DNA of 64,000 nt from Polyangiales bacterium (GCA_038231275.1 JBBRLQ010000002.1:544001-608000); one strand, 5' to 3'. Shown: positions 1-64,000, numbered from the stretch's first letter. The notes: generated by a model from the sequence alone, not told the origin. Numbers and translations are program-made.

Positions 1-60
1 ATGGAATTCTAGACCGCGCGCTCGGCGGCGCGCCGCCCGCGGTCAGCCCCGTCAGCTCCG

Positions 61-672
61 TCAGGCCTTCGCGTACCAGGCCTTGATGCGCGCGTCGTCG
101 CGTACGGCGTCGTGGACGCGCGTGAGCTTGGGGTACGCGGCGAAGATCGTCGCGGGGATGTGATCGACCTTGCCGCCGACGAACCAGCGCACGGCCATGT
201 GGAGCTTCAGATCGACGACGTTGAGCTTGGCGCCCGCGAAGAACGGGCCGTCGCCGATCTGCTTCTCCGCGCGCTCGGCCCACGTGGGCAGGTACGTCGC
301 GGCGAGCGCCTCACGCGCCTTCTTCTTCTCGGCCTCGTCCGCGATGCGGATCGTCGGAGAAACATGGTGTCGCATGTCCTCGACGTGGCCCATCATCGCC
401 TCGTGGCGCGCGGCCTCGAAGTCGTCCTTCGGGTGCAGGCCGTAACGGCGGCCGAGCAGGACGAGGATCGCGCTCGACTGCGCGAGCGGCGGCTGCCCCT
501 CCATGTGGAGGATCGGCAGGCTGCCGAACGGCGACGACGGCTTCATCGCGATCCACTGATCGCGGGTCAGGCGCTCGTCTTCGAAGTCGACGCCTGCCAC
601 GTGAAGGGCGAGGCGACACTCTTCGCCGCGGCTCACGGGCGCGTCGAAATACGTCAGCTTGGGTTTGCTCAT
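61..672 (-). CDS. Glutathione S-transferase (sigma-like)
   Basis: MSKPKLTYFDAPVSRGEECRLAL, PFGSLPIL, LAQSSAIL and a GST C-terminal helical domain; start placed at ATG 672. Confidence 0.9.
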   Translation of the reverse strand: MSKPKLTYFDAPVSRGEECRLALHVAGVDFEDERLTRDQWIAMKPSSPFGSLPILHMEGQPPLAQSSAILVLLGRRYGLHPKDDFEAARHEAMMGHVEDMRHHVSPTIRIADEAEKKKAREALAATYLPTWAERAEKQIGDGPFFAGAKLNVVDLKLHMAVRWFVGGKVDHIPATIFAAYPKLTRVHDAVRDDARIKAWYAKA

Positions 673-760
673 GGACGCTTTGATGCCGGCAGATGCCGGC
701 AGATGCGAGAGAGCACGAACCGCGGCGCGCATTTCGGCGCGCCGGGCTCGCGGTTGGGGG

Positions 761-958
761 TCAGACCAGCTTGACGTTCTCGGCGCGGGGACCCTTGGGG
801 CCCTGGCCTTCGGTGAACGAGACCTTCTGGCCCTGCTTCAGGTCCTCGAAGCGAACGCCCTCGCAGGCGGACATGTGGAAGAAGAGGTCTTTACCGCTGC
901 CGGTCTCGATGAATCCGAAACCCTTGTCGGTCAACCGCTTGATAGTGCCTTCAGACAT
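761..958 (-). CDS. Cold-shock protein (CspA family)
   Basis: RNP1 KGFGFI, RNP2-like LFFH, GPKGPRAENV; 65 aa; AGGAG RBS upstream of ATG 958. Confidence 0.95.
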   Translation of the reverse strand: MSEGTIKRLTDKGFGFIETGSGKDLFFHMSACEGVRFEDLKQGQKVSFTEGQGPKGPRAENVKLV

Positions 959-1098
959 TCGAGGACTCCTTGGTAGACGCAAGCGTCGGCCGGGAACGGC
1001 TCCCGGCAAATCACCTGCGGAGCCGCGTCGTAGCGCGGTTTCGTCCGAGTTACCACCGGCACGGACGGGCGACGCCGCCGAGGGCGCGAAAGCAGGCA

Positions 1099-1137
1099 CA
1101 AAACGAAAACGCCCCGCCGGAAAAACCGACGAGGCGT
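1099..1137 (-). terminator. Rho-independent terminator downstream of the RRM gene
   Basis: Minus strand ACGCCTCGTCGG-TTTTT-CCGGCGGGGCGT hairpin (with G-U pairs) followed by TTTCGTTTT. Confidence 0.75.
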
Positions 1138-1168
1138 CCTCTAGAGAACGGCTGAGCCGTTCTGCTGC

Positions 1169-1492
1169 TTACCAGCGACCGCCGCCGCCGCCGCCGCCAC
1201 GGCCACCGCCGCCGCCGCCACGACCACCGCCGCCGCCGCCGCTCTGGCGCTCCTCGGCCTCGTTGACCTTGAGCGCGCGACCGTCGAGGAGCGCGCCGTT
1301 CATCTCGGCGATCGCCTTCTGCGCGCCTTCCGAGGTGCCCATCGTGACGAAGCCGAAGCCGCGCGAGCGGCCGGTGTCGCGATCCGACACGAGGTGCACG
1401 TCGGTGATCTCACCGAAGGCAGCGAAAGCCTCACGGAGCGAGTCCGCGTTGGCGTTGAAAGAGAGGTTCCCGACGTAAAGACGATTTCCCAT
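1169..1492 (-). CDS. RRM RNA-binding protein with Gly/Arg-rich tail
   Basis: RNP2 LYVGNL, RNP1 RGFGFVTM, C-terminal GGGGRGGG. Confidence 0.95.
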   Translation of the reverse strand: MGNRLYVGNLSFNANADSLREAFAAFGEITDVHLVSDRDTGRSRGFGFVTMGTSEGAQKAIAEMNGALLDGRALKVNEAEERQSGGGGGGRGGGGGGRGGGGGGGRW

Positions 1493-1673
1493 GGTGTTCT
1501 CGATTCAGTAGGTCACGTATCGCAGCGAGCATCGCACACCCGAGAATCGAGAGAGCGCCGTCGTGGTCATTGTGAATCCGTGGGCGGAACCATAGCCCCA
1601 GAATCGGAGCGTGCCGCAAAATCGACCAAAATTCCGACCGCACCCCGAAAAAAAGACAAAAGCGGCGCCCCGC

Positions 1674-1702
1674 GGTCGATCTTGCGCGCCGTCACTTGTC
1701 GT
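1674..1702 (+). promoter_or_regulatory. Putative ECF42-type promoter upstream of yciI-like gene
   Basis: GGTCGATC-N16-GTCGT; a closely similar motif recurs at 48791-48820 upstream of another YciI gene. Confidence 0.55.
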
Positions 1703-1753
1703 CCCTATCGAGCGGGGGGAAAAGGCGCCCCCCGTAAAAGAGGAGAGAAGACG

Positions 1754-2191
1754 ATGCGTTTCATGGTGATCGTGAAAGCGAGCAAGCTGTCGGAGTCGGG
1801 GGCGATGCCCGACGAGAAGATCCTGGCGGCCATGGGCAAATTCAATGAAGAGCTGGCGAAGGCGGGCGTGCTGCTCGACCTGTCGGGGCTGAAGCCGAGC
1901 TCGCAGGGCGCGCGCGTTCGCTTCTCGGGCGACACGCGCGCCGTCCTCGACGGACCGTTCCCGGAAACCAAGGAGCTCATCGCGGGCTACTGGATCCTCC
2001 AGACCAAATCGCTCGCCGAGTGCATCGAGTGGGTCAAGCGCTGCCCGAATCCGCACCCGGGCGAGGGCGAATCCGAGATCGAGATCCGTCCGTTCTTCGA
2101 GCTCGGGGATTTCGAGATGACCGACGCGACCAAGGCGATTCACGAGGGCGTCGGCGCCACGCTCGAGAAGGACAAGCCCGCGCGCGCCTAG
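1754..2191 (+). CDS. YciI/DGPF family protein
   Basis: MRFMVIVKA...DGPFPETKELIAGYW; AGGAG RBS. Confidence 0.9.
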   Translation: MRFMVIVKASKLSESGAMPDEKILAAMGKFNEELAKAGVLLDLSGLKPSSQGARVRFSGDTRAVLDGPFPETKELIAGYWILQTKSLAECIEWVKRCPNPHPGEGESEIEIRPFFELGDFEMTDATKAIHEGVGATLEKDKPARA

Positions 2192-2232
2192 CGGCGGTTC
2201 CATTCGAGGGGCAGCTGCTCTAGACCGAGGCC

Positions 2233-3507
2233 GTGGCGGTCTCGGATCTAGAGCGAACGGTCGCGGCGCTCGCTCGGATCGAGTCGCCGAAGCTCATCGC
2301 CCGCCTCGGGCGCATCGTGCGCGACGTCGGGGTCGCAGAGGAGCTCGCCCAAGACGCGCTCGTCCTCGCGCTCGAGACGTGGGGAAAATCGGGCGTGCCC
2401 GACAACCCGGGCGCGTGGCTCATGGCGACCGCGAAGAACCGCGCCCTCAACGCGCTGACGCGACGCAAGATGCTCGCGCGGAAGCACGAGGAGGTCGGCC
2501 GCGATCTCGAGGAAGAGGAGCGGCTCGATCCGGCGGAGCAGCTCGACGCGGCGCTCGACGACGACGTGGGGGACGATCTGCTGCGCCTCGTCTTCGTCGC
2601 GTGCCACCCGGTGCTGGCTCCCGACGCGCGCGTCGCGCTGACGTTACGCCTCCTCGGCGGCCTGACCACGCAAGAGATCGCGCGCGCGTTCGTGGTCCCG
2701 GAGCCGACGATCGCGCAGCGCATCGTGCGCGCGAAGCGGACGCTCGCCGACGAGAAGGTCCCGTTCGAGAACGTGCGGCGCGAAGAGCTCGGGGCTCGCC
2801 TCTCGTCGGTGCTCGAGGTCGTCTACTTGATCTTCAATGAGGGCTACGCCGCGACGGCGGGAGACGACTGGATGCGCCCAGGGCTGTGCGAGGACGCGCT
2901 GCGGCTCGGGCGCATCCTCGTGGGGCTGGTTCCGGAGGAGGGCGAGGCCCACGGGCTCGTCGCGCTGATGGAGCTGCACGCGTCGCGCACTCCGGCGCGC
3001 CTCGGGGCGGACGGTGAGCCGGTGCTCCTCGCGGCGCAGAACCGCGCGCGCTGGGATCGCCTCCTGGTGCGACGCGGTCTCGCCGCGCTCGAACGCGCGG
3101 AGTCTCTTGCGCGTCGAGACGGCGGAGCACGCGGCGCGTACACGCTGCAAGCCGCGATCTCGGCCTGCCACGCGCGCGCGCCGTCGGCGGCGGAGACGGA
3201 GTGGGCCCGCATCGCAGCGCTCTACGGAGAGCTCGTCGTCGTTACGCGCTCGCCGATCGTCGAGCTCAATCGCGCGGTCGCCGTGGCGATGGCGGAAGGG
3301 CCCGCGGCCGGCCTCGCGATCCTCGACGAGCTCTCAGACGAGCCCGCGCTCGCGGGCTACCACCTGTTCCCGACCGCGCGCGGCGATCTGCTCGAGAAGC
3401 TCGGGCGCCGGGCGGATGCGGCGACCGAGTTCGCGCGCGCGGCGCTGCTCACGAAGAACGAGCGGGAACGGGCGGTGCTGTCGGCGCGAGCCGCGGCGTG
3501 TCGTTAG
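2233..3507 (+). CDS. ECF sigma factor, ECF42-type, with long C-terminal TPR-like extension
   Basis: AEELAQDAL, NPGAWLM, DDLLRLVFVACHPVL, YLIFNEGY, YTLQAAISACH; adjacent to a DGPF gene. Confidence 0.9.
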   Translation: MAVSDLERTVAALARIESPKLIARLGRIVRDVGVAEELAQDALVLALETWGKSGVPDNPGAWLMATAKNRALNALTRRKMLARKHEEVGRDLEEEERLDPAEQLDAALDDDVGDDLLRLVFVACHPVLAPDARVALTLRLLGGLTTQEIARAFVVPEPTIAQRIVRAKRTLADEKVPFENVRREELGARLSSVLEVVYLIFNEGYAATAGDDWMRPGLCEDALRLGRILVGLVPEEGEAHGLVALMELHASRTPARLGADGEPVLLAAQNRARWDRLLVRRGLAALERAESLARRDGGARGAYTLQAAISACHARAPSAAETEWARIAALYGELVVVTRSPIVELNRAVAVAMAEGPAAGLAILDELSDEPALAGYHLFPTARGDLLEKLGRRADAATEFARAALLTKNERERAVLSARAAACR

Positions 3508-4357
3508 CGCGGATGTAGGCGACGAGCCATACGCCGCCCGCGAGCATGGCGACCGCCGCCCATTGCCCCGGCGTGAGCGCGAGGTAACGGGGGTCACCGC
3601 CCTCGGCGTCCTCCGCGCGCAAGAAATCGAGCGCGAACCGTACCGGCGCATACAAGAGGAGGGACGCCGCCGCGTAGCTCCCGACGGGGAGCTTCTTGTT
3701 CCACGTCGCGACGAAGAGCGCCGACACGAAGATCGTGAACACCAGCTCGAGGAGGCCGAGATCGTATTGCGGCCGCCAACCGTGGTGCAGCTCGAAGAAG
3801 CCATACGACGTCGACGGCCCCGGCCCGAACGCGACGGCGAAGGGGGAGGTCGCCGATGCGCGGGCGCCGGGGTGATCGTGCACGATGGCGCAGCCGAGGC
3901 GCCCCGAAATCCACGCGACCGGAAAGACGGCGGCGATGATGTCGCCGATCGGCAGGATGGGCCGCGGGGAGGCGCGACGCGCGACGCGGTACGCCTCGAA
4001 CGGCCCGATCTTCGCCGGGACCAGCTCGAAGTACTTCCACGCCGTCGCCCCGAGGGCGGCGCCGAGAAACCCGCCGAACGAGCTGATCCCCTGCCACACC
4101 AAGAGGAGCGACCAGGGACGGCGCACGATCTCCATCGGGTGGTAACAAATCTCGTCGAAGACGTGCGCGGTGACGAAACCGAACGTCAGCATCCACCAGA
4201 CGAAGGTCATGAGCTCGGCGACGTCCGCGCCGCGCTTTCGTGCACGCCGGCGCGCGAGCTCGATGCCGCCGAAGACGGCGATGGCGACGAGCAGCCCGAA
4301 CGGGGAGAACGTGAGCGACCCGATCTTGAGGACGTAGACTTCGATGTACGGGATCAC
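3449..4357 (-). CDS. Prolipoprotein diacylglyceryl transferase (Lgt)-family protein, divergent
   Basis: Multiple TM helices; WQGISSFGG, GRLGCAIVHDHPG, YAPVRFALDFLR. Confidence 0.8.
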   Translation of the reverse strand: MIPYIEVYVLKIGSLTFSPFGLLVAIAVFGGIELARRRARKRGADVAELMTFVWWMLTFGFVTAHVFDEICYHPMEIVRRPWSLLLVWQGISSFGGFLGAALGATAWKYFELVPAKIGPFEAYRVARRASPRPILPIGDIIAAVFPVAWISGRLGCAIVHDHPGARASATSPFAVAFGPGPSTSYGFFELHHGWRPQYDLGLLELVFTIFVSALFVATWNKKLPVGSYAAASLLLYAPVRFALDFLRAEDAEGGDPRYLALTPGQWAAVAMLAGGVWLVAYIRANDTPRLAPTAPPVPARSS

Positions 4358-4424
4358 GGGGCGCGACTCCTACCACAAGGCGACGCGCCCGCCGCAGACG
4401 GACGCGTCCGCTCGCGTTGCGGCG

Positions 4425-5198
4425 CTACTTCTTCTTCCCCGCCTGGTGCAGCGCGAAGACGGCGCCTTGCGGGTCGGTCAGCTGCGCGATGCGACCGCCG
4501 GTGGGGACGTCCATCGGCCCGTTCATGATCTTCGCGCCGCGCTTCGTCGCGCGCGCGAGGGCCGCGTCGATGTCGTCGGTTTCGACGTAGTAGATCCACA
4601 TCGGAGGCATCGGCGTGCCCTTGGGGGTCGTCATCATGCCGCCGATCTGCGCCTCACCGACGCCGAACAGGCGGTAGACACCCATCGGACCCATGTCCTG
4701 CTCGTGGAGGACCTTCCACCCGAAGATCTCCGAGTAGAACGTGAAGGCGGCGCCGCTGTCGCTCGTCATGAGCTCGTTCCAGCAGAACTCGGCCTCCTTC
4801 GGCTCGTGCGCGGTCATCGCGGCGCTCGGCTTGAAGATCGCGAACGCGGCGCCCTGCGGATCCGCGACGACGGCGAAGCGGCCCACCGTCGGAATGTCGG
4901 ACGGCTCCTTGTAGACCTTGCCCCCGAGCTTTTTCGTGAGCGCCGCCGTCTTGTCGACGTCATCGACCTGCACGTGGCCCATCCAGCTCGGGTGCGCGCC
5001 CATCTTTGCGGCTTCGTCGGTGATCGCCATCACGCCGCCGAGCGGCCCCTGGCTCCCGACCCACATCGTGTAGTCGCCGCCGTCTCCGAAGGCCTGCGTC
5101 TTCCAGCCGGCGACCTCGGTGTAAAAGGCGATCGCGGCCTTCGGATCCTTGGTCATGTGGTCGTGCCAAACGAAGAGCCCGCTCGTCGTGTTCGCCAT
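4425..5198 (-). CDS. Two-domain VOC/glyoxalase-bleomycin-resistance family protein
   Basis: Duplicated FVWHDHMT/FCWNELMT...DPQGAxF motifs; GGAGG RBS. Confidence 0.9.
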   Translation of the reverse strand: MANTTSGLFVWHDHMTKDPKAAIAFYTEVAGWKTQAFGDGGDYTMWVGSQGPLGGVMAITDEAAKMGAHPSWMGHVQVDDVDKTAALTKKLGGKVYKEPSDIPTVGRFAVVADPQGAAFAIFKPSAAMTAHEPKEAEFCWNELMTSDSGAAFTFYSEIFGWKVLHEQDMGPMGVYRLFGVGEAQIGGMMTTPKGTPMPPMWIYYVETDDIDAALARATKRGAKIMNGPMDVPTGGRIAQLTDPQGAVFALHQAGKKK

Positions 5199-5360
5199 GG
5201 GAGTCCTCCACCTACGCGCGAGGCGCGCATCTTTTTCAGGGCGCGGATGATGCGCCCCGTCGACGGCGCACGCAACGGTGACCGGTCGGCGGCGAGGACC
5301 CGCTTGCTCTGCCTTGCCTGACCGACTGGCAGGACACGGGCGCGCGGCTTACGCTGAAGG

Positions 5361-6248
5361 ATGCCGTCGCGCGAGAGCCCACCTCGAGTCGTGCGCCTTC
5401 GCACGCAGGTCGTGCTCGTCCTTGGCGCGCTCGTCTTCCTCGCGAGCGCCGGTGTCGCGGTCCATGGTGCCCACGCAGATCGGGTCACGTGCCGGCGCGT
5501 CGAGCGAACGGCCTCACCCCAAGGCGATCCGTCGACGTTCCCGATCGTCGCGCTTCCGGGGCCGGTTCGCGATCTCGACGGTGCCGTGCCGGGCAGGTTC
5601 CGCTTCGAGCGCGACCTCGGCGCGTTTCGCATGCGCTACGAGCTCTCGCCGGACGCGTGGCGATGGGGCCTCGGGCGCGCGACGCTGGCGGACCCGCGCG
5701 CGTGTGGTGAAGATGCGCTCGGGATCGAAGTTCCGACGCCGTCGAGCGATGTCGTCCTTCGCCGAGTGCCCGGCGACGTGTATCTCCTCACGGGCAACGC
5801 TCCCCTCCCGGCGATGGACGTGGCGTTTCGATCGGCGCCCGCCGGCTCCGTCCTCGTGTGGAGCGGCCTCGCTGCGGTGGCTGCGTCGTTGGCCGCGCTC
5901 GTCGTGCTCGCAGGCGCGTGGCTCGCTACGTGGACGGCGCGGCGACGCGTAGCGCGCCTCGCGACGTGGCGAGAGGGTGTCGTGGCCACGAGCGACACCG
6001 TGGTTCCGGCCGACGGCGGCGGCGCCCTCTTCGTGCGCGGCGGCGGCGTCGCGCCGGGCACGCCGGTCCTCTTCTCGCCGCCGCGCGCCGGGGATCCTTA
6101 TCGGAGCGCGCTCACGACGGTCGACGTCCATTCCGGCACGCGCACCGATCTCGACGCATGGCGAGAGCGGCGGCGGAGGCTCGCCCACTTTTTGGTCTTC
6201 GTTTCGATCGCCGCCGGCGTCGCGTCACTCGCGCTCGCCTTCTTCTGA
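5361..6248 (+). CDS. Hypothetical membrane protein
   Basis: About three hydrophobic segments; fills the gap between flanking genes. Confidence 0.6.
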   Translation: MPSRESPPRVVRLRTQVVLVLGALVFLASAGVAVHGAHADRVTCRRVERTASPQGDPSTFPIVALPGPVRDLDGAVPGRFRFERDLGAFRMRYELSPDAWRWGLGRATLADPRACGEDALGIEVPTPSSDVVLRRVPGDVYLLTGNAPLPAMDVAFRSAPAGSVLVWSGLAAVAASLAALVVLAGAWLATWTARRRVARLATWREGVVATSDTVVPADGGGALFVRGGGVAPGTPVLFSPPRAGDPYRSALTTVDVHSGTRTDLDAWRERRRRLAHFLVFVSIAAGVASLALAFF

Positions 6249-6324
6249 GCGCCTAGAGTCGCCCGCCACCGGCCGAGGCTTCTGACGCCGCGGCCACGCG
6301 ACGCTCGTCCGTTTGCGTCATTCT

Positions 6325-6348
6325 AAAAAAACGAACGTTTGTTTTTTT
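6325..6348. promoter_or_regulatory. Putative TetR operator
   Basis: AT-rich near-perfect palindrome AAAAAAACGAAC|GTTTGTTTTTTT (one mismatch) about 40 bp upstream of tetR-like gene. Confidence 0.65.
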
Positions 6349-6386
6349 TCTTGCCGAGGTAGGACTCGACTGTCAGGCTCCCTGGC

Positions 6387-7031
6387 GTGACGAAGTGGAG
6401 GAAACCCAGCGCCGATCGGATTCTCGAAGCCGCCGAGAAGGTGTTCGCGCGGCGAGGCTACGGAGGCACCTCCCTGCGCCAGCTCATGAGCGCGGCAGGC
6501 GTCTCCACGACCGCGTTCTACGCTCGCTTCGCCTCGAAGGAGGACGTGCTGCGCGCCCTCGCGCTCCGGCTGCTCGAGGAGCTGGAGGGGACGGCGCGGA
6601 CCGAGCTCGCCCAGTCGATCGGCCTCGAGGACTCCTTCCGACGCGGCGTCGACGTGCTCTTCGACGTGCTGGCGCCGCGTCGCGCGCTGGTACGCATTCT
6701 GCTCACCGAGGCCGCTTCGAGCGCGGAGATCACGCAGACGATCGGGCGCCTGCATACCGCCCTCGCGGCGCTCCTGGCGGGGCGGATCGAGGCGCTGGTC
6801 GCGCGCGGCAGCGTTCACCCGCTGGACGCGACGTCGGCGGCGTGGAGCTTCGTCGGCGCGCTCAACATGCAGATCCAACGTTGGGCAGTCTACGAGCACG
6901 TGAGCACCGAGGCGCTGCAGGGCACGCTGCACGCCGTCGCGAGCTCGCTCTTGCCAGTGTTGCGGCCAGTGTCGGGTGTCCGCCGCAAGCGACCGCGTCC
7001 GGTCGCGAATCAGAGGAGAAGCAAACGATGA
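6387..7031 (+). CDS. TetR/AcrR family transcriptional regulator
   Basis: RILEAAEKVFARRGYGGTSLRQLMSAAGVSTTAFYARFASKEDV HTH. Confidence 0.93.
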   Translation: MTKWRKPSADRILEAAEKVFARRGYGGTSLRQLMSAAGVSTTAFYARFASKEDVLRALALRLLEELEGTARTELAQSIGLEDSFRRGVDVLFDVLAPRRALVRILLTEAASSAEITQTIGRLHTALAALLAGRIEALVARGSVHPLDATSAAWSFVGALNMQIQRWAVYEHVSTEALQGTLHAVASSLLPVLRPVSGVRRKRPRPVANQRRSKR

Positions 7032-8194
7032 ACAAGCACCTATTTCCGGTCTTTGCCCTGGCGCTCTGCGCGAGCTGCAGCGCGTCCTCGAATCCGACCG
7101 ACGCAGTCCCCGAGACCGAGCCCCTCGCGCTCGACGAGGGCACTGGCGCCGATCTCGACACGCCCGATCCTACGCCCGCGTCCGATCCGTGCATCGACGA
7201 GGACATCTGCGACGAGGTCGCGATCCGCAGCGAGCTCGACGTGGAAGCAGGCCCGGGCGGCCGGCCGACGCGGTACGTGGTCGGCGCGCGCTTGCTCGTC
7301 CTGACCTACGCGCCGTTCCACACGACGCCGAGCGCCAAGGGTCCGCTTCTCACCGCCGCGCCGCCGCACGGAGGCGTTCCGCAGGACGGGCTGCACCTCT
7401 GGGGCAACCCGCGCGGCGTCCTCTCCCCCGCGCAAGAGGTCGTTCTGGAGAGCCCGCTCCGCTACTCCGGCTTCTTCAAGGTCTCGTACGGCGGCAAGAC
7501 CGGGTACGTCCTGACTTCGAAGGTCGTCCTCGCGAATCCCGAGCACGACGCGGTGGCCTTTGCGAAGCGCCCGGACGTGCGGAACGCGTTCTTCAAGCAC
7601 CAGATCCACCGCAATCGCTGGAACAAGGACGGCCCCTCCCACTCCGGCAACTGCGCGCCGACGAGCCTCGCGATGGCGCTGAGCATCCTGGGCAAAGAAC
7701 CCGCGGGGCTCAGCGTCGAGGAGAGCATCCACCGCGTTCGCCTCTCGTACGACACGCCGTTTCACTCGGACTCCGGGCCCACGTCACGGCTTCAAATCCA
7801 GCAGGCGGCCAAGGCCCTCGGGCTCCACGTCGCGCCGCTCGGCGACGCGCGCACCGGCGCACACGCTCTCGCGCGCGTGGCCGCGGAGCTCGCGGACCAT
7901 CGCCTCGTCGTCCTCGAGGGGGACACCGGCAACGGGAGCTCGGTCTACCAGCGCGCCATGAACCGCGCCTACGCCGCGGCGATTCGCGCCGGACAAGCGC
8001 TCTACCATTCGACGTATGATTTCAGTGGTTTTCACTCGATCGTCGTCATCAGCCGGGAGGCGAACGGCCACTACATCGTCGGCGATCCGTTCTCCGAGGT
8101 CGGCTTCGTGACGCTCACGCCCGCAGAGCTCGAGGACTTCATGTCGCGATGGAGCGGGCACCATGGCACCGGCAACGCGGTGTGGGTCCCGTAG
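7028..8194 (+). CDS. Secreted/lipoprotein with SH3b-like segment and C39-like cysteine peptidase domain
   Basis: ATGA overlap with tetR stop; signal peptide with Cys; GFFKVSYGGKTGYV; NCAPTSLAMAL...HSIVV...YIVGDP (Cys-His-Asp). Confidence 0.65.
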   Translation: MNKHLFPVFALALCASCSASSNPTDAVPETEPLALDEGTGADLDTPDPTPASDPCIDEDICDEVAIRSELDVEAGPGGRPTRYVVGARLLVLTYAPFHTTPSAKGPLLTAAPPHGGVPQDGLHLWGNPRGVLSPAQEVVLESPLRYSGFFKVSYGGKTGYVLTSKVVLANPEHDAVAFAKRPDVRNAFFKHQIHRNRWNKDGPSHSGNCAPTSLAMALSILGKEPAGLSVEESIHRVRLSYDTPFHSDSGPTSRLQIQQAAKALGLHVAPLGDARTGAHALARVAAELADHRLVVLEGDTGNGSSVYQRAMNRAYAAAIRAGQALYHSTYDFSGFHSIVVISREANGHYIVGDPFSEVGFVTLTPAELEDFMSRWSGHHGTGNAVWVP

Positions 8195-8267
8195 ATCGCG
8201 CAAGAAGAAACGCGCGATCGGTGAATCGGAAGGTCGCTACACTCGTCTGAACTTGGGGAGGTCTGTC

Positions 8268-9029
8268 ATGAACGTCCGCCGTGTCCTCGTCGCCGCCGGC
8301 TTGCTCACGTTGCTCTCTTGGCAGGTATCTTGGCAGGCCTCGGCCCAAGCGGACGACGGGATGCCCAAGTCGCCGACGAAGAAGCCTTCGCCGAGCTGGG
8401 AGGTGCGGATGGCCGCGCTGACCGCCCTCGACGGGTGCGCCACCGCGATGGCGGCGCACGGCAGCAAGTCTGCTCTCGCGACCGACGACGAGTACTTCAC
8501 GTACACGTCCGGTCGCGACGCCGCCGTCGCGAAGGACGCTGCGATCGTCGCGTTCGATGCGTCGCTCGCGCGCTCTCGCGATCGCACGCCGTCGAAGATG
8601 TTTCCGGTCTGCACGAAGTACTTCGCCGACTACGCGGCCGGGGTGGGCGCCGCGGACGCGCCGCTCTCGACCTACTGCGAAGCGCGTGTTCGCCCGTTCT
8701 TGAGGCAGGCGACGGACAACCTCGCCGAGTTCCAGCGTCAGGGTCTCAAGAACGGTCGCATTTCCATGGCACGCAGCAACCTCGAGAGCGCCCGGTTCGG
8801 GCTGCGCGGCGGCCAGTTCTCGGGCCCGATCGGGCACTGCTCGCTCAACGACAACTTCAAGAAGGCGATGGCTCCGATGAAGACCGTGTTCGCGGCGCTC
8901 GAGGCGCAGATCGTCGCTGCGGAGACGGCGAAGGGCATCAAGTTCGTCCCCATCGACAACAAGGACCTCGGCACCGGCACGAGCTACGTCGATCTGAAGA
9001 CGAACCAGCCGATGGTCGGCAGCCAGTAG
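8268..9029 (+). CDS. Hypothetical secreted protein
   Basis: GGAGG RBS; signal peptide ending ASAQA. Confidence 0.7.
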   Translation: MNVRRVLVAAGLLTLLSWQVSWQASAQADDGMPKSPTKKPSPSWEVRMAALTALDGCATAMAAHGSKSALATDDEYFTYTSGRDAAVAKDAAIVAFDASLARSRDRTPSKMFPVCTKYFADYAAGVGAADAPLSTYCEARVRPFLRQATDNLAEFQRQGLKNGRISMARSNLESARFGLRGGQFSGPIGHCSLNDNFKKAMAPMKTVFAALEAQIVAAETAKGIKFVPIDNKDLGTGTSYVDLKTNQPMVGSQ

Positions 9030-9043
9030 AAGGCGCGGCCAGA

Positions 9044-9412
9044 CTACCGGGGCGGCGCGCTCCCGCGGAGGCGCGAGGCGATCCGCTCCTCGAGCGCGGT
9101 CGCTTCGATCCCGAGCGTCGCTGCCGACGCGAGGAGCAGCGCGCGCTCCTGCGGATCGACGCGCCCATCGACGACGGCCGCCTCGACCAGCAACGCCATC
9201 ACCCGCACCCGCACGTCCGGGGCCAGGGTACGCAGCGTCATGGTGGTCCGCCCGACCGAGTCCTGCGAGAACGGGCCGACCTCGCGCTCCGGCAGACCGA
9301 AACGCTCGACGACGCGGCGATAGAACTCGCGCTCGGAGTCGGTGATCTCGCCGTCCGCCGCGATCATCGTCTCGAGCAGCTGACAGACCTTCTGGCGATC
9401 GTCGACGTCCAT
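9044..9412 (-). CDS. TerB-like (tellurite resistance) family protein
   Basis: Two ADGEITDSE / VDGRVDPQE motifs. Confidence 0.8.
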   Translation of the reverse strand: MDVDDRQKVCQLLETMIAADGEITDSEREFYRRVVERFGLPEREVGPFSQDSVGRTTMTLRTLAPDVRVRVMALLVEAAVVDGRVDPQERALLLASAATLGIEATALEERIASRLRGSAPPR

Positions 9413-9436
9413 GGGTCGCTCAGGATAGCAAGCAGG

Positions 9437-10387
9437 TCAGGGCGACGCCGAGCCTTTCAAGTCGTTGTATTGTGCAAGTACCTGCGCCGGCGTGATCGTG
9501 TGCCCCTGCACTGGCTGGTACAGCGTGAACACCGAGCCCGCGGCCTCGAAGTCGGCTTTGTCCTGTAGCGGCTGGGCCATGCCGTTCGGGTCGGTCGTCC
9601 CCTGCACGTGGCTCACCGGGATTTTCCACGGCGCGGCGGAGGGAGGGTAGCCGTTCTGCCGCGCGAAGCCCGCGTTGGAGCCGCCCATCGCGAGCCCCGA
9701 GAACTGGCTCGCCGCGCCGATGCCAAGGAGGTAGCCGTAGAAGCCGCCTTCTGAGAAGCCCCACAAGATGTGCCGTTTCGGATCCACGTCGTAGCAGTCG
9801 TCGATCTCTTTCACGAGATCCTGCACGTGGTTCAGATCGGCGACCGCCCAGTTCGCGCCATTCGGGTACGTCACCGGATCGGTGGCCGCGCGCGAGCCCT
9901 TCGGCGCCACGAGCACCAGCTGCGCACTGTCGGCGATCGGCTGCCAGAGGGCCGCGAGCTCGCCGGTGCCGTCGGAGTCCTGGCCATGCATGATGACGAC
10001 GACGATGTGCGCGACCTTTGGATCGTAGGTGCTCGGTGCGTAGACGTGGAACGCGAGGCCCCCCGCTTGCTGGAACGCCGTGAGACCCGTCTTGTGCGCC
10101 TGGTACTTGCAGCCCAGCTTGCTCGCGTCGCCTGCGCTCGTCGCCCCATCACGTCCGGCGTCACCGCTCGCTGCATCGCCCGCCGCATCGCCCGCCGCGG
10201 CACCGTCGGACCCAATCGGTCCGTCACCGCCCATGGCCCCGTCCCCCTGCCCGGTCCCGCCGCCGCCGTCGTCGCCCGACGCGCTCGCGGCATCGGTGGA
10301 CGAGCACGCCGCGAGCGCGACGAACGACACGGTCGCCGCGAGCGCGCCGAGGACCCAGGAGAGACGGCCGCTGCCCATGCCGCTCAT
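9437..10387 (-). CDS. Lipoprotein with alpha/beta-hydrolase (esterase/PHB-depolymerase-like) domain
   Basis: Lipobox LAAC, DAG-rich linker, MHGQ, GFSEGG nucleophile elbow, GTTD, GH. Confidence 0.8.
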   Translation of the reverse strand: MSGMGSGRLSWVLGALAATVSFVALAACSSTDAASASGDDGGGGTGQGDGAMGGDGPIGSDGAAAGDAAGDAASGDAGRDGATSAGDASKLGCKYQAHKTGLTAFQQAGGLAFHVYAPSTYDPKVAHIVVVIMHGQDSDGTGELAALWQPIADSAQLVLVAPKGSRAATDPVTYPNGANWAVADLNHVQDLVKEIDDCYDVDPKRHILWGFSEGGFYGYLLGIGAASQFSGLAMGGSNAGFARQNGYPPSAAPWKIPVSHVQGTTDPNGMAQPLQDKADFEAAGSVFTLYQPVQGHTITPAQVLAQYNDLKGSASP

Positions 10388-10401
10388 GATAGCGCGATGG
10401 C

Positions 10402-11538
10402 TCAAAACGCCAGGTCGACGAGCACCTGCCGGTGGTCGAGCCCCGGGTGCGCCGCCCACGGGTGGTCGTCGTACTCGCCGAGCGCGGAGCCGTATTTCAG
10501 ATCCTGCGACGCCCCACGGTAATACTTTCCGCACGTGGTGCACGCCGCGCCGAAATTCGAGAAGGTGTGGTCGTACTGCCACTTGCCGACCGGGAAGATG
10601 TACTGCGCGCTGTACTCGTCGTCGTGCGGCGCAAAGCCGAAGTGCTGTCCCTTGCTGTAGTTGACGAGGAAGCCGGCCGGCACCTGGAGCTCGTCGTCGC
10701 GCTGCGTGTTCCAGTCGCCGCCGATGATGACGTGCTTCTTGTCCGCCGCGAGCGTGCTCCATGCGCGGCCGACCTCCTCCATCCGGCACTTCTTCTGCGC
10801 GCCGCTGATCGGGTTCGACGGCGGGTGGATCGCGATCGCGGTGATGACGATGGGATTGCCGTGCGCGTCCTTGCTGCCGAGGAGCTCGAGATCGGCGGAG
10901 CGCGCCGTGAAGTCGTAGTGGCAGTTCGATTTGTCCCACGCGTCGGCGTTCGACCCGAAGACGTGCCCCGCCGAGCGCAGCGCGAGCTTCTTCGTGTCGT
11001 AGACGACGCACTCGTGGCGGTGCGACGCCTTGGGGTTGTCCATCGGGAACTCGGCGTCCTCGAGGCCGGTGTCGCGATCGATGCTGGCGTGGCACGAGAC
11101 GGCGTACGGCTTGTCGGGAACGTCGGGGAGAATGGGGCCGCCGAGGTTCTTCGTCGCGTCGCCGCCGCGCTTCACGTCACTCTCGAAGATCGTCCGCGTG
11201 AGCTGTGGCTCGTCGAGGACCTCGGAGATCAGGATGACGTCCGGCTTCCACGTCGCGATGTACGCGCGGATCTGCTGCGAGACGTCCGAAGCGCAGAGCT
11301 TGTCCTCGTAGGGGCTGCACCCTCCGCGCACGTCGGCGTTTCCGACGTTCATCGCGAGATAGCGCAGGTGGTGCCCCGACGCGCCGAGCGCCGAGGTGTC
11401 ATCGGCGGGCGGGTCGATCGCCCCGTTCGAGCCGCTGCAGGCGGCGACGCCGACCAGGAACGGCAGAGAGAAGAGGAGGTGATGGGCACGCGGCAAGGTG
11501 GGCCTCACGGGGTTTGCCCACCTGTAAGCAAATGTCAC
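10402..11538 (-). CDS. Lipoprotein, endonuclease/exonuclease/phosphatase family (start uncertain)
   Basis: VAAC lipobox; AMNV, PDVILISEV, H, GGDWN, YDH, LDHRQV motifs. Confidence 0.8.
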   Translation of the reverse strand: MTFAYRWANPVRPTLPRAHHLLFSLPFLVGVAACSGSNGAIDPPADDTSALGASGHHLRYLAMNVGNADVRGGCSPYEDKLCASDVSQQIRAYIATWKPDVILISEVLDEPQLTRTIFESDVKRGGDATKNLGGPILPDVPDKPYAVSCHASIDRDTGLEDAEFPMDNPKASHRHECVVYDTKKLALRSAGHVFGSNADAWDKSNCHYDFTARSADLELLGSKDAHGNPIVITAIAIHPPSNPISGAQKKCRMEEVGRAWSTLAADKKHVIIGGDWNTQRDDELQVPAGFLVNYSKGQHFGFAPHDDEYSAQYIFPVGKWQYDHTFSNFGAACTTCGKYYRGASQDLKYGSALGEYDDHPWAAHPGLDHRQVLVDLAF

Positions 11539-11678
11539 ACCCGTGCAGTGTTATTGAAATAATTCAGATTTTCAGCGGGAGTGGGCTGGAGCGGATCCGC
11601 TTTGTGGCGGCGCGCGCGATCCAGCCCGGGCCAACGGAAGGGGCGAGCGTTTCGCTCCGCTGCGCTTCGCTCCACTCC

Positions 11679-12887
11679 TCAATTGAGCCAGAGAAAGTAG
11701 CGAAGCTTTCGGGCGAAGGACTCCTCCCCGTGCTCGAGCTCGGAGGCCATTCGCGCGAGGCGGCGCGGGAGCGGCGAAGGGCGCATCCGATCGGCGTATG
11801 CGTCGCCCAGGACCGATCGGAGGGCGCGATCCGGATCGCGTTGGGCGTGCTCGAGGACCTCTACGTCAAGGTGGAGATCGCGCGGCGACGAGAGCAGCTT
11901 GCCGACGTCGACGAAGCCGTGCACCGGCACCCTCGTCCCCTCCCCTGCGAGGCTCATGAGCTCGCCGAGATCGAGCCCCTCCTCGCTGCGCACGAGGCGT
12001 CGCGCATCCCCAAGCACACCCTCCCAGGTCGCGTAGAGCGCCTCGTCGACCGGCAGCGGCAACGGGTGACTCTGCTGGCGCGGGCTCGGCACCCACTCGC
12101 GATCGTCGTCGACCTCTGCGAGGTACGCTCGCCGCGCGCGATCGGAGTGGTCGATCCCTTCGAGGATCCGATCGCGCGCCGCCCGCACGCGGCCGGCGTC
12201 CTCGAGGTTGATGACGAGCATGCCCTTCTGCGACTCTTTGAATCCGACGATGTCCTTCCAGCGGTAGGCGACAATGAGATCGACGAGCGCGCGCTGGAAC
12301 GCCACCATCGCGCGGGCCCACGCGACGTCGCCCGCGTCGAGGCGGAACGTGGGCCGGCGTCGCGGGTCGCCGTCCGGGAGCGGCTCGCCCGTCGCGTCCA
12401 GCTCGATTTCGAGGAGGCGGTCGTCGCGGCCGTTCTCCTGACCGTCGTGGTTCCAGTCGCCTTTCCAGCACGCGATGCAGAGCTCGAGGGCGAACGCCTT
12501 GTCCTCCTCGGCCACCGCGAGATCTTGATCGATGCGCGCGAGCGTCTCCTCCGCCTTGACGAGGGACGCGCGGAGGCGGTCGAAATCCGGACGGCGGCGC
12601 ATCGACCCGCCGACGACGACGATGACCTCTTCGGCCAGATTGTCGGCCATCTTCTCCCACGTGGCGATGGCGCGTACCGCACGCGCGAGGGCGTTCGTGT
12701 CGTCCTTGCCGAGCGCGTCGTCGGCGGCACGCGAGGCCTCGGTGAATCGCCCCGCTTGAAGCGCGAGCACCGCCGGGCGTGCGCTGTCTGCGCGCTCGGC
12801 TGGCGTCTGACGCGCGCCGCACGAGCCGGACGCGAGGAGGAGCACGCCGAGCACGAGGATGACGACGAACCGATGCACCCACCCCAT
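11679..12887 (-). CDS. Hypothetical lipoprotein
   Basis: MGWVHRFVVILVLGVLLLASGSC signal; helical body; DWNHDG possible Ca-binding loop. Confidence 0.7.
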   Translation of the reverse strand: MGWVHRFVVILVLGVLLLASGSCGARQTPAERADSARPAVLALQAGRFTEASRAADDALGKDDTNALARAVRAIATWEKMADNLAEEVIVVVGGSMRRRPDFDRLRASLVKAEETLARIDQDLAVAEEDKAFALELCIACWKGDWNHDGQENGRDDRLLEIELDATGEPLPDGDPRRRPTFRLDAGDVAWARAMVAFQRALVDLIVAYRWKDIVGFKESQKGMLVINLEDAGRVRAARDRILEGIDHSDRARRAYLAEVDDDREWVPSPRQQSHPLPLPVDEALYATWEGVLGDARRLVRSEEGLDLGELMSLAGEGTRVPVHGFVDVGKLLSSPRDLHLDVEVLEHAQRDPDRALRSVLGDAYADRMRPSPLPRRLARMASELEHGEESFARKLRYFLWLN

Positions 12888-12928
12888 GAGGATAGATCCT
12901 ACGCGCGCCGCGTGCGCTTGTCCGGCGA

Positions 12929-13915
12929 TCAGGGGACCAAGAGGACCTTCCCGTCGCTCGCGCCCTGCTGGGCCGCGGCGAGGGCGGCGTCGTGCTCCGC
13001 GAGCGAGAACCGCGCGCGCACCTGGGTGCGGAGGACGCCGCCGAGCAGGCCCTGCACCTTCATGATGGCGAAGAGCTGCCCCAGCGTGCTCGTGGATTCG
13101 AGCCACTCGTACATCGTGAAGCCTTCGATCCGCTTGCCGTGGAAGACGAGGTCCGATGTCTCGACGCGGCAGGGCGCGTTGGAGAGCATTCCGTAGACAC
13201 GCACGACGCTGCCCGGCGGCATCGCGGCGAAGAGCTGCCCGGTCGTCTCGCCGCCGACGGCGTCGAGGGCGAGCGAGACGCCGAGCTTGGCAGAGAGGGC
13301 GCGGAGCTCCTCGACGAAACCCTCTTCGCTCGAGTCGAGGACGTGCGTGGCCCCCTCCTCCTTCTTCAACGCCTCGGCTTGTGCCAGGCGGCGCACGACG
13401 TGAACGACCTCTCGTCCTTGCGCGCGCATCAGCCGGCTCGTCATTCGTCCGAGGGCGCCCGCGGCGGCCGTCAGCACGACGGCGCGGTGGCCTTCACGGC
13501 GCGCGCGCGTCGCGAGCACCCACGCGGTGAGCGGGTTGGTCAGCATCGTCGCGCCCGCTTCGAGCTCGACGCCGCCGCGAAGCGGAGCGCAGCGCATCGC
13601 CGGCACCGCGACGTACTCGGCCCACGTCCCGTCCCCGTCGCCGGCGGCGCAGGCCACGCGTCGTCCGAGCATCGTCCGCGCGATGAAGCCGCCGCCCGCC
13701 GCGACGACCGTGCCACTCCCCTCGAATCCGGGCACCACCGGCAGCGCCTTCTTCACCTCGTACTGATCGCGGAGAAAGAGCAGATCGTTCGGGTTGATTG
13801 GCGCGGCCGCCACGTGCACGAGCACCTCGCCACGACGCGGCGTCGGGACCGCCTTTTCGACGAGCACCGGCCGCGGCAGCTCGCCCTCGCGGGTCCGCAG
13901 CTCCAAGGCGCGCAT
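12929..13915 (-). CDS. MDR-family (zinc-independent) oxidoreductase / quinone or enoyl reductase-like
   Basis: PINPND, PGFEGSG, GTWAEY, AAAGALG, GKVLL. Confidence 0.88.
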   Translation of the reverse strand: MRALELRTREGELPRPVLVEKAVPTPRRGEVLVHVAAAPINPNDLLFLRDQYEVKKALPVVPGFEGSGTVVAAGGGFIARTMLGRRVACAAGDGDGTWAEYVAVPAMRCAPLRGGVELEAGATMLTNPLTAWVLATRARREGHRAVVLTAAAGALGRMTSRLMRAQGREVVHVVRRLAQAEALKKEEGATHVLDSSEEGFVEELRALSAKLGVSLALDAVGGETTGQLFAAMPPGSVVRVYGMLSNAPCRVETSDLVFHGKRIEGFTMYEWLESTSTLGQLFAIMKVQGLLGGVLRTQVRARFSLAEHDAALAAAQQGASDGKVLLVP

Positions 13916-13998
13916 CGTGGTGGGGGCCGACGCTCGGGTCATGTTCGGCGCGTTGGATGCCCGCGCGCGGCCGAGCGTAGCGCGAGTATGATGCGCGG

Positions 13999-16284
13999 AT
14001 GAAGCTGCCCGTCGAGACGCCACGCGCGGCGTCCAAGACGACTCCCCCGGCGCCGCATATGGGCGTCCTGGGGTTTCTGGCGGCGCTCCTCCCCTACTTC
14101 GCGCCGCACAAGGCGGTCGCGGTCCTCATCCTCGCGACGATGCTCGTGGATCTCGCGTACGCCACCGTGGTCCCGCTCCTGTTCCAGGCGCTGATCGACG
14201 AGGCGATCGTCCCGCACGACATGAAGAGGCTCACGCTGATCCTCGGCGGCTTGGCGGGCGGCGCCGCCGTCGCGACGATCTCGGGCTTCATTCAGGATCT
14301 CGCGTACGCGCGCGCGGGCGTCGCCGTGATGAACGCCATTCGCCTGCGTCTGTTCTCCCACTTGCAGGAGCTGTCGACCGAGTTCCACGCGCGAACCCAG
14401 ATCGGCGACCTCCTCTCGCGCTTCTCGTCGGATCTGGCGTCGGTCGAGAACGGGCTCATCTGGTATTTGCCGTCGATCATGGCCGGCGCGGGCGGCTTCG
14501 TCATCAGCGTCGCGCTGCTCTTCCGGCTCGAGTGGCGCCTCGCCGTCGTGTCGGTCATCGGCCTCTTGATCTCGTTCTGGATCGCCAAGCGCCTCGAGCC
14601 ACGCGCGAACGATCTCGCGTACCAGCTCAAGGAGGAGATCGGCGTCGTCACCGTCGCGGTGCAGGAGAACCTCGCGGCGCAGGCCGTCGTGAAGGGCTTC
14701 AACCTACAAAATCAGCAGCGCGAGCGGTTCCGCGCCAAGCTCGATACCCTCCTCGGCCTCTCGCGGCGCGCGAACTGGATCGGCTTCGCGATGGCGCGCG
14801 TCCCCAACGTCGGCGCGCTCCTCATGGGCTTCGCGACGCTCGCGATCGGCGCGTACCTCGTCTTTGTCAACGAGATGACGATGGGCGAGCTCGTTGCATT
14901 CTACACGCTCTTCGGCCAAGTCTCGGTGAGCGTCACCAGCCTCACCTACTCGACGCCGTCGCTGCTCGAGGGAGCCGCGGGGATGGAGCGCCTCGACGAG
15001 GTGCTGCGCGAGACGCCGACGGTGAAAGACGGTCCCGACGCGACGCCGCTCCCGGCGCTGGCCCGCGAGCTCGAGCTCCGCGACGTGACGTTCGGGTACA
15101 CGGAGACGACGACGCACCTCGACGGCGTGACGCTCACGATCCCGAAGGGTCACTCGATCGCCTTCGTCGGCGCGAGCGGCTCCGGCAAGAGCACGATCTT
15201 GAACCTCGTCAGCCGCTTCTACGATCCGCGCGCCGGCGCGGTGAAGTACGACGGACGCGACATCAAAGAGGTCACGCTCGAAGCGCTGCGCGGACAGCTC
15301 GGCATCGTCTTCCAGGACAGCGTCCTCTTCGATACGACGATCCGCGAGAACATCCGGCTCGGACGCGCCGGCGCGACCGACGCGGAGATCGAGGAGGCGG
15401 CGAAGGCGGCCGAGATCCACGACTTCATCGTCGGCTCTCCAGAAGGCTACGAGACGCGCGTGGGCGAGCGCGGGAGCCGACTCTCGGGCGGCCAGCGGCA
15501 ACGCGTCGCGATCGCGCGTGCGCTGGTGCGCCGCCCCTCGGTGCTCCTCTTGGACGAGGCGACATCGGCGCTCGACCCGCAGACCGAATCGCTGATCGAC
15601 GCGACGATCCACAAGCTCGCGCGCGCGCACACGGTGCTATCGGTGACCCATCGCCTCGCCGCGGTGGTGAGCTGCGACCGCGTCTTCGTGCTCGATCGCG
15701 GCAAAATCGTGGAGGTGGGCACCCACGAGGAGCTCCTCGCGAAGGAGGGCCTGTACGCCAGCCTGTGGGAGAAGCAGCAGGGCTTCACGCTCAGCGACGA
15801 CGGGGAGAAAGCGGCGGTGTCCGCGGGGCGGCTCTCGGCGGTGCCGCTCTTCTCGAAGCTCGACATGCCGACGCTCGCGGAGATCGCCGATCAGATGACG
15901 TCGGTGTCGCGCGACGCGGGCACGGTGCTCGTGCGCGAGGGAGACCCCGGGGACGAGCTCTTCGTCGTCGCGCGTGGGCGCCTCGAGGTGCTTAAGCGGG
16001 CGCCCGACGGCCACCAGGAGCGCGTCGAAATTTTCGACGATGGGGATACGTTCGGCGAGATCTCGCTCATGCGCGACGTTCCGCGGACGGCGACGGTGCG
16101 CACCCTGACGGCGACGACGTACCTGACGCTGAAGCGCGCGCCGTTCCTGCGTCTGGTCGCGCGGGTGCCCGGGATGAAGGCGCGCCTGGACGCGGAGATC
16201 GACGCGCGCCTCCGCGAAAACGCGTCGGTGGAAGCCGGGGGCCCGGGGATCGTGGAGAAGCCTTCGCAGCGCACCGGCGCGTGA
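13999..16284 (+). CDS. ABC exporter (TMD+NBD) with C-terminal cyclic-nucleotide-binding domain
   Basis: Six-TM domain, GASGSGKS, LSGGQRQR, LLLDEATSALD; C-terminal FGEISLMRDVPRTATV. Confidence 0.92.
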   Translation: MKLPVETPRAASKTTPPAPHMGVLGFLAALLPYFAPHKAVAVLILATMLVDLAYATVVPLLFQALIDEAIVPHDMKRLTLILGGLAGGAAVATISGFIQDLAYARAGVAVMNAIRLRLFSHLQELSTEFHARTQIGDLLSRFSSDLASVENGLIWYLPSIMAGAGGFVISVALLFRLEWRLAVVSVIGLLISFWIAKRLEPRANDLAYQLKEEIGVVTVAVQENLAAQAVVKGFNLQNQQRERFRAKLDTLLGLSRRANWIGFAMARVPNVGALLMGFATLAIGAYLVFVNEMTMGELVAFYTLFGQVSVSVTSLTYSTPSLLEGAAGMERLDEVLRETPTVKDGPDATPLPALARELELRDVTFGYTETTTHLDGVTLTIPKGHSIAFVGASGSGKSTILNLVSRFYDPRAGAVKYDGRDIKEVTLEALRGQLGIVFQDSVLFDTTIRENIRLGRAGATDAEIEEAAKAAEIHDFIVGSPEGYETRVGERGSRLSGGQRQRVAIARALVRRPSVLLLDEATSALDPQTESLIDATIHKLARAHTVLSVTHRLAAVVSCDRVFVLDRGKIVEVGTHEELLAKEGLYASLWEKQQGFTLSDDGEKAAVSAGRLSAVPLFSKLDMPTLAEIADQMTSVSRDAGTVLVREGDPGDELFVVARGRLEVLKRAPDGHQERVEIFDDGDTFGEISLMRDVPRTATVRTLTATTYLTLKRAPFLRLVARVPGMKARLDAEIDARLRENASVEAGGPGIVEKPSQRTGA

Positions 16285-16706
16285 CCGCGGTGGCCGCGCG
16301 CGCCCTTCCTCGCTACGCTGTCGGTGTGCGCTTCGAATTCCACGCCGCGCTGCTGGTCGCGCTCGCGGCTTGCGCGGACACGCCGGACCTGACGTATGCG
16401 CCGAACGGTGACGCGGGCGTCGACGCGACATCGACCGCTGACGCGGGCGACAGCGGCGTGGGGAAAGCGGATGGAGCCGCGGACGCCGCAGGCGATGGCG
16501 CGGCCTCTGCGGACGGCGCGACGGGCTGTGCGACGGGAAGCCCCCCTCCCGGCGCCACTCGATGCTGCGGCACCGTTCCCTGCGTGGACCGATCGGGCAA
16601 CGGCTGCAACTGCGGTGACTGCGATGCGCTCGCATGCCCGGGCTGGTGCTGCGTCAACGGCAACCAGCAAGTCCTGTGCACGCAAAGCTCCAAAGCGTGC
16701 AAGTAG
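16281..16706 (+). CDS. Small Cys-rich lipoprotein
   Basis: GTGA overlap with ABC stop (true start could be a later GTG); LAAC lipobox; DAG linker; 12 Cys in C-terminal ~60 aa. Confidence 0.7.
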   Translation: MTAVAARALPRYAVGVRFEFHAALLVALAACADTPDLTYAPNGDAGVDATSTADAGDSGVGKADGAADAAGDGAASADGATGCATGSPPPGATRCCGTVPCVDRSGNGCNCGDCDALACPGWCCVNGNQQVLCTQSSKACK

Positions 16707-16753
16707 CGGCGCGTGCAAGTACCGGCGCGCTCGCGCCACACGTGGCGTAATGG

Positions 16754-17086
16754 CTACGCCCGCCCGACCAGATGAAGGAGCCCGCGAATGGCTGCATGCA
16801 GGACCATGTACGCGGCGATCGCGATGACGAGCGGCCACACCACGTGCGCGCCGTCGATCGTGTCGGTGCCGACGATCGACTTGAACGGCCCATAGAACGG
16901 GTCGGTCACGCTCGCGATGAACTGGTAAAATCCCGCCGATCTCCGCGCGTTGATGAGCTCGAGGACGAGCCGGATCGCGAGGATGCCGTAGACGAGCCCA
17001 AAGGCGTAGTCGAGCACGCGCGCGACGAGCGCGAGCGTACGCGCCTTGGAGGACGGAGACGGTTCTTCCACGACGTATGTGCTCAT
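16754..17086 (-). CDS. YggT family membrane protein
   Basis: LAIRLVLEL...FIASVTDPFYGPFK. Confidence 0.8.
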   Translation of the reverse strand: MSTYVVEEPSPSSKARTLALVARVLDYAFGLVYGILAIRLVLELINARRSAGFYQFIASVTDPFYGPFKSIVGTDTIDGAHVVWPLVIAIAAYMVLHAAIRGLLHLVGRA

Positions 17087-17187
17087 GGCCGGCTCTATCG
17101 CACGATGCGTGCCGGCGTGGCTGGACGGCGCCGCCCTATGACGTTACGACGCGGCTTGTCCTGGAACGATCGAAGGAGGGTGCGATC

Positions 17188-17973
17188 ATGACGAATCCGA
17201 ACACGGGGCGCTTCACCTGGCACGAGCTCGTCACGAGCGACGCGGCGGTCGCGACGACGTTCTATTCGGCTCTCTTCGGCTGGAAGGTGACCGAGAACCC
17301 GATGCCGACGGGAGGCACGTACCGCACCTTCTCGCACGGGCAGGCGAGCCCGGCCGGCGAGACGATGATCGGCGGAGCGATGGAGGCGCCGAAGGGTGTG
17401 CCGTCGGGTTGGCTCGTCTACGTCGGCGTCGAGGACGTCGACGCGGCGGCAAAGAAGATCGGCGAGCGCGGCGGCAAGATCGTGGTCCCACCGACGACGG
17501 TGCCGGACATGCTTCGCTTCGCGTGCGCGATGGATCCGCAAGGCGCGGCGTTCGGGATCTTGAAGGGGATCGGCCCCGGCGCCGACGCGTCGCCGTACGA
17601 CGGCCCCCCGCGCCCCGGCACCTTCTGCTGGGACGAGCTCCACACCAAAGAAATCGACGCCGCGAAGAAGTTCTACGGTGACGTCTTCGGCTGGACCGGC
17701 AAGGGCGACGACGGCGGCAACGACTACTGGCACGTGCGTAGCAACGGCAAGGACATCGGTGGAATGACGTCGCACATGGGCGGCCCCAACGTGCCGCCGC
17801 ACTGGCTCGCGTACATCGCGGTCTCCGACGTCGACGACATCACGAAGAAGGCCGAGACCCTTGGCGGGAAAGTGATGATGCCCGCGATGGAGATCCCCAA
17901 GGTCGGCCGATTCTCGGTGGTGCAGGATCCAACCGGGGCGGTTTTCTCGCCGTTCCGTTCCGCGCGTGTGTGA
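17188..17973 (+). CDS. Two-domain VOC/glyoxalase family protein
   Basis: GRFTWHEL / GTFCWDEL, DPQGAAF / DPTGAVF; AAGGAGG RBS. Confidence 0.9.
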   Translation: MTNPNTGRFTWHELVTSDAAVATTFYSALFGWKVTENPMPTGGTYRTFSHGQASPAGETMIGGAMEAPKGVPSGWLVYVGVEDVDAAAKKIGERGGKIVVPPTTVPDMLRFACAMDPQGAAFGILKGIGPGADASPYDGPPRPGTFCWDELHTKEIDAAKKFYGDVFGWTGKGDDGGNDYWHVRSNGKDIGGMTSHMGGPNVPPHWLAYIAVSDVDDITKKAETLGGKVMMPAMEIPKVGRFSVVQDPTGAVFSPFRSARV

Positions 17974-17980
17974 AGACGAG

Positions 17981-18002
17981 TTTTTTAAGAATTTTTTAAG
18001 AA
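17981..18002 (+). repeat. AT-rich 11-bp tandem direct repeat
   Basis: TTTTTTAAGAA x2 immediately before the RBS of the next gene. Confidence 0.8.
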
Positions 18003-18012
18003 GAGGTGAACC

Positions 18013-18348
18013 ATGAAAAAGTTTCTCGTTCTCTATAGGGCACCGGCGTCGTCGTTCCAGATGATGCAAAAAGCCACGCCCGAGCAGCAGAAGGCCGGCA
18101 TGGATGCATGGATGGCGTGGGGCACGAAGGCCGCGTCGGCGATCGTCGACATGGGCGCGCCGCTCGGAAAGAGCCTCCGCGTCACGAACGCCGGCTCGGG
18201 CGCGAGCACCAACGATCTCGGCGGCTACTCGATCCTCCAAGCCGAATCGAAGGAGGCGCTGGCGGAGACGTTGAAGGGCCACCCTCACTTCATGATGCCG
18301 GAGGGGACCATCGACGTCGTCGAGGTGATGCCGATGCCGGGGATGTAA
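18013..18348 (+). CDS. YciI-like small protein
   Basis: MKKFLVLY...W..W...IVDMGAPLG...GGYSILQAES...HPH. Confidence 0.8.
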   Translation: MKKFLVLYRAPASSFQMMQKATPEQQKAGMDAWMAWGTKAASAIVDMGAPLGKSLRVTNAGSGASTNDLGGYSILQAESKEALAETLKGHPHFMMPEGTIDVVEVMPMPGM

Positions 18349-18384
18349 TCGCCACCGGAATCGAATTCGCACGACGACAGGACC

Positions 18385-18526
18385 ATGAAAGCCGTCCTGC
18401 TGACCGCCTATGGCGGCGTCGACATGCTTGAGGTGCGTGACGTCCCCACGCCGGGCGCCGACCAGATCGTGGTCGGCATGTCCGGCGCGAGCGTCAACCC
18501 AATCGAATGGAAGCTCCGCAGCGGCG
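18385..18526 (+). pseudogene. 5' fragment of NADPH:quinone oxidoreductase/MDR gene
   Basis: MKAVLLTAYGGVDMLEVRDVP...GASVNPIEWKLRSG, then similarity stops at the stop codon of the opposing gene. Confidence 0.75.
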
Positions 18527-19105
18527 TCACGTCGCGCGGCGCGCCCGCGTGTCCAACATCATCGCGCGGATCACGAGGCCGACGAGGACTGCGCCGAGGA
18601 TCGCGGAGGCGCCGAGCGTGCCGAGCGTGCCGAGCGCGAGGTCTCCCTTCTCCTTCGACTTCGTCAAGACGTCGCCGACCGTCGCGCCGAAGGGACGCGT
18701 CAAGACGAACGCGATCCAGAACAGCAGGGCGCGCGAATGCGGGTGAAGAACGTCGCGACCACGACGAGCGCGAGCAAGCCCCCGATCAGGAGCGCGCCGC
18801 CCGCGAAGCCGAGGCCCGAGCTGTCCGCGACGAAGTCCCCGAGCGCCGTGGCCGAGGGTGCGGTCCATGGAGTCGGACATCGTCGTGCCGGCGGCGCTCG
18901 TCGTGAAGATGACCGTCCAATAGAGGAGCGGGTGATACCGCCGCGACAGGAGCTGCGCGCCGAGGCTCAGGAGGAACGCCGAGAACAGGATGAGCGAGCT
19001 CTTCGCGTAGCCGACGTTCATCGTCATCGACAGAAGATCGCCCGCGGTCTCGCCGAGCGTCGTCGCCGAGATCTTCATCACCCAGAACGCAGCAGTGATT
19101 TCCAA
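18527..19105 (-). pseudogene. Damaged COG4705/DUF347 membrane protein
   Basis: EITAAFWVMKISATTLGETAGD and FWIAFVLTRPFGATVGD in one frame; TALGDFVADSSGLGFAGGALL in another frame; apparent internal deletion. Confidence 0.75.
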
Positions 19106-19189
19106 TTCGCGTACCAACGGAGCCGCGTTCGCACAACGTCGCCGAAGTGCGCCTTGCTGCGCGATCGAGCGGCGCGCTAGCGTGCATGG

Positions 19190-20476
<1,287 letters not shown>

Positions 20477-20502
20477 CCACAGGGCTTTGGGTCGCGTCGC
20501 GC

Positions 20503-21243
20503 TCAACGTTTCGGCGCGAACTCGGAGAGCGGCGAGAAGCCGCTGAGCGGTCCGGTGTGGCCGAACGCGAGCGCCTCGATCTCCTTCGCGCGCGGCGCCA
20601 GACGAGCGGCGAGGGCGTCGAGCGACGCCACGTTCTGCTCCGAATTCTTCGAGAACAAGCTCACCGCCTTCATGACGACGCCCTCCTTCGATGCGCCCGC
20701 GCTGTCCCCGAAGAAGAGGACACCACGTGACAGGAACACAGCGGATCCCGGCGTGTGCCCCGGCGTCGCGAACGCCTCGACCCGCAGCTCGCCAACCTCC
20801 ACGATCTCCCCGTCGTGCAGCGGATGGGTGACCGTCGCGGCGTCACCGATCAACGGCAGCTCGGCCTCCAGCGCGTAGACCTTCGCCTCCGGAAACGCCT
20901 TGCACCCGGCGACGTGATCCCCGTGGCCGTGGGTGAGGAAGATCGCGAGGACTGCCGACTTTGGCAGGCCGCGCCGTGCGAGGGCGAGCAGGATCGGGCC
21001 CGCCGACGCGCCCTTCCCTGCGTCGACGAGCACGACCTTTCCCGGCCCCGCGTCGAGCAAATACGAGCTCACGAAGGAGTCCTTCACGGACTCCACGCCG
21101 GGCGCCACGGTGCGTCCGTCCACGATCGCGCTGTTGTTTCCGAACGCGCGGTACCAGACGAACGCCACCGTCGCGACGAGGACCAGGACGAGCGCGGCGA
21201 GGACCTTGAGGACACGCTTCACGCGTGGCGAGGGCTTGCGCAT
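20503..21243 (-). CDS. Membrane-anchored metallo-beta-lactamase-fold hydrolase
   Basis: THGHGDH, PGHTPGS, FGD, FGH; N-terminal TM. Confidence 0.9.
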   Translation of the reverse strand: MRKPSPRVKRVLKVLAALVLVLVATVAFVWYRAFGNNSAIVDGRTVAPGVESVKDSFVSSYLLDAGPGKVVLVDAGKGASAGPILLALARRGLPKSAVLAIFLTHGHGDHVAGCKAFPEAKVYALEAELPLIGDAATVTHPLHDGEIVEVGELRVEAFATPGHTPGSAVFLSRGVLFFGDSAGASKEGVVMKAVSLFSKNSEQNVASLDALAARLAPRAKEIEALAFGHTGPLSGFSPLSEFAPKR

Positions 21244-21280
21244 GGCCGTGGTTATAGCTCGTGGTACGGTCGAGAGTGCG

Positions 21281-22546
21281 ATGTGGGAACCGGTAGGCTA
21301 CGCGCTCGTCGTCGTCGAGGGACCGGACACCGGCAAGGCGTTCACGCTCGACGGGAGCCAACCGAGCCGCACCTTCATCGGGCAAGCGGAGACATGTCAC
21401 TTCCAGCTGACCGATCCCGGCGTCTCCCGACGCCACGCCGCGCTGGATCTCGTCGGACCCAAGCTGCGCGTGACCGATCTCGGCTCCGCCGGCGCGACGA
21501 CGGCGAACGGCATCGCGGTCGTCGACGCGTTCTTGACCGGCGGCGAAATCATCGGGATGGGCGCGACCCGCCTCCGCGTCGATCGCGTGAGGGGACGCGC
21601 GCTCTCGGCGCCCGAAGGCTGGTGCTTCGGGCGCATCGTCGGCTCGAGCCCCAAGATGCAGAAAATCTGCGCGTGGGCGGCGCGCGTCGCCGACGCCGAC
21701 TGGCCGGTCATCCTCGAAGGCGAGACCGGCACGGGCAAGGAGCTCGTCGCCGAAGCGCTCCACGAAGGAAGCGCGCGAGCGAGCGGACCGTTCATCGTCT
21801 TCGACTGCACCGCCACCGCGCCGAACCAGGTCGAGGTCACGCTCTTCGGCGAGGAGGGCGGTCGCAAGGGCGTCTTCGAACAAGCGAACGGCGGCACGCT
21901 GTTCATCGATGAGATCGGCGATCTGGACGTCGCGCTGCAGCCCAAGCTGCTCCGCGCCATCGAGCGCTCCGAGCTCCAGCGCCTCGGCGGCGATCGGTGG
22001 ATCCGCGTCGACGTGCGCGTGATCGCCGCGACGCGCCGCGATCTCGATCGCGAGGTCCAGGCAGGCCGCTTCCGGGACGATCTCTTCCATCGCCTCGCGG
22101 TGTCGCGCGTCGAGCTGCCGCCCCTCCGCGAGCGCGAGGGAGACGTCCCGGTGCTCGCCCGTCACTTCTGGCGCGTGCTCACCGGCAAAGACGATCTGCC
22201 GAACGACTTTCTCTCGCGCGCGCTCGGCTACGACTGGCCCGGCAACGTGCGCGAGCTGCACCACGCTGTCGTACGCCGCATCGCGCTCGGCGAGCTCGCG
22301 GAGGCACCGAAGGCGCAACCGACCGTGGAGCCGGAGGCGGCCGGAGCGCCGCGGCAGACGATCGACATCACCGACGCCCTCGGCCTCGCGCTGTCGACCG
22401 CGCGGCAGCAGGTCGTCGAGGCGTTCGAGCGACGTTACGTGGAGCAAGTCCTCCAGAAGCACGGCGGGAACGTCGCGCGCGCGGCCCAGGCCTCGGGCAT
22501 CGCGCGCCGGTATTTCCAGGTGATCCGCGCGCGCGTCACCAAGTAG
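21281..22546 (+). CDS. FHA-AAA+-Fis HTH enhancer-binding-protein-like regulator lacking GAFTGA (alternative start 21242)
   Basis: VSRRH FHA; GETGTGKE, LFIDEIG, FRDDLFHRL, WPGNVREL; GNVARAA HTH. Confidence 0.88.
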   Translation: MWEPVGYALVVVEGPDTGKAFTLDGSQPSRTFIGQAETCHFQLTDPGVSRRHAALDLVGPKLRVTDLGSAGATTANGIAVVDAFLTGGEIIGMGATRLRVDRVRGRALSAPEGWCFGRIVGSSPKMQKICAWAARVADADWPVILEGETGTGKELVAEALHEGSARASGPFIVFDCTATAPNQVEVTLFGEEGGRKGVFEQANGGTLFIDEIGDLDVALQPKLLRAIERSELQRLGGDRWIRVDVRVIAATRRDLDREVQAGRFRDDLFHRLAVSRVELPPLREREGDVPVLARHFWRVLTGKDDLPNDFLSRALGYDWPGNVRELHHAVVRRIALGELAEAPKAQPTVEPEAAGAPRQTIDITDALGLALSTARQQVVEAFERRYVEQVLQKHGGNVARAAQASGIARRYFQVIRARVTK

Positions 22547-22559
22547 GCGCGGCGATCGG

Positions 22560-23990
22560 CTACTTCACGAGGCCGGCGATCGATGGCCCCTTGTAGTACT
22601 GCGCCACCTTCGCCGTGTTCCCCTTCGCGACCGCGTAGAGCGCGGCGGCGGCCGACGCCTCGGTCGTCGACTTGGGCGAGTCCTTCTTGAACGGCACCGC
22701 CGCGCCGCTCGTCGGATCGAAGCTCGACACCTCGCCCGACGGACGGATCCCGCCGAACCACCCCGTCTTCAGCCGGCCGTTGCCGTAGACGTAGAGCCAG
22801 TTCGAGTCGGCGGGGGTCTGGTCCTTCCAGTCCTGACCGCCCGTCGTGTCCATCGGATCCTTGGGAATGTCGCCGTGGACGGTGAACACGATCGACTCGC
22901 CGAGGCTCTTCCCAGAGCACGCGGGATCCGGCGTCTTTCGCGCGTGGGCGAGGAAGCCGTCGACGATCTTGCCGAGGCTCGCCGCCTTGCTCCGCGTCGC
23001 GCCGAGGCGCCCGAACGCGCCATGCGGATCGCTGCCGTTCATCGCGGGGAGGATGAACGTCGACGACAGGCCGAGCCCGAACGCGTTCACTGCGACCATG
23101 AGCTGGCGCGCGAGGCCGACGAGCCGAGCGTGATCCGGATCGGCGTCCATTCCGTTGGCGAGGAGATCGGGCAGACCGTAAAGCGCTTCCTGATCGGTCG
23201 TGGGCGCGAGCTTCGCCGCGAAGTTCTGGCCGACGAGGTGCGCGGCGACCTTCTCGGTCTGGTACGCGGCGGCTACCTTGGGTCTCCCGGCCGACGCGTT
23301 GAGCGCGAGGAACGCCTTCTGGTACGCCTCGTAGAGCGCCGCGTCGGCGGGGCGCTTCAAGAGCGTGCGCGACGCCGCGCTGTCGAAGAGGCCGAGCAGC
23401 CCGTCGGCGCTCGTCGTCACCACGCTCGGCGTTCCTTCCGCGACGCCGACCGCCGCGGCCACCGGCTCGACGCCGATGACGGGGAGGAGCGTCGGGTTGT
23501 CGGCGAACTGCATGGCCGCGATGGCCGCGATCATGCCGGTCCCTGCGCCGACGGTGGCGGCGTTTCGTGGCGCGGCGACGTGCACGTTCTCGATCGCGGC
23601 GCCGAGGAACGCAGACATCTGAGGCCCGCCGCCCTGGAACGGCGAGGCGTCCGGATCGTAGACGAGCGGACGATCGGTGCCCTGCGCGAGCGCCGCCCGA
23701 CCGGGGCTCAGGAACGCGAAGCCGTTGCTGTCTGTCGCCGCCATCGCCACCTCGGGGTGAGGCCAGAGGAGGTGAAACCACGGGATCCCGCCGCTGCCCG
23801 CGACGAGGTGCACGGATTTGCTCGTTCCCGCGCACGCCGCGACGTCCGCCATCGCGGATCCGGCGCTGTCGTTCAGCGCGTCGAGGAATCGCGCGCGATC
23901 GAGGCCGAGGACCGCGCCGACGGCGGCGCCCCACTTCAAGAAATCACGACGCCCGTGGCCACGAAGGTTCTTCAGTCGATCGTCGGTCAT
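22560..23990 (-). CDS. Tat-exported protein, DUF1501/DUF1552-like
   Basis: GRRDFLK twin-arginine signal; DPHG motif; last gene of operon with a DUF1585-like gene. Confidence 0.6.
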   Translation of the reverse strand: MTDDRLKNLRGHGRRDFLKWGAAVGAVLGLDRARFLDALNDSAGSAMADVAACAGTSKSVHLVAGSGGIPWFHLLWPHPEVAMAATDSNGFAFLSPGRAALAQGTDRPLVYDPDASPFQGGGPQMSAFLGAAIENVHVAAPRNAATVGAGTGMIAAIAAMQFADNPTLLPVIGVEPVAAAVGVAEGTPSVVTTSADGLLGLFDSAASRTLLKRPADAALYEAYQKAFLALNASAGRPKVAAAYQTEKVAAHLVGQNFAAKLAPTTDQEALYGLPDLLANGMDADPDHARLVGLARQLMVAVNAFGLGLSSTFILPAMNGSDPHGAFGRLGATRSKAASLGKIVDGFLAHARKTPDPACSGKSLGESIVFTVHGDIPKDPMDTTGGQDWKDQTPADSNWLYVYGNGRLKTGWFGGIRPSGEVSSFDPTSGAAVPFKKDSPKSTTEASAAAALYAVAKGNTAKVAQYYKGPSIAGLVK

Positions 23991-24008
23991 AACAGGTCTC
24001 CTTGTCCT

Positions 24009-24674
24009 TCACTCACAGCCATGCGCTGCCGAGAGCAGCGTCGCGACCACGATGCGCTCTGCCCGGTCGCGCGCGTCGGCCGGCGCCTCGGCCGGATCGG
24101 CCGCGGCGATCACGTCCGCGACGAGCTCGTGGGCGATCGCGAGGTGCTGCGCGCGCGCCGGCTTACCCATCAGGCACGAGGCGCCGTCCAGGGTGAGCTC
24201 GTGCGCGGCGTCGAAGAGCGCGGTGCCGGGGCACGCCGGCGCGGTCCACGCGCCGAGCTTCGACGCGCGCTGAATCTCGATCGACGCGAGGACGAAGACG
24301 TCGTCGCGCTTCTCCGCGCCGGCGGTCGAGCCCGTCAGAGGCTCGCGCGTTCGCTCGCCGTAGCGCGCGAGGCCGAGCGCATCTGCGCCCGTCACGTAGA
24401 GCTGCGCGGCGGATCCCGGGACGCCGGCGTCCATCGCGACGCCCACCGAACGCAAAATCGCGCCCAGCGCGGCGGTGCGAATCTTCGTGCAGCCGTGCTG
24501 CGGGCCCAGCGCGGTGACCGTCGGCGCGCTCGCGTCAGCGTCTTGTGCGAACGCGGGCGGCGAAGGCGCGGGCGCCGCGTCGGGCGCGTCGGTCGTCGGC
24601 GGCCGTGTAGGCGCGCTGGTGCAGCCTGCGAGCGCGGCGAGCGTGAGCGTGAAAGGGATGATGAGGCGGTCCAT
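24009..24674 (-). CDS. Hypothetical lipoprotein
   Basis: LAGC lipobox; GAGGAG RBS. Confidence 0.75.
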   Translation of the reverse strand: MDRLIIPFTLTLAALAGCTSAPTRPPTTDAPDAAPAPSPPAFAQDADASAPTVTALGPQHGCTKIRTAALGAILRSVGVAMDAGVPGSAAQLYVTGADALGLARYGERTREPLTGSTAGAEKRDDVFVLASIEIQRASKLGAWTAPACPGTALFDAAHELTLDGASCLMGKPARAQHLAIAHELVADVIAAADPAEAPADARDRAERIVVATLLSAAHGCE

Positions 24675-24690
24675 CGGTCTCTCCTCGGGT

Positions 24691-25872
24691 CTAGAAGCGC
24701 ACGAAGTCGTCGGACACGAAGACGCTGCGGAGGACGCGCGCGAGGTCGTAGCCGCCGCGCGTGAAGTCGTCGGTCAGAGTGGCCACCACGTCGTCCGAGA
24801 GCGTCGCCTGATCGTCGACGATGTCCCCGCGCGACCACGCGAAATCGTAGACGCGCTTGACGGCGCAGCGCTGGACGTCGGGATCGTTCGCGATCGCCGC
24901 GCCGAGCGCGCGCAAGTCGTCGACGTTGGTTCCGCTGCGCCAGGCGAGCGGCTGGCCGGTGGGGATCCAGTCTTCGCGCGTAGCCTGTGCGGCGCCGGGC
25001 TTGGGGACGACGAAGCTGGCGGCGGGGAGCCCGTCCTTGCCGTAGATGCCAAAGAGCGGCGCGACGTGATTGAGCGTCGAATGGCAATTGGCGCACACGC
25101 GCCCGCTCGTCGATTGAAAGTCGATCGAGGGCGTCGCGCGGGTGCGATGGCCCGAGATGCTGTCGAACGGCCACGGGCTCGTGTAGACGCCGGTGTCGAT
25201 GACGGTCGGCTGCGCAGCGAACTCCGCGGGAAATGCCGAGCACGCGAACGTCTCCTGGACGAACCGGACGCGCCGGAACGCGAGGTTGCCGTAGTACTGC
25301 GCCAGAAGCCCAGGGTCGGTGAGGATCCCGACGGCCTGCGCGCCACCGGGGCAATCGGCGGGGACGAAGCTCCCGTTGACGAACGTGGTGCACGTGCCGC
25401 TCGTCGCCGTGAAGAGATCCGTGAACGGACGACGTCCGACGACGACAGACGCCGCGAACGTCGCCGCCGCGTCGAAGTCGGGTCCGTTCGGATCGGCGGC
25501 GCCGCTGCTCCCCGTCTTGAACGTGCTCTGCCACCACGCGATTTGCGTCGCCGCGAAGCGCGGATCCGCGAGGAGCGCGTCGATGCGACCTTCGTAGAAC
25601 GCCTTCTTGTCCGCCGCGTCGCGGAGCGCGCGCACGTCGGCGAGCGTGGGGATGTCGCCGACCAACTTGAGGCTCGCGGTGCGCAGCGCCTCGCCGTAAT
25701 CGACGACGCGCGGATCGACGACGACAGGGACGACCGGCGCCGGCCCCGCGCCAGGGGCCGTCACGGCAGGGGCGCGCTGCGCGAAGTCGTCGGGTAGCGC
25801 GGCGTCATCTTGGCAAGCAGCCGTCCCCGCGAGGACGAGCATCATCGGCGTCGAAACCATGGACCTTCGCAT
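24691..25872 (-). CDS. Lipoprotein with single CxxCH and DUF1588/DUF1585-like C-terminus
   Basis: TAAC lipobox; CANCH; C-terminal CAVKRVYDFA...GYDLARVLRSVFVSDDF. Confidence 0.7.
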   Translation of the reverse strand: MRRSMVSTPMMLVLAGTAACQDDAALPDDFAQRAPAVTAPGAGPAPVVPVVVDPRVVDYGEALRTASLKLVGDIPTLADVRALRDAADKKAFYEGRIDALLADPRFAATQIAWWQSTFKTGSSGAADPNGPDFDAAATFAASVVVGRRPFTDLFTATSGTCTTFVNGSFVPADCPGGAQAVGILTDPGLLAQYYGNLAFRRVRFVQETFACSAFPAEFAAQPTVIDTGVYTSPWPFDSISGHRTRATPSIDFQSTSGRVCANCHSTLNHVAPLFGIYGKDGLPAASFVVPKPGAAQATREDWIPTGQPLAWRSGTNVDDLRALGAAIANDPDVQRCAVKRVYDFAWSRGDIVDDQATLSDDVVATLTDDFTRGGYDLARVLRSVFVSDDFVRF

Positions 25873-25918
25873 CCGCGACTCTCCTTTCGCGTCACCCGGC
25901 GCTCCCCTCGACCTCTGC

Positions 25919-26716
25919 TCAGGGCAGCGGCTCGAGGTCCTCGAACGTGATGACCAGCTCGTCCTCGCCTCCCTCGCTGTCGAGGAAGATCACACCGTCT
26001 CCAAGAATCCCCTTCGCTCCCGCCGCGATCGTCTGATCGAGCGTGGAGAACGCGTCGACGCGATCGTCGACCGTCCCCTGCCCGCGCACGACGGTGAACC
26101 GCGGATGCACGACACGCACGCCTGCGCTCGGCGGCGCGGCGACGGTGATCCCGCTCAGCTTCATGCGCGCGGGCGCGCCGAACCACGACGCGTCGAACGA
26201 GAGGCGCGTGCCGCTCGGCGCCTTGCCGACGCCCGCGAGCTCGCGCACGTTGGGGCCGCGCGCGATCCCGAATTTCCCCGTCGTGATCGGCGCCGAAGGT
26301 GCGAGCGCCTTCGCCTCCGCGTCGAGCCATGCCTCTACGCGCGCGCGCAGGCTCGCGGCAAAGTCCGGCCCCGAGTGGCGCCCCTTCGCGAGGAGCTTGC
26401 TCGCGCTCGGATCCGGCGTGACGAGGCCTTCGTAGCCTTTGATCGACGCGTAGCGATCGGGCGGCGCGAGCCAGAGGGGCGCGTTCGTCCCTTGGCCGTG
26501 GCATCCGCCGCACGCCGAGACGAGATCCGAAAGGAGAGCGTCGAAAAGCCCGCGCGCTTCCCCGACGGGAGGCGCGGCGCTGTCCGCGGAGGCGTCTTGC
26601 GCAGGAGGTGCCGACGCAGCCGACGCCGTGAAGGGCATCGTCCCCGCCGGCTCGGTCGCGTCGCACGCAACGAGCGCGAGGGATGCGATGACGTGGAGGA
26701 TCTTCGCGAAGCGCAC
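25919..26716 (-). CDS. Lipoprotein with monoheme cytochrome c-like domain
   Basis: GTG start; LVAC lipobox; CGGCH; PDPSASKLL...GRHSG. Confidence 0.7.
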   Translation of the reverse strand: MRFAKILHVIASLALVACDATEPAGTMPFTASAASAPPAQDASADSAAPPVGEARGLFDALLSDLVSACGGCHGQGTNAPLWLAPPDRYASIKGYEGLVTPDPSASKLLAKGRHSGPDFAASLRARVEAWLDAEAKALAPSAPITTGKFGIARGPNVRELAGVGKAPSGTRLSFDASWFGAPARMKLSGITVAAPPSAGVRVVHPRFTVVRGQGTVDDRVDAFSTLDQTIAAGAKGILGDGVIFLDSEGGEDELVITFEDLEPLP

Positions 26717-26984
26717 GGGAACCCATACTGCAACGCTCGTACCGCGCGATTCGCGCCTCGCGGGGTCGACGCGGTCGACGGCGATCGGACGCGTCGACCC
26801 GCGTTCTGCGCCGAATACCAGCGCGATCCCCTCGGCTTGCGGGGGGGTGCTCGATTCGATCGCACCTGGAGCGATCGATTCCAGCAGGCCTGGTTCACGA
26901 GGACCACAGAGGGCCTCGCGCGTGCGCACATCCGCGCCGATCGACGCATGGACACCGATCGCGCCCTCCTTTAGCGTGGGGCGC

Positions 26985-29900
26985 ATGTCCGTCTTCAGCC
27001 CCAGGATTCGCGAGTTCTTGGCTGCCCCCGACGACGCGCGCCGGCTCGGACCGTACCGCTGCAAAGAGCTGCTCGACAAAGCAGGGTCAGCGCCCGTCTA
27101 CCGCGCCGTCGAGGAGCACGCGGGGCTCAGCCTGCGCGAGGTCGCGGTGAAGATCTTCGACATCGGGCAGACCAAAGCCGGCGACGCGCCCGAGGGCTGG
27201 CAAGCGCGCGTGGTCGACGAGGCGCGCGCGCTCTGCCGCGTTCAGCACCCCAACGTGATTCGCTTCCACACGATCTCGACCGATCCGAAGCGCGGGCTCA
27301 TGGGCCTCGTCATGGAGTTTGCGGAGGGCGTGAGCGTCGACAAGCAGCTCGACGGCGTGCCGCGCGGCGACGCCAAACGCGTCGCGCTCGCGGTCGAGAT
27401 TGGGATCGACATCGCGGCGGCGCTCGCGGCGGCGCACGAGGCGGGGGTGGTCCACTGCAACGTGAAGCCGTCCAACATCATGTTCACCGCCGGCACCCAC
27501 AAGTTGATCAACTTCGGCATCGCGGCGTCGGTGCGCACGGACGGCGCGAAGGACGATGGCGCGAAGCGCGAAGCCCTCGCGCTCGACGATCTGCCCCCCG
27601 AATCGATCGGCCGCAAGGCGTCGACGCTCGACAAGGCGGGCGAAGGCACGAAGGCGCCGATCACGGGGACGATCGGCTACGTCGATCCGGTCTGCCTCAA
27701 GACCACCTCGCCGCCCAAAGCCGCGAGCGATCTCTACTCGCTCGGCGCGACGCTCTACCAATGCATCGCCGGGGACGTGCCTGCGCTCGCCACCGCGAAG
27801 AAGGCGGGCGGCACGGGCGTCGACAAGAAGGTCCTCGTCGGCGACGCCACCGCCACGCCCCTCGCGGACGTCGCCCCCTCGACGCCTGCCGCCCTCGCCA
27901 AGCTCGTCGACTCTCTCGTAGCCCCGACACGCGAGGGCCGACCTCGCTCGGCCGAGGTCGTCCTCGGTGAGCTCGAACGCATTCGCAGCGCCCTCGCCGG
28001 CCGCGAGCGCGCGCTTCCCCCCGAGGAGCGCGGCCCGTTCCCTGGCCTCGAGCGCTACGAGGAGTCCGATCGCGACGTCCTCTTCGGCAGGTCGGCGGAG
28101 ATCGCCGGCGTCATCGAGCTCGCACGAACACGCGGCCTCGTCGGCATCGTCGGCCTCTCGGGCAGCGGCAAGAGCAGCATCACGCGCGCGGGGCTCCTCC
28201 CCGCGATCGAAGAGGGCGCGCTCGGCGGTTGGCCGAAGAAGTACCGCAGCGTCCTCGTCACGCCCGGCAAGGATTTGATGGCGGCCCTCTCCTCTGCACT
28301 CGAGAAGGTGCTCGGCGCGCCCGTGGACACGCACCCCGAGGCGATCGCCGAGCAGCTGGCGGCCGACGTCGACGCCAAAGGCGAAGGGATCGTGATCCTC
28401 GTCGATCAGCTCGAGGAGATCGTCACGAAGTACGAGGCGAAGAACGAGAAAGGCCGCGCCGCCGCGCTCGATCTGCTCTCACGCCTCGCCGAAGCGCACG
28501 TCGGTCTTCGCGTCATCGTCGCGGTGCGGCGAGATCTGCTCGACGCGTCGCTCGCGATCGATCCGATCTTCTCGCGCGCCCTCTCGCGCGGCATCCAGCT
28601 CCTCGCGCCACTCTCCGGCAGCGGCTGGGAAGAGGTCGTGGACCGCTCGCTCGAGGCCTACGGGTACCGCTTCGAGGACGCCGATCTCCGGAAGCAAGTC
28701 CTCGCGGATCTAAAGGGCCGCGCGTCGGCGATGACGCTCGTGCAGTTCGGCCTGACGCGCCTCTGGGGCGCGCGCGACACGAAAAAGAAGACGATCCCGC
28801 GCGCGGCGTTCAGCGAGAAGGGCGGCATGCAGAACGCCCTCGAAGAGCACGCGGAAGCGGCGATCGCGGCCAAGGAGATCCCGCGCGACACGCTGCGCCA
28901 CGTGCTCCTCGCGATGACGACCCCCGAAGGGACGCGCGCGCACGTCGAGCTCGACGTACTCGTCGAGCGCTACGGCGCCGCGGCGAAAGAGGCGATCTTC
29001 GCGCTGACGAAGGCCCGCTTGGTCGTCGCCGAGAAGGACGGGTTCACGTTCGTGCACGACGCCGTGCTCCGCGAGTGGAGCCTGGTCCGCGGCTGGCTCC
29101 AGGACGCGCGCGACGATCGTCTGCTCGTCGCTCACGTCGAGCGCGACGCGGCGCGCTGGAAGGAGTCGCACGACGTGGCGGAGCTGTGGCGCCAAGGGCG
29201 TCTCGCCGCCGCGGTGGAGCTCTGGAAGCGCGACGGGTCTCCGCTGAGCGACGACGCGAAGGCGTTCCTCGCGGCGGGCGTGAAGGAAGAGCAGAGGGCC
29301 CAGCGGACGCGCTTCGGCGTCGTGCTCCTCGTCGTGTCGATGATCGTCGGAGGCGCGCTTGTCTACGCGAAACTGAGTCACGACAGCGCCGAGCAGGCGC
29401 GTAAGGACGCCGACGCCCTCGCGGCCGCCCTCACCGACGTGAAGAGCCTCAAGCAGCAAGCGGAGGAGAACGCCGGCGAGGCCGCGACGACCGCCGCGCT
29501 CCTGCAGGAGCTGAGGAAGAAGATGGCGGAGGACCAAGCGACGTACGGCGCGAATGTCGCCGCAGCGATGAAGAAGGTCGCGAGCGCGACGAGCCTCGAC
29601 AGCGCGCAGAAGGCGACCGCCGATCTGAAGGCGCCGACCTCCGCGCAGAACCAGATGATCCCGCTCCTCGCGGGCCTCGCGGGGGGACCGAGCATGCCGA
29701 GCCCCGGCGGTACCGGCCCTTCTCCGAGCGGGGGCGGCGGCGGCTTCGATCAGGCGGCGATCGAGCGCGTCGTCAACTCACGTAAAGCCGGCGTCAAGCG
29801 TACCTGCCTCGAGCGGAGCTCCAGCACCGCATCGACTACCAAGGTCACAGCGACGATCACCATCGCCCCGAACGGCTCTGTCCAGAACGTGAGCACCGCG

Positions 29901-30014
29901 GGCGACGAACCGGTCGTGGCGAAATGCATCGAGCAGCAACTCCACAACTGGTCCTTCCCGGCGCCGGGCGAAACGAAAACGGTGCAAATCCCGTTCGTGT
30001 TCGTGCGGCAATGA
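26985..30014 (+). CDS. Ser/Thr pseudokinase-STAND NTPase-TM-coiled coil-AgmX/PglI (TonB-C-like) protein
   Basis: VAVK, HPNV, HCNVKPSN, NFG, GTIGY; PFPGL, GLSGSGKSS, VDQLEE; TM FGVVLLVVSMIVGGALVY; C-terminal NWSFPAP...IPFVF. Confidence 0.85.
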   Translation: MSVFSPRIREFLAAPDDARRLGPYRCKELLDKAGSAPVYRAVEEHAGLSLREVAVKIFDIGQTKAGDAPEGWQARVVDEARALCRVQHPNVIRFHTISTDPKRGLMGLVMEFAEGVSVDKQLDGVPRGDAKRVALAVEIGIDIAAALAAAHEAGVVHCNVKPSNIMFTAGTHKLINFGIAASVRTDGAKDDGAKREALALDDLPPESIGRKASTLDKAGEGTKAPITGTIGYVDPVCLKTTSPPKAASDLYSLGATLYQCIAGDVPALATAKKAGGTGVDKKVLVGDATATPLADVAPSTPAALAKLVDSLVAPTREGRPRSAEVVLGELERIRSALAGRERALPPEERGPFPGLERYEESDRDVLFGRSAEIAGVIELARTRGLVGIVGLSGSGKSSITRAGLLPAIEEGALGGWPKKYRSVLVTPGKDLMAALSSALEKVLGAPVDTHPEAIAEQLAADVDAKGEGIVILVDQLEEIVTKYEAKNEKGRAAALDLLSRLAEAHVGLRVIVAVRRDLLDASLAIDPIFSRALSRGIQLLAPLSGSGWEEVVDRSLEAYGYRFEDADLRKQVLADLKGRASAMTLVQFGLTRLWGARDTKKKTIPRAAFSEKGGMQNALEEHAEAAIAAKEIPRDTLRHVLLAMTTPEGTRAHVELDVLVERYGAAAKEAIFALTKARLVVAEKDGFTFVHDAVLREWSLVRGWLQDARDDRLLVAHVERDAARWKESHDVAELWRQGRLAAAVELWKRDGSPLSDDAKAFLAAGVKEEQRAQRTRFGVVLLVVSMIVGGALVYAKLSHDSAEQARKDADALAAALTDVKSLKQQAEENAGEAATTAALLQELRKKMAEDQATYGANVAAAMKKVASATSLDSAQKATADLKAPTSAQNQMIPLLAGLAGGPSMPSPGGTGPSPSGGGGGFDQAAIERVVNSRKAGVKRTCLERSSSTASTTKVTATITIAPNGSVQNVSTAGDEPVVAKCIEQQLHNWSFPAPGETKTVQIPFVFVRQ

Positions 30015-30030
30015 ACGTACATTCGGCACG

Positions 30031-31110
30031 ATGGATGTCCGCAAGCTCGGTCTGACTCTCGTCGCGTTCTCGGCAGTGGTGTACGGCGCGTGCGTCGATG
30101 ACTCGACCAACAACGGCGGCCCCGACGCGTCGGCACCGCTCGATGCTTCGGTCGACGTCACGACGGGCGGAGACACCGGAACGACCTCAGACGCCGCAGA
30201 CGCCGCCGGCGACGTGGCAGCGGACGTCGCCACCGCGGACGCAGGCGACGGTGGCGCGGGCAACGACGCCGCAGACGCCGCCGACGCCACCGACGCCGCG
30301 ACCGACGCGAAAGACGCGGCCGACACCGGTCCGGGCTTCGACGACGCGGGCTGCCCATTGCCGACGGGGGTCGTCGTCGATCCGGCAGATGCCGGTCTTC
30401 CGGCCACGGGTCTGGCGCTGTGGCTCCGCGCGGACATGGGCTTGGCGACGCTCGACGGCGGCGCGGTGTGCCGATGGGACGACATAAGCGGCAAGACGCA
30501 CCCGTTCGCGCCAGGGAGCGCAACCCCTCCGGCGCTCGACCCGACAGGCATCAAAGGAAAGCCTGGTGTGTCGTTCATCGGTCCCAACCACCACCTCTAC
30601 CGCCCCGACGTGATCGGCCTCGCCGCCACGTCAGGCCGAACCATCGCCGCGTTCGGACGCACGGTCGACACGACGCGCCGCTTCCAATACTTCGTCCAAG
30701 GCACGACCGGCAGCGCGGGCACGTATTTCGGGCTCGACGCCAACACGTTCAGCACAGCGGGGAGCCGCGAGGGCGTCTACGTGACGAACAACGCCTACGA
30801 CTCGAACGTCGCCACCTCGGCGAACCCGCGCAGCCACGTGTTTTCCATCAGCAGCTTCACGCCGGGCGGCGCCCTGCCAGGCGTCCTCGCCTACGCGGTC
30901 GACGGCGTCGACACGACGCTCACGCGAAACGCAGGCGGGCTCGGCAACGGAACGGTGGAGGATTTCTCCACCGCGAACGTGACGGCGATCGGCGCCGGCG
31001 TCGCTGGCTTTACCGGCGCGGAGCTCGGCGAGCTTCTCGTCTACGACCACGCCTTGACGCTGGCGGAGCGCCTCGCCGTCTCGCAGTACTTCGCGGCTCG
31101 GTATCCCTGA
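30031..31110 (+). CDS. Lipoprotein with DA-rich linker and LamG/ConA-like domain
   Basis: YGAC lipobox; LALWLRAD...WDDISG...GELLVYDHALT...YFAARY. Confidence 0.75.
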   Translation: MDVRKLGLTLVAFSAVVYGACVDDSTNNGGPDASAPLDASVDVTTGGDTGTTSDAADAAGDVAADVATADAGDGGAGNDAADAADATDAATDAKDAADTGPGFDDAGCPLPTGVVVDPADAGLPATGLALWLRADMGLATLDGGAVCRWDDISGKTHPFAPGSATPPALDPTGIKGKPGVSFIGPNHHLYRPDVIGLAATSGRTIAAFGRTVDTTRRFQYFVQGTTGSAGTYFGLDANTFSTAGSREGVYVTNNAYDSNVATSANPRSHVFSISSFTPGGALPGVLAYAVDGVDTTLTRNAGGLGNGTVEDFSTANVTAIGAGVAGFTGAELGELLVYDHALTLAERLAVSQYFAARYP

Positions 31111-31116
31111 GATCGT

Positions 31117-31449
31117 TCAGGGCTCGTCCCCGTCCTCGTCGGGCTCGGCGGTGACGAGGAGCGGCATCTCGTTCGCGCGCGCAAAATCCATGATCTGCGC
31201 GGCCTTCGTCTCGGCGATCTCGCGCGTGTACACGCCGGCGACGCCCTTGCCCTTCTCGTGGACGGCGAGCATGAACGTCAGCGCCGACGTCTCGCTCATA
31301 TGGAAAAACTGCTCGAGGACCATGACCACGAACCATTTGGTCGTATAGTCGTCGTTGTAAAAGACGACGCAGTAGCGGCGCGCGCGGGCGGTCTTGGGAT
31401 CGCGCTCGAGCACGACATCGCCGTCGTCGTCGTTCTCCCACGCGCTCAT
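31117..31449 (-). CDS. clpS: ATP-dependent Clp protease adaptor ClpS
   Basis: YCVVFYNDDYTT..FVV, MLAVHEKGKGVAGVYTREIAETK; ATGA overlap with upstream gene. Confidence 0.92.
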   Translation of the reverse strand: MSAWENDDDGDVVLERDPKTARARRYCVVFYNDDYTTKWFVVMVLEQFFHMSETSALTFMLAVHEKGKGVAGVYTREIAETKAAQIMDFARANEMPLLVTAEPDEDGDEP

Positions 31450-32513
31450 AGGACCATCTCCGCGACGAGGTGCCGCACGAGCTCGGCCGCGGGGAGCGTG
31501 CGCGCGAGCGGAGCGCCCTGCCCCGCCCATTGGGCGCCGAAGCCGAACTCGCTCTTCCGCTTCCCCGCCGCGTGCAGCGCTTTGCCAAGATCGTACGCGA
31601 TGGGATAGTCGGGGACGTCCCGCGGCGCCACGCCGGCTCCGAGCGCGGTGAATCGGTTTGCCAGGCAGCGCGCCGGTCGCCCGGAGATCACGCGCGTCAT
31701 CACGGTGTGATGCGCAGCGTCGCTCGCCATCGCCGCTCGGTAGCCGTCGTCGGCCTGCGACTCGGTCGTCGTGACGAAGGCCGTGCCGAGCTGCGCTGCG
31801 CTCGCGCCGAGACGAATCGCCGCCGCGACGCCCGCTCCATCCATGATGCCGCCGGCGGCGATCACCGGCACCGTCAGCGCCCGCGCGAGGATCCGCGTCA
31901 GCGCCAGTGTGCCGAGCCGATCGTCGGACGCGTCGGGATCGAAGACGCCGCGATGGCCGCCCGCTTCGTATCCTTGCGCGACGACCGCGTGCACTCCGGC
32001 GGCGACCAATGTCCGCGCCTCCGCGAGGCACGTCGCCGAGCCGAGGAGCACGATCCCCGCGTCGCGCAGCGCCCGCATGCGATCCGGCGCCGGCACGCCG
32101 AGGTGAAAGCTCACGACCTTCGGACGCTCCGCCACGAGCGCCGCGAGCATGTCGTCGTCGACGAGGAAGCTCCTGCAAATCTCGGAGAGCGACTCCGGCG
32201 CCGGTGCACCCAAGCGGTCGAGCTCAGGGCGGAGCCGGGCGATCCACGCCGCCTCGCGCGCCGCGTCCGCCTTCGCCGGCGAATGGCAAAAGACGTTCAC
32301 GTTGAAGGGCCGGCTCGAGCGTGCGCGGACCGCGGCGATCATCTCGCGCGCGGCCGCCGCGTTCGTTGCGCCGATGCCGATCGCGCCGAGCGCTCCAGAA
32401 TCGGCCACCGCCGCCGCCATCGCTGGCGTGGACACACCGGCCATCGGGGCCTGAAGGATGGGATGCTCGATCGCCAAGAGACGAAGGAGCGCGTTCGGAG
32501 AGGACGGCGGCAT
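31446..32513 (-). CDS. Nitronate monooxygenase (class I-like)
   Basis: PILQAPMAG, EAGGHRG, AAGGIMDG, ISGRPARCLAN, WAGQG. Confidence 0.9.
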   Translation of the reverse strand: MPPSSPNALLRLLAIEHPILQAPMAGVSTPAMAAAVADSGALGAIGIGATNAAAAREMIAAVRARSSRPFNVNVFCHSPAKADAAREAAWIARLRPELDRLGAPAPESLSEICRSFLVDDDMLAALVAERPKVVSFHLGVPAPDRMRALRDAGIVLLGSATCLAEARTLVAAGVHAVVAQGYEAGGHRGVFDPDASDDRLGTLALTRILARALTVPVIAAGGIMDGAGVAAAIRLGASAAQLGTAFVTTTESQADDGYRAAMASDAAHHTVMTRVISGRPARCLANRFTALGAGVAPRDVPDYPIAYDLGKALHAAGKRKSEFGFGAQWAGQGAPLARTLPAAELVRHLVAEMVL

Positions 32514-32611
32514 TGGCGCGGCTCTCAATTTACCCGACGGACGGGACGTCGGCGAGGCTCCCGATGGGGCTGGCTGGCGGGAGCGGGGTCAGCGTACTGT
32601 GGCGGGCTCGC

Positions 32612-34099
32612 GTGTCGGATTCGAAGAAGGCGATCGTCATCGGTGCCGGAGGCGCCGGTCTCGCCGCGCTTCACGCCATGACGCAGGCGGGGTTCGACGC
32701 GGTCGCGCTCGAGCAGAACGGGGAAATCGGCGGCGTTTGGGCGACGACGCGCTACCCCGGGCTGACGATTCATTCCAAGTCGTTCAACTACCGATTCCAC
32801 GACTTCCGTCCGGTCGCGAGCGTGGGACCGAGCGCCACTCGAGAAGAGATCGGCGCCTACTTCGCCGACTACGCGCACGAGAAGGGCATCGCCGGAAAAA
32901 TCGTCCGCCGCCGCCGCGTCGATCGCATCGTGCACCGGCCGGGCCTGGAGTCGGGTAGGTGCCTAGTCCTCGCGAACGACGCGCGCAGCGGCGAAGCGAC
33001 CGAGCACGTGTGCGACGTGGTCGTGTGCGCGACGGGGTTCGCGAACGCAGGCCGCCCGCACGTGCCGCGATTCGCGGGCCAGGCAACGTCACGCGTCAAG
33101 GTCCTCCACTCCAGCGATCTCTCGCCGGAGATCCTCGACGACATCGTGACGCACCGGCGAAAGGTCGTCGTCCTCGGCGCCGGCAAGTCGGCGCACGAGA
33201 TCCTCTGGCTCTTTCGCGAGACGGATCTCGTGGCCGATCTCACGTGGGTCTACGTGAAGAGCCTGTGGTCGATTCGGTACGAGACGCTCTACGCGTCGTC
33301 GGCCATTCCGTGGAACGTGCCCCTTTACGTCTACTACCTCGCCCTCGCCCGGCTCCGGCGCCGCGTCGGCTTCGGCCTCCCGATGAAGGTGCTTCAGGCG
33401 CCGCTCCGGTGGTCGGGGCTCCTCGTCAACCCGCTCGAGCCGCGATCCGACGTGTGCGTGAACCGCACCGCCATCATGAGAGACGAGCAGCTCGCGTACT
33501 TGAAGACGCTGCGCAGTGTGAAGGCCGAGGTGACGGGACTCGGCGAGCGCACCGTAAAGCTCTCGAACGGCGACGAAATCGATGCGGACTACCTCGTCTC
33601 TGCCACCGGCTACGACCGCACTCTCGGTCTCCCGTCGCTGGAGATCGAGGGGCCGGACGGGACGTCGAGGTCCCACGCCCTCACCGACCAGCACGGCTTT
33701 TACCACCAGATGGTCGACCTCGCGGTTCGGGACGTCTCCGTCCTCGCGGCGAACGTCCTCTATCCGCAGCAGCTACTCGGTTACTCGCTCGGCGCGCAAT
33801 GGCTCGCGCGCTTTCACGCGGGCCGGCTGGCGCGTCCGCCGACCCACGGCGAAATGACCGCGTCGCTCGCGCGCGACGTCGCCAAGTTCTCGGCCTGGGG
33901 ATCCTCGGAGTACCTGAGCCGCGGTCAACCCTATGCGCACGAGCGCAACGAGGACGTGCTGCCGCGCCTGTTCGAGCAGATGGGGCTGGCGCCGGGTCTC
34001 GCGCGATCGCTCGTCACGAGCGGCGCGAACGAGCGGAAGTTCTCGGACCTCTGCGACACCGTCACGCGGCAGCTTGATCAGCGCGGGCGCGGCATGTAG
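32612..34099 (+). CDS. Class B flavin-containing monooxygenase
   Basis: GAGGAG, GGVW, CATG, F.G......LHSSD, GAGKSA, second ATGY. Confidence 0.85.
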   Translation: MSDSKKAIVIGAGGAGLAALHAMTQAGFDAVALEQNGEIGGVWATTRYPGLTIHSKSFNYRFHDFRPVASVGPSATREEIGAYFADYAHEKGIAGKIVRRRRVDRIVHRPGLESGRCLVLANDARSGEATEHVCDVVVCATGFANAGRPHVPRFAGQATSRVKVLHSSDLSPEILDDIVTHRRKVVVLGAGKSAHEILWLFRETDLVADLTWVYVKSLWSIRYETLYASSAIPWNVPLYVYYLALARLRRRVGFGLPMKVLQAPLRWSGLLVNPLEPRSDVCVNRTAIMRDEQLAYLKTLRSVKAEVTGLGERTVKLSNGDEIDADYLVSATGYDRTLGLPSLEIEGPDGTSRSHALTDQHGFYHQMVDLAVRDVSVLAANVLYPQQLLGYSLGAQWLARFHAGRLARPPTHGEMTASLARDVAKFSAWGSSEYLSRGQPYAHERNEDVLPRLFEQMGLAPGLARSLVTSGANERKFSDLCDTVTRQLDQRGRGM

Positions 34100-37000
34100 C
34101 CGCGGACGACGAACCGCTCGACGTAACGCCGCACCAGCGCTTCGTCGACGGGCGGACAGGCGATCCCGGTTCCTTCGAGGGCGCACGCGGTCCGCGCCTC
34201 GTCGTATGTGGGGAGATGGAGCCAGTCGGTGTCCTCGTGGCCGACGAAGAGCGGCAAGAGCGGCGCGAGCGCGTTCCCCGTCGCCTCGGCGCGTTCCACG
34301 AGGACCGAGCGCCACTCCGCGTACGGCAGCTCCTCGAGCGGATACCCGAGGTCACGGATCCACGCGACGAGATCCGTCCACGGGACCGCGCGCGGGCCGA
34401 CGAGGTGATGGTTCCCCGACGACGGCGTCGACGTCAGCGCGATTCGGACGAGCGCGCTGCTCACGTAGTCGACCGGCGCCAGGTTGATCGGCGCGTCGAC
34501 GCGCGGCGCGAGACCGAGCTCCACGCAGCCCTTCATGAGCGCACAGACGAAGTCGTCGGGGTTGAACGCGCCGGAGGACGAGTGACCGGAGATGGTGCCA
34601 GGTCGATAGATCGTCGCGTCGAGGCCGCGCTGCCGTGCCTGCACGACGAGCTCCTCCGCCACCCACTTCGCGCGCATGTAGCCGAGCGGCAGTCGCTCGG
34701 GCTGGTCGGCGCGTGCGTCCTCGAGGACGGCGCCGTGACGGCCGAGCCCGCCGGGAAAGACGCCGATCGTCGACACATGGTGGAGACGCGCGCCCGCAGC
34801 AGCTGCGAGCCGCAGCACCTCCTCCGTGCCGCCCACGTTGCTCGCCTCGAGCGCCTCGTACGGGAAGACGAAATTCACCGAAGCGCCGCTGTGAAAAATG
34901 GTGTCGACGGTTCCCGAGAGCCGGTCGAACGCCAGAGGCTCGAGGCCGAACCGCGCCTTCGAGAGATCGCCGGGCACACACGCGACGCGCGCGGCGAGCT
35001 TCAACGCAGGGAGATCGTAGCGGGAGAGGATGCCCTCGAGGCGCCGAATGCCCTCGCTCGCGGTCCGCGCGCGGACGAGGCAGTGGACCGTCGCGTCGGT
35101 GCGCTCGAGCAGCTCGGCGAGCACGAACGCGCCGAGGAATCCTGTCGCGCCGGTGAGGAAGATCGCGCGAGGTGGGGTAGCGACGTGCGGCCTGAACGTG
35201 ATCGACTCGTCGAGGCGCGCCCTCTCGCGGAGCGAGAGAGGCACGTTCGTAGGCGACGGCAGGCTCTCTCCACCCAGCCGCGCCGACAGCTCCGCCGCGA
35301 GCTCGCGGATCGTGGGGCCGCGGAGGAGCCGCTCGGTCGGCAGCTCGATCTTCAGGTCCTCCGCCATCTTCGACTGGAGCTCGAGCGCGGTCAGCGAGTC
35401 GACGCCGAGGTCGATCAGCGATCGCTGCGGCGAAATCGGCTCGGGATCGTGAAGCACGGCGCCGGCGATCGTGCACAGATACGCCTCGAGCGCGGCGATG
35501 CGCTCGGGTGCCGTGCGGGATTGCAGCTTTGCGGCGAGCGCGCCGTCCGCTCGCGCCGCGGCGGGCTCGCCGAGCGGCACGAGGCGGGGCATGGACTTCG
35601 CGTGCGGATAGAACGAGGCCCACCGTCGCGCGTCGAAGGTCACTACGCCCACGGTCGGCGGTGCATCGACGGCGAGAACGTTTTCGAGGAGATCCGTGGC
35701 GTGCCGAACCGCGAGGCTCGAGACGCCGCGATCCGCGAGCTGCGCCACGGCCTTGGCGCCTGCGTTCGCAGCCATGCCGGTGTCCTCGATCACGGTCCAC
35801 GCGATGCTCGTCGCAGCCAAACCGCGCGCGCGCCGGTGCTCCGCGAGCGCGTCGAGGTACGCGTTGCCGGCGGCGTACGCGCTCTGACCCGGCATCCCGA
35901 GCAGCGTCGCCACCGACGAGTACATCACGAAGAAGTCGAGCGGCTGCGACGCCAGGAGCTCGTGGAGGTTTCGGGCGCCCGCCACCTTCGCGGCGTTCGA
36001 CGCGTCGAGCTGCTCGGGGTCGATCGCGGAGATCATGGCGGGCGACATCACGCCGGCCGCGTGGATGACGCCGCAGACGGGATGCTTGCGCACCACCGCT
36101 TCGAGCGCGTCGCGATCGGCCACGTCGGCGCGCTCGACCACCACGGTCGCCCCTCGAGCGGTCATCTCGGCGACCGCGGCGCGCGCCTCGTCCGTGGCGA
36201 CGCCGCGGCGGCCCACGAGTACGACTGTCTTCGCGCCGCGTTCGACGAGGCGCCGCGCCGCCGCGAGGCCCAAGCCGCCGAGGCCTCCCGTCACGAGGTA
36301 GGCCCCCTCACTGCGCAGCCGGAGGCGCGACGTCGGCGAAGGGAGCGGTTTGCGCTCGAGACGCGCGACGTACCGATCCGCTCCGCGAAGCGCCACCTCG
36401 AGCTCGCCGTCGTCGGACGACAGCTCGGCGAACAGCATGTCCGCATCTGCAGCGCGCTCGCCTCGCGCCAGATCGACGAGCGAGCAGCGAAGCCTAGGGA
36501 GCTCGTTCACGACGACGCGCCCAAATCCCCAGATCGTCGCGCCCGCGAGCGCCGACATGCTGGACTCGTCACCGACCACCTGCGCGCCTCGGGTGAGCAG
36601 CCACAGTCGCGGCTGCGCGGCCTCCCCCCGCCGCGCGAGCGCCTGAACGAGCCGCACCGTCGCGCCGAGATCGCCGTCGCAGAACTGGATGACGCCGGAC
36701 ACCGCATCGGAGGGCGCCAGCTCTCGGGCCATGCGCGCGCTGTGGCCGGCGCGCGCGAGCCGAAGGACGAGGGCCTTTGCGGTCGCGCCGCCGTCGCCGA
36801 GCACGAGCCACTCCCCCGGATCGTGCGGCGCCGACGACGGGCGGCCCGCGCGCATCCAGCTCGGCACGAGCACACCTTGCGGCAGCACGGTCGCGGCGTT
36901 CGGGGGCGCGAGATCGAGCCAGCTGTGCTCACGCTGCCACGGGTAGCTCCCGAGCGCGACGAAGCGCGCCTCCGCGTCGTCCAGGCGCTTCCAATCGACG

Positions 37001-38850
37001 TCGATGCCGAGGCAGTACAGCTCGCCGATCGCCTTCCGGATCGACGCGCGCTCGCCGAGCTCCGGCGCCCCCGACGCGATCACCGCGCCAGGGACGGCCG
37101 CGCGCGCGAGCACGTCGCGCAGCTCCTCGGTCAAGATGGGACGCGGGCTCAGCTCGACGAACACGGTGCCGTCCTCGCCGAGGCTGGCCGTCGCGGCCGA
37201 CAGATCGCGATGCGACGCATGGACGATCGCGTCCGGCACGACGCCGAGCTCGCGCCACACTTCGACGAGCGCGCGACCGCTCGCGGGATCGCACGCAGCC
37301 TCGTCGGGGAGGACGAAGACGAGCTTGTGCGCGCGACCCGGCACGACGCTGCCGGAGACGATCGACGCGATCTCTCTGGACGGCAGCACCACAATCGCGC
37401 GGCGGTGATCGTGATGGTCGCGGCGCGTCGCTGCGGTGTGGGCCAGGTCGACGAGCTCCACGACGGCGGACGCCAGGACCTCGCGGGTCCGATGTTCGAG
37501 CACGTCGAGCGCGGCGACGCTGCGCGCGGAGATGGGGATGAGCGACGCGCGTGGCGAGAGCTTCCTCGCGGTGGCCGGCGCGTCCGACGCGGCGAGGACG
37601 ATGTGCGCGTTGGTGCCGCCCATCCCGAACGAGCTCACCCCGGCAACGCGCTCGCCGTCGGGCCACGGCGCAGCCCGCGCCTGGACGTGGAGCCCACGCT
37701 CGTCGAGGCGCAGGTAGGGGTTCGGCGTCTCGAAGTTCAGGCTGGGCGCGAGCGTCCGGTGCTCGAGCGAAAGCACCGCCTTCATGAGACTCGCCACGCC
37801 CGCCGCCGACTCGAGGTGACCGAGATTCGTCTTCACCGAGCCGATCGCGCACGAGCGACCATGCACGCGCCCCTCGCCGACCACAGCGCCGAGCGCTGCC
37901 ACTTCGATGGGATCGCCGATGAGCGTGCCGGTGCCGTGCGCCTCGATGTAGGAGACGTCGCTCGGCGTCACGCCGGCGCGTCGGTACGCCGTGCGGAGCA
38001 CCTCTTCCTGTGACCACCGACTCGGCGACGTGAGCCCGTTCGAGCGTCCGTCCTGGTTCACCGCCGACCCACGAATGACGGCGTGGACGCGGTCGCCGTC
38101 GGCGAGGGCGCGCGACAGGCGCTTGAGCACGAGCAGCCCGACCCCCTCCCCTCGCACGATACCGCGGGCGCCCGCGTCGAACGCGCGGCACCGTCCATCC
38201 GTCGCGAGGAGCCCCGCGCGCCCGTAGAACACGTCCATCGTGCGATCGAGGATCACGTTCACGCCGCCGGCGATCGCGACGGGGCTCGACTCGTCGGCCA
38301 GGAGGCTCTGGCACGCCAGATGGACTGCGACGAGAGACGACGAGCACAATGTGTCGACGGAGAGGCTCGGCCCGCGCAAATCGAGGAGGAACGAGATCCG
38401 GTTCGATGCAATGGCGAGTGAGCATCCGGGTCCGAGCTGCGCGTCGATCTTGGAGAGATCCTGCGCGTGCCGCCGCGCGAAGTCCGCGTTCATGACGCCG
38501 ACGAAAACGCCGGTGGTGGTTCCCGAAAGCCCGGCGATCGGCTGACCGGCGTCCTCGAGCGCCTCCCACGCGACCTCCAGCAGCAGGCGCTGTTGCGGAT
38601 CCATTCGCGCCGCCTCGCGCGGCGAAATCCGAAAAAAACCGGCGTCGAAGCGATCCAGGCTTTCGAGGAAGCCACCGCGACGGCACGACGGCGCTTGCGC
38701 GACGAGCCACGGCGGCGGTTCGAGCTCCGGACGTTCCGCGGGCGGCTCACGAACGGCCTCGGCGCCGCGGACGAGGAGGTCCCAATACGCTGCCGGGCTC
38801 GGCGCGCCGGGGAATCGGCAGGCCATCCCTACGATAGCGACGGACTCCAT
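34078..38850 (-). CDS. Monomodular type I PKS: KS-(truncated AT)-KR-ACP-thioester reductase
   Basis: KS DTLCSSS/HGTGT/NLGH; KR VTGGLGGLG, SAYAAGN; ACP LGVDSL; R domain LTGATGFLG, GYMRAKWVAE. Confidence 0.92.
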   Translation of the reverse strand: MESVAIVGMACRFPGAPSPAAYWDLLVRGAEAVREPPAERPELEPPPWLVAQAPSCRRGGFLESLDRFDAGFFRISPREAARMDPQQRLLLEVAWEALEDAGQPIAGLSGTTTGVFVGVMNADFARRHAQDLSKIDAQLGPGCSLAIASNRISFLLDLRGPSLSVDTLCSSSLVAVHLACQSLLADESSPVAIAGGVNVILDRTMDVFYGRAGLLATDGRCRAFDAGARGIVRGEGVGLLVLKRLSRALADGDRVHAVIRGSAVNQDGRSNGLTSPSRWSQEEVLRTAYRRAGVTPSDVSYIEAHGTGTLIGDPIEVAALGAVVGEGRVHGRSCAIGSVKTNLGHLESAAGVASLMKAVLSLEHRTLAPSLNFETPNPYLRLDERGLHVQARAAPWPDGERVAGVSSFGMGGTNAHIVLAASDAPATARKLSPRASLIPISARSVAALDVLEHRTREVLASAVVELVDLAHTAATRRDHHDHRRAIVVLPSREIASIVSGSVVPGRAHKLVFVLPDEAACDPASGRALVEVWRELGVVPDAIVHASHRDLSAATASLGEDGTVFVELSPRPILTEELRDVLARAAVPGAVIASGAPELGERASIRKAIGELYCLGIDVDWKRLDDAEARFVALGSYPWQREHSWLDLAPPNAATVLPQGVLVPSWMRAGRPSSAPHDPGEWLVLGDGGATAKALVLRLARAGHSARMARELAPSDAVSGVIQFCDGDLGATVRLVQALARRGEAAQPRLWLLTRGAQVVGDESSMSALAGATIWGFGRVVVNELPRLRCSLVDLARGERAADADMLFAELSSDDGELEVALRGADRYVARLERKPLPSPTSRLRLRSEGAYLVTGGLGGLGLAAARRLVERGAKTVVLVGRRGVATDEARAAVAEMTARGATVVVERADVADRDALEAVVRKHPVCGVIHAAGVMSPAMISAIDPEQLDASNAAKVAGARNLHELLASQPLDFFVMYSSVATLLGMPGQSAYAAGNAYLDALAEHRRARGLAATSIAWTVIEDTGMAANAGAKAVAQLADRGVSSLAVRHATDLLENVLAVDAPPTVGVVTFDARRWASFYPHAKSMPRLVPLGEPAAARADGALAAKLQSRTAPERIAALEAYLCTIAGAVLHDPEPISPQRSLIDLGVDSLTALELQSKMAEDLKIELPTERLLRGPTIRELAAELSARLGGESLPSPTNVPLSLRERARLDESITFRPHVATPPRAIFLTGATGFLGAFVLAELLERTDATVHCLVRARTASEGIRRLEGILSRYDLPALKLAARVACVPGDLSKARFGLEPLAFDRLSGTVDTIFHSGASVNFVFPYEALEASNVGGTEEVLRLAAAAGARLHHVSTIGVFPGGLGRHGAVLEDARADQPERLPLGYMRAKWVAEELVVQARQRGLDATIYRPGTISGHSSSGAFNPDDFVCALMKGCVELGLAPRVDAPINLAPVDYVSSALVRIALTSTPSSGNHHLVGPRAVPWTDLVAWIRDLGYPLEELPYAEWRSVLVERAEATGNALAPLLPLFVGHEDTDWLHLPTYDEARTACALEGTGIACPPVDEALVRRYVERFVVRGYMPRPR

Positions 38851-39098
38851 TATTTCGTGCTCACCGCCGCGGCGAGATGACGTGCGAGCGCTTCGATCGT
38901 GGAGTGATCCCAGAGGAGCGTCGGATCGAGGCTGAGCCCGAGCCACTTCTCGAGCACGCCGACGAGGTGCACGGCTTCGATCGACGCGATCTCGTAGCTC
39001 GCGAAGGGCTCGCGCACATCCACGCGCTCGATGGGAATGCGCGCGGCAGCGGCGACTTCCACGACGATGCGATCGCGGATCTCTTTCTCGGTGGGCAA
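38850..39098 (-). CDS. Stand-alone acyl carrier protein
   Basis: TTG start with GAGGAG RBS; PFASYEIASIEAV...LDPTLLWDHSTIEALARHL; TAATG overlap with PKS start. Confidence 0.85.
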   Translation of the reverse strand: MPTEKEIRDRIVVEVAAAARIPIERVDVREPFASYEIASIEAVHLVGVLEKWLGLSLDPTLLWDHSTIEALARHLAAAVSTK

Positions 39099-39100
39099 CG

Positions 39101-40765
<1,665 letters not shown>

Positions 40766-40871
40766 CAGCAGAAGACTCTACGCGGCGCCGCAGGCTCAGG
40801 CATCGGAAGGACTCCCCATATTGCGCGATGGGCCTCCCCACGTTGCCGTTTGTTGGTACCATTATCCCGAC

Positions 40872-42032
40872 GTGGATAGTCCGCAAAACATCGACGAGTT
40901 CCGAAGATACGTGCGCGCGTTCATCGAGGGGGAGGTCGCGCCCAACGCCGAGCAGTGGACGCGCGAGCGCTCCGTCCCGAGAGCGCTCCACCTCGCAGCC
41001 GGTCGCGCGGGGCTCCTCGGCCTCAAGTATCCCGTCGCATGGGGAGGGCTGAACCGCCCGTACGCGTTCACCCACGTGATGCTCGACGAGTTCGGGCGGT
41101 CCGGCGCGATGGGCTGCCTCCTCAGCCTCGCGCTGCAGTCGGAGTTCTCGACGCCGCACCTGGCGCTCTACGGCGGCGAGTCGCTCCAGCGGCGCTTCCT
41201 CGCACCTGCGATCGCCGGCACCTGCATCCTCGCGATCGCGATGACCGAGCCCGAGGGCGGCTCCGATCTCGGGAGCTTGCGGACGACCGCCACGCCGGTC
41301 GACGGCGGCTACCGCGTCTCCGGACGAAAGTGGATGATCGGCAACGGGTCCTTGGCCGACGCGCTCTGCGTGGTGTGCCGCGCGTCGGATCACGTCGAAG
41401 GACAGCTGCCGCGCGCGACGATGGTCCTCGTCGAGGCGACGACGCCGGGCTTCTCCGTGGTCAAGCAACTCGAGAAGACCGGCCTCCACGCCACGCCGAA
41501 CTGCGAGCTCCTCTTCGACGACTGCTTCGTCCCCGCGGAGAACGTGCTCGGTCGGCCCGGGTTGGCGATTCCGCAAGGGCTCGTCGCGAACGCGTACGAG
41601 CGCGTCGCCCTCGCGATCCTGGCGACCGGCGCGATGCGCGCAGGATGGGAGAGTGCGGTGCGATTTCTAGGGTCACGCGGCGCCGGCGGTCGCGCATTGC
41701 TCGACCGTTCGCCGTGGCGCCATCGCCTCACGCAGGACTATCTCTTGATCGAGGGAGCCGCGCGCATCGTGAAAGACGCCGTCCTCAGCCTCGAGGGCCA
41801 AAAACCCGACCAAGCGCTGGTGCTCATGGCGAAGATCGCCGCGACCGAGGCTTGCCAAGAGGTCCTCCAGCACGCGTCGCAGGCGCACGGCGCGCGCGGG
41901 TTTCTCGCCGAGGAGCACATCGGCCGACTCTGCGCGGACGCGCGGGCGCTCACGATCGGCGGCGGCGCGACCGAGGCGTTGCTCGAGGCGCTCTCACGGA
42001 TCGTGCTGCCGGCCGTGATGCGGTCGGGCTGA
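40872..42032 (+). CDS. Acyl-CoA/acyl-ACP dehydrogenase
   Basis: IAMTEPEGGSD, SGRKWMIGNG, KLEKTG-like motif, FDDCFVPAENVLG, TIGGGATE. Confidence 0.9.
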   Translation: MDSPQNIDEFRRYVRAFIEGEVAPNAEQWTRERSVPRALHLAAGRAGLLGLKYPVAWGGLNRPYAFTHVMLDEFGRSGAMGCLLSLALQSEFSTPHLALYGGESLQRRFLAPAIAGTCILAIAMTEPEGGSDLGSLRTTATPVDGGYRVSGRKWMIGNGSLADALCVVCRASDHVEGQLPRATMVLVEATTPGFSVVKQLEKTGLHATPNCELLFDDCFVPAENVLGRPGLAIPQGLVANAYERVALAILATGAMRAGWESAVRFLGSRGAGGRALLDRSPWRHRLTQDYLLIEGAARIVKDAVLSLEGQKPDQALVLMAKIAATEACQEVLQHASQAHGARGFLAEEHIGRLCADARALTIGGGATEALLEALSRIVLPAVMRSG

Positions 42033-42771
42033 TCGACGCCCCTCCTACGAACTCCGATGCCTCCTTCGCGAGGACGACCCATGACGCCTTCGCGCTCGTG
42101 ACCGTGAGCCACTCCTTCATGAGCCGCCCGTGCCCGGGGTCGAACGCCTGGCCGGTACCCCGCGCAATCAACGCGGCGACGCGCTCCTTGGGGAGCTTCA
42201 CGACGAGCGTGCTCTGCGTGAAGAGGGCGAAGAGCTTCCCGTCGATCTTGAGCCCATTCTTGCCGAACGTCCGACCACCGGCGACCCTCGTGCGCGCTTC
42301 GAAGTCGCGGACGATCGGCGCGAGCTCCGGGTCGGTGCGAAGCGCGTCAAGGAGACCAGCGACCTTGGTCTGCGGCGCCGACGCCGGCTTCCGCTTGCGC
42401 CACCCACCCGCGCGGTTGTTGGCGATGATCTGCCGAAACATCGCGGTCAGACCCGCGGCGTCGGGCTCCTCGCCTTCGCGGATCGCGACGGTGCGGGCGG
42501 TCTTGTTGCCGTGGCCGCCGGTGATGATGCCGCGAGGATCCGGCACGATTCCGCCGTCGTAGAGGAAGACGTTCACGTGGTCCTTTGCGACAAGCAGCGC
42601 GCACACGTTCCCGGCGAGAACGAAGTATGGCTGCCTCGTCCGCTTGATGGTCTCCTGGACCTCCGGATCGGCCGCGTGCACCAGGTCGCGCACCTGCTGA
42701 CAGATCGCCTGCGCCCACTCCGGAAACGCGCGAATGTAGACATCGACTCGGGGATCCTTGACGTACTTCAC
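41950..42771 (-). CDS. DUF1801 domain fused to TfoX-N-like domain
   Basis: DPRVDVYI...VRDLVHAADPEVQETIK; C-terminal FG..GLKIDGKLFA...LVVKLP...GRLMKEW. Confidence 0.7.
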   Translation of the reverse strand: MKYVKDPRVDVYIRAFPEWAQAICQQVRDLVHAADPEVQETIKRTRQPYFVLAGNVCALLVAKDHVNVFLYDGGIVPDPRGIITGGHGNKTARTVAIREGEEPDAAGLTAMFRQIIANNRAGGWRKRKPASAPQTKVAGLLDALRTDPELAPIVRDFEARTRVAGGRTFGKNGLKIDGKLFALFTQSTLVVKLPKERVAALIARGTGQAFDPGHGRLMKEWLTVTSAKASWVVLAKEASEFVGGASISPTASRPAARSVRAPRATPRSRRRRS

Positions 42772-42809
42772 CGCCGCATTGTCACCCAACGACGCGTGCT
42801 ACGGCAACG

Positions 42810-43259
42810 TCAACGCGGGGCGCTGCTCTCCAGGATCGTCTTCAGCTTGGCGAGGTCCTTGCGGTTGGCGCGTCGCATCGCGCTCGCCATGAACGGCGCG
42901 ACGAGCTTGCCGAAGCCGCTCGGTTCGCCTCGGTTTCGCAAGGTCATCTTCGTTCGCCCGCCAGGCTGCGCTTCCCAGGTGTACGTCGTCTCCATCGGGA
43001 AGGGCCCCTCCTCGGTGCGCATGACCAAGCGCTCTTCGGGCAGGAGCTCGACGATCTCGTAGGTGTACGCGAGGCGTCGGCCGAGAAAGTGCGCGACGAA
43101 TGCCACGCGCGAACCGGTCGCGAGCTCGGCGGGGGTCTTCCACTCCACCGACTCGATGTTGACGTACCAGCTCGGGGCGTTGTCCGGCTCGCGCGCGAAG
43201 GCCGCGACCTCTGCGGGGGGCCGGTCGATCACGATCTCGGTCAACACGTCGACGGGCAC
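42810..43259 (-). CDS. SRPBCC (polyketide cyclase/dehydrase-like) protein
   Basis: [16 protein letters not shown]...[11 protein letters not shown]...[19 protein letters not shown] before GTG. Confidence 0.88.
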
Positions 43260-43325
43260 GTTCTCTCCTCGCCTTCGAGATGTATCGTCCCCCGTGCAAG
43301 GAGACAATCCGCTGTTTTTGAGACG

Positions 43326-43349
43326 CATTGTCACATCTATGGGACAATG
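43326..43349. promoter_or_regulatory. Putative LysR-type binding site in divergent promoter
   Basis: Inverted repeat CATTGTC-N10-GACAATG; a further GACAAT half-site at about 43303. Confidence 0.55.
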
Positions 43350-43354
43350 AAAGG

Positions 43355-44302
43355 GTGACCAAGATACTCGGCATGCCGACGCTCGCGCGCACGGAGGCGC
43401 GCATCGAGGACATGCGGCTCTTCGCCAAGGTCGCCGAGGCCAAGACGTTCACGGCCGCTGCGCTTCTCCTCGAGATGCCGAAGCAGACGCTGAGCCGCCG
43501 CGTCGCCGAGCTCGAACGCGCGCTCGGCGTCGTGCTCCTTCATCGGACGACGAGGCGCCTCCACCTCACCGAGGCCGGCGCGGCCTACGCGCAGCGGTGC
43601 GCCGAGATCGTGCGCTTGGCCGAAGAGGCCAACCACGCCATCACCGACGACGTGGCGATCCCCAAGGGCGTCTTGCGTGTCACCGCCGATCCGCTGTTCG
43701 GCGAGACCTTCCTCGCGCCGCTCGTCGTCGCGTACGCGAAGCGATGGCCGGCTGTGCACGTCGAGGTGACGCTTACGCCGAGGCGCGTCGACCTGGTGGA
43801 GGAGGGTTTCGACGTCGCGTTTCGAGTCGGTGTGCTGGGCGAGTCCGACCTCTCCGCGAAGAACCTGGGGCCAGCGCGCGTGCGGTATTGCGCGAGCCCC
43901 GGCTATCTGTCGCGACGCGGCGCGCCGAAGACGCCCAAGCAGCTCGCCTCCCACGAGTGCGTCTTGGTGCACGCGGAGGGCGGGACGACGCGGTGGCCGT
44001 TCCGCGGGCCACGTGGCATCGAGCTCGTCTCCGTTACCGGACGCCTGCGCTTCAACAGCTTCGCCATGGGGAGGAGCGCCGTTCTGGGCGGCCTCGGCAT
44101 CGCCATCTTCCCCGAGTTCGCGTGCGAGGACGACGTCCGCCGGAAGCGGCTGGTGCCCGTCCTCGAAGATTGGACGGTGGACGTCGGCGCGGTGTGGCTT
44201 CTCCACCCGGCGGGGCGGTACCTGACCGCGCGCGTCCGCACCTTCGTCGAGCTGGCGCGCGAGCGCCTCGAGCGCGAGCCACCGTGGGCTTCCCACGACT
44301 GA
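43355..44302 (+). CDS. LysR family regulator (CrgA-like); start uncertain
   Basis: [54 protein letters not shown]. Confidence 0.93.
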
Positions 44303-44322
44303 GAGCGGGCGTTCGTCGCCGC

Positions 44323-44703
44323 TCAGGTCGCCGTCGCGAGCTTGTCCCAATAGTTGGACTGCCACCCTTTCGCCAGGTGCTCCTTCATGTCCGCCGGAAA
44401 GCCATCGTGGTCGAAGACGACCTTGGTCCCCGCTCCGTCACCCTCCAGCTCGAACCGTACGATCGAGTAGAGCCCCTCCGGCCACGTCTTCGCGCGCCAG
44501 GCCTGCACGACGCGCTTTCCCGGTACCAGCTCCACGTGGCGGCCGGTGATGTGCCCGCCGAACGACGTGAACGGCGCGCCCTCGGTGGAGTCGCCGGTCG
44601 CAGGCGCCCCGGTCACCTCCGCGAAGCGCTTCGCGTCGACGAGGGCTTGGAAAATGCGTGCCGGTGCGGCGCCGAGCGTCACGACCTGATGAATGTTCGA
44701 CAT
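44323..44703 (-). CDS. SRPBCC/AHSA1-like protein
   Basis: IHQVV...FGGHITGR..ELVPGKRVVQAWR...GWQSNYWDKL; AAGGAG RBS. Confidence 0.88.
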   Translation of the reverse strand: MSNIHQVVTLGAAPARIFQALVDAKRFAEVTGAPATGDSTEGAPFTSFGGHITGRHVELVPGKRVVQAWRAKTWPEGLYSIVRFELEGDGAGTKVVFDHDGFPADMKEHLAKGWQSNYWDKLATAT

Positions 44704-44759
44704 GGCGAGATCTCCTTGTGGCGAATCGTTAAACCATTCGGTATAGTGATCCTCACTGC

Positions 44760-45128
44760 ATGTCAACGCGCAACGCCGCTACCCGTCGCGACGAAAAGTT
44801 GGACCTCGTCTTCTCCGCGCTGGGTGACACGACGCGGCGGCACATCCTCGCGCGCCTCGCCCGTGGGCCCCTGTCGATCACGGCGATCGCGGCGCCCTTC
44901 GAGATCACCCTCCCCGCCGTCTCCAAGCACCTCCGCGTCCTCGAGCGCGCGGGACTGCTCCGCCGCGAGCGCGACGGGTGGTACCACCGCTGCCACCTGG
45001 AGACGCGGCCGCTCGAGAGCGCCGTCGCCTTCCTGGCGAAATACAGGCCGTTCTGGGAGGACACGCTCGAGGCGCTCGCGCAGCACGTGGAGGCACCCGT
45101 GAAGAGAGAGGGATCCGATCATGAGTGA
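44760..45128 (+). CDS. ArsR/SmtB family regulator
   Basis: VFSALGDTTRRHIL...AVSKHLRVLERAGL. Confidence 0.92.
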   Translation: MSTRNAATRRDEKLDLVFSALGDTTRRHILARLARGPLSITAIAAPFEITLPAVSKHLRVLERAGLLRRERDGWYHRCHLETRPLESAVAFLAKYRPFWEDTLEALAQHVEAPVKREGSDHE

Positions 45129-45561
45129 AGGCATCACGCTCGTCACGAGACGCACCATTCGCGCGACGGCCGCGCGCCTCTTCGACGCGTGGACACAGCC
45201 CGAGCAGCTCCGCGCGTGGTGGGGCCCGCGACCGGTGACGTGCGCGGGCGCCGAGGTGGATCTGCGCGTCGGCGGTCGCTACCGCATCGCGAACGCGTTG
45301 CCGGACGGGAACACGCTGGTTATCGAAGGCGAGTTCCAGGTCGTCGATGCACCGCACAGGCTCGTCTACACGTGGCGCGCCGGAGATGACCAAGGCTCTC
45401 GCGTGACCGTTCGCTTCGAGCCGCGCGGAGACGCGACCGAGGTGATCGTCGTCCATGAGCAGATTCCGAACGAGCGCGTCCGCGAGTCGCACGAAGGCGG
45501 GTGGAACGGCTGCTTGGAGGGGCTCGAGGCCTTTTTCGACCGCAGCAGCGCCTCGGGTTAG
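45121..45561 (+). CDS. SRPBCC/AHSA1-like protein
   Basis: LFDAWTQPEQL..WWGP, DLRVGGRYR, HEGGWNGCL. Confidence 0.9.
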   Translation: MSEGITLVTRRTIRATAARLFDAWTQPEQLRAWWGPRPVTCAGAEVDLRVGGRYRIANALPDGNTLVIEGEFQVVDAPHRLVYTWRAGDDQGSRVTVRFEPRGDATEVIVVHEQIPNERVRESHEGGWNGCLEGLEAFFDRSSASG

Positions 45562-45724
45562 TCTACGAGGTCGCCCAGTGCGTACCTTCTTCGACGACAT
45601 CCGGGAGATGCGGCATTATGCGGTCACGGACGTCGCGTCGCCGACGCCCTGAGAAACGCCATGGATCCCAGCACGGATGTCCCGACCGTGAAGGGCCAGT
45701 ACTCTCCGCCGAAGTGAACGCGAG

Positions 45725-46657
45725 ATGATCGTCCTCCTGACCGAACGGCTCATCCTCCGCTGGTTTCGTCCCGACGACGCGGCGGTGGCGTTCGAGCTGG
45801 TCAACGATCCCGATTGGATTCGCAACATCGGCGACCGCGGAGTGCGCTCGATCGACGATGCGAGGGCGTGGATCGAGAACCGCGTCTCGGCGTCGTACTT
45901 CGAGCACGGCTTTGGTTCCTGGGCGATGCAGCGGCGCGAAGATGGCGCGCTCCTGGGGACGTGCGGCCTCGTGCGGCGCGCTTCCCTCCCTACGCTCGAC
46001 CTCGGCTACGCTCTCCTGCCCCGCGCGCGCGGGCAAGGCTACGTGCGCGAGGCGGCGACGGCATGCCTCGCGTACGCGCGCGACGTCCTCGAGGAGCCGC
46101 GCGTCTTCGCCATCACCTATCCTTCGAACGTCGCCTCCGTCCGCGCGCTCGAGTCCATCGGGATGCAGCACGAGCAGACCACCATGCTGCCGGGCGAGGC
46201 GCGCGAGAGCGCCGTTTTTTCGTGGACTGGCGCGACGCCGACGACGGGCGATCGGCAGGCCATCGACGCGGTGGCGCGGCGCCTCTTCGCCGCGTTCGAC
46301 AACCGCGGCGGCAAAGTCCCAACCGTCGCCGCACTGCCGGCGCTCTTCGCCCCCGACGCGCGCGTCACGGTGGCCGACGCGCGAGGTGCAACCACGACGA
46401 ACGTGCGCGACTTCCTCCTGCCGCGCGCCGCGTTGCTCGAGTCACGCTTGCGAGAGTTCTCCGAGGACGAAATCGAAGCACGCACCGAGATCACCGGGGC
46501 GATCGCCCAACGCTGGTGCGTCTACGAGAAGGCGGGCATCCTCGACGGCGAACCATTTCGCGCCCGGGGCACGAAGGCGATGCAGCTCGTGAAGATCGCC
46601 GGGCGGTGGAAGCTCGTCGCCCTGGCGTGGCAAGACTATCCGGCGACGGTGGACTGA
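45725..46657 (+). CDS. RimJ/RimL-type GNAT acetyltransferase fused to NTF2/DUF4440-like domain
   Basis: TERLILR, DLGYALLPRARGQGYVRE, NVASVRALE; C-terminal G.KAMQLVK..GRWKLVALAW. Confidence 0.8.
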   Translation: MIVLLTERLILRWFRPDDAAVAFELVNDPDWIRNIGDRGVRSIDDARAWIENRVSASYFEHGFGSWAMQRREDGALLGTCGLVRRASLPTLDLGYALLPRARGQGYVREAATACLAYARDVLEEPRVFAITYPSNVASVRALESIGMQHEQTTMLPGEARESAVFSWTGATPTTGDRQAIDAVARRLFAAFDNRGGKVPTVAALPALFAPDARVTVADARGATTTNVRDFLLPRAALLESRLREFSEDEIEARTEITGAIAQRWCVYEKAGILDGEPFRARGTKAMQLVKIAGRWKLVALAWQDYPATVD

Positions 46658-46689
46658 CGCCGCGCCTCGCCTGCCCTGCCCGTCGTGCG

Positions 46690-47619
46690 TCAGGTGGTCC
46701 CGGCCATGCTCTGCAGCTGCGTCGGCAAGAGCGCGGCGTAGATCGTCTCGTGCACGGGGACGTCCACGCCCAGCTCGCAGGCGATTCGCGACACGGCGCC
46801 GCTGAGCGCCTCGAGCTCCGAGGGACGACCCGCGACGATGTCGCGCTGGAGCGAGGAGGTCGCGTCCTCCGGCAGCGTATCGACGAAGGCTAAGGTCTTG
46901 GCCACCACGTCGGGCGCCACGGCGATCCCCTTCGCGACGGCCACGGCGCGCACTTCTTCGAACGCGTCGGTGAGGAGGCGCCGCGTCTCGGGGAGCCTGC
47001 GCAAGACGCCCGCGGTGGAGCGCGTGACCGCTCCGACCCCTCCGAACGAGGCGATGAAGAGGAGCTTCTCCCAGAGCGCCGCGGGGAAATCATGTGCAAT
47101 CTGCACATTCATGCCCGACGCCTCGAGCGCCGCCACGAGCGGCTCGGTGCGACCGGCGATGGGGGCGCGCCACGCGCCGATCGTCATCGTTGGTGGATTG
47201 CCGACGTGCTTCACCGCGCCAGGCTCTGCGATCCAGCCGATGAGGCGACAGAGCCCGCCAACGACGCGCTCGGGGCCGACCGCCGCGACACATTGGTCGG
47301 GCGCATCGACGCCATTTTGCAGTGGTACGACGAACCCGCCGGGACGAAGCCACGACGCCAGCGGCGCGGCGGCGACCGGCACTTGCCACGTCTTCACCGC
47401 GACGAGAGCCACGTCGACAGGCGAGAGCTCGCCCGTCGACGCCGCAGTCTCCACGCGCGCGTCGAACACGCCGAGCGGGCTGTCGACGCGGAGCCCTCGC
47501 GCCTGAATCGCGTCGAGCGCCGCTCCGCGTGCGACGAGCGCCACCTCGTGCCCCGCCCGCGAGAGCAGCCCGGCGACCAAGCCCCCGACGCCACCCGCAC
47601 CCACGACCCCAATTCGCAT
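46690..47619 (-). CDS. panE: 2-dehydropantoate 2-reductase
   Basis: GAGGVGG, VAVKTWQ, PLQNGV, WEKL, SSLQRDI..GRPSELE. Confidence 0.88.
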   Translation of the reverse strand: MRIGVVGAGGVGGLVAGLLSRAGHEVALVARGAALDAIQARGLRVDSPLGVFDARVETAASTGELSPVDVALVAVKTWQVPVAAAPLASWLRPGGFVVPLQNGVDAPDQCVAAVGPERVVGGLCRLIGWIAEPGAVKHVGNPPTMTIGAWRAPIAGRTEPLVAALEASGMNVQIAHDFPAALWEKLLFIASFGGVGAVTRSTAGVLRRLPETRRLLTDAFEEVRAVAVAKGIAVAPDVVAKTLAFVDTLPEDATSSLQRDIVAGRPSELEALSGAVSRIACELGVDVPVHETIYAALLPTQLQSMAGTT

Positions 47620-47734
47620 GAGACCAGCTTGCCACGAAGCGACGGCGACGGCGTTCGCCCGGTCGCTGTCGCACGTTTCCACGCAATCGTGGAGGGATGC
47701 GCCGCCGCGTGCGATGATGAAGAAGGAGGCGCCG

Positions 47735-48745
47735 ATGCGAGAGCTACCGGGTTGCGTGGTGAGGTCCGCGATCGTGCCCTTCGTCGTGCTGGCGCTCGCG
47801 GGGTGCGGCGGCGATTCGTCGACCGGCACGGCACCGGACTCCGGCGCCAGCTCGAGCGGCACGTCGGGCTCCTCGTCCTCCAGTGGATCGAGCGGGTCCA
47901 GTGGCTCAAGCGGATCGAGCGGCTCCAGCGGGTCGAGCGGCGGCACCGACTCCGGATCCGGAAACGACGCCGGCACCGACGCGGCGCCGATCGATCCTTG
48001 CAGCGGCGCGCTCTTCTGCGAAACGTTCGACGGCTACGGGGGCACGACGGCGATCGCCGACAAACAGAAGTTCGGACCGTGGCACGCGGCGCTCCAGGCC
48101 GGCGCCACCATGGGTCTCGACGGCACGCACACGACCTCAGGGGCGAGCGCGCTCCACGTCCACATCGACAACGCCGCAACCGCAGGCGGACGCCTCTTCG
48201 CGGACGGCGCGCAGCCGATCTTCGCCGGCGCGCCCACGCACGTGTATGGCCGCCTCCGCATGTACATCGACCCGAACGGCACCAGCATCCACTGGACCTT
48301 CTTCGGCGTGAACGGGCCCGCCGATCCGTCGTCCCCTGCCGTCGGACGCAACGCGTCGTACATCCTGAGCTCGCTGCCGAAGGCGAACGTCAACACCTAC
48401 AGCTTCGTCTACGGCCTCTCGTCGACGGCAGCCAACGGCTTTCACGACTGCTCGTCCCAGAGCGCGACGTCGATGCCGTCGACCTGGGCGTGCGTCGCGT
48501 TCGAGCTCGACTCGGTGGCGCGAAAGCTCCGCATGTACCAGGGCGCGTCGAGCACGGCGATCCTGTCCGTCGACGATCACGGCAAGGCCTGCGTGCCCCC
48601 CACGCCGGTTACCGATCCCTGGTACGGACCGACGGTCACGCAGCTCTTCGTCGGCGCGTGGAGCTTCCACGCGATGAACGCGCCGCTCGACGTATGGATC
48701 GACGACGTCGTCGTCGACACGAAGCCAGTCGCCTGCCCGCCCTGA
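47735..48745 (+). CDS. Lipoprotein with Ser/Gly linker and beta-sandwich (Cip1/polysaccharide-lyase-like) domain
   Basis: LAGC lipobox; (SSG)n; FCETFD...YGRLRMY...WACV...VWIDDV. Confidence 0.65.
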   Translation: MRELPGCVVRSAIVPFVVLALAGCGGDSSTGTAPDSGASSSGTSGSSSSSGSSGSSGSSGSSGSSGSSGGTDSGSGNDAGTDAAPIDPCSGALFCETFDGYGGTTAIADKQKFGPWHAALQAGATMGLDGTHTTSGASALHVHIDNAATAGGRLFADGAQPIFAGAPTHVYGRLRMYIDPNGTSIHWTFFGVNGPADPSSPAVGRNASYILSSLPKANVNTYSFVYGLSSTAANGFHDCSSQSATSMPSTWACVAFELDSVARKLRMYQGASSTAILSVDDHGKACVPPTPVTDPWYGPTVTQLFVGAWSFHAMNAPLDVWIDDVVVDTKPVACPP

Positions 48746-48790
48746 CTACGGCGCAACCATTCCCGATACTTACAGAATTTTCGCCGTCCG

Positions 48791-48820
48791 TGTCGATCCC
48801 CATGCGGCTCGCTTGGTCGT
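48791..48820 (+). promoter_or_regulatory. Putative ECF42-type promoter
   Basis: TGTCGATC-N17-GTCGT upstream of tandem YciI gene. Confidence 0.6.
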
Positions 48821-48902
48821 GTACGTGAAGGCGCCGGCAGTTGCTGCTCGGACCATTGGCCTTCTCGTTTTCCTCCCGCTACGAACCGCTCAGGAGTCGA
48901 CC

Positions 48903-49631
48903 ATGCGCTTCATGATCATGCACAAGAACGACGCGAACACCGAAGCAGGCCTCGCGCCCCCGATGGACATCGTTACCAAGATGGGCGCGTTCGTCGGCGC
49001 GCACGCGCAGGCCGGCCGGTTCATCGACGGCGCCGGGCTGGCCGGCAGCAAGACACGCACGCGTCTCACCTTTCGCGAAGGCCGGTCGACCGTGAAGCAC
49101 GGCCCCTACCGCGGCGAGAACGAGCTGCCGGCCGCGACGCTCCTCCTCAAGGTCCGCACGCGCGAGGAGGCCATCGGCTGGGCCGAGCGCTACGGGAAGA
49201 TCTTGGGCGACGGCGAGATCGAGCTCGGGAAGGTCAACGAACCGTGGGACATCGGCCTCATGCCTGCGCCCGAAAATCCGCCGCTCCAGATGCTCCTGAT
49301 CGAAAAAGCGGACGCCGTCACCGAAGCCGGCGGACGCAGCGCAAAGCAGAAGGCCGAGCTCACGCGCCTCAAGACGGAGATGACGAAGGCGGGCGTGCTC
49401 GTCCGCACGATCCCGCTGAAGCCGAGCCGCGACGCCAAGCGCTTGGTCTTCACGAGCGGCGATCTGCGCGTGTTCGACGGGCCGTTCGCGGAGACGAAGG
49501 AGCTGCTGGGTGGATTCTCGGTGATGGAGCTACCGGGAATGGACGACGCGATCGAGCTGTGCCGAACGTACGCGGCGATCCTGGGGGGTACGTTGGAGAT
49601 CGACGTTCGCACGATCGACACGACGGACTGA
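48903..49631 (+). CDS. Tandem two-domain YciI/DGPF protein
   Basis: HGPY in first domain, DGPFAETKELLGGF in second; AGGAG RBS. Confidence 0.88.
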   Translation: MRFMIMHKNDANTEAGLAPPMDIVTKMGAFVGAHAQAGRFIDGAGLAGSKTRTRLTFREGRSTVKHGPYRGENELPAATLLLKVRTREEAIGWAERYGKILGDGEIELGKVNEPWDIGLMPAPENPPLQMLLIEKADAVTEAGGRSAKQKAELTRLKTEMTKAGVLVRTIPLKPSRDAKRLVFTSGDLRVFDGPFAETKELLGGFSVMELPGMDDAIELCRTYAAILGGTLEIDVRTIDTTD

Positions 49632-49642
49632 AGTGGACGCTC

Positions 49643-50284
49643 CTACCCGCGACGCTTCGCTCGAACCGCTTTACGCGCGGGACCCGACGCGACCTTTCCG
49701 TTCGGGTAGATCGTTTCGCCCTTCATCAGCATCGCCACGAAGGTCGCGATCTTCTTCTTCCGCCCGGCCTCGGTCTTCATCCCGAGCGTGCGGAACGTCA
49801 ACGAGAAGCGGTTCTGGGACGTCAGCGTCTCGTACATCGCGAGCGCCTTTGGCTCCGCGCGGACCGCGGCGAGGAGATCTGCGGGCGGCTCCGTCTTCGT
49901 CATGCTGTAGGCCTTTGCCCATCGTCCGTCGGCCTTCGCGGCGGCGACCTGGGCGAGGCCTGGAGGCTTCATCCTTCCGGCCTTGGTCAACCGCGCGACG
50001 TTGGCGACGTTGACCTGGCTCCAAACGCTCTTCTTGCCGCGCGGCGTGTAGCGCTGGAGGAAACTCTGGTCGTCGAAGCCCTTGCGAAGTCCGTCGATCC
50101 ACCCCCAGCAAAGCACCACGTCGATGGCCTCGACGGGCGTGATCGACGCGCGTCCCGAGCGGATCTTGTGGATCTTGATCCAGACCTCGGTCTCCGTGTC
50201 CCAATGCGTGCCGAGCCACGCGGCGAAGCTGCGCTCGTCCTCGAACTCGAAGAGCCTCTTGGGATCGACGCGAAAGGGCGGCAT
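49643..50284 (-). CDS. YdeI/OmpD-associated family protein
   Basis: LCWGWIDG, QRYTPR..KSVWSQVN, AKADGRW. Confidence 0.9.
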   Translation of the reverse strand: MPPFRVDPKRLFEFEDERSFAAWLGTHWDTETEVWIKIHKIRSGRASITPVEAIDVVLCWGWIDGLRKGFDDQSFLQRYTPRGKKSVWSQVNVANVARLTKAGRMKPPGLAQVAAAKADGRWAKAYSMTKTEPPADLLAAVRAEPKALAMYETLTSQNRFSLTFRTLGMKTEAGRKKKIATFVAMLMKGETIYPNGKVASGPARKAVRAKRRG

Positions 50285-50461
50285 CCGGCGATGATAGACC
50301 GCGCCGCCTCCACCGCGCTCGACACGCGCTACTTCGCCTTGGCTTTGCTCCTCGCTCCGTTGCGTTTGGTCCCGCCGTAACCCCGGGATGGTCGAGACTG
50401 CGTCGAGGTCGGCATCGCGCCGACCGTCGGCGTCACGTTTGGACGACGCTTCGCCCGTCCA

Positions 50462-51094
50462 TCAGCACCCCTTGTTGCACTCGAGGTTGCCGCTGCTCGA
50501 TCGGCAGTCGTGACACGTGTCCTTCTTGCAGGCCTGGTTGATCGTCGCAACGTTGCATACGACGCAGAGGCCGAGCGCACAGACCTCCTCGTCGGCGCAG
50601 TCCGCAGCGGTCTTGCACGTGCACCCCGAGGGGCCGCACTGGCCGGCGTTCGAGCAATAGAGCGCGCCGGGGGCACCGGGCGGGCGGCACTCCCAACAGC
50701 TATTTTGATTGCTCGGGCATTTGGAGCAATCGCTCGCGCACAGGCCGTTCTCGACGCACAGCGGCTTGGAGCCACACGACGACAGCGCATCGGGAACGTT
50801 CGCGTCCCCCGTCGCGGCGTCGCCGCTGCTCGAGGCATCGCTGGTGCCACTGGTCCCGCTCGCTCCGCTGCTCCCCCCGCTCGCGCCGCTCGACGCGCCG
50901 GAGCTCGTGGAGCCTGAGCTCACGCCGCTGGCGCCAGAGCTCGCGGAGCCTGAGCTGACGCCGCTGGTGCTCCCGCCTCCGCCTGCGTCGTCCGCGCCGG
51001 TCTGCGCGGTGCCCGTGAGGCCGAGCCCGCAAGCGACGAGCGCCACAGGAAGGACGAGGACCAAGCGCGACTTGACCACCCCCATACCGACCAT
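50462..51094 (-). CDS. Cys-rich lipoprotein with Ser/Gly linker (start uncertain)
   Basis: LVAC lipobox; 20 Cys in C-terminal ~105 aa. Confidence 0.7.
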   Translation of the reverse strand: MVGMGVVKSRLVLVLPVALVACGLGLTGTAQTGADDAGGGGSTSGVSSGSASSGASGVSSGSTSSGASSGASGGSSGASGTSGTSDASSSGDAATGDANVPDALSSCGSKPLCVENGLCASDCSKCPSNQNSCWECRPPGAPGALYCSNAGQCGPSGCTCKTAADCADEEVCALGLCVVCNVATINQACKKDTCHDCRSSSGNLECNKGC

Positions 51095-51142
51095 TGTAGC
51101 AGGACCCGAGAGCGCGTCGCGCGTCCTCGAGACTGCGCTCTC

Positions 51143-52264
51143 TCAGGGGATTTCGCCGGCGGCGATCGAGGTGAACCAAGGGGCGAGCCCGGCGTCGTAT
51201 TTGTTCGGCTGATCACCGTGGAGCGTGCTCGCGAACGCGCCGGCGTCGGGATCGTAGATGTAGGCCTCGGTCCGCCATCCGGCTGCGGCGAAGACGCCGC
51301 CCGCGAAGACGATCCCCGCCTGCGCGCCGCGGCCTCGCTTCGTCCATGCGGCGCCGTCCTTGCTCTCGAACGCGTTGCAGCAGTCGCTCGCGACGAAGAC
51401 GCCGTTGCCGAACGCGATGCCGCCGAAGCCGGTCTGGTACGACGTCGCGACGGGCGCCTGATCTTGCCAGGTCACGCCGTTGGCCGACGTGCGGACGCGC
51501 GCCATGCCGTTCGCGGCGCCGACCGCGACGAAGGCGCCGTTTCCATAGGCGACGTCGGCGAGTGGATTCGGATCGGCGGCGACATCGTAGTCGTGCCACG
51601 AGAGGCCATCCTCCGACGTCTTGGTGTGCCCGTCGCCGATCGCGACCCAGTGGCCGCCGCCCTGCGCGACCTGTTGCCAGTGGCCCGAGTCGCCGGTCGC
51701 GGCAGCGTGAGTCCACGTCGCGCCGTCGGCGGAGCGGAACGCGTCGGCGTGCGCGACCATCACGAACACACCGGCGCCCGCGACGATCTTCGAGCCATGA
51801 AGCGACACCTGAACGGGCAACGTGACCGGCGCCCACGCCTTACCATCGGTGGAGCGCACGACGCCGGGATCGCCGGAGAGGACGATCGCACCGTTGCCGA
51901 TCGCCGCGCCCGAGTACCCGTTGTCCAAACCGTTCGGAGCGACGTAGGTGTCGTCCCTCCACGTCTTGCCATCGTCCGAGACGATGCGCCGGAGATCCTG
52001 TCCGCCGATGACGAAGAAGGGACGACCGGGAGGCGTCGCGTCCACGACCGCCGCCGCGTCACCTCCCCCGTCGCTGCCGCCGTCGCCCGGAACGGTGCTG
52101 TCCGGGGCAGCGTCCGTCGACGGAGCGACCGAGCCGTCGCCGCCGCCCCCGTCCGAGCTGGGGCCGGCGGCGGAAGCCGCGGGGCCCGAGCATGCGGCGA
52201 GGCCGAGGAGGGCCAAGACGCACACGGACGGAGGTCGAAGAGGGGTCGGGATCGTCTCGCGCAT
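51143..52264 (-). CDS. Lipoprotein with BNR/Asp-box-like beta-propeller
   Basis: LAAC lipobox; six S-x-[DN]-G-x-x-W repeats. Confidence 0.8.
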   Translation of the reverse strand: MRETIPTPLRPPSVCVLALLGLAACSGPAASAAGPSSDGGGGDGSVAPSTDAAPDSTVPGDGGSDGGGDAAAVVDATPPGRPFFVIGGQDLRRIVSDDGKTWRDDTYVAPNGLDNGYSGAAIGNGAIVLSGDPGVVRSTDGKAWAPVTLPVQVSLHGSKIVAGAGVFVMVAHADAFRSADGATWTHAAATGDSGHWQQVAQGGGHWVAIGDGHTKTSEDGLSWHDYDVAADPNPLADVAYGNGAFVAVGAANGMARVRTSANGVTWQDQAPVATSYQTGFGGIAFGNGVFVASDCCNAFESKDGAAWTKRGRGAQAGIVFAGGVFAAAGWRTEAYIYDPDAGAFASTLHGDQPNKYDAGLAPWFTSIAAGEIP

Positions 52265-52328
52265 CACTTGGGTAGAGGCGTCGAGGGGACCCGATCGGCT
52301 CACTTTTTCGCAAAAAAACGCTGCGCCG

Positions 52329-53819
52329 TCATTTGGGCTTGGCGGACCCCGGCGGAGGCGGCGCGCTCGAGCCCGAGGGGGCCGGCGACGCGCCTCCAAC
52401 GAGCATCGCGTCGGTGACGTCGTCCTTGGTGAACAGGTCCTTCACTTGCGCGATCGGGAACTCTGCCTGCTGCGGGCCGAGGACGTAGGGGCCGATCTCG
52501 TACGCGTCGAAGTCGACCTCGATCCAGCCATCGCCGAGGCAGAGATCGCTGTCTTTGGTGAGCGTGATCGCGTCGTCGTTGAAGCCGGCCTCGGTCAGCT
52601 TCGCCACGCCGAACTTCTTCGCGAACGCCGCGACGACCATGTCGGCGAGCTTTGCGCGCCCTGCGTCCGAGAGCTTGGGCGCGAGCTTGAAGTGCGTCGC
52701 GGTCTTGGTGTCGATGACGTCGCACTGCGTCCCTCCGCCGCCGTGCACTCCGCCCGTGTACGCGTAGCCGTTGCGGCGAACGCCGACGAAGCGTCCCTTC
52801 TTGGTGTCGAGCGCGTAGCCCTCCGAGGTCTCGTAGTCCGGAATGTTCGGATCGTCCGGACCTTCGCAGGTCTTGGCCTTTGCGCCGTCACCGTGGAAGT
52901 AGTCATTGAGCGCCTTGGCGGCCGTCTTGTCCGCCACGCCGCGTACCTGAGGGAAGAGGATGTCGGTCTTGCATCGCTTTCCGTCGATCATGCGCTCTTG
53001 CGGGAAGACGACCACGCCGTTGTCGTACGTCCGCGTCTCGGGATAACCGGAGCCCTTCTCGAGCGACAGCGCCGCGACGCGGGAACCGTCGGGCGCCTGC
53101 CACTGGCCGAGGATGGCGCCGGTCGTCGCGAAGGCGCCCACGATCTTGCCCGTCGACTTGCCGCCCGACTTCTCGGTGAGCTCGAACCGGCCGTCGTCGT
53201 GCACGAGGCCGTCGAGCTTGAGGTCGGTCGCGCTCGAGGCGTACCGGTAGATGCCGCTGAGCGTGCCCGTGTGGCGCGTGAGCTTCATGCGGACGAACTG
53301 CTTGCCGATCGTCCCCATGTACTCCCCGTCGAACGTCGCAGGCAGCGCGCCGGACGCGCCGGACGAGAGCGTCTGCGCCTTGCCGGACTGATCGGTGAAC
53401 GTGCCCTTCAGCGAGGCCGCGCCGAGCTCGCCGGTGAGCGTCGCCGCCTTCTCCCCCTTCGCGACCTTGGACCTCAACGAGAAGTGCGCGTCGTCGGACA
53501 TCTTGCCGAACATCGCCAGCGGCGTGCCCGTGTCGAAGACGGCACGCACATCATTCCCGACGCGCTCGATGGCGACGTGGAAGGAGGCCTTGGTGCTCGT
53601 CTGGCCGGCGAACACCGCATACACCGGCGCGGCCTTCGTGGCGCCATCGGCGGAGGCATCGGCCGCGGCCATCGCGGCGCCCGCGTCGGAGGAGGCCGCG
53701 GCAGCGGACCCATCGTCGGCCGCATCGGCGCCGGCGTCCTTGGGCTTGGGGCAGCCTACGAGCAGGGGGAGACACGTGAGGCCAGTGATGCCGGTGAGGA
53801 AGAGGACGCGGCTCTTCAT
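52329..53819 (-). CDS. Lipoprotein with C-terminal DUF3298 (RsiV/PdaC-like) domain
   Basis: LVGC lipobox; YTGGVHG; FDAYEIGPYVLGP. Confidence 0.75.
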   Translation of the reverse strand: MKSRVLFLTGITGLTCLPLLVGCPKPKDAGADAADDGSAAAASSDAGAAMAAADASADGATKAAPVYAVFAGQTSTKASFHVAIERVGNDVRAVFDTGTPLAMFGKMSDDAHFSLRSKVAKGEKAATLTGELGAASLKGTFTDQSGKAQTLSSGASGALPATFDGEYMGTIGKQFVRMKLTRHTGTLSGIYRYASSATDLKLDGLVHDDGRFELTEKSGGKSTGKIVGAFATTGAILGQWQAPDGSRVAALSLEKGSGYPETRTYDNGVVVFPQERMIDGKRCKTDILFPQVRGVADKTAAKALNDYFHGDGAKAKTCEGPDDPNIPDYETSEGYALDTKKGRFVGVRRNGYAYTGGVHGGGGTQCDVIDTKTATHFKLAPKLSDAGRAKLADMVVAAFAKKFGVAKLTEAGFNDDAITLTKDSDLCLGDGWIEVDFDAYEIGPYVLGPQQAEFPIAQVKDLFTKDDVTDAMLVGGASPAPSGSSAPPPPGSAKPK

Positions 53820-53865
53820 GGAAGCCGCAGAATACACGGCCCGCATCCTGATATCGTCCGCGTTC

Positions 53866-54643
53866 ATGAGCACGCTCGAATTCGTGGACGTCGCGACCGC
53901 GCGCAGCGCGCCGGGCGTGCGGATGGTCGTCTCCGGCCTCGTGCCGAGCCCGTGGTCCGAGGCCGCCAAGGGTGTCTTCAAGATCGCCGGGGTCCCGGTG
54001 GTCGGCGTTCGCCGGATGCGCGACGGGGCCGAGATCGCCGCGTGGACCGGCGCCGATGCCGGTGGTGGTGTACGGCGCCGAGCCCGTACGCACGCATTGG
54101 GCGGCGATCACCACGCTCGCGGCGCGCCTCGCCGGACCCGACGTGGTGCTCCCCACGGAGGTCGCGGCGCGCGCCGAGACGATGGGCATCCTCCACGAGC
54201 TCGCGGGCGAGGGCGGCCTCGGCTGGAACGCGCGCCTCGCGATGATCGACATCACCCTCACCACCGGCGGCGCGCGCGGCTTTCCCCTCCCGGTCGGCCA
54301 GCGTCTCGCGGAGCGCTACGGGTACACGCCGGAGGGTGCGCAGACCAGCCGCGCCCGGGTCGAGCAGCAGCTAAAGTGGCTCCACGCACGTCTCCGCGCG
54401 CAGCACGCGCTCGGGCACGCCTACCTCGGCGGCGCGCGCATCTCCGCGCTCGACGTCTATCTCGCGACGTTTCTCACTCCCCTCTCGGAGATCCGGGCCG
54501 AGGACTGTCCCGATCTCGTGCCGCTGCTGCGCCAAGCGTTCGGCTGCGCGCACGAGGTGCTCGGCGCGCTCGTCCCCGCGGAGCTCGCGGCGCACCGCAA
54601 GATGATCTTCGAGCGTCACCTCACATGGCCGATCGCGCTCTGA
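53866..54643 (+). pseudogene. GST-like protein gene with frameshift near 54050-54056
   Basis: N-terminal half (PSPWSEAAKG...WTG) in one frame, continuation (MPVVVY...YLGGARISALDVYLATF) in another. Confidence 0.7.
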
Positions 54644-54667
54644 TCGCAGCAGAGCGACGCGCAATGC

Positions 54668-55096
54668 TCACTTTTTGGTGGTCTTCTTCGTGCTCTTCTT
54701 CGTGGCGCGCGCGGCGGAGTTGGCCGCCACCGCTGCGCGAACGAGCTGTTTGAAGGCAGTTGCGTTGATCTTCTCGCCCTCGCGGACATCGATCGCGCGC
54801 CGCGTGTTCCCTTCCAAGCTGGAGTTGAAGAGCTTCTTCGGATCGGCGAGGGAGGCGCCGCGCGCGAAGGTGAGCTTCACGACCTGCTTGTACGACTCCC
54901 CGGTGCAGACGATCCCGTCATGGGAAAAGACGGGAGTCCCCATCCACTTCCACTCCTCCACGATCTCCGGCTCGGCGTCGTGAATGAGCGTACGGAGGTG
55001 AGCGAGCGTCTCTCCTCTCCAATCCCCGAGCTCTTCGATCCGCTCGGTGATCTTCGCGGAGGCGTCGTCGCCATTCGGATGCACTTTGGGAGTCAT
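54668..55096 (-). CDS. DUF1801 family protein
   Basis: LGDWRGETL...EEWKW...KLFNSSLEGNTRRAID; AAGGAG RBS. Confidence 0.9.
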   Translation of the reverse strand: MTPKVHPNGDDASAKITERIEELGDWRGETLAHLRTLIHDAEPEIVEEWKWMGTPVFSHDGIVCTGESYKQVVKLTFARGASLADPKKLFNSSLEGNTRRAIDVREGEKINATAFKQLVRAAVAANSAARATKKSTKKTTKK

Positions 55097-55119
55097 GATC
55101 TCTGCGCTCCTTCGTAGCG

Positions 55120-55530
55120 TCAGCCCGCCGTGGCCAACGCCGACGTCTTCCGTCGATAGAAATAGTAGGAGAGGGCTTCGAGGACGAACGTTCCCACCGA
55201 CCAGCCCCACGCCGCCACGCCCTCACCCACCGAGAGGTGCGCGATCAGCGCCGAGACGAGGACGATGGCGAACCCCGCATAGGCCCACTCCTTCAGCACC
55301 CGCGGGGCCATGGGCAGGACCAGGACGGCGATCCCAAGGAGCTTCGCGACGCAGAGCTCGATGCGAAAGTAGTCCGGGAATCCGAGGCGGGCGAAGACTT
55401 CGGCGGCTTGGGGGATGCGAAGGTGCGCGTACGCCGTGAAGCCCATCTGGAGCGCGAACAGCGCCGTGAAGACCCAGTACGCGGTCACTGCGCCCTTGGA
55501 ATTCTTCGTGCTGCCGTCCCGCGCCTTCAC
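55120..55530 (-). CDS. DoxX-like membrane protein
   Basis: FARLGFPDYFRIEL..AKLLG...KEWAYAGF; GTGA overlap. Confidence 0.88.
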   Translation of the reverse strand: MKARDGSTKNSKGAVTAYWVFTALFALQMGFTAYAHLRIPQAAEVFARLGFPDYFRIELCVAKLLGIAVLVLPMAPRVLKEWAYAGFAIVLVSALIAHLSVGEGVAAWGWSVGTFVLEALSYYFYRRKTSALATAG

Positions 55531-55967
55531 GCAATCTCCGCCAGAACCGCGCCCAAGCGCTGGCCCACCATGAACTGCCAGCCCATCTTGGCGCCTTGGA
55601 AAAACCTCGCCTCCCCTTTGCCGGTCCGGAAGCCCGAGTGCTCCAGACGCAGCAACGTGCCGCCGGTCCTGGTCGGCGTCAGCGTCCACGTGACCACCGT
55701 GTCGTCGAGGCCGCCGCCTCCCCACGAATAACGAAGGCGCGTGTGCGGCTCGATCTCCTGCATTTTGCAATTCACGGTCCCATCCCACCCCGGGCCCGAC
55801 GGCGCCTTGAACGTGAAGGCTTTCCCGATGACAGGGTCCAGATCGGTCGACATGAGCCACTTCGCGAGCAGCGCGGGCTCGGTGAGCGCGCGCCACACCT
55901 TCGCGGGTGCGTGGGGGAGGTCGAGCTCCATCGAGATCGACTGTGTCTCTTCGGCCTTGTCGTTCAT
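55527..55967 (-). CDS. SRPBCC domain protein
   Basis: KVWRALTEPALLAKWLM...GTLLRLEHSGF. Confidence 0.9.
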   Translation of the reverse strand: MNDKAEETQSISMELDLPHAPAKVWRALTEPALLAKWLMSTDLDPVIGKAFTFKAPSGPGWDGTVNCKMQEIEPHTRLRYSWGGGGLDDTVVTWTLTPTRTGGTLLRLEHSGFRTGKGEARFFQGAKMGWQFMVGQRLGAVLAEIA

Positions 55968-56281
55968 TCGTCCATCTCCTCGAGCAACGCTCGAAGCCCT
56001 TCGAGCCGTTCGACCCAGAACGCTTGGTAGTGCGCGATCCAATCGACGAGCGGGCGCAGCCCCGTCAGCTTGACGCGGTAGTAGACGAGGCGGCCCTCGC
56101 GACGCTCGTCGACGAGGCCCGCCTCACGAAGCACCGCGAGGTGCTGGGACACGGCCGGCTGCGAAATGCCCGCGCGAGGGGTGAGGTCCCGCACGGCCGC
56201 CTCGCCCTTCGTCAGCTGCTCGAAGAGCGCTCTGCGACTCGGGTCGGCCAAGGCGCGGAAGACACGGTCCTGGCTGAGCAC
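55964..56281 (-). CDS. ArsR/SmtB family regulator
   Basis: VFRALADPSRR...ISQPAVSQHLAVLREAGLV. Confidence 0.93.
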   Translation of the reverse strand: MLSQDRVFRALADPSRRALFEQLTKGEAAVRDLTPRAGISQPAVSQHLAVLREAGLVDERREGRLVYYRVKLTGLRPLVDWIAHYQAFWVERLEGLRALLEEMDE

Positions 56282-56285
56282 GTCA

Positions 56286-56311
56286 AATCAATAAGCCACG
56301 GCTTATTGATT
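56286..56311. promoter_or_regulatory. ArsR-type operator (12-2-12 inverted repeat)
   Basis: Perfect AATCAATAAGCC-AC-GGCTTATTGATT directly upstream of the arsR-like start. Confidence 0.8.
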
Positions 56312-56329
56312 GTCAAGTCAGCCCCGCGC

Positions 56330-58114
56330 TCAGAGCCGTGGGCGCCACATCGCGGTGCCGAGGACCATGAAGGCCTTCACGTCGTCGCCGGTGATGGCCT
56401 CGCCTTGCACCGTGAAGAGGAGCACCGAGCTCGGAAAGATCATCGCGGTGCCGCCGAACGCCGACTGCACGAGCGAGGAATGGATCGAGCGGTATTGAAT
56501 GGTCGCGTAGCGGTAGTAGCTCGAGAGATCGAGGACATCGCGGAAGAGGCTCACGCCCGGGCCCGCGCTGCCGCCGTACATGTCGAGGTAGGTCGCGTGC
56601 GAGTAGTTCGCGGACGCGTCGATGCGAAGGATCTTGGCGATGCGAACGACCCGGGCCGCGGCGAAACCGCCCGTCATGCTCGGCTCGTCGCTCACGCCGA
56701 GATCGCCGACCCTGGTGCCGCCGAGGACCAGCGAGAACGTGCCCAGCTCGACGCCGGCGTCGATCGCGCCGACCGCCCGCTTGCTCACCTTTCCGTCGCA
56801 CACCTCGGGGGCCGGAGGAGCGCCGACGGCGGCGGGGATGGTTCGGCAGAACCAGGTGATGGGCAGGTACGAGGCGAGCCAGCGCGAGCGAATCGGTTGG
56901 CGAATGTCGGTACGGACGCCGAATTGGAAGGGGCCGATGCGCGTCGACGCGTCGAAGCCCGCGGCGGTGAGCTCGATCGCCGAAGCTCCCCAAGGGTTGT
57001 CCTTCGAAAAATTCGTGACCTCGAACGTGCCGCCGATGCGCGCGGGTCCTGGGTAGATCCCGACCACGCCCGAGACGCGGCGCTCGTCGAGAGATCCGCC
57101 GAACGTCGTGCCGTGCGCGACGAGCGCGGCTTCGGGGCGCAGGTCCGCCTCCGGTCGACTGAACGCTGCTTCTACGCCGAAGCGCTGCGCGTCGACGGCC
57201 GGCGCGCCGCTCAGCGGATCGGGCAAGACGCCGCCGAACGCGCCGACCGAGAATCCGCCGCCGACGGGCGCCCGCAGGCGGAGACCGTCGAGCGTGCCCA
57301 GCGTGCTCGCCGCGTAGCGCATGCGCCCGATCCCCGCGAAATAGCCGGCGCGGCTGTAGCTGGCGAGGGCCTCGCGGAGCCAGATCGTCGGACGCGCCGA
57401 TCCCCCATCGCGTGTGCTGAGGGGCGTCGCGGCCCAACGCTGGACCGACGCGTCGAAGTCGAACGCGACCGGCGCGGCGAACGGCTCGGCGTGGATGCGC
57501 GCGTTGATCTCCACGTGGCCGATCCCCGCGCCACGCGGCCCGATCGGGAGCAGCGCGCCCGCCGATGTCGACAGACGAACGTCCCAACGCCGGCTGCGCT
57601 CCGCGTCACCCAGGGGGACATACTTCGGCTTCTGCGCGCTCGCCGGCGCGGTCTCGTCCGTCCACCCCTGCTGCCACGTCGCCAGCGGCCGCGGCGGCGG
57701 GAGCTCCTTCGCCTTCTCGGTATCCTCGCCGACGATCGAAGCCTTCCCCTTCTCCTGCTCGCGGAGGAGATCGTCGCCGGTGTCCACGATCGCGAACGAC
57801 GCGGTCGATTGGACCACCGGGTATTCTTTGCGATCGATCGTGACCTTCGATCCTCTGTGCACGCCGCCCGCGGTGCCCGGCTTCACGTACGCCGCGCGGC
57901 CCGCGACTTCGACGACGACGACGTCGATCGACGTGGCGCCGCGCGGAGGAGGAGCCGGCGGAGGCACCGACACTGGACCGGGGGCTGGCGCGGGGACGTG
58001 CGCAGGCGCGGGCAGAGGCTTGGGCTTCGGCTTCCGCTGCGCCGCGGCCGTCGACGCGACGAGGCTCACGGCGAGCGCGAGGAGGCTCGCGACGTGGAGG
58101 ATCGAGAGCCTCAT
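56330..58114 (-). CDS. Probable outer-membrane beta-barrel (porin of cytochrome conduit)
   Basis: Sec signal ending AAA-Q; C-terminal ~400 aa of alternating amphipathic strands; ATGA-coupled to decaheme gene. Confidence 0.65.
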   Translation of the reverse strand: MRLSILHVASLLALAVSLVASTAAAQRKPKPKPLPAPAHVPAPAPGPVSVPPPAPPPRGATSIDVVVVEVAGRAAYVKPGTAGGVHRGSKVTIDRKEYPVVQSTASFAIVDTGDDLLREQEKGKASIVGEDTEKAKELPPPRPLATWQQGWTDETAPASAQKPKYVPLGDAERSRRWDVRLSTSAGALLPIGPRGAGIGHVEINARIHAEPFAAPVAFDFDASVQRWAATPLSTRDGGSARPTIWLREALASYSRAGYFAGIGRMRYAASTLGTLDGLRLRAPVGGGFSVGAFGGVLPDPLSGAPAVDAQRFGVEAAFSRPEADLRPEAALVAHGTTFGGSLDERRVSGVVGIYPGPARIGGTFEVTNFSKDNPWGASAIELTAAGFDASTRIGPFQFGVRTDIRQPIRSRWLASYLPITWFCRTIPAAVGAPPAPEVCDGKVSKRAVGAIDAGVELGTFSLVLGGTRVGDLGVSDEPSMTGGFAAARVVRIAKILRIDASANYSHATYLDMYGGSAGPGVSLFRDVLDLSSYYRYATIQYRSIHSSLVQSAFGGTAMIFPSSVLLFTVQGEAITGDDVKAFMVLGTAMWRPRL

Positions 58115-59145
58115 CGGCGCGCTCCTCCCGGGTGGCAGCTGAGGCACGAGGCACCGTCGCTCGCGACCGGTTTCTTGTGCTGCTGCATCAGGCGCATCGG
58201 ATCGTGCGTGTGGCAGCCGATGCATCGCACCGCGCGGGGCACCGCCGGCGAGGAGTGGCAGTCCTCGCAGGTCGCGGTGCGGTGCACGCCGAACGAAATC
58301 GGGAACCGCAGATCGTGGCCGGCCGGCGCAGCACGCAGACCGCTCGTCACCGCGCTCGTCCCGGTTCCTGGGATCGTCGCCGGCACCCACGCGATCGCGC
58401 GGTGGCAAAGGCTGCAATCGCGAGGGAACGGCGGGGTCGTGGCGTCACCCACGTGAGAAGGCCGCAGATCAGGCCGGCGGAAGTCCTTCTCGTGACAGGC
58501 GAAGCACTCGATGGGCGCGCCCGTCCAGCGGTGCTCGCTGGCGCGGCGATGGCACTCCGAGCAGTCCGCGAGCACGTGCATCCCGGTCAGCGGGAAGCGC
58601 GTCATGCGATGGATCTCGAGCGGCCTCGTCACCTTCCATCCGGCCGGCGAGTGGCAGTTGTCGCAGGATCGCGAGAGGCGCCCGCGATGGAAGTCCTCGT
58701 GGCAGCTGATGCACGATCGCTTGATGGCGCGCGTGCTGTTGTGGCACGAGACGCACGACGCGTGAATGTGCTGTCCGGTGAGCGGAAAGCCGGTGGTCGA
58801 GTGATCGAACTTCACCTCGCCGCCCGCCGCGTCCTTGTCCTTCCACGCGGTGGTGGAGTGGCATGCGCTGCACGCAACCGCGTCGGTGAAGCTCCGCTTG
58901 GCGGCCGCGCCCGCGGGGGATGGCGAGGTCGCGGCCTGCGTTGCGGACGGGGCCGGTGCGGCGGGCGGGGGGGACGAGGCCGACGGCGGCGGCGGGGCGG
59001 ACGAAGCGGACCACGCGGACGGCGCCGGCGCGAGAGGCGGGGGGCCGCCCGCCGGGGTTGCGCCCGGCTGCGCAAACGCGATCGGAGCGAGCGCGGCCAC
59101 GAACAGGCACAGCGCGAGCGCGAGGGTGCGGGGCGCGGTCGTCAT
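58111..59145 (-). CDS. Decaheme cytochrome c
   Basis: Signal peptide, Pro/Ala/Ser linker, 10 CxxCH counted by hand. Confidence 0.92.
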   Translation of the reverse strand: MTTAPRTLALALCLFVAALAPIAFAQPGATPAGGPPPLAPAPSAWSASSAPPPPSASSPPPAAPAPSATQAATSPSPAGAAAKRSFTDAVACSACHSTTAWKDKDAAGGEVKFDHSTTGFPLTGQHIHASCVSCHNSTRAIKRSCISCHEDFHRGRLSRSCDNCHSPAGWKVTRPLEIHRMTRFPLTGMHVLADCSECHRRASEHRWTGAPIECFACHEKDFRRPDLRPSHVGDATTPPFPRDCSLCHRAIAWVPATIPGTGTSAVTSGLRAAPAGHDLRFPISFGVHRTATCEDCHSSPAVPRAVRCIGCHTHDPMRLMQQHKKPVASDGASCLSCHPGGARR

Positions 59146-60983
59146 AGCTCCGCCCGCGCTTCGTGAGGGTTGGCGTGGCAGAACTTGCACTCGTTCGACG
59201 AGAGCCGCCACCGGATGGTCGGCTTGGCTTCACCGCGTACCGGCGCCATCGCGTGGCACTTCACGCACTCGGCCTTCGCGTGCTTCCCGGTCAACGCCCA
59301 GCCGGTGATCGCGACGTGATCGAAGCCCGGGATCTTGAACGCCTTCGTCGAGTGACACTTGTCGCACTCCTGCACCGGGGCCTTCATGCGGAACTGGCCG
59401 AGGTGAATGTCCTCGTGGCAGCCGCCGCAGTTGCGTGGCACGCCGCGGTAGCTCGCGCCGCTTCCCTTCTTGCGATCTTCGGGCGTCGGGTGGTGGCAGC
59501 TGTCGCACTGGGCCGTGGCGTGCACGCCGGTCAGCGGCCAGATGCGGTGATCGATCTTCGGGAGCTTCCATCCATTCGACTCGTGGCACTGCGCGCAGCC
59601 CCCGATCGCCATCTCTTTCGCGAACTGGTTGCCGTGCGGATTCGCGTGGCAGTCGGCGCACACTTGCTTGACGACGTGGAGATCCATGCGCGGGCGCGCC
59701 GCCTTGTGGCACTCGGAGCACGGCGTCGCGATGTGCTTGCCGATGAGCGGGAAGCGCGTCGTCGCGTGCGAGACCACGCTGAAGAGCGTGGGATAGAACC
59801 CCGGCGTCGCGTGGCACGGAGCGCACTCGCCTTTGTCCGCCTTGACGAACTCGCCCTTGTGCTTGTCCTCGTGGCAGTCTGCGCAGCGACCGAACGCGAG
59901 CTTTCGGTAGCGTGCCTCTCGTGGGATCTCCGGTTTGTGGCAGCCCGCGCACGGCGTGGCCTCGTGCTTGCCGGTGAGCGGGTACTCTGTCCGCGGATGG
60001 GCGGCGAGGCCGACGGACCGCGCCAGACCGAGCCACTGGATCGACGCGTGGCAGCTCCCGCACGCGCGTCCGAACGGCGCCTTGTGGATCGGCCGATGGC
60101 ACGACGCGCACTCTCGTCCCTTCGAAGGTGCGACGAGGTTGCCCTTGTCGTGGCACGTCTTGCACGCGACCTGCGCGTGTCCGTTGCCGAGGCTCGTGCC
60201 CGGATGCTTCGCGCCGCCGTGCTTGAACGTCACCGGCTTCCACTTCGTGTCCTCGTGGCAGTCGGGGCACGACGGACCGAGGCGCCCGTCGTGGACGTCC
60301 TTGTGGCAATCCTGGCAGACGGCGAACTTGAGCCCGACGTACTTCGGCGGCTCCATGTGGCACTTCGCGCAGAGGACCTTCTGGTGCGCGCCGCGCAGCG
60401 GAAACTTCGAGAGATCGTGGTCGAAGGTCTTGAGGTTGAGCTCCTTCCACGCCGTCTCGTTGTGGCAGTTGAGGCACGTCGCTCCGAAGCGCCCTTGGTG
60501 TTGATCCTTGTGGCACGGCACGCACGTCGTCCCGAGGCCGAGGAACGTCGGGTTGCCGCGCGCGTTGCTCTTGGTGTGGCACTTGTTGCACGCCGTCGTC
60601 TGGTGCGCGCCGTTCAGCGGCCAGCCGGTCTGCGCGTGATCGAGCTTGGTCTGATCTCCACCGGGCCATCGCATGAGCGCCCTCGCGCCCAGGTGCTCGG
60701 CGTGGCATTTCTCGCACGCCTGCCCCTTGAACTGGCGGCCGTGGAGGCCTTGCCCCGCCGCGATCCGCCCGCCGAGATCGCCGTGGCACTTGAGGCAGCC
60801 GCTCTGGTCGACGCGCTTTCCGGAGCTGTGGCATTCGCTGCAGTGCGTGTCTCCTTCGAGCGAGGCGTGCGCCTTCGACATCGGCCCCGGCGAAAGAAGC
60901 TGCGCGCGCGCGACACGGGCGGACACCATCACCAGAAAGGCGACCGCAACGCCGAGGACCACGCGGACGAGCGTCCGCTTCAT
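59142..60983 (-). CDS. 23-heme cytochrome c
   Basis: Signal MKRTLV...VARA-Q; 23 CxxCH counted by hand in ~613 aa, in three-heme repeats. Confidence 0.93.
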   Translation of the reverse strand: MKRTLVRVVLGVAVAFLVMVSARVARAQLLSPGPMSKAHASLEGDTHCSECHSSGKRVDQSGCLKCHGDLGGRIAAGQGLHGRQFKGQACEKCHAEHLGARALMRWPGGDQTKLDHAQTGWPLNGAHQTTACNKCHTKSNARGNPTFLGLGTTCVPCHKDQHQGRFGATCLNCHNETAWKELNLKTFDHDLSKFPLRGAHQKVLCAKCHMEPPKYVGLKFAVCQDCHKDVHDGRLGPSCPDCHEDTKWKPVTFKHGGAKHPGTSLGNGHAQVACKTCHDKGNLVAPSKGRECASCHRPIHKAPFGRACGSCHASIQWLGLARSVGLAAHPRTEYPLTGKHEATPCAGCHKPEIPREARYRKLAFGRCADCHEDKHKGEFVKADKGECAPCHATPGFYPTLFSVVSHATTRFPLIGKHIATPCSECHKAARPRMDLHVVKQVCADCHANPHGNQFAKEMAIGGCAQCHESNGWKLPKIDHRIWPLTGVHATAQCDSCHHPTPEDRKKGSGASYRGVPRNCGGCHEDIHLGQFRMKAPVQECDKCHSTKAFKIPGFDHVAITGWALTGKHAKAECVKCHAMAPVRGEAKPTIRWRLSSNECKFCHANPHEARAEL

Positions 60984-61891
60984 TAGAAGATCCACCGAAA
61001 GCCGTAGTACCAGGCGACGCCGATGTGCACCGACACGCTGAGGACCATCAAGAGCGCGAGGAAGCGATGAATCGAGCGCCACGAGCGCATCACCGCTCCG
61101 CCGGCGTGCGTGTCGACTTCCGAGGCCGCGAGCTGGCCGAGCTCCTCGATGAGCGCGCGAACGAACTTGGGGTCTTTTACTTCGACCACGCGCGCGAGCT
61201 TGTCGCCTCGAACGGCCTCTCCCATTCCGCGCCGCCGTTGCCTGGCCTCGAGGATCCAACGCGGCATCGTCACAACCGCGCGAAAGATCGACGCGTCGGC
61301 CGGGAGCCGCGTCACCGGCGCCGTCTTGACGAACTCCTCCACGCGCTTCGCGACGCCGGGCAACAGCGGCTGAATCTCCGCGAGTCGGTCCTTGAGCGGC
61401 TTGAGACCCGCCTTTGGGACGAGCGCGTAGAGGTAGAGGCCGATGAGGCCCGTGAGGACCACGATGCCGAGGCTCACCGACGTGAGCGTCGCGATCGGCG
61501 TGCGCAGCTGGAACGCCGAGTGGAACACCACGAGCAGCGACCCCACGAGCCCGGTGAAGACGTGGATGTTGAGCCACGTCTTCATGGTGCCGAACGAGTC
61601 TGGGATGTAACGGGCGAACCGCCGCCGCACGAGGTAGAGCAGGTTCGTCAGGATCAGCGCGGTCCCGACGATGCCGTAGCCGTGGCCCAAGAACCCGGAG
61701 GGGCTCAGCGTCCGGAAGTCCTGATGGTCGACGCGGGCGTCGAGGGAGAGCCGGTAGTAGCTCATGCCGCGCCAGAAGAGGAGCGCGGTCAGGAGCACGA
61801 GAATGAGCACCGTGAGGACCAGCGCGATGCGCCGCGGCTTCGCCGGCTCCGGCCCACCCGCGGGTCCGCTCGTCGTGACGACCTGGCTCAT
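60983..61891 (-). CDS. Inner-membrane protein, putative di-heme cytochrome b / ferric-reductase-like TM domain
   Basis: About 5 TM helices; two helices each with H-x13-H; TAATG-coupled to the 23-heme gene. Confidence 0.75.
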   Translation of the reverse strand: MSQVVTTSGPAGGPEPAKPRRIALVLTVLILVLLTALLFWRGMSYYRLSLDARVDHQDFRTLSPSGFLGHGYGIVGTALILTNLLYLVRRRFARYIPDSFGTMKTWLNIHVFTGLVGSLLVVFHSAFQLRTPIATLTSVSLGIVVLTGLIGLYLYALVPKAGLKPLKDRLAEIQPLLPGVAKRVEEFVKTAPVTRLPADASIFRAVVTMPRWILEARQRRRGMGEAVRGDKLARVVEVKDPKFVRALIEELGQLAASEVDTHAGGAVMRSWRSIHRFLALLMVLSVSVHIGVAWYYGFRWIF

Positions 61892-62011
61892 TGGCTCCCC
61901 AGGAGACCAGAGACGCGCGCGCTCGTACCAGACAAATCCGGCGCACTCCTGCCCTCCGCGATCGATCCTCGAGCGGATCTTCGGCTCAGCGTCATCCGTG
62001 CCTGGTGTGAA

Positions 62012-62635
62012 TCAGAATCCGTCGGAGCGGCGCGCCGCGAGTGCGACCGCGCTCACCGTCTGCGGCGGCGCCCGGCGAGGCGCGCGAGTGGCCTTGCGCG
62101 AGTTTCTCTTCTCCGGCGTCGCGGTGGCCGACGGCGCGTCCTTCGCCGGCTTCGCCTCCGGCGTGATCGGCTTGGCGGCAGGGGCGACCGGAGAGACCGC
62201 AGCGAGCGGCGAGACCGGTGCGACGTTGGTGACCGTCGGCGGTGCAGCGATCGGCGCGGCGACCGGCGCAGGTGCAGGCGCGGCTACCGCGGCGACGACT
62301 GCAGGAGCAGCGACGGGCGCATCCGTCGCGCCGCGCCCCAGAACGATCGCGTGCCCTCGCTCGACGATGAACGACCGCGTCGACCCATCCACGAAGATCG
62401 CGCCGACGACGACGAGGAGGGCCGCGGCGATTACGTACCGGACCTTCCCGTGACGCTTCTTCGGGGCGATGCCCTGAAGCGCGTTGAAGAACGCCGGGCT
62501 CAGCTCGACGAGGGCCGTCTGAATTTCCGTGAGCGACTCGAACGCCCTGCGGATGACCGGCGGGTCGTAGTCCGTCGCGTCTAGGAGGGCCAATCGACGC
62601 GCGCTCGAGGGGGGAGGGTTAGCCACGTTCGACAT
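62012..62635 (-). CDS. Hypothetical single-pass membrane protein with Pro/Ala-rich tail
   Basis: One TM (YVIAAALLVVVGAIFV); low-complexity C-terminus. Confidence 0.6.
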   Translation of the reverse strand: MSNVANPPPSSARRLALLDATDYDPPVIRRAFESLTEIQTALVELSPAFFNALQGIAPKKRHGKVRYVIAAALLVVVGAIFVDGSTRSFIVERGHAIVLGRGATDAPVAAPAVVAAVAAPAPAPVAAPIAAPPTVTNVAPVSPLAAVSPVAPAAKPITPEAKPAKDAPSATATPEKRNSRKATRAPRRAPPQTVSAVALAARRSDGF

Positions 62636-62788
62636 GCGCTCTGTAGGTGGGGTGCCAGCCTTTGGAGGCGGCAGGAAAGAGCAGTCACCGGCAAAAAATC
62701 GCCTGCTTACCTGGATCTTCGACGCACCGGCGGCGTCGCGCCGCGCGCTTGAGCTATCGCCAAATGACCATGAATCGCGTAGTTAGAG

Positions 62789-62806
62789 TGGATCGTAAAC
62801 GATCCA
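62789..62806. promoter_or_regulatory. Perfect inverted repeat (operator or hairpin)
   Basis: TGGATCGT-AA-ACGATCCA. Confidence 0.45.
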
Positions 62807-62841
62807 GCCGCTCGTTGCTCCTCTAGTTAGTACTCCAACGC

Positions 62842-64000
62842 CTACTTCACGCCGGCCGCGTGGCACTTCAGGCAATAGTTCGTCGTCACGTCCCCGGTCG
62901 GGTAGTTCGGGACGGGGCCTCCGCCGTCGGGCCGTGAGAGGTGCCAGGCGTCGATGGCCGGGCTGACGTGCGAGCCGAGGTGGCAGTGGATGCAGTCGGT
63001 GTTCGCGCCGCCGGCCGAAACGCCCTTCGCGAGGACGTGGCAATCCTGGCAGGTGATGCCGGGGTTCGCGTGGATGCCCGTAGTCACCGCGAACTTCGCC
63101 TCGGGGTGAGGCCCAGTGATCGCCGGCTTCCAGCCCGCCATCTGGTGGCAGTTGAGGCACGTATGCGGGAACGTCGAGTGGTTCGGGAACGTGCTCGCAT
63201 CCGCAGCCGCCTTGTGACACGCGTAGCAATCGGTCGTCGTGCCTTTGTACACGGGCGTCGGGCCCGTATGGCAGCCGACGCACGCGACGAGGACGTGCTT
63301 CCCCTGAAGCGGCCACGTGTGATTGTAGGAGCTCGGCTTCCATCCGGCTGCCGTGTGGCAATCCGAGCAGCTCGTGGAGAGCCCCTTGTGGATCGGGCTC
63401 GCCGCCTTGTCGGCATCCTTCTGGTGGCAGTCGGTGCACCCCTTGGGCGTGCCCTTGTAGAGCGGCGGATCGCCGGTGTGGCAGGAGTTGCACGGCGTGG
63501 TCGCGTGCACGCCGTCGAGCGGCCACGGATGCTGGAACGTCGACGGCTTGAACCCGACGTCGTTGTGGCAAAGCTTGCAGTCGAGCGGAAAGCCGGTGTG
63601 CTTCGGAGCGGTCGCGCCGTCGTAATCTTTTTTGTGGCACCCCTGGCAGTCCGTCGGCGTTTCGTTTGGATGGAAGCCGGTCGTGTGGCACGCCGTGCAC
63701 GTCGGGCCCACGTGCTTGTTCTGGAGCGGCCACCAGAAGTGGTTCTGCACTTGGGCGGGAACCCAGCCCTGCGTCGAGTGGCAGTCGTTGCACGTGTTCG
63801 GCAATTTGCCGACGTGCACGGGGTTCGCCGCCGCGTTGTAGCCCGCGGCGTGACACGAGTAGCACGCGGTGTTCTTCGCCTCCGCCGTGTCGTGGATGTT
63901 CTGCTGCCGGCCACACGCGAACGCGGCGACGAGCGCGGCGACGCCCAACGAAATCGTCAGGGCCGCGTGCGCTCGTCCTTTGGGGAGTGTGGCCGGTGGC
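62842..64000 (-). CDS. 14-heme cytochrome c lipoprotein (frame open to window edge; start probably outside the window)
   Basis: AAFAC lipobox-like; 14 CxxCH counted by hand; no stop upstream of 63948. Confidence 0.9.
   Translation of the reverse strand, partial: PPATLPKGRAHAALTISLGVAALVAAFACGRQQNIHDTAEAKNTACYSCHAAGYNAAANPVHVGKLPNTCNDCHSTQGWVPAQVQNHFWWPLQNKHVGPTCTACHTTGFHPNETPTDCQGCHKKDYDGATAPKHTGFPLDCKLCHNDVGFKPSTFQHPWPLDGVHATTPCNSCHTGDPPLYKGTPKGCTDCHQKDADKAASPIHKGLSTSCSDCHTAAGWKPSSYNHTWPLQGKHVLVACVGCHTGPTPVYKGTTTDCYACHKAAADASTFPNHSTFPHTCLNCHQMAGWKPAITGPHPEAKFAVTTGIHANPGITCQDCHVLAKGVSAGGANTDCIHCHLGSHVSPAIDAWHLSRPDGGGPVPNYPTGDVTTNYCLKCHAAGVK

Follow-up and report, generated by a model that had tools for sequence, protein, structure and literature searches.

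A candidate NAD(P)H-fed trans-envelope electron conduit of the porin-cytochrome kind in an uncultured Polyangiales bacterium

Polyangia are common in soil and sediment and are usually regarded as aerobic predators and decomposers, and the locus described here raises the question of what such an organism does with a dense cluster of multiheme cytochrome genes, that is, where electrons enter, whether they cross the whole cell envelope, and in which direction they run. The locus lies at positions 56330-64000 of the window, the 64,000-nucleotide stretch of Polyangiales DNA that was analyzed (GCA_038231275.1, JBBRLQ010000002.1:544001-608000), and contains six minus-strand genes (Table 1). A sequence-only reading had proposed a conduit leading from the quinone pool to the cell surface, built on four overlapping genes and 47 c-type heme motifs. 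The overlaps are present, as TAATG, ATGA, and ATGA in that order, and join the last four genes, those of an inner-membrane protein (IMP), the 23-heme cytochrome, the 10-heme cytochrome, and a candidate barrel, while a recount of CxxCH motifs in the three cytochrome genes gave the same total (14 + 23 + 10 = 47). The 14-heme lipoprotein gene does lie about 1 kb upstream on the same strand, with its stop codon 951 bases upstream of the IMP start, and the earlier picture has to be extended by one gene, for a 207-residue protein, between the two.

Table 1. Minus-strand genes of the cluster, in window coordinates
Feature	Positions	Strand	Description
Candidate barrel	56330-58114	-	594 aa; signal peptide, Pro-rich linker, small N-terminal beta domain, 22 strands
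10-CxxCH exported cytochrome	58111-59145	-	344 aa; predicted inside barrel
23-CxxCH exported cytochrome	59142-60983	-	613 aa; c7-like triheme units
Inner-membrane protein (IMP)	60983-61891	-	302 aa; five helices
Single-pass membrane protein	62012-62635	-	207 aa; Pro/Ala-rich tail
14-CxxCH cytochrome, lipoprotein-type leader	62842-64000	-	5' end cut by window edge

The concentration of CxxCH motifs is far above chance: of the six frames of 58111-64000, only the two coding ones on the minus strand contain any (24 and 23), and the six frames of positions 1-56329 pooled hold three. The barrel gene is the 3' end of the cluster and is followed by an unrelated ArsR/AHSA1/DoxX trio. The window showed no genes for cytochrome maturation. 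At the other end, the cluster was suspected to run past the window edge, and in the closest relative it does so at the corresponding point.

Related loci (n = 67) were fetched from one-genome-per-species records of metagenome-assembled genomes (MAGs). The synteny across Myxococcota that had been suggested as a check is found: the IMP, 23-heme, 10-heme, and barrel genes are colinear in 52 of the 54 loci that extend 5.3 kb or more downstream. The loci with this conserved order are all from MAGs, as is every Polyangia locus, and nearly all are labeled as myxobacterial (Polyangia) lineages. Of the fetched loci, L004 is 83-85% identical to the window in DNA and colinear with it over 63972-56326. 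The host had been guessed to be a myxobacterium, which fits an uncultured Polyangia-type soil lineage that is no known metal reducer. Named relatives fall in Myxococcota, Bacteroidota, Sphingomonadales, and Methylophaga; among them Emticicia (Bacteroidota) has the same gene set including an orthologous 23-heme cytochrome, and in the culturable Emticicia oligotrophica DSM 17448 the module is on a plasmid.

At the outer membrane, the product of 56330-58114, earlier read as a probable beta-barrel, is modeled as one by AlphaFold2 (pLDDT 81.9), its 22 long strands occupying residues 177-590. A Foldseek search with this model gave 341 PDB matches at E ≤ 0.001, all among the matches listed being outer-membrane barrels, and its look-alikes in the Atlas belong to outer-membrane barrel families. 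No family in Pfam or NCBIfam, and hence none of the MtrB/PioB type, is matched by the barrel at E ≤ 0.01; on its predicted fold it is a candidate porin of the conduit. The gene joined to it encodes a cytochrome in which all ten heme motifs and nine further histidines are invariant (47 sequences), and 45 of 52 orthologous open reading frames have ten hemes. Multimer modeling, proposed earlier as a test, placed this 10-heme protein in the barrel lumen, with ipSAE values of 0.84, 0.84, and 0.87 in three runs and 0.00 for the best of three controls. The three runs share at least 74% of their contacts, with a partner pLDDT of at least 70; residues 123-259 of the cytochrome contact the barrel, and the barrel residues involved alternate along the strands and surround the entire lumen. 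In the tool's own test 116 of 157 solved complexes attained this ipSAE mark, as did 2 of 215 mismatched pairs, counts that apply only roughly here because the alignments for these runs were our own. The complex was modeled without hemes. A solved porin-cytochrome complex exists, and part of the score may therefore come from likeness to a known structure.

These results bear on whether there is a trans-envelope wire at all. The cytochromes might instead store electrons in the periplasm or reduce a substrate there, such as a metal or an oxidant, with the barrel an ordinary export or uptake channel, and indeed exopolysaccharide-export barrels are among its feature look-alikes. In addition, proteobacterial plasmids carry a reductase, an IMP, and a small cytochrome without any barrel, amid heavy-metal genes, so the inner module appears able to work alone. 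Such a purely periplasmic role is very improbable for the cluster as a whole, given the ATGA overlap that ties the barrel to the 10-heme gene, the conserved colinearity of the two genes in 52 of 54 loci, the predicted position of the cytochrome in the lumen against controls of 0.00, and the lipoprotein cytochromes that accompany 31 of the 67 loci. The cluster is likely a porin-cytochrome type of conduit that carries electrons across the whole envelope.

In such a conduit the 23-heme protein is the candidate periplasm-spanning wire, its placement in the periplasm being suggested by an N-terminal hydrophobic leader. It is densely packed with hemes (26.7 residues per heme over 613 aa), its motif spacing repeats as 35/18/16, and it scores 84.5 bits against Pfam Cytochrome_C7. 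Among 52 orthologous open reading frames, 33 have 23 hemes and 14 have 20, and the Emticicia protein is 35% identical to that of the window from end to end. The 14-heme protein also resembles Cytochrome_C7 (78.9 bits), and scores 30.1 bits against TIGR03508, below the cut-off of 192.2. Its hydrophobic leader ends in LVAAFAC, and it is 82% identical to the complete 385-aa copy in locus L004, by comparison with which its own gene lacks about two codons at the window edge. A separate homolog is present in 31 of the 67 loci, with heme counts of 3k+2, and 27 of these 31 pass a loose test for a lipoprotein leader. This lipoprotein is a candidate for the cell-surface end of the wire, and a better one than the 10-heme protein. 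The 207-residue protein has a single strong hydrophobic segment (residues 65-83) and only sub-threshold Pfam and NCBIfam matches; within the 67 loci its only homologs are one in L004 (54%) and a fragment in L044, and it is not a core part of the cluster.

How electrons reach the wire turns on the IMP. It contains WLNIH-x13-H at residue 106, WRSIH-x13-H at residue 271, and TGLIG at residue 147, and in 49 IMP sequences with 24-61% identity the residues W106, H110, H124, G148, G151, W271, H275, and H289 are invariant. Its AlphaFold2 model (pLDDT 90.4) has five helices. A Foldseek search with this model gave no match to a solved structure at E ≤ 0.001, STEAP1 appearing only at E 2.4, so that the reading of the IMP as a di-heme b cytochrome rests on the motifs and on a match to DUF4405 (PF14358) that covers the last helix only and, at 22.5 bits, is below the Pfam cut-off of 26.7. 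The precomputed PF14358 label is carried by 13 of 120 listed close homologs, and a purified DUF4405 protein is described as binding heme b (PMC11334425). The ferric reductase domain (pfam01794) is absent among the Pfam matches at E ≤ 0.01. In He et al. (2017) the IMP of PCC3 clusters, which shares its motif set with that of PCC4, has about 300 aa and five helices, the third and fifth bearing WX3HX13H and the fourth SGXXG. The window IMP carries this published motif set, with 302 aa, both WX3HX13H motifs, and T in place of S in SGXXG. The IMP is probably a five-helix di-heme b cytochrome that would move electrons across the cytoplasmic membrane.

The donor suggested by related loci and proteins, through four independent arrangements, is not the quinone pool. 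A gene for a membrane-anchored, cytoplasm-facing flavoprotein with 4Fe-4S and FAD/NAD(P) domains adjoins the cluster in 64 of the 67 loci, where it is divergent beside the IMP gene (34), upstream on the same strand (3), after the barrel gene (19), or nearby (8). In other lineages the two are fused: Pyr_redox_3 precedes the IMP domain in seven of the 12 long IMP-family proteins scanned, and five of these seven also have the 4Fe-4S dicluster. The Emticicia flavoprotein (38% identical, E 3e-105) directly follows the IMP homolog, and on plasmids of Methylophaga and Sphingobium a different NAD/FAD/2Fe-2S reductase precedes an IMP homolog and a c7-type cytochrome. The nearest solved relatives of the flavoprotein, YpdA/Bdr, thioredoxin reductase, and the TrxR-type ferredoxin-NADP reductase, are NADPH-dependent. 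Because the flavoprotein is adjacent in nearly all loci and fused to the IMP domain elsewhere, the entry point is likely cytoplasmic NAD(P)H and not quinol, and the quinone-pool entry of the sequence-only reading is not supported.

An IMP acting as a quinol dehydrogenase or quinone reductase, with electrons exchanged between the quinone pool and the surface and the flavoprotein separate or serving as a top-up, nevertheless has precedent in the suggestion of He et al. (2017), made for PCC3, that IMPs bearing these motifs act as quinone-active b cytochromes. It also draws on the sub-threshold match (17.8 bits) of the IMP to the quinone-reactive prokaryotic cytochrome b561/Ni_hydr_CYTB family and on the window itself, which lacks the flavoprotein gene and has no reductase gene beside the IMP. 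Judged from L004, the host's own flavoprotein gene is expected just past the window edge. A quinone-linked IMP is unlikely in view of the adjacency and fusions and of the tie of two unrelated reductase types to the IMP family, and no quinone-binding motif or partner was identified in the analysis.

Multiheme wires are reversible in principle, and the architecture and heme numbers are those of PCC3, which is found in Fe(II) oxidizers; the conduit could therefore run inward, as was proposed for PCC3 of iron oxidizers, with Fe(II), Mn(II), minerals, or a partner cell supplying the electrons. With an NAD(P)-linked inner end, as inferred from standard potentials, Fe(II) as the input would be strongly uphill and against the membrane potential. 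The carriers belong to large-genome heterotroph lineages, and no marker of carbon fixation or Fe(II) oxidation was seen in the window, so that inward flow is quite improbable. A conduit fed by NAD(P)H and running outward is the more probable arrangement, and the best explanation of the whole, which we hold with modest confidence, is that the window contains most of such a trans-envelope porin-cytochrome system. In this mechanism the membrane-anchored 4Fe-4S/FAD flavoprotein would oxidize cytoplasmic NAD(P)H and feed the IMP, which would bind two b hemes through its four invariant histidines and pass electrons from the cytoplasmic face to the 23-heme periplasmic cytochrome. This would reduce the 10-heme cytochrome threaded through the 22-strand barrel, from which surface lipoprotein cytochromes, the 14-heme protein and probably a larger one past the window edge, would take electrons to Fe(III), Mn(IV), humic substances, or possibly O2. 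Computation directly shows the genes and motifs, the barrel fold, the predicted contact of cytochrome and barrel, the conserved gene order, and the association with the flavoprotein; heme b binding, the location of each cytochrome, and the donor, direction, and acceptor are inferred from these.

A broader and more speculative reading is that flavoprotein, di-heme b IMP, 23-heme wire, and cytochrome-filled barrel form an unnamed machine shared across phyla, which bypasses the quinone pool and exports cytoplasmic reducing power directly to the surface; we regard this as possible but doubtful. If true, bacteria would possess in it a counterpart of NADPH oxidase or ferric reductase, lengthened by a cytochrome wire. 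Soil Polyangia, as well as Bacteroidota like Emticicia, would then use it on extracellular Fe(III), Mn(IV), or humics as acceptors or, alternatively, reduce O2 to drive reactive-oxygen or Fenton chemistry in predation or the breakdown of organic matter. A conserved conduit would give Polyangia a capacity for redox chemistry outside the cell, which present surveys of metabolism leave out of account, and E. oligotrophica DSM 17448 offers a culturable organism in which the module could be tested.

Among known systems, the Geobacter porin-cytochrome and Ext clusters were considered and set aside, the ExtN, ExtO, and GSU2203 decaheme models giving best scores of 18.9-21.7 bits against cut-offs of 200-325. 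MtrCAB, MtoAB, and PioAB share with the window a decaheme cytochrome in a barrel, here a predicted one, and a lipoprotein cytochrome as candidate outer partner, and the window system would operate in a similar way. By Pfam and NCBIfam the window proteins are not members of these families: the 10-heme protein does not match TIGR03508 (DmsE/MtrA-family decaheme) and the barrel matches no porin family. The inner-membrane entry proposed here is no tetraheme quinol dehydrogenase of the CymA type, and a single 23-heme protein would span the periplasm.

The IMP resembles ferric reductase/NADPH oxidase and MsrQ, a comparison also made by He et al. (2017), in having His pairs 13 residues apart on two parallel helices and a cytoplasmic NAD(P)H/FAD module fused or next door. 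It is not placed in that family by a Pfam match at E ≤ 0.01 or a Foldseek match at E ≤ 0.001. Those proteins have six helices, whereas the IMP has five; their acceptors are O2, Fe(III), or MsrP, that of the IMP would be a multiheme c cytochrome, and the window-type reductase differs by its 4Fe-4S dicluster. DUF4405 cytochromes are likened to the IMP by the weak match of its last helix and the family label of several close homologs, but those described in PMC11334425 have six helices and accompany ApbE flavinylation genes instead of multiheme cytochromes.

PCC4, as described by He et al. (2017), has the same IMP motif set, a 10-heme cytochrome, and a porin, and in one subgroup an Fe-S protein gene lies beside the IMP gene or is fused to it, although this gene is of another Pfam type (pfam13247). 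The cluster is not assigned to PCC4, whose three cytochromes in that description, with 4, 5, and 10 hemes, are all periplasmic and none extracellular, against cytochromes of 23, 10, and 14 hemes in the window. The closest resemblance proposed earlier, to PCC3, is sustained when the two are compared by description. Both have a four-part layout, in which an IMP near 300 aa is joined by a porin and two multiheme cytochromes, the periplasmic one carrying over 20 hemes; both also have a five-helix IMP with two WX3HX13H motifs and (S/T)GxxG, and a low figure of about 26 residues per heme, and the window counts of 23 and 10 hemes are within the published ranges of 21-27 for the periplasmic and 10-35 for the extracellular cytochrome (He et al., 2017, Front Microbiol 8:1584; Hoover et al., 2023, preprint, a survey of Gallionellaceae that includes PCC3). 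The cluster differs from PCC3 in its carriers, which are Myxococcota and not Alpha-, Beta-, and Gammaproteobacteria; in its barrel of 22 strands, against the far larger number (up to 42) described for PCC3 porins; in its 10-heme protein, predicted inside the barrel where the second cytochrome of PCC3 is outside; and in the conserved 4Fe-4S/FAD neighbor of window-type loci, which is not part of the PCC3 description. The recurring tie of the IMP family to cytoplasmic NAD(P)H reductases also offers a testable answer to the question of what feeds the IMP in PCC3 and PCC4.

Heme-binding motifs are concentrated at one end of the window, where CxxCH occurs 24 and 23 times in two coding frames of positions 58111-64000 and not once in the other four frames, and the other 56 kb of the window contain three such motifs when all six frames are summed. 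On these counts the clustering is far beyond chance, and the multiheme gene cluster described in the sequence-only reading is real. Its genes, all on one strand in a region of 65-72% G+C, are listed in the table together with the other features discussed here. The genes for the inner-membrane protein (IMP), the 23-heme protein, the 10-heme protein and the candidate porin (the barrel) are connected by the overlaps TAATG, ATGA and ATGA. A promoter and terminator scan gave sites no more numerous than in shuffled sequences.

Positions of features in the window and of homologous loci on plasmids
Feature	Position	Strand	CxxCH	Remarks
FHA-domain sigma-54 activator	20918-22546	+
Ser/Thr protein kinase-STAND NTPase fusion	26454-30014	+		~1186 aa
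Single-module polyketide synthase with AMP-binding acyl ligase	34078-40777	-		synthase ~1735 aa
ArsR-family regulator and AHSA1/SRPBCC proteins	44323-45561
ArsR-family regulator, AHSA1/SRPBCC and DoxX proteins	55120-56287	-
Barrel	56330-58114	-		594 aa, exported, without heme motif
10-heme protein	58111-59145	-	10	344 aa, exported
23-heme protein	59142-60983	-	23	613 aa, exported
IMP	60983-61891	-		302 aa, inner membrane
Single-pass membrane protein	62012-62635	-		207 aa
14-heme protein	62842 to window edge	-	14	lipoprotein-type leader
Emticicia oligotrophica DSM 17448, plasmid pEMTOL02	L068 5818-18402			cytochrome and IMP locus
Methylophaga pinxianii plasmid	L069 7073-10850			three-gene module
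Sphingobium sp. SYK-6, plasmid pSLPG	L070 2330-6117			three-gene module

The 207-aa protein has 64 residues on the cytoplasmic side, a single membrane helix and a tail rich in Pro and Ala, and among the 67 related loci described below its only homologues are in L004, the closest of them, and, as a fragment, in L044. The sigma factor encoded at the far end of the L004 cluster makes an anti-sigma-like regulatory role conceivable. The genes 3' of the barrel gene, for an ArsR regulator, an AHSA1-family protein and a DoxX protein, are unrelated to the cluster. They follow it directly on the same strand and form one of two separate small ArsR/AHSA1 sets in the window, of which the other lacks DoxX. 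Elsewhere the window encodes a polyketide synthase with KS, KR, carrier and terminal reductase domains, which adjoins an AMP-binding acyl ligase, with an acyl-CoA dehydrogenase gene divergent from both, as well as a kinase-STAND fusion and an FHA-domain sigma-54 activator that are typical myxobacterial signalling genes.

Related clusters were sought by a scan of one genome per species, and 67 loci carrying an IMP homologue were returned, all from MAGs and none from the window's own genome; because a single peptide pattern was used, this number is a lower bound and is skewed to close relatives. The loci are labeled Polyangiaceae, Sandaracinaceae, Kofleriaceae, Haliangiales, Myxococcales or delta proteobacterium, with one Acidobacteriota and one Proteobacteria, and no Anaeromyxobacter label was found among the 67 returned by this pattern. 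In L004 the IMP is 93% and the barrel 81% identical to those of the window, and the DNA is colinear with window positions 63972-56326 at 83-85% identity. In 54 loci the contig extends 5.3 kb or more beyond the IMP gene in the downstream direction, and in 52 of these the IMP, 23-heme, 10-heme and barrel genes have the same order and strand, the exceptions being L065 and L067. In these 52 loci, where hemes were counted on stop-to-stop frames such that some odd values are fused or broken frames, the large cytochrome has 23 hemes in 33 loci, 20 in 14 and other values in 5, and the second cytochrome has 10 hemes in 45 and other values in 7. ORF clustering of the 67 loci, with a GC3 filter that missed many genes, revealed as further conserved partners only lineage-specific neighbors (MMPL, kinases, phosphofructokinase).

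All three window cytochromes match Pfam Cytochrome_C7 and related c3 families, and all three stay below the cut-offs of the curated, named NCBIfam families, including those for the DmsE/MtrA decaheme and Geobacter Ext cytochromes. The 23-heme protein has 26.7 residues per heme and a CxxCH spacing repeat of 35/18/16, as expected for stacked triheme units, and a sequence search of the PDB with it gave no matches at E<=0.01. Matches of the 10-heme profile in the PDB are generic and of the c3 type (nine-heme cytochrome c, hydroxylamine oxidoreductase, a 16-heme cytochrome and chain 3ov0). In 47 aligned copies of this protein the ten CxxCH motifs and nine further His are all invariant, a pattern that fits bis-histidine hemes functioning in electron transfer. 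The 14-heme protein has a separate homologue, on either strand, in 31 of the 67 loci; 27 of these pass a loose lipoprotein-leader test, and 29 have 5, 8, 11, 14, 17, 20 or 23 hemes, that is, 3k+2. Such steps of three, from 5 to 23, are seen among the homologues of both the 14-heme and the 23-heme proteins, and this cytochrome family seems to gain and lose triheme units in the manner of cassettes.

A beta-barrel had been predicted for the last gene of the cluster, and the AlphaFold2 model (44 sequences; pLDDT 81.9, pTM 0.62) agrees: a linker that is Pro-rich and disordered and a small beta domain (residues 62-126) are followed by 22 long strands (residues 177-590). Foldseek gave 341 PDB matches at E<=0.001, and those listed are all outer-membrane barrels, including MOMP, pilus ushers, OprD/Occ channels and AlgE, with TM-scores of 0.47 or less; hence the protein has an evident fold class and represents a new family. 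An Atlas feature search pointed to the same outer-membrane barrel class, with clusters that are unnamed or generic barrels only. Among 8000 candidates scored there are 181 homologues at E<=0.001, all unnamed or 'hypothetical' and none with a Pfam domain, and the few with organism labels are from Polyangiaceae, Labilithrix or Myxococcota MAGs.

Residues 60-594 of the barrel were modeled together with residues 86-344 of the 10-heme protein, using for each an alignment of 47 rows from the related loci, and this placed the cytochrome in the barrel lumen with ipSAE values of 0.84, 0.84 and 0.87 in three runs, compared with 0.00 for the best of three controls. Contact agreement between the runs was at least 74% and partner pLDDT at least 70. 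Of the 157 solved complexes in the tool's own test 116 attained this mark, as did 2 of the 215 mismatched pairs, counts that are only rough for this complex because our own alignments were used. A solved porin-cytochrome complex exists and likeness to it may contribute to the score, although by sequence neither protein belongs to those families. The confident contacts involve residues 123-259 of the cytochrome, which was modeled without hemes, and alternate strand residues all round the barrel (e.g., 384/386/388/390/392 and 566/568/570/572/574), and we read them as the pattern expected if the cytochrome is threaded through the lumen.

The IMP has five hydrophobic helices with the motifs WLNIH-x13-H at 106, TGLIG at 147 and WRSIH-x13-H at 271. 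This corresponds to the IMP of the predicted porin-cytochrome cluster types PCC3 and PCC4, described as ~300 residues with five helices, SGXXG in helix 4 and WX3HX13H in helices 3 and 5, and likened to a di-heme ferric reductase domain (He et al., 2017, Front Microbiol 8:1584). The family is large: 1961 cluster representatives match at E<=0.001, of which 597 reach E<=1e-10 and 63 reach E<=1e-30, and in 49 members of 24-61% identity the invariant columns include W106, H110, H124, G148, G151, W271, H275 and H289. By the positive-inside rule both His-bearing helices would run from cytoplasm to periplasm, and therefore H110 with H275 and H124 with H289 would hold the inner and outer heme. The AlphaFold2 model is confident (pLDDT 90.4, pTM 0.81), and since Foldseek found no PDB match to it at E<=0.001, no structural family can be assigned. 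The last helix has sub-threshold matches to cytochrome b561 and DUF4405, and heme b binding was shown for a purified DUF4405 protein (PMC11334425). In one metagenomic protein from the family search (P0279, 867 aa) the N-terminal part of an IMP and c7/c3-type cytochrome domains share one chain, which may reflect a genuine fusion or an artefact of assembly or frame.

What feeds the IMP is suggested by its neighbors. Upstream of the 14-heme gene, L004 has genes for a sigma-70 factor of the Myxococcales type, which scores above the NCBIfam cut-off, for two exported proteins of small size, for a lipoprotein cytochrome of 1097 aa (21 CxxCH, 4 CxxxxCH and 2 CxxxCH) and for a 449-aa flavoprotein that combines a membrane helix at its N-terminus with a 4Fe-4S dicluster domain and a Pyr_redox_3 FAD/NAD(P) domain. 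The 64-kb window has no copy of any of these, so in its genome they would, if present, lie past position 64000. A homologue of the flavoprotein was found in 64 of the 67 loci, divergent from and adjoining the IMP gene in 34, just after the barrel gene in 19, upstream on the same strand in 3 and nearby in 8, and the remaining three are two contigs of less than 3 kb and one that ends just after the barrel gene. Among solved structures the flavoprotein is closest to YpdA/Bdr, thioredoxin reductases and TrxR-type ferredoxin-NADP reductases, and its best NCBIfam match, YpdA, is below cut-off. Domains of the two proteins also occur in one chain, as seven of 12 long IMP-family proteins scanned have Pyr_redox_3 before a C-terminal IMP domain, five of them with a 4Fe-4S domain too; of the others, one has c-type cytochrome domains after the IMP part, one has a DUF4405 match only and three have nothing.

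A translated plasmid search with the IMP returned two records. The locus on pEMTOL02 encodes, in order, ccsA, an IMP homologue with both WX3HX13H motifs, a flavoprotein 38% identical to that of L004 (E 3e-105), a cytochrome of 635 aa that has exactly 23 CxxCH and aligns with that of the window from end to end at 35% identity (E 6e-119), a 40-heme cytochrome and a 538-aa exported protein. For this exported protein, profile comparison with the barrel family was not significant (probability 3.5%, E 0.012); residues GR...DG...FGG...PD are common to the aligned stretch. The locus also has a GW-domain protein, and the plasmid (100 kb) is from a culturable member of the Bacteroidota, with all genes of the locus annotated only generically. 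A three-gene module, encoding in this order a reductase, an IMP homologue and a small c7-type cytochrome and followed by a DUF1622 gene, is found on the Methylophaga and Sphingobium plasmids, surrounded in both by heavy-metal (resistance) genes. The Methylophaga reductase has FAD_binding_6, NAD_binding_1 and 2Fe-2S domains and differs in type from the flavoprotein; that of pSLPG is annotated as a 2Fe-2S iron-sulfur cluster-binding protein. Comparison of the IMP homologue of pSLPG with the IMP profile gave an hhalign probability of 99.4% (E 1e-21). Similar small cytochromes are encoded on 26 further plasmid records, 25 sphingomonad and one Pontibacter; of these 26 the neighborhood of one, pSLPG, was inspected. 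Possibly the module reduces metals in the periplasm with electrons from NAD(P)H.

Taken together, the fold, complex model, motifs and conserved gene order support a trans-envelope electron conduit, as the sequence-only reading had proposed. That reading had the conduit begin at the quinone pool; this starting point is not supported, though a quinone site may exist. Four independent arrangements instead tie the IMP family to a cytoplasmic reductase of the NAD(P)H type. In the simplest model, whose donor, direction and acceptor are inferred, electrons from NAD(P)H would pass via FAD and Fe-S clusters to the two b hemes of the IMP, then along the 23-heme wire to the 10-heme protein in the barrel and outward to surface lipoprotein cytochromes.

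Membership in the Mtr/Mto/Pio or Geobacter families was ruled out by Pfam and NCBIfam profile searches. The likeness to PCC3 is one of layout, heme numbers and IMP motifs, compared by description rather than with PCC3 protein sequences; heme numbers reported for PCC3 periplasmic cytochromes are 21, 24 or 27. When proteins were searched with a profile built from 22 distant relatives of the IMP, the 120 matches listed included no PCC3 carriers and only two named matches (Prolixibacteraceae and Sunxiuqinia), both Bacteroidota. In the literature searched this cluster is not described for Myxococcota or Polyangia, and the main text and Table 3 caption of He et al. (2017) place PCC3 in proteobacterial classes only. 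The window cluster differs from PCC3 in host phylum, in its 22-strand barrel, in the predicted position of the 10-heme protein and in the conserved flavoprotein, and what is noteworthy about it is this conserved entry module of the NAD(P)H type and its wide, unnoticed spread in soil Polyangia.
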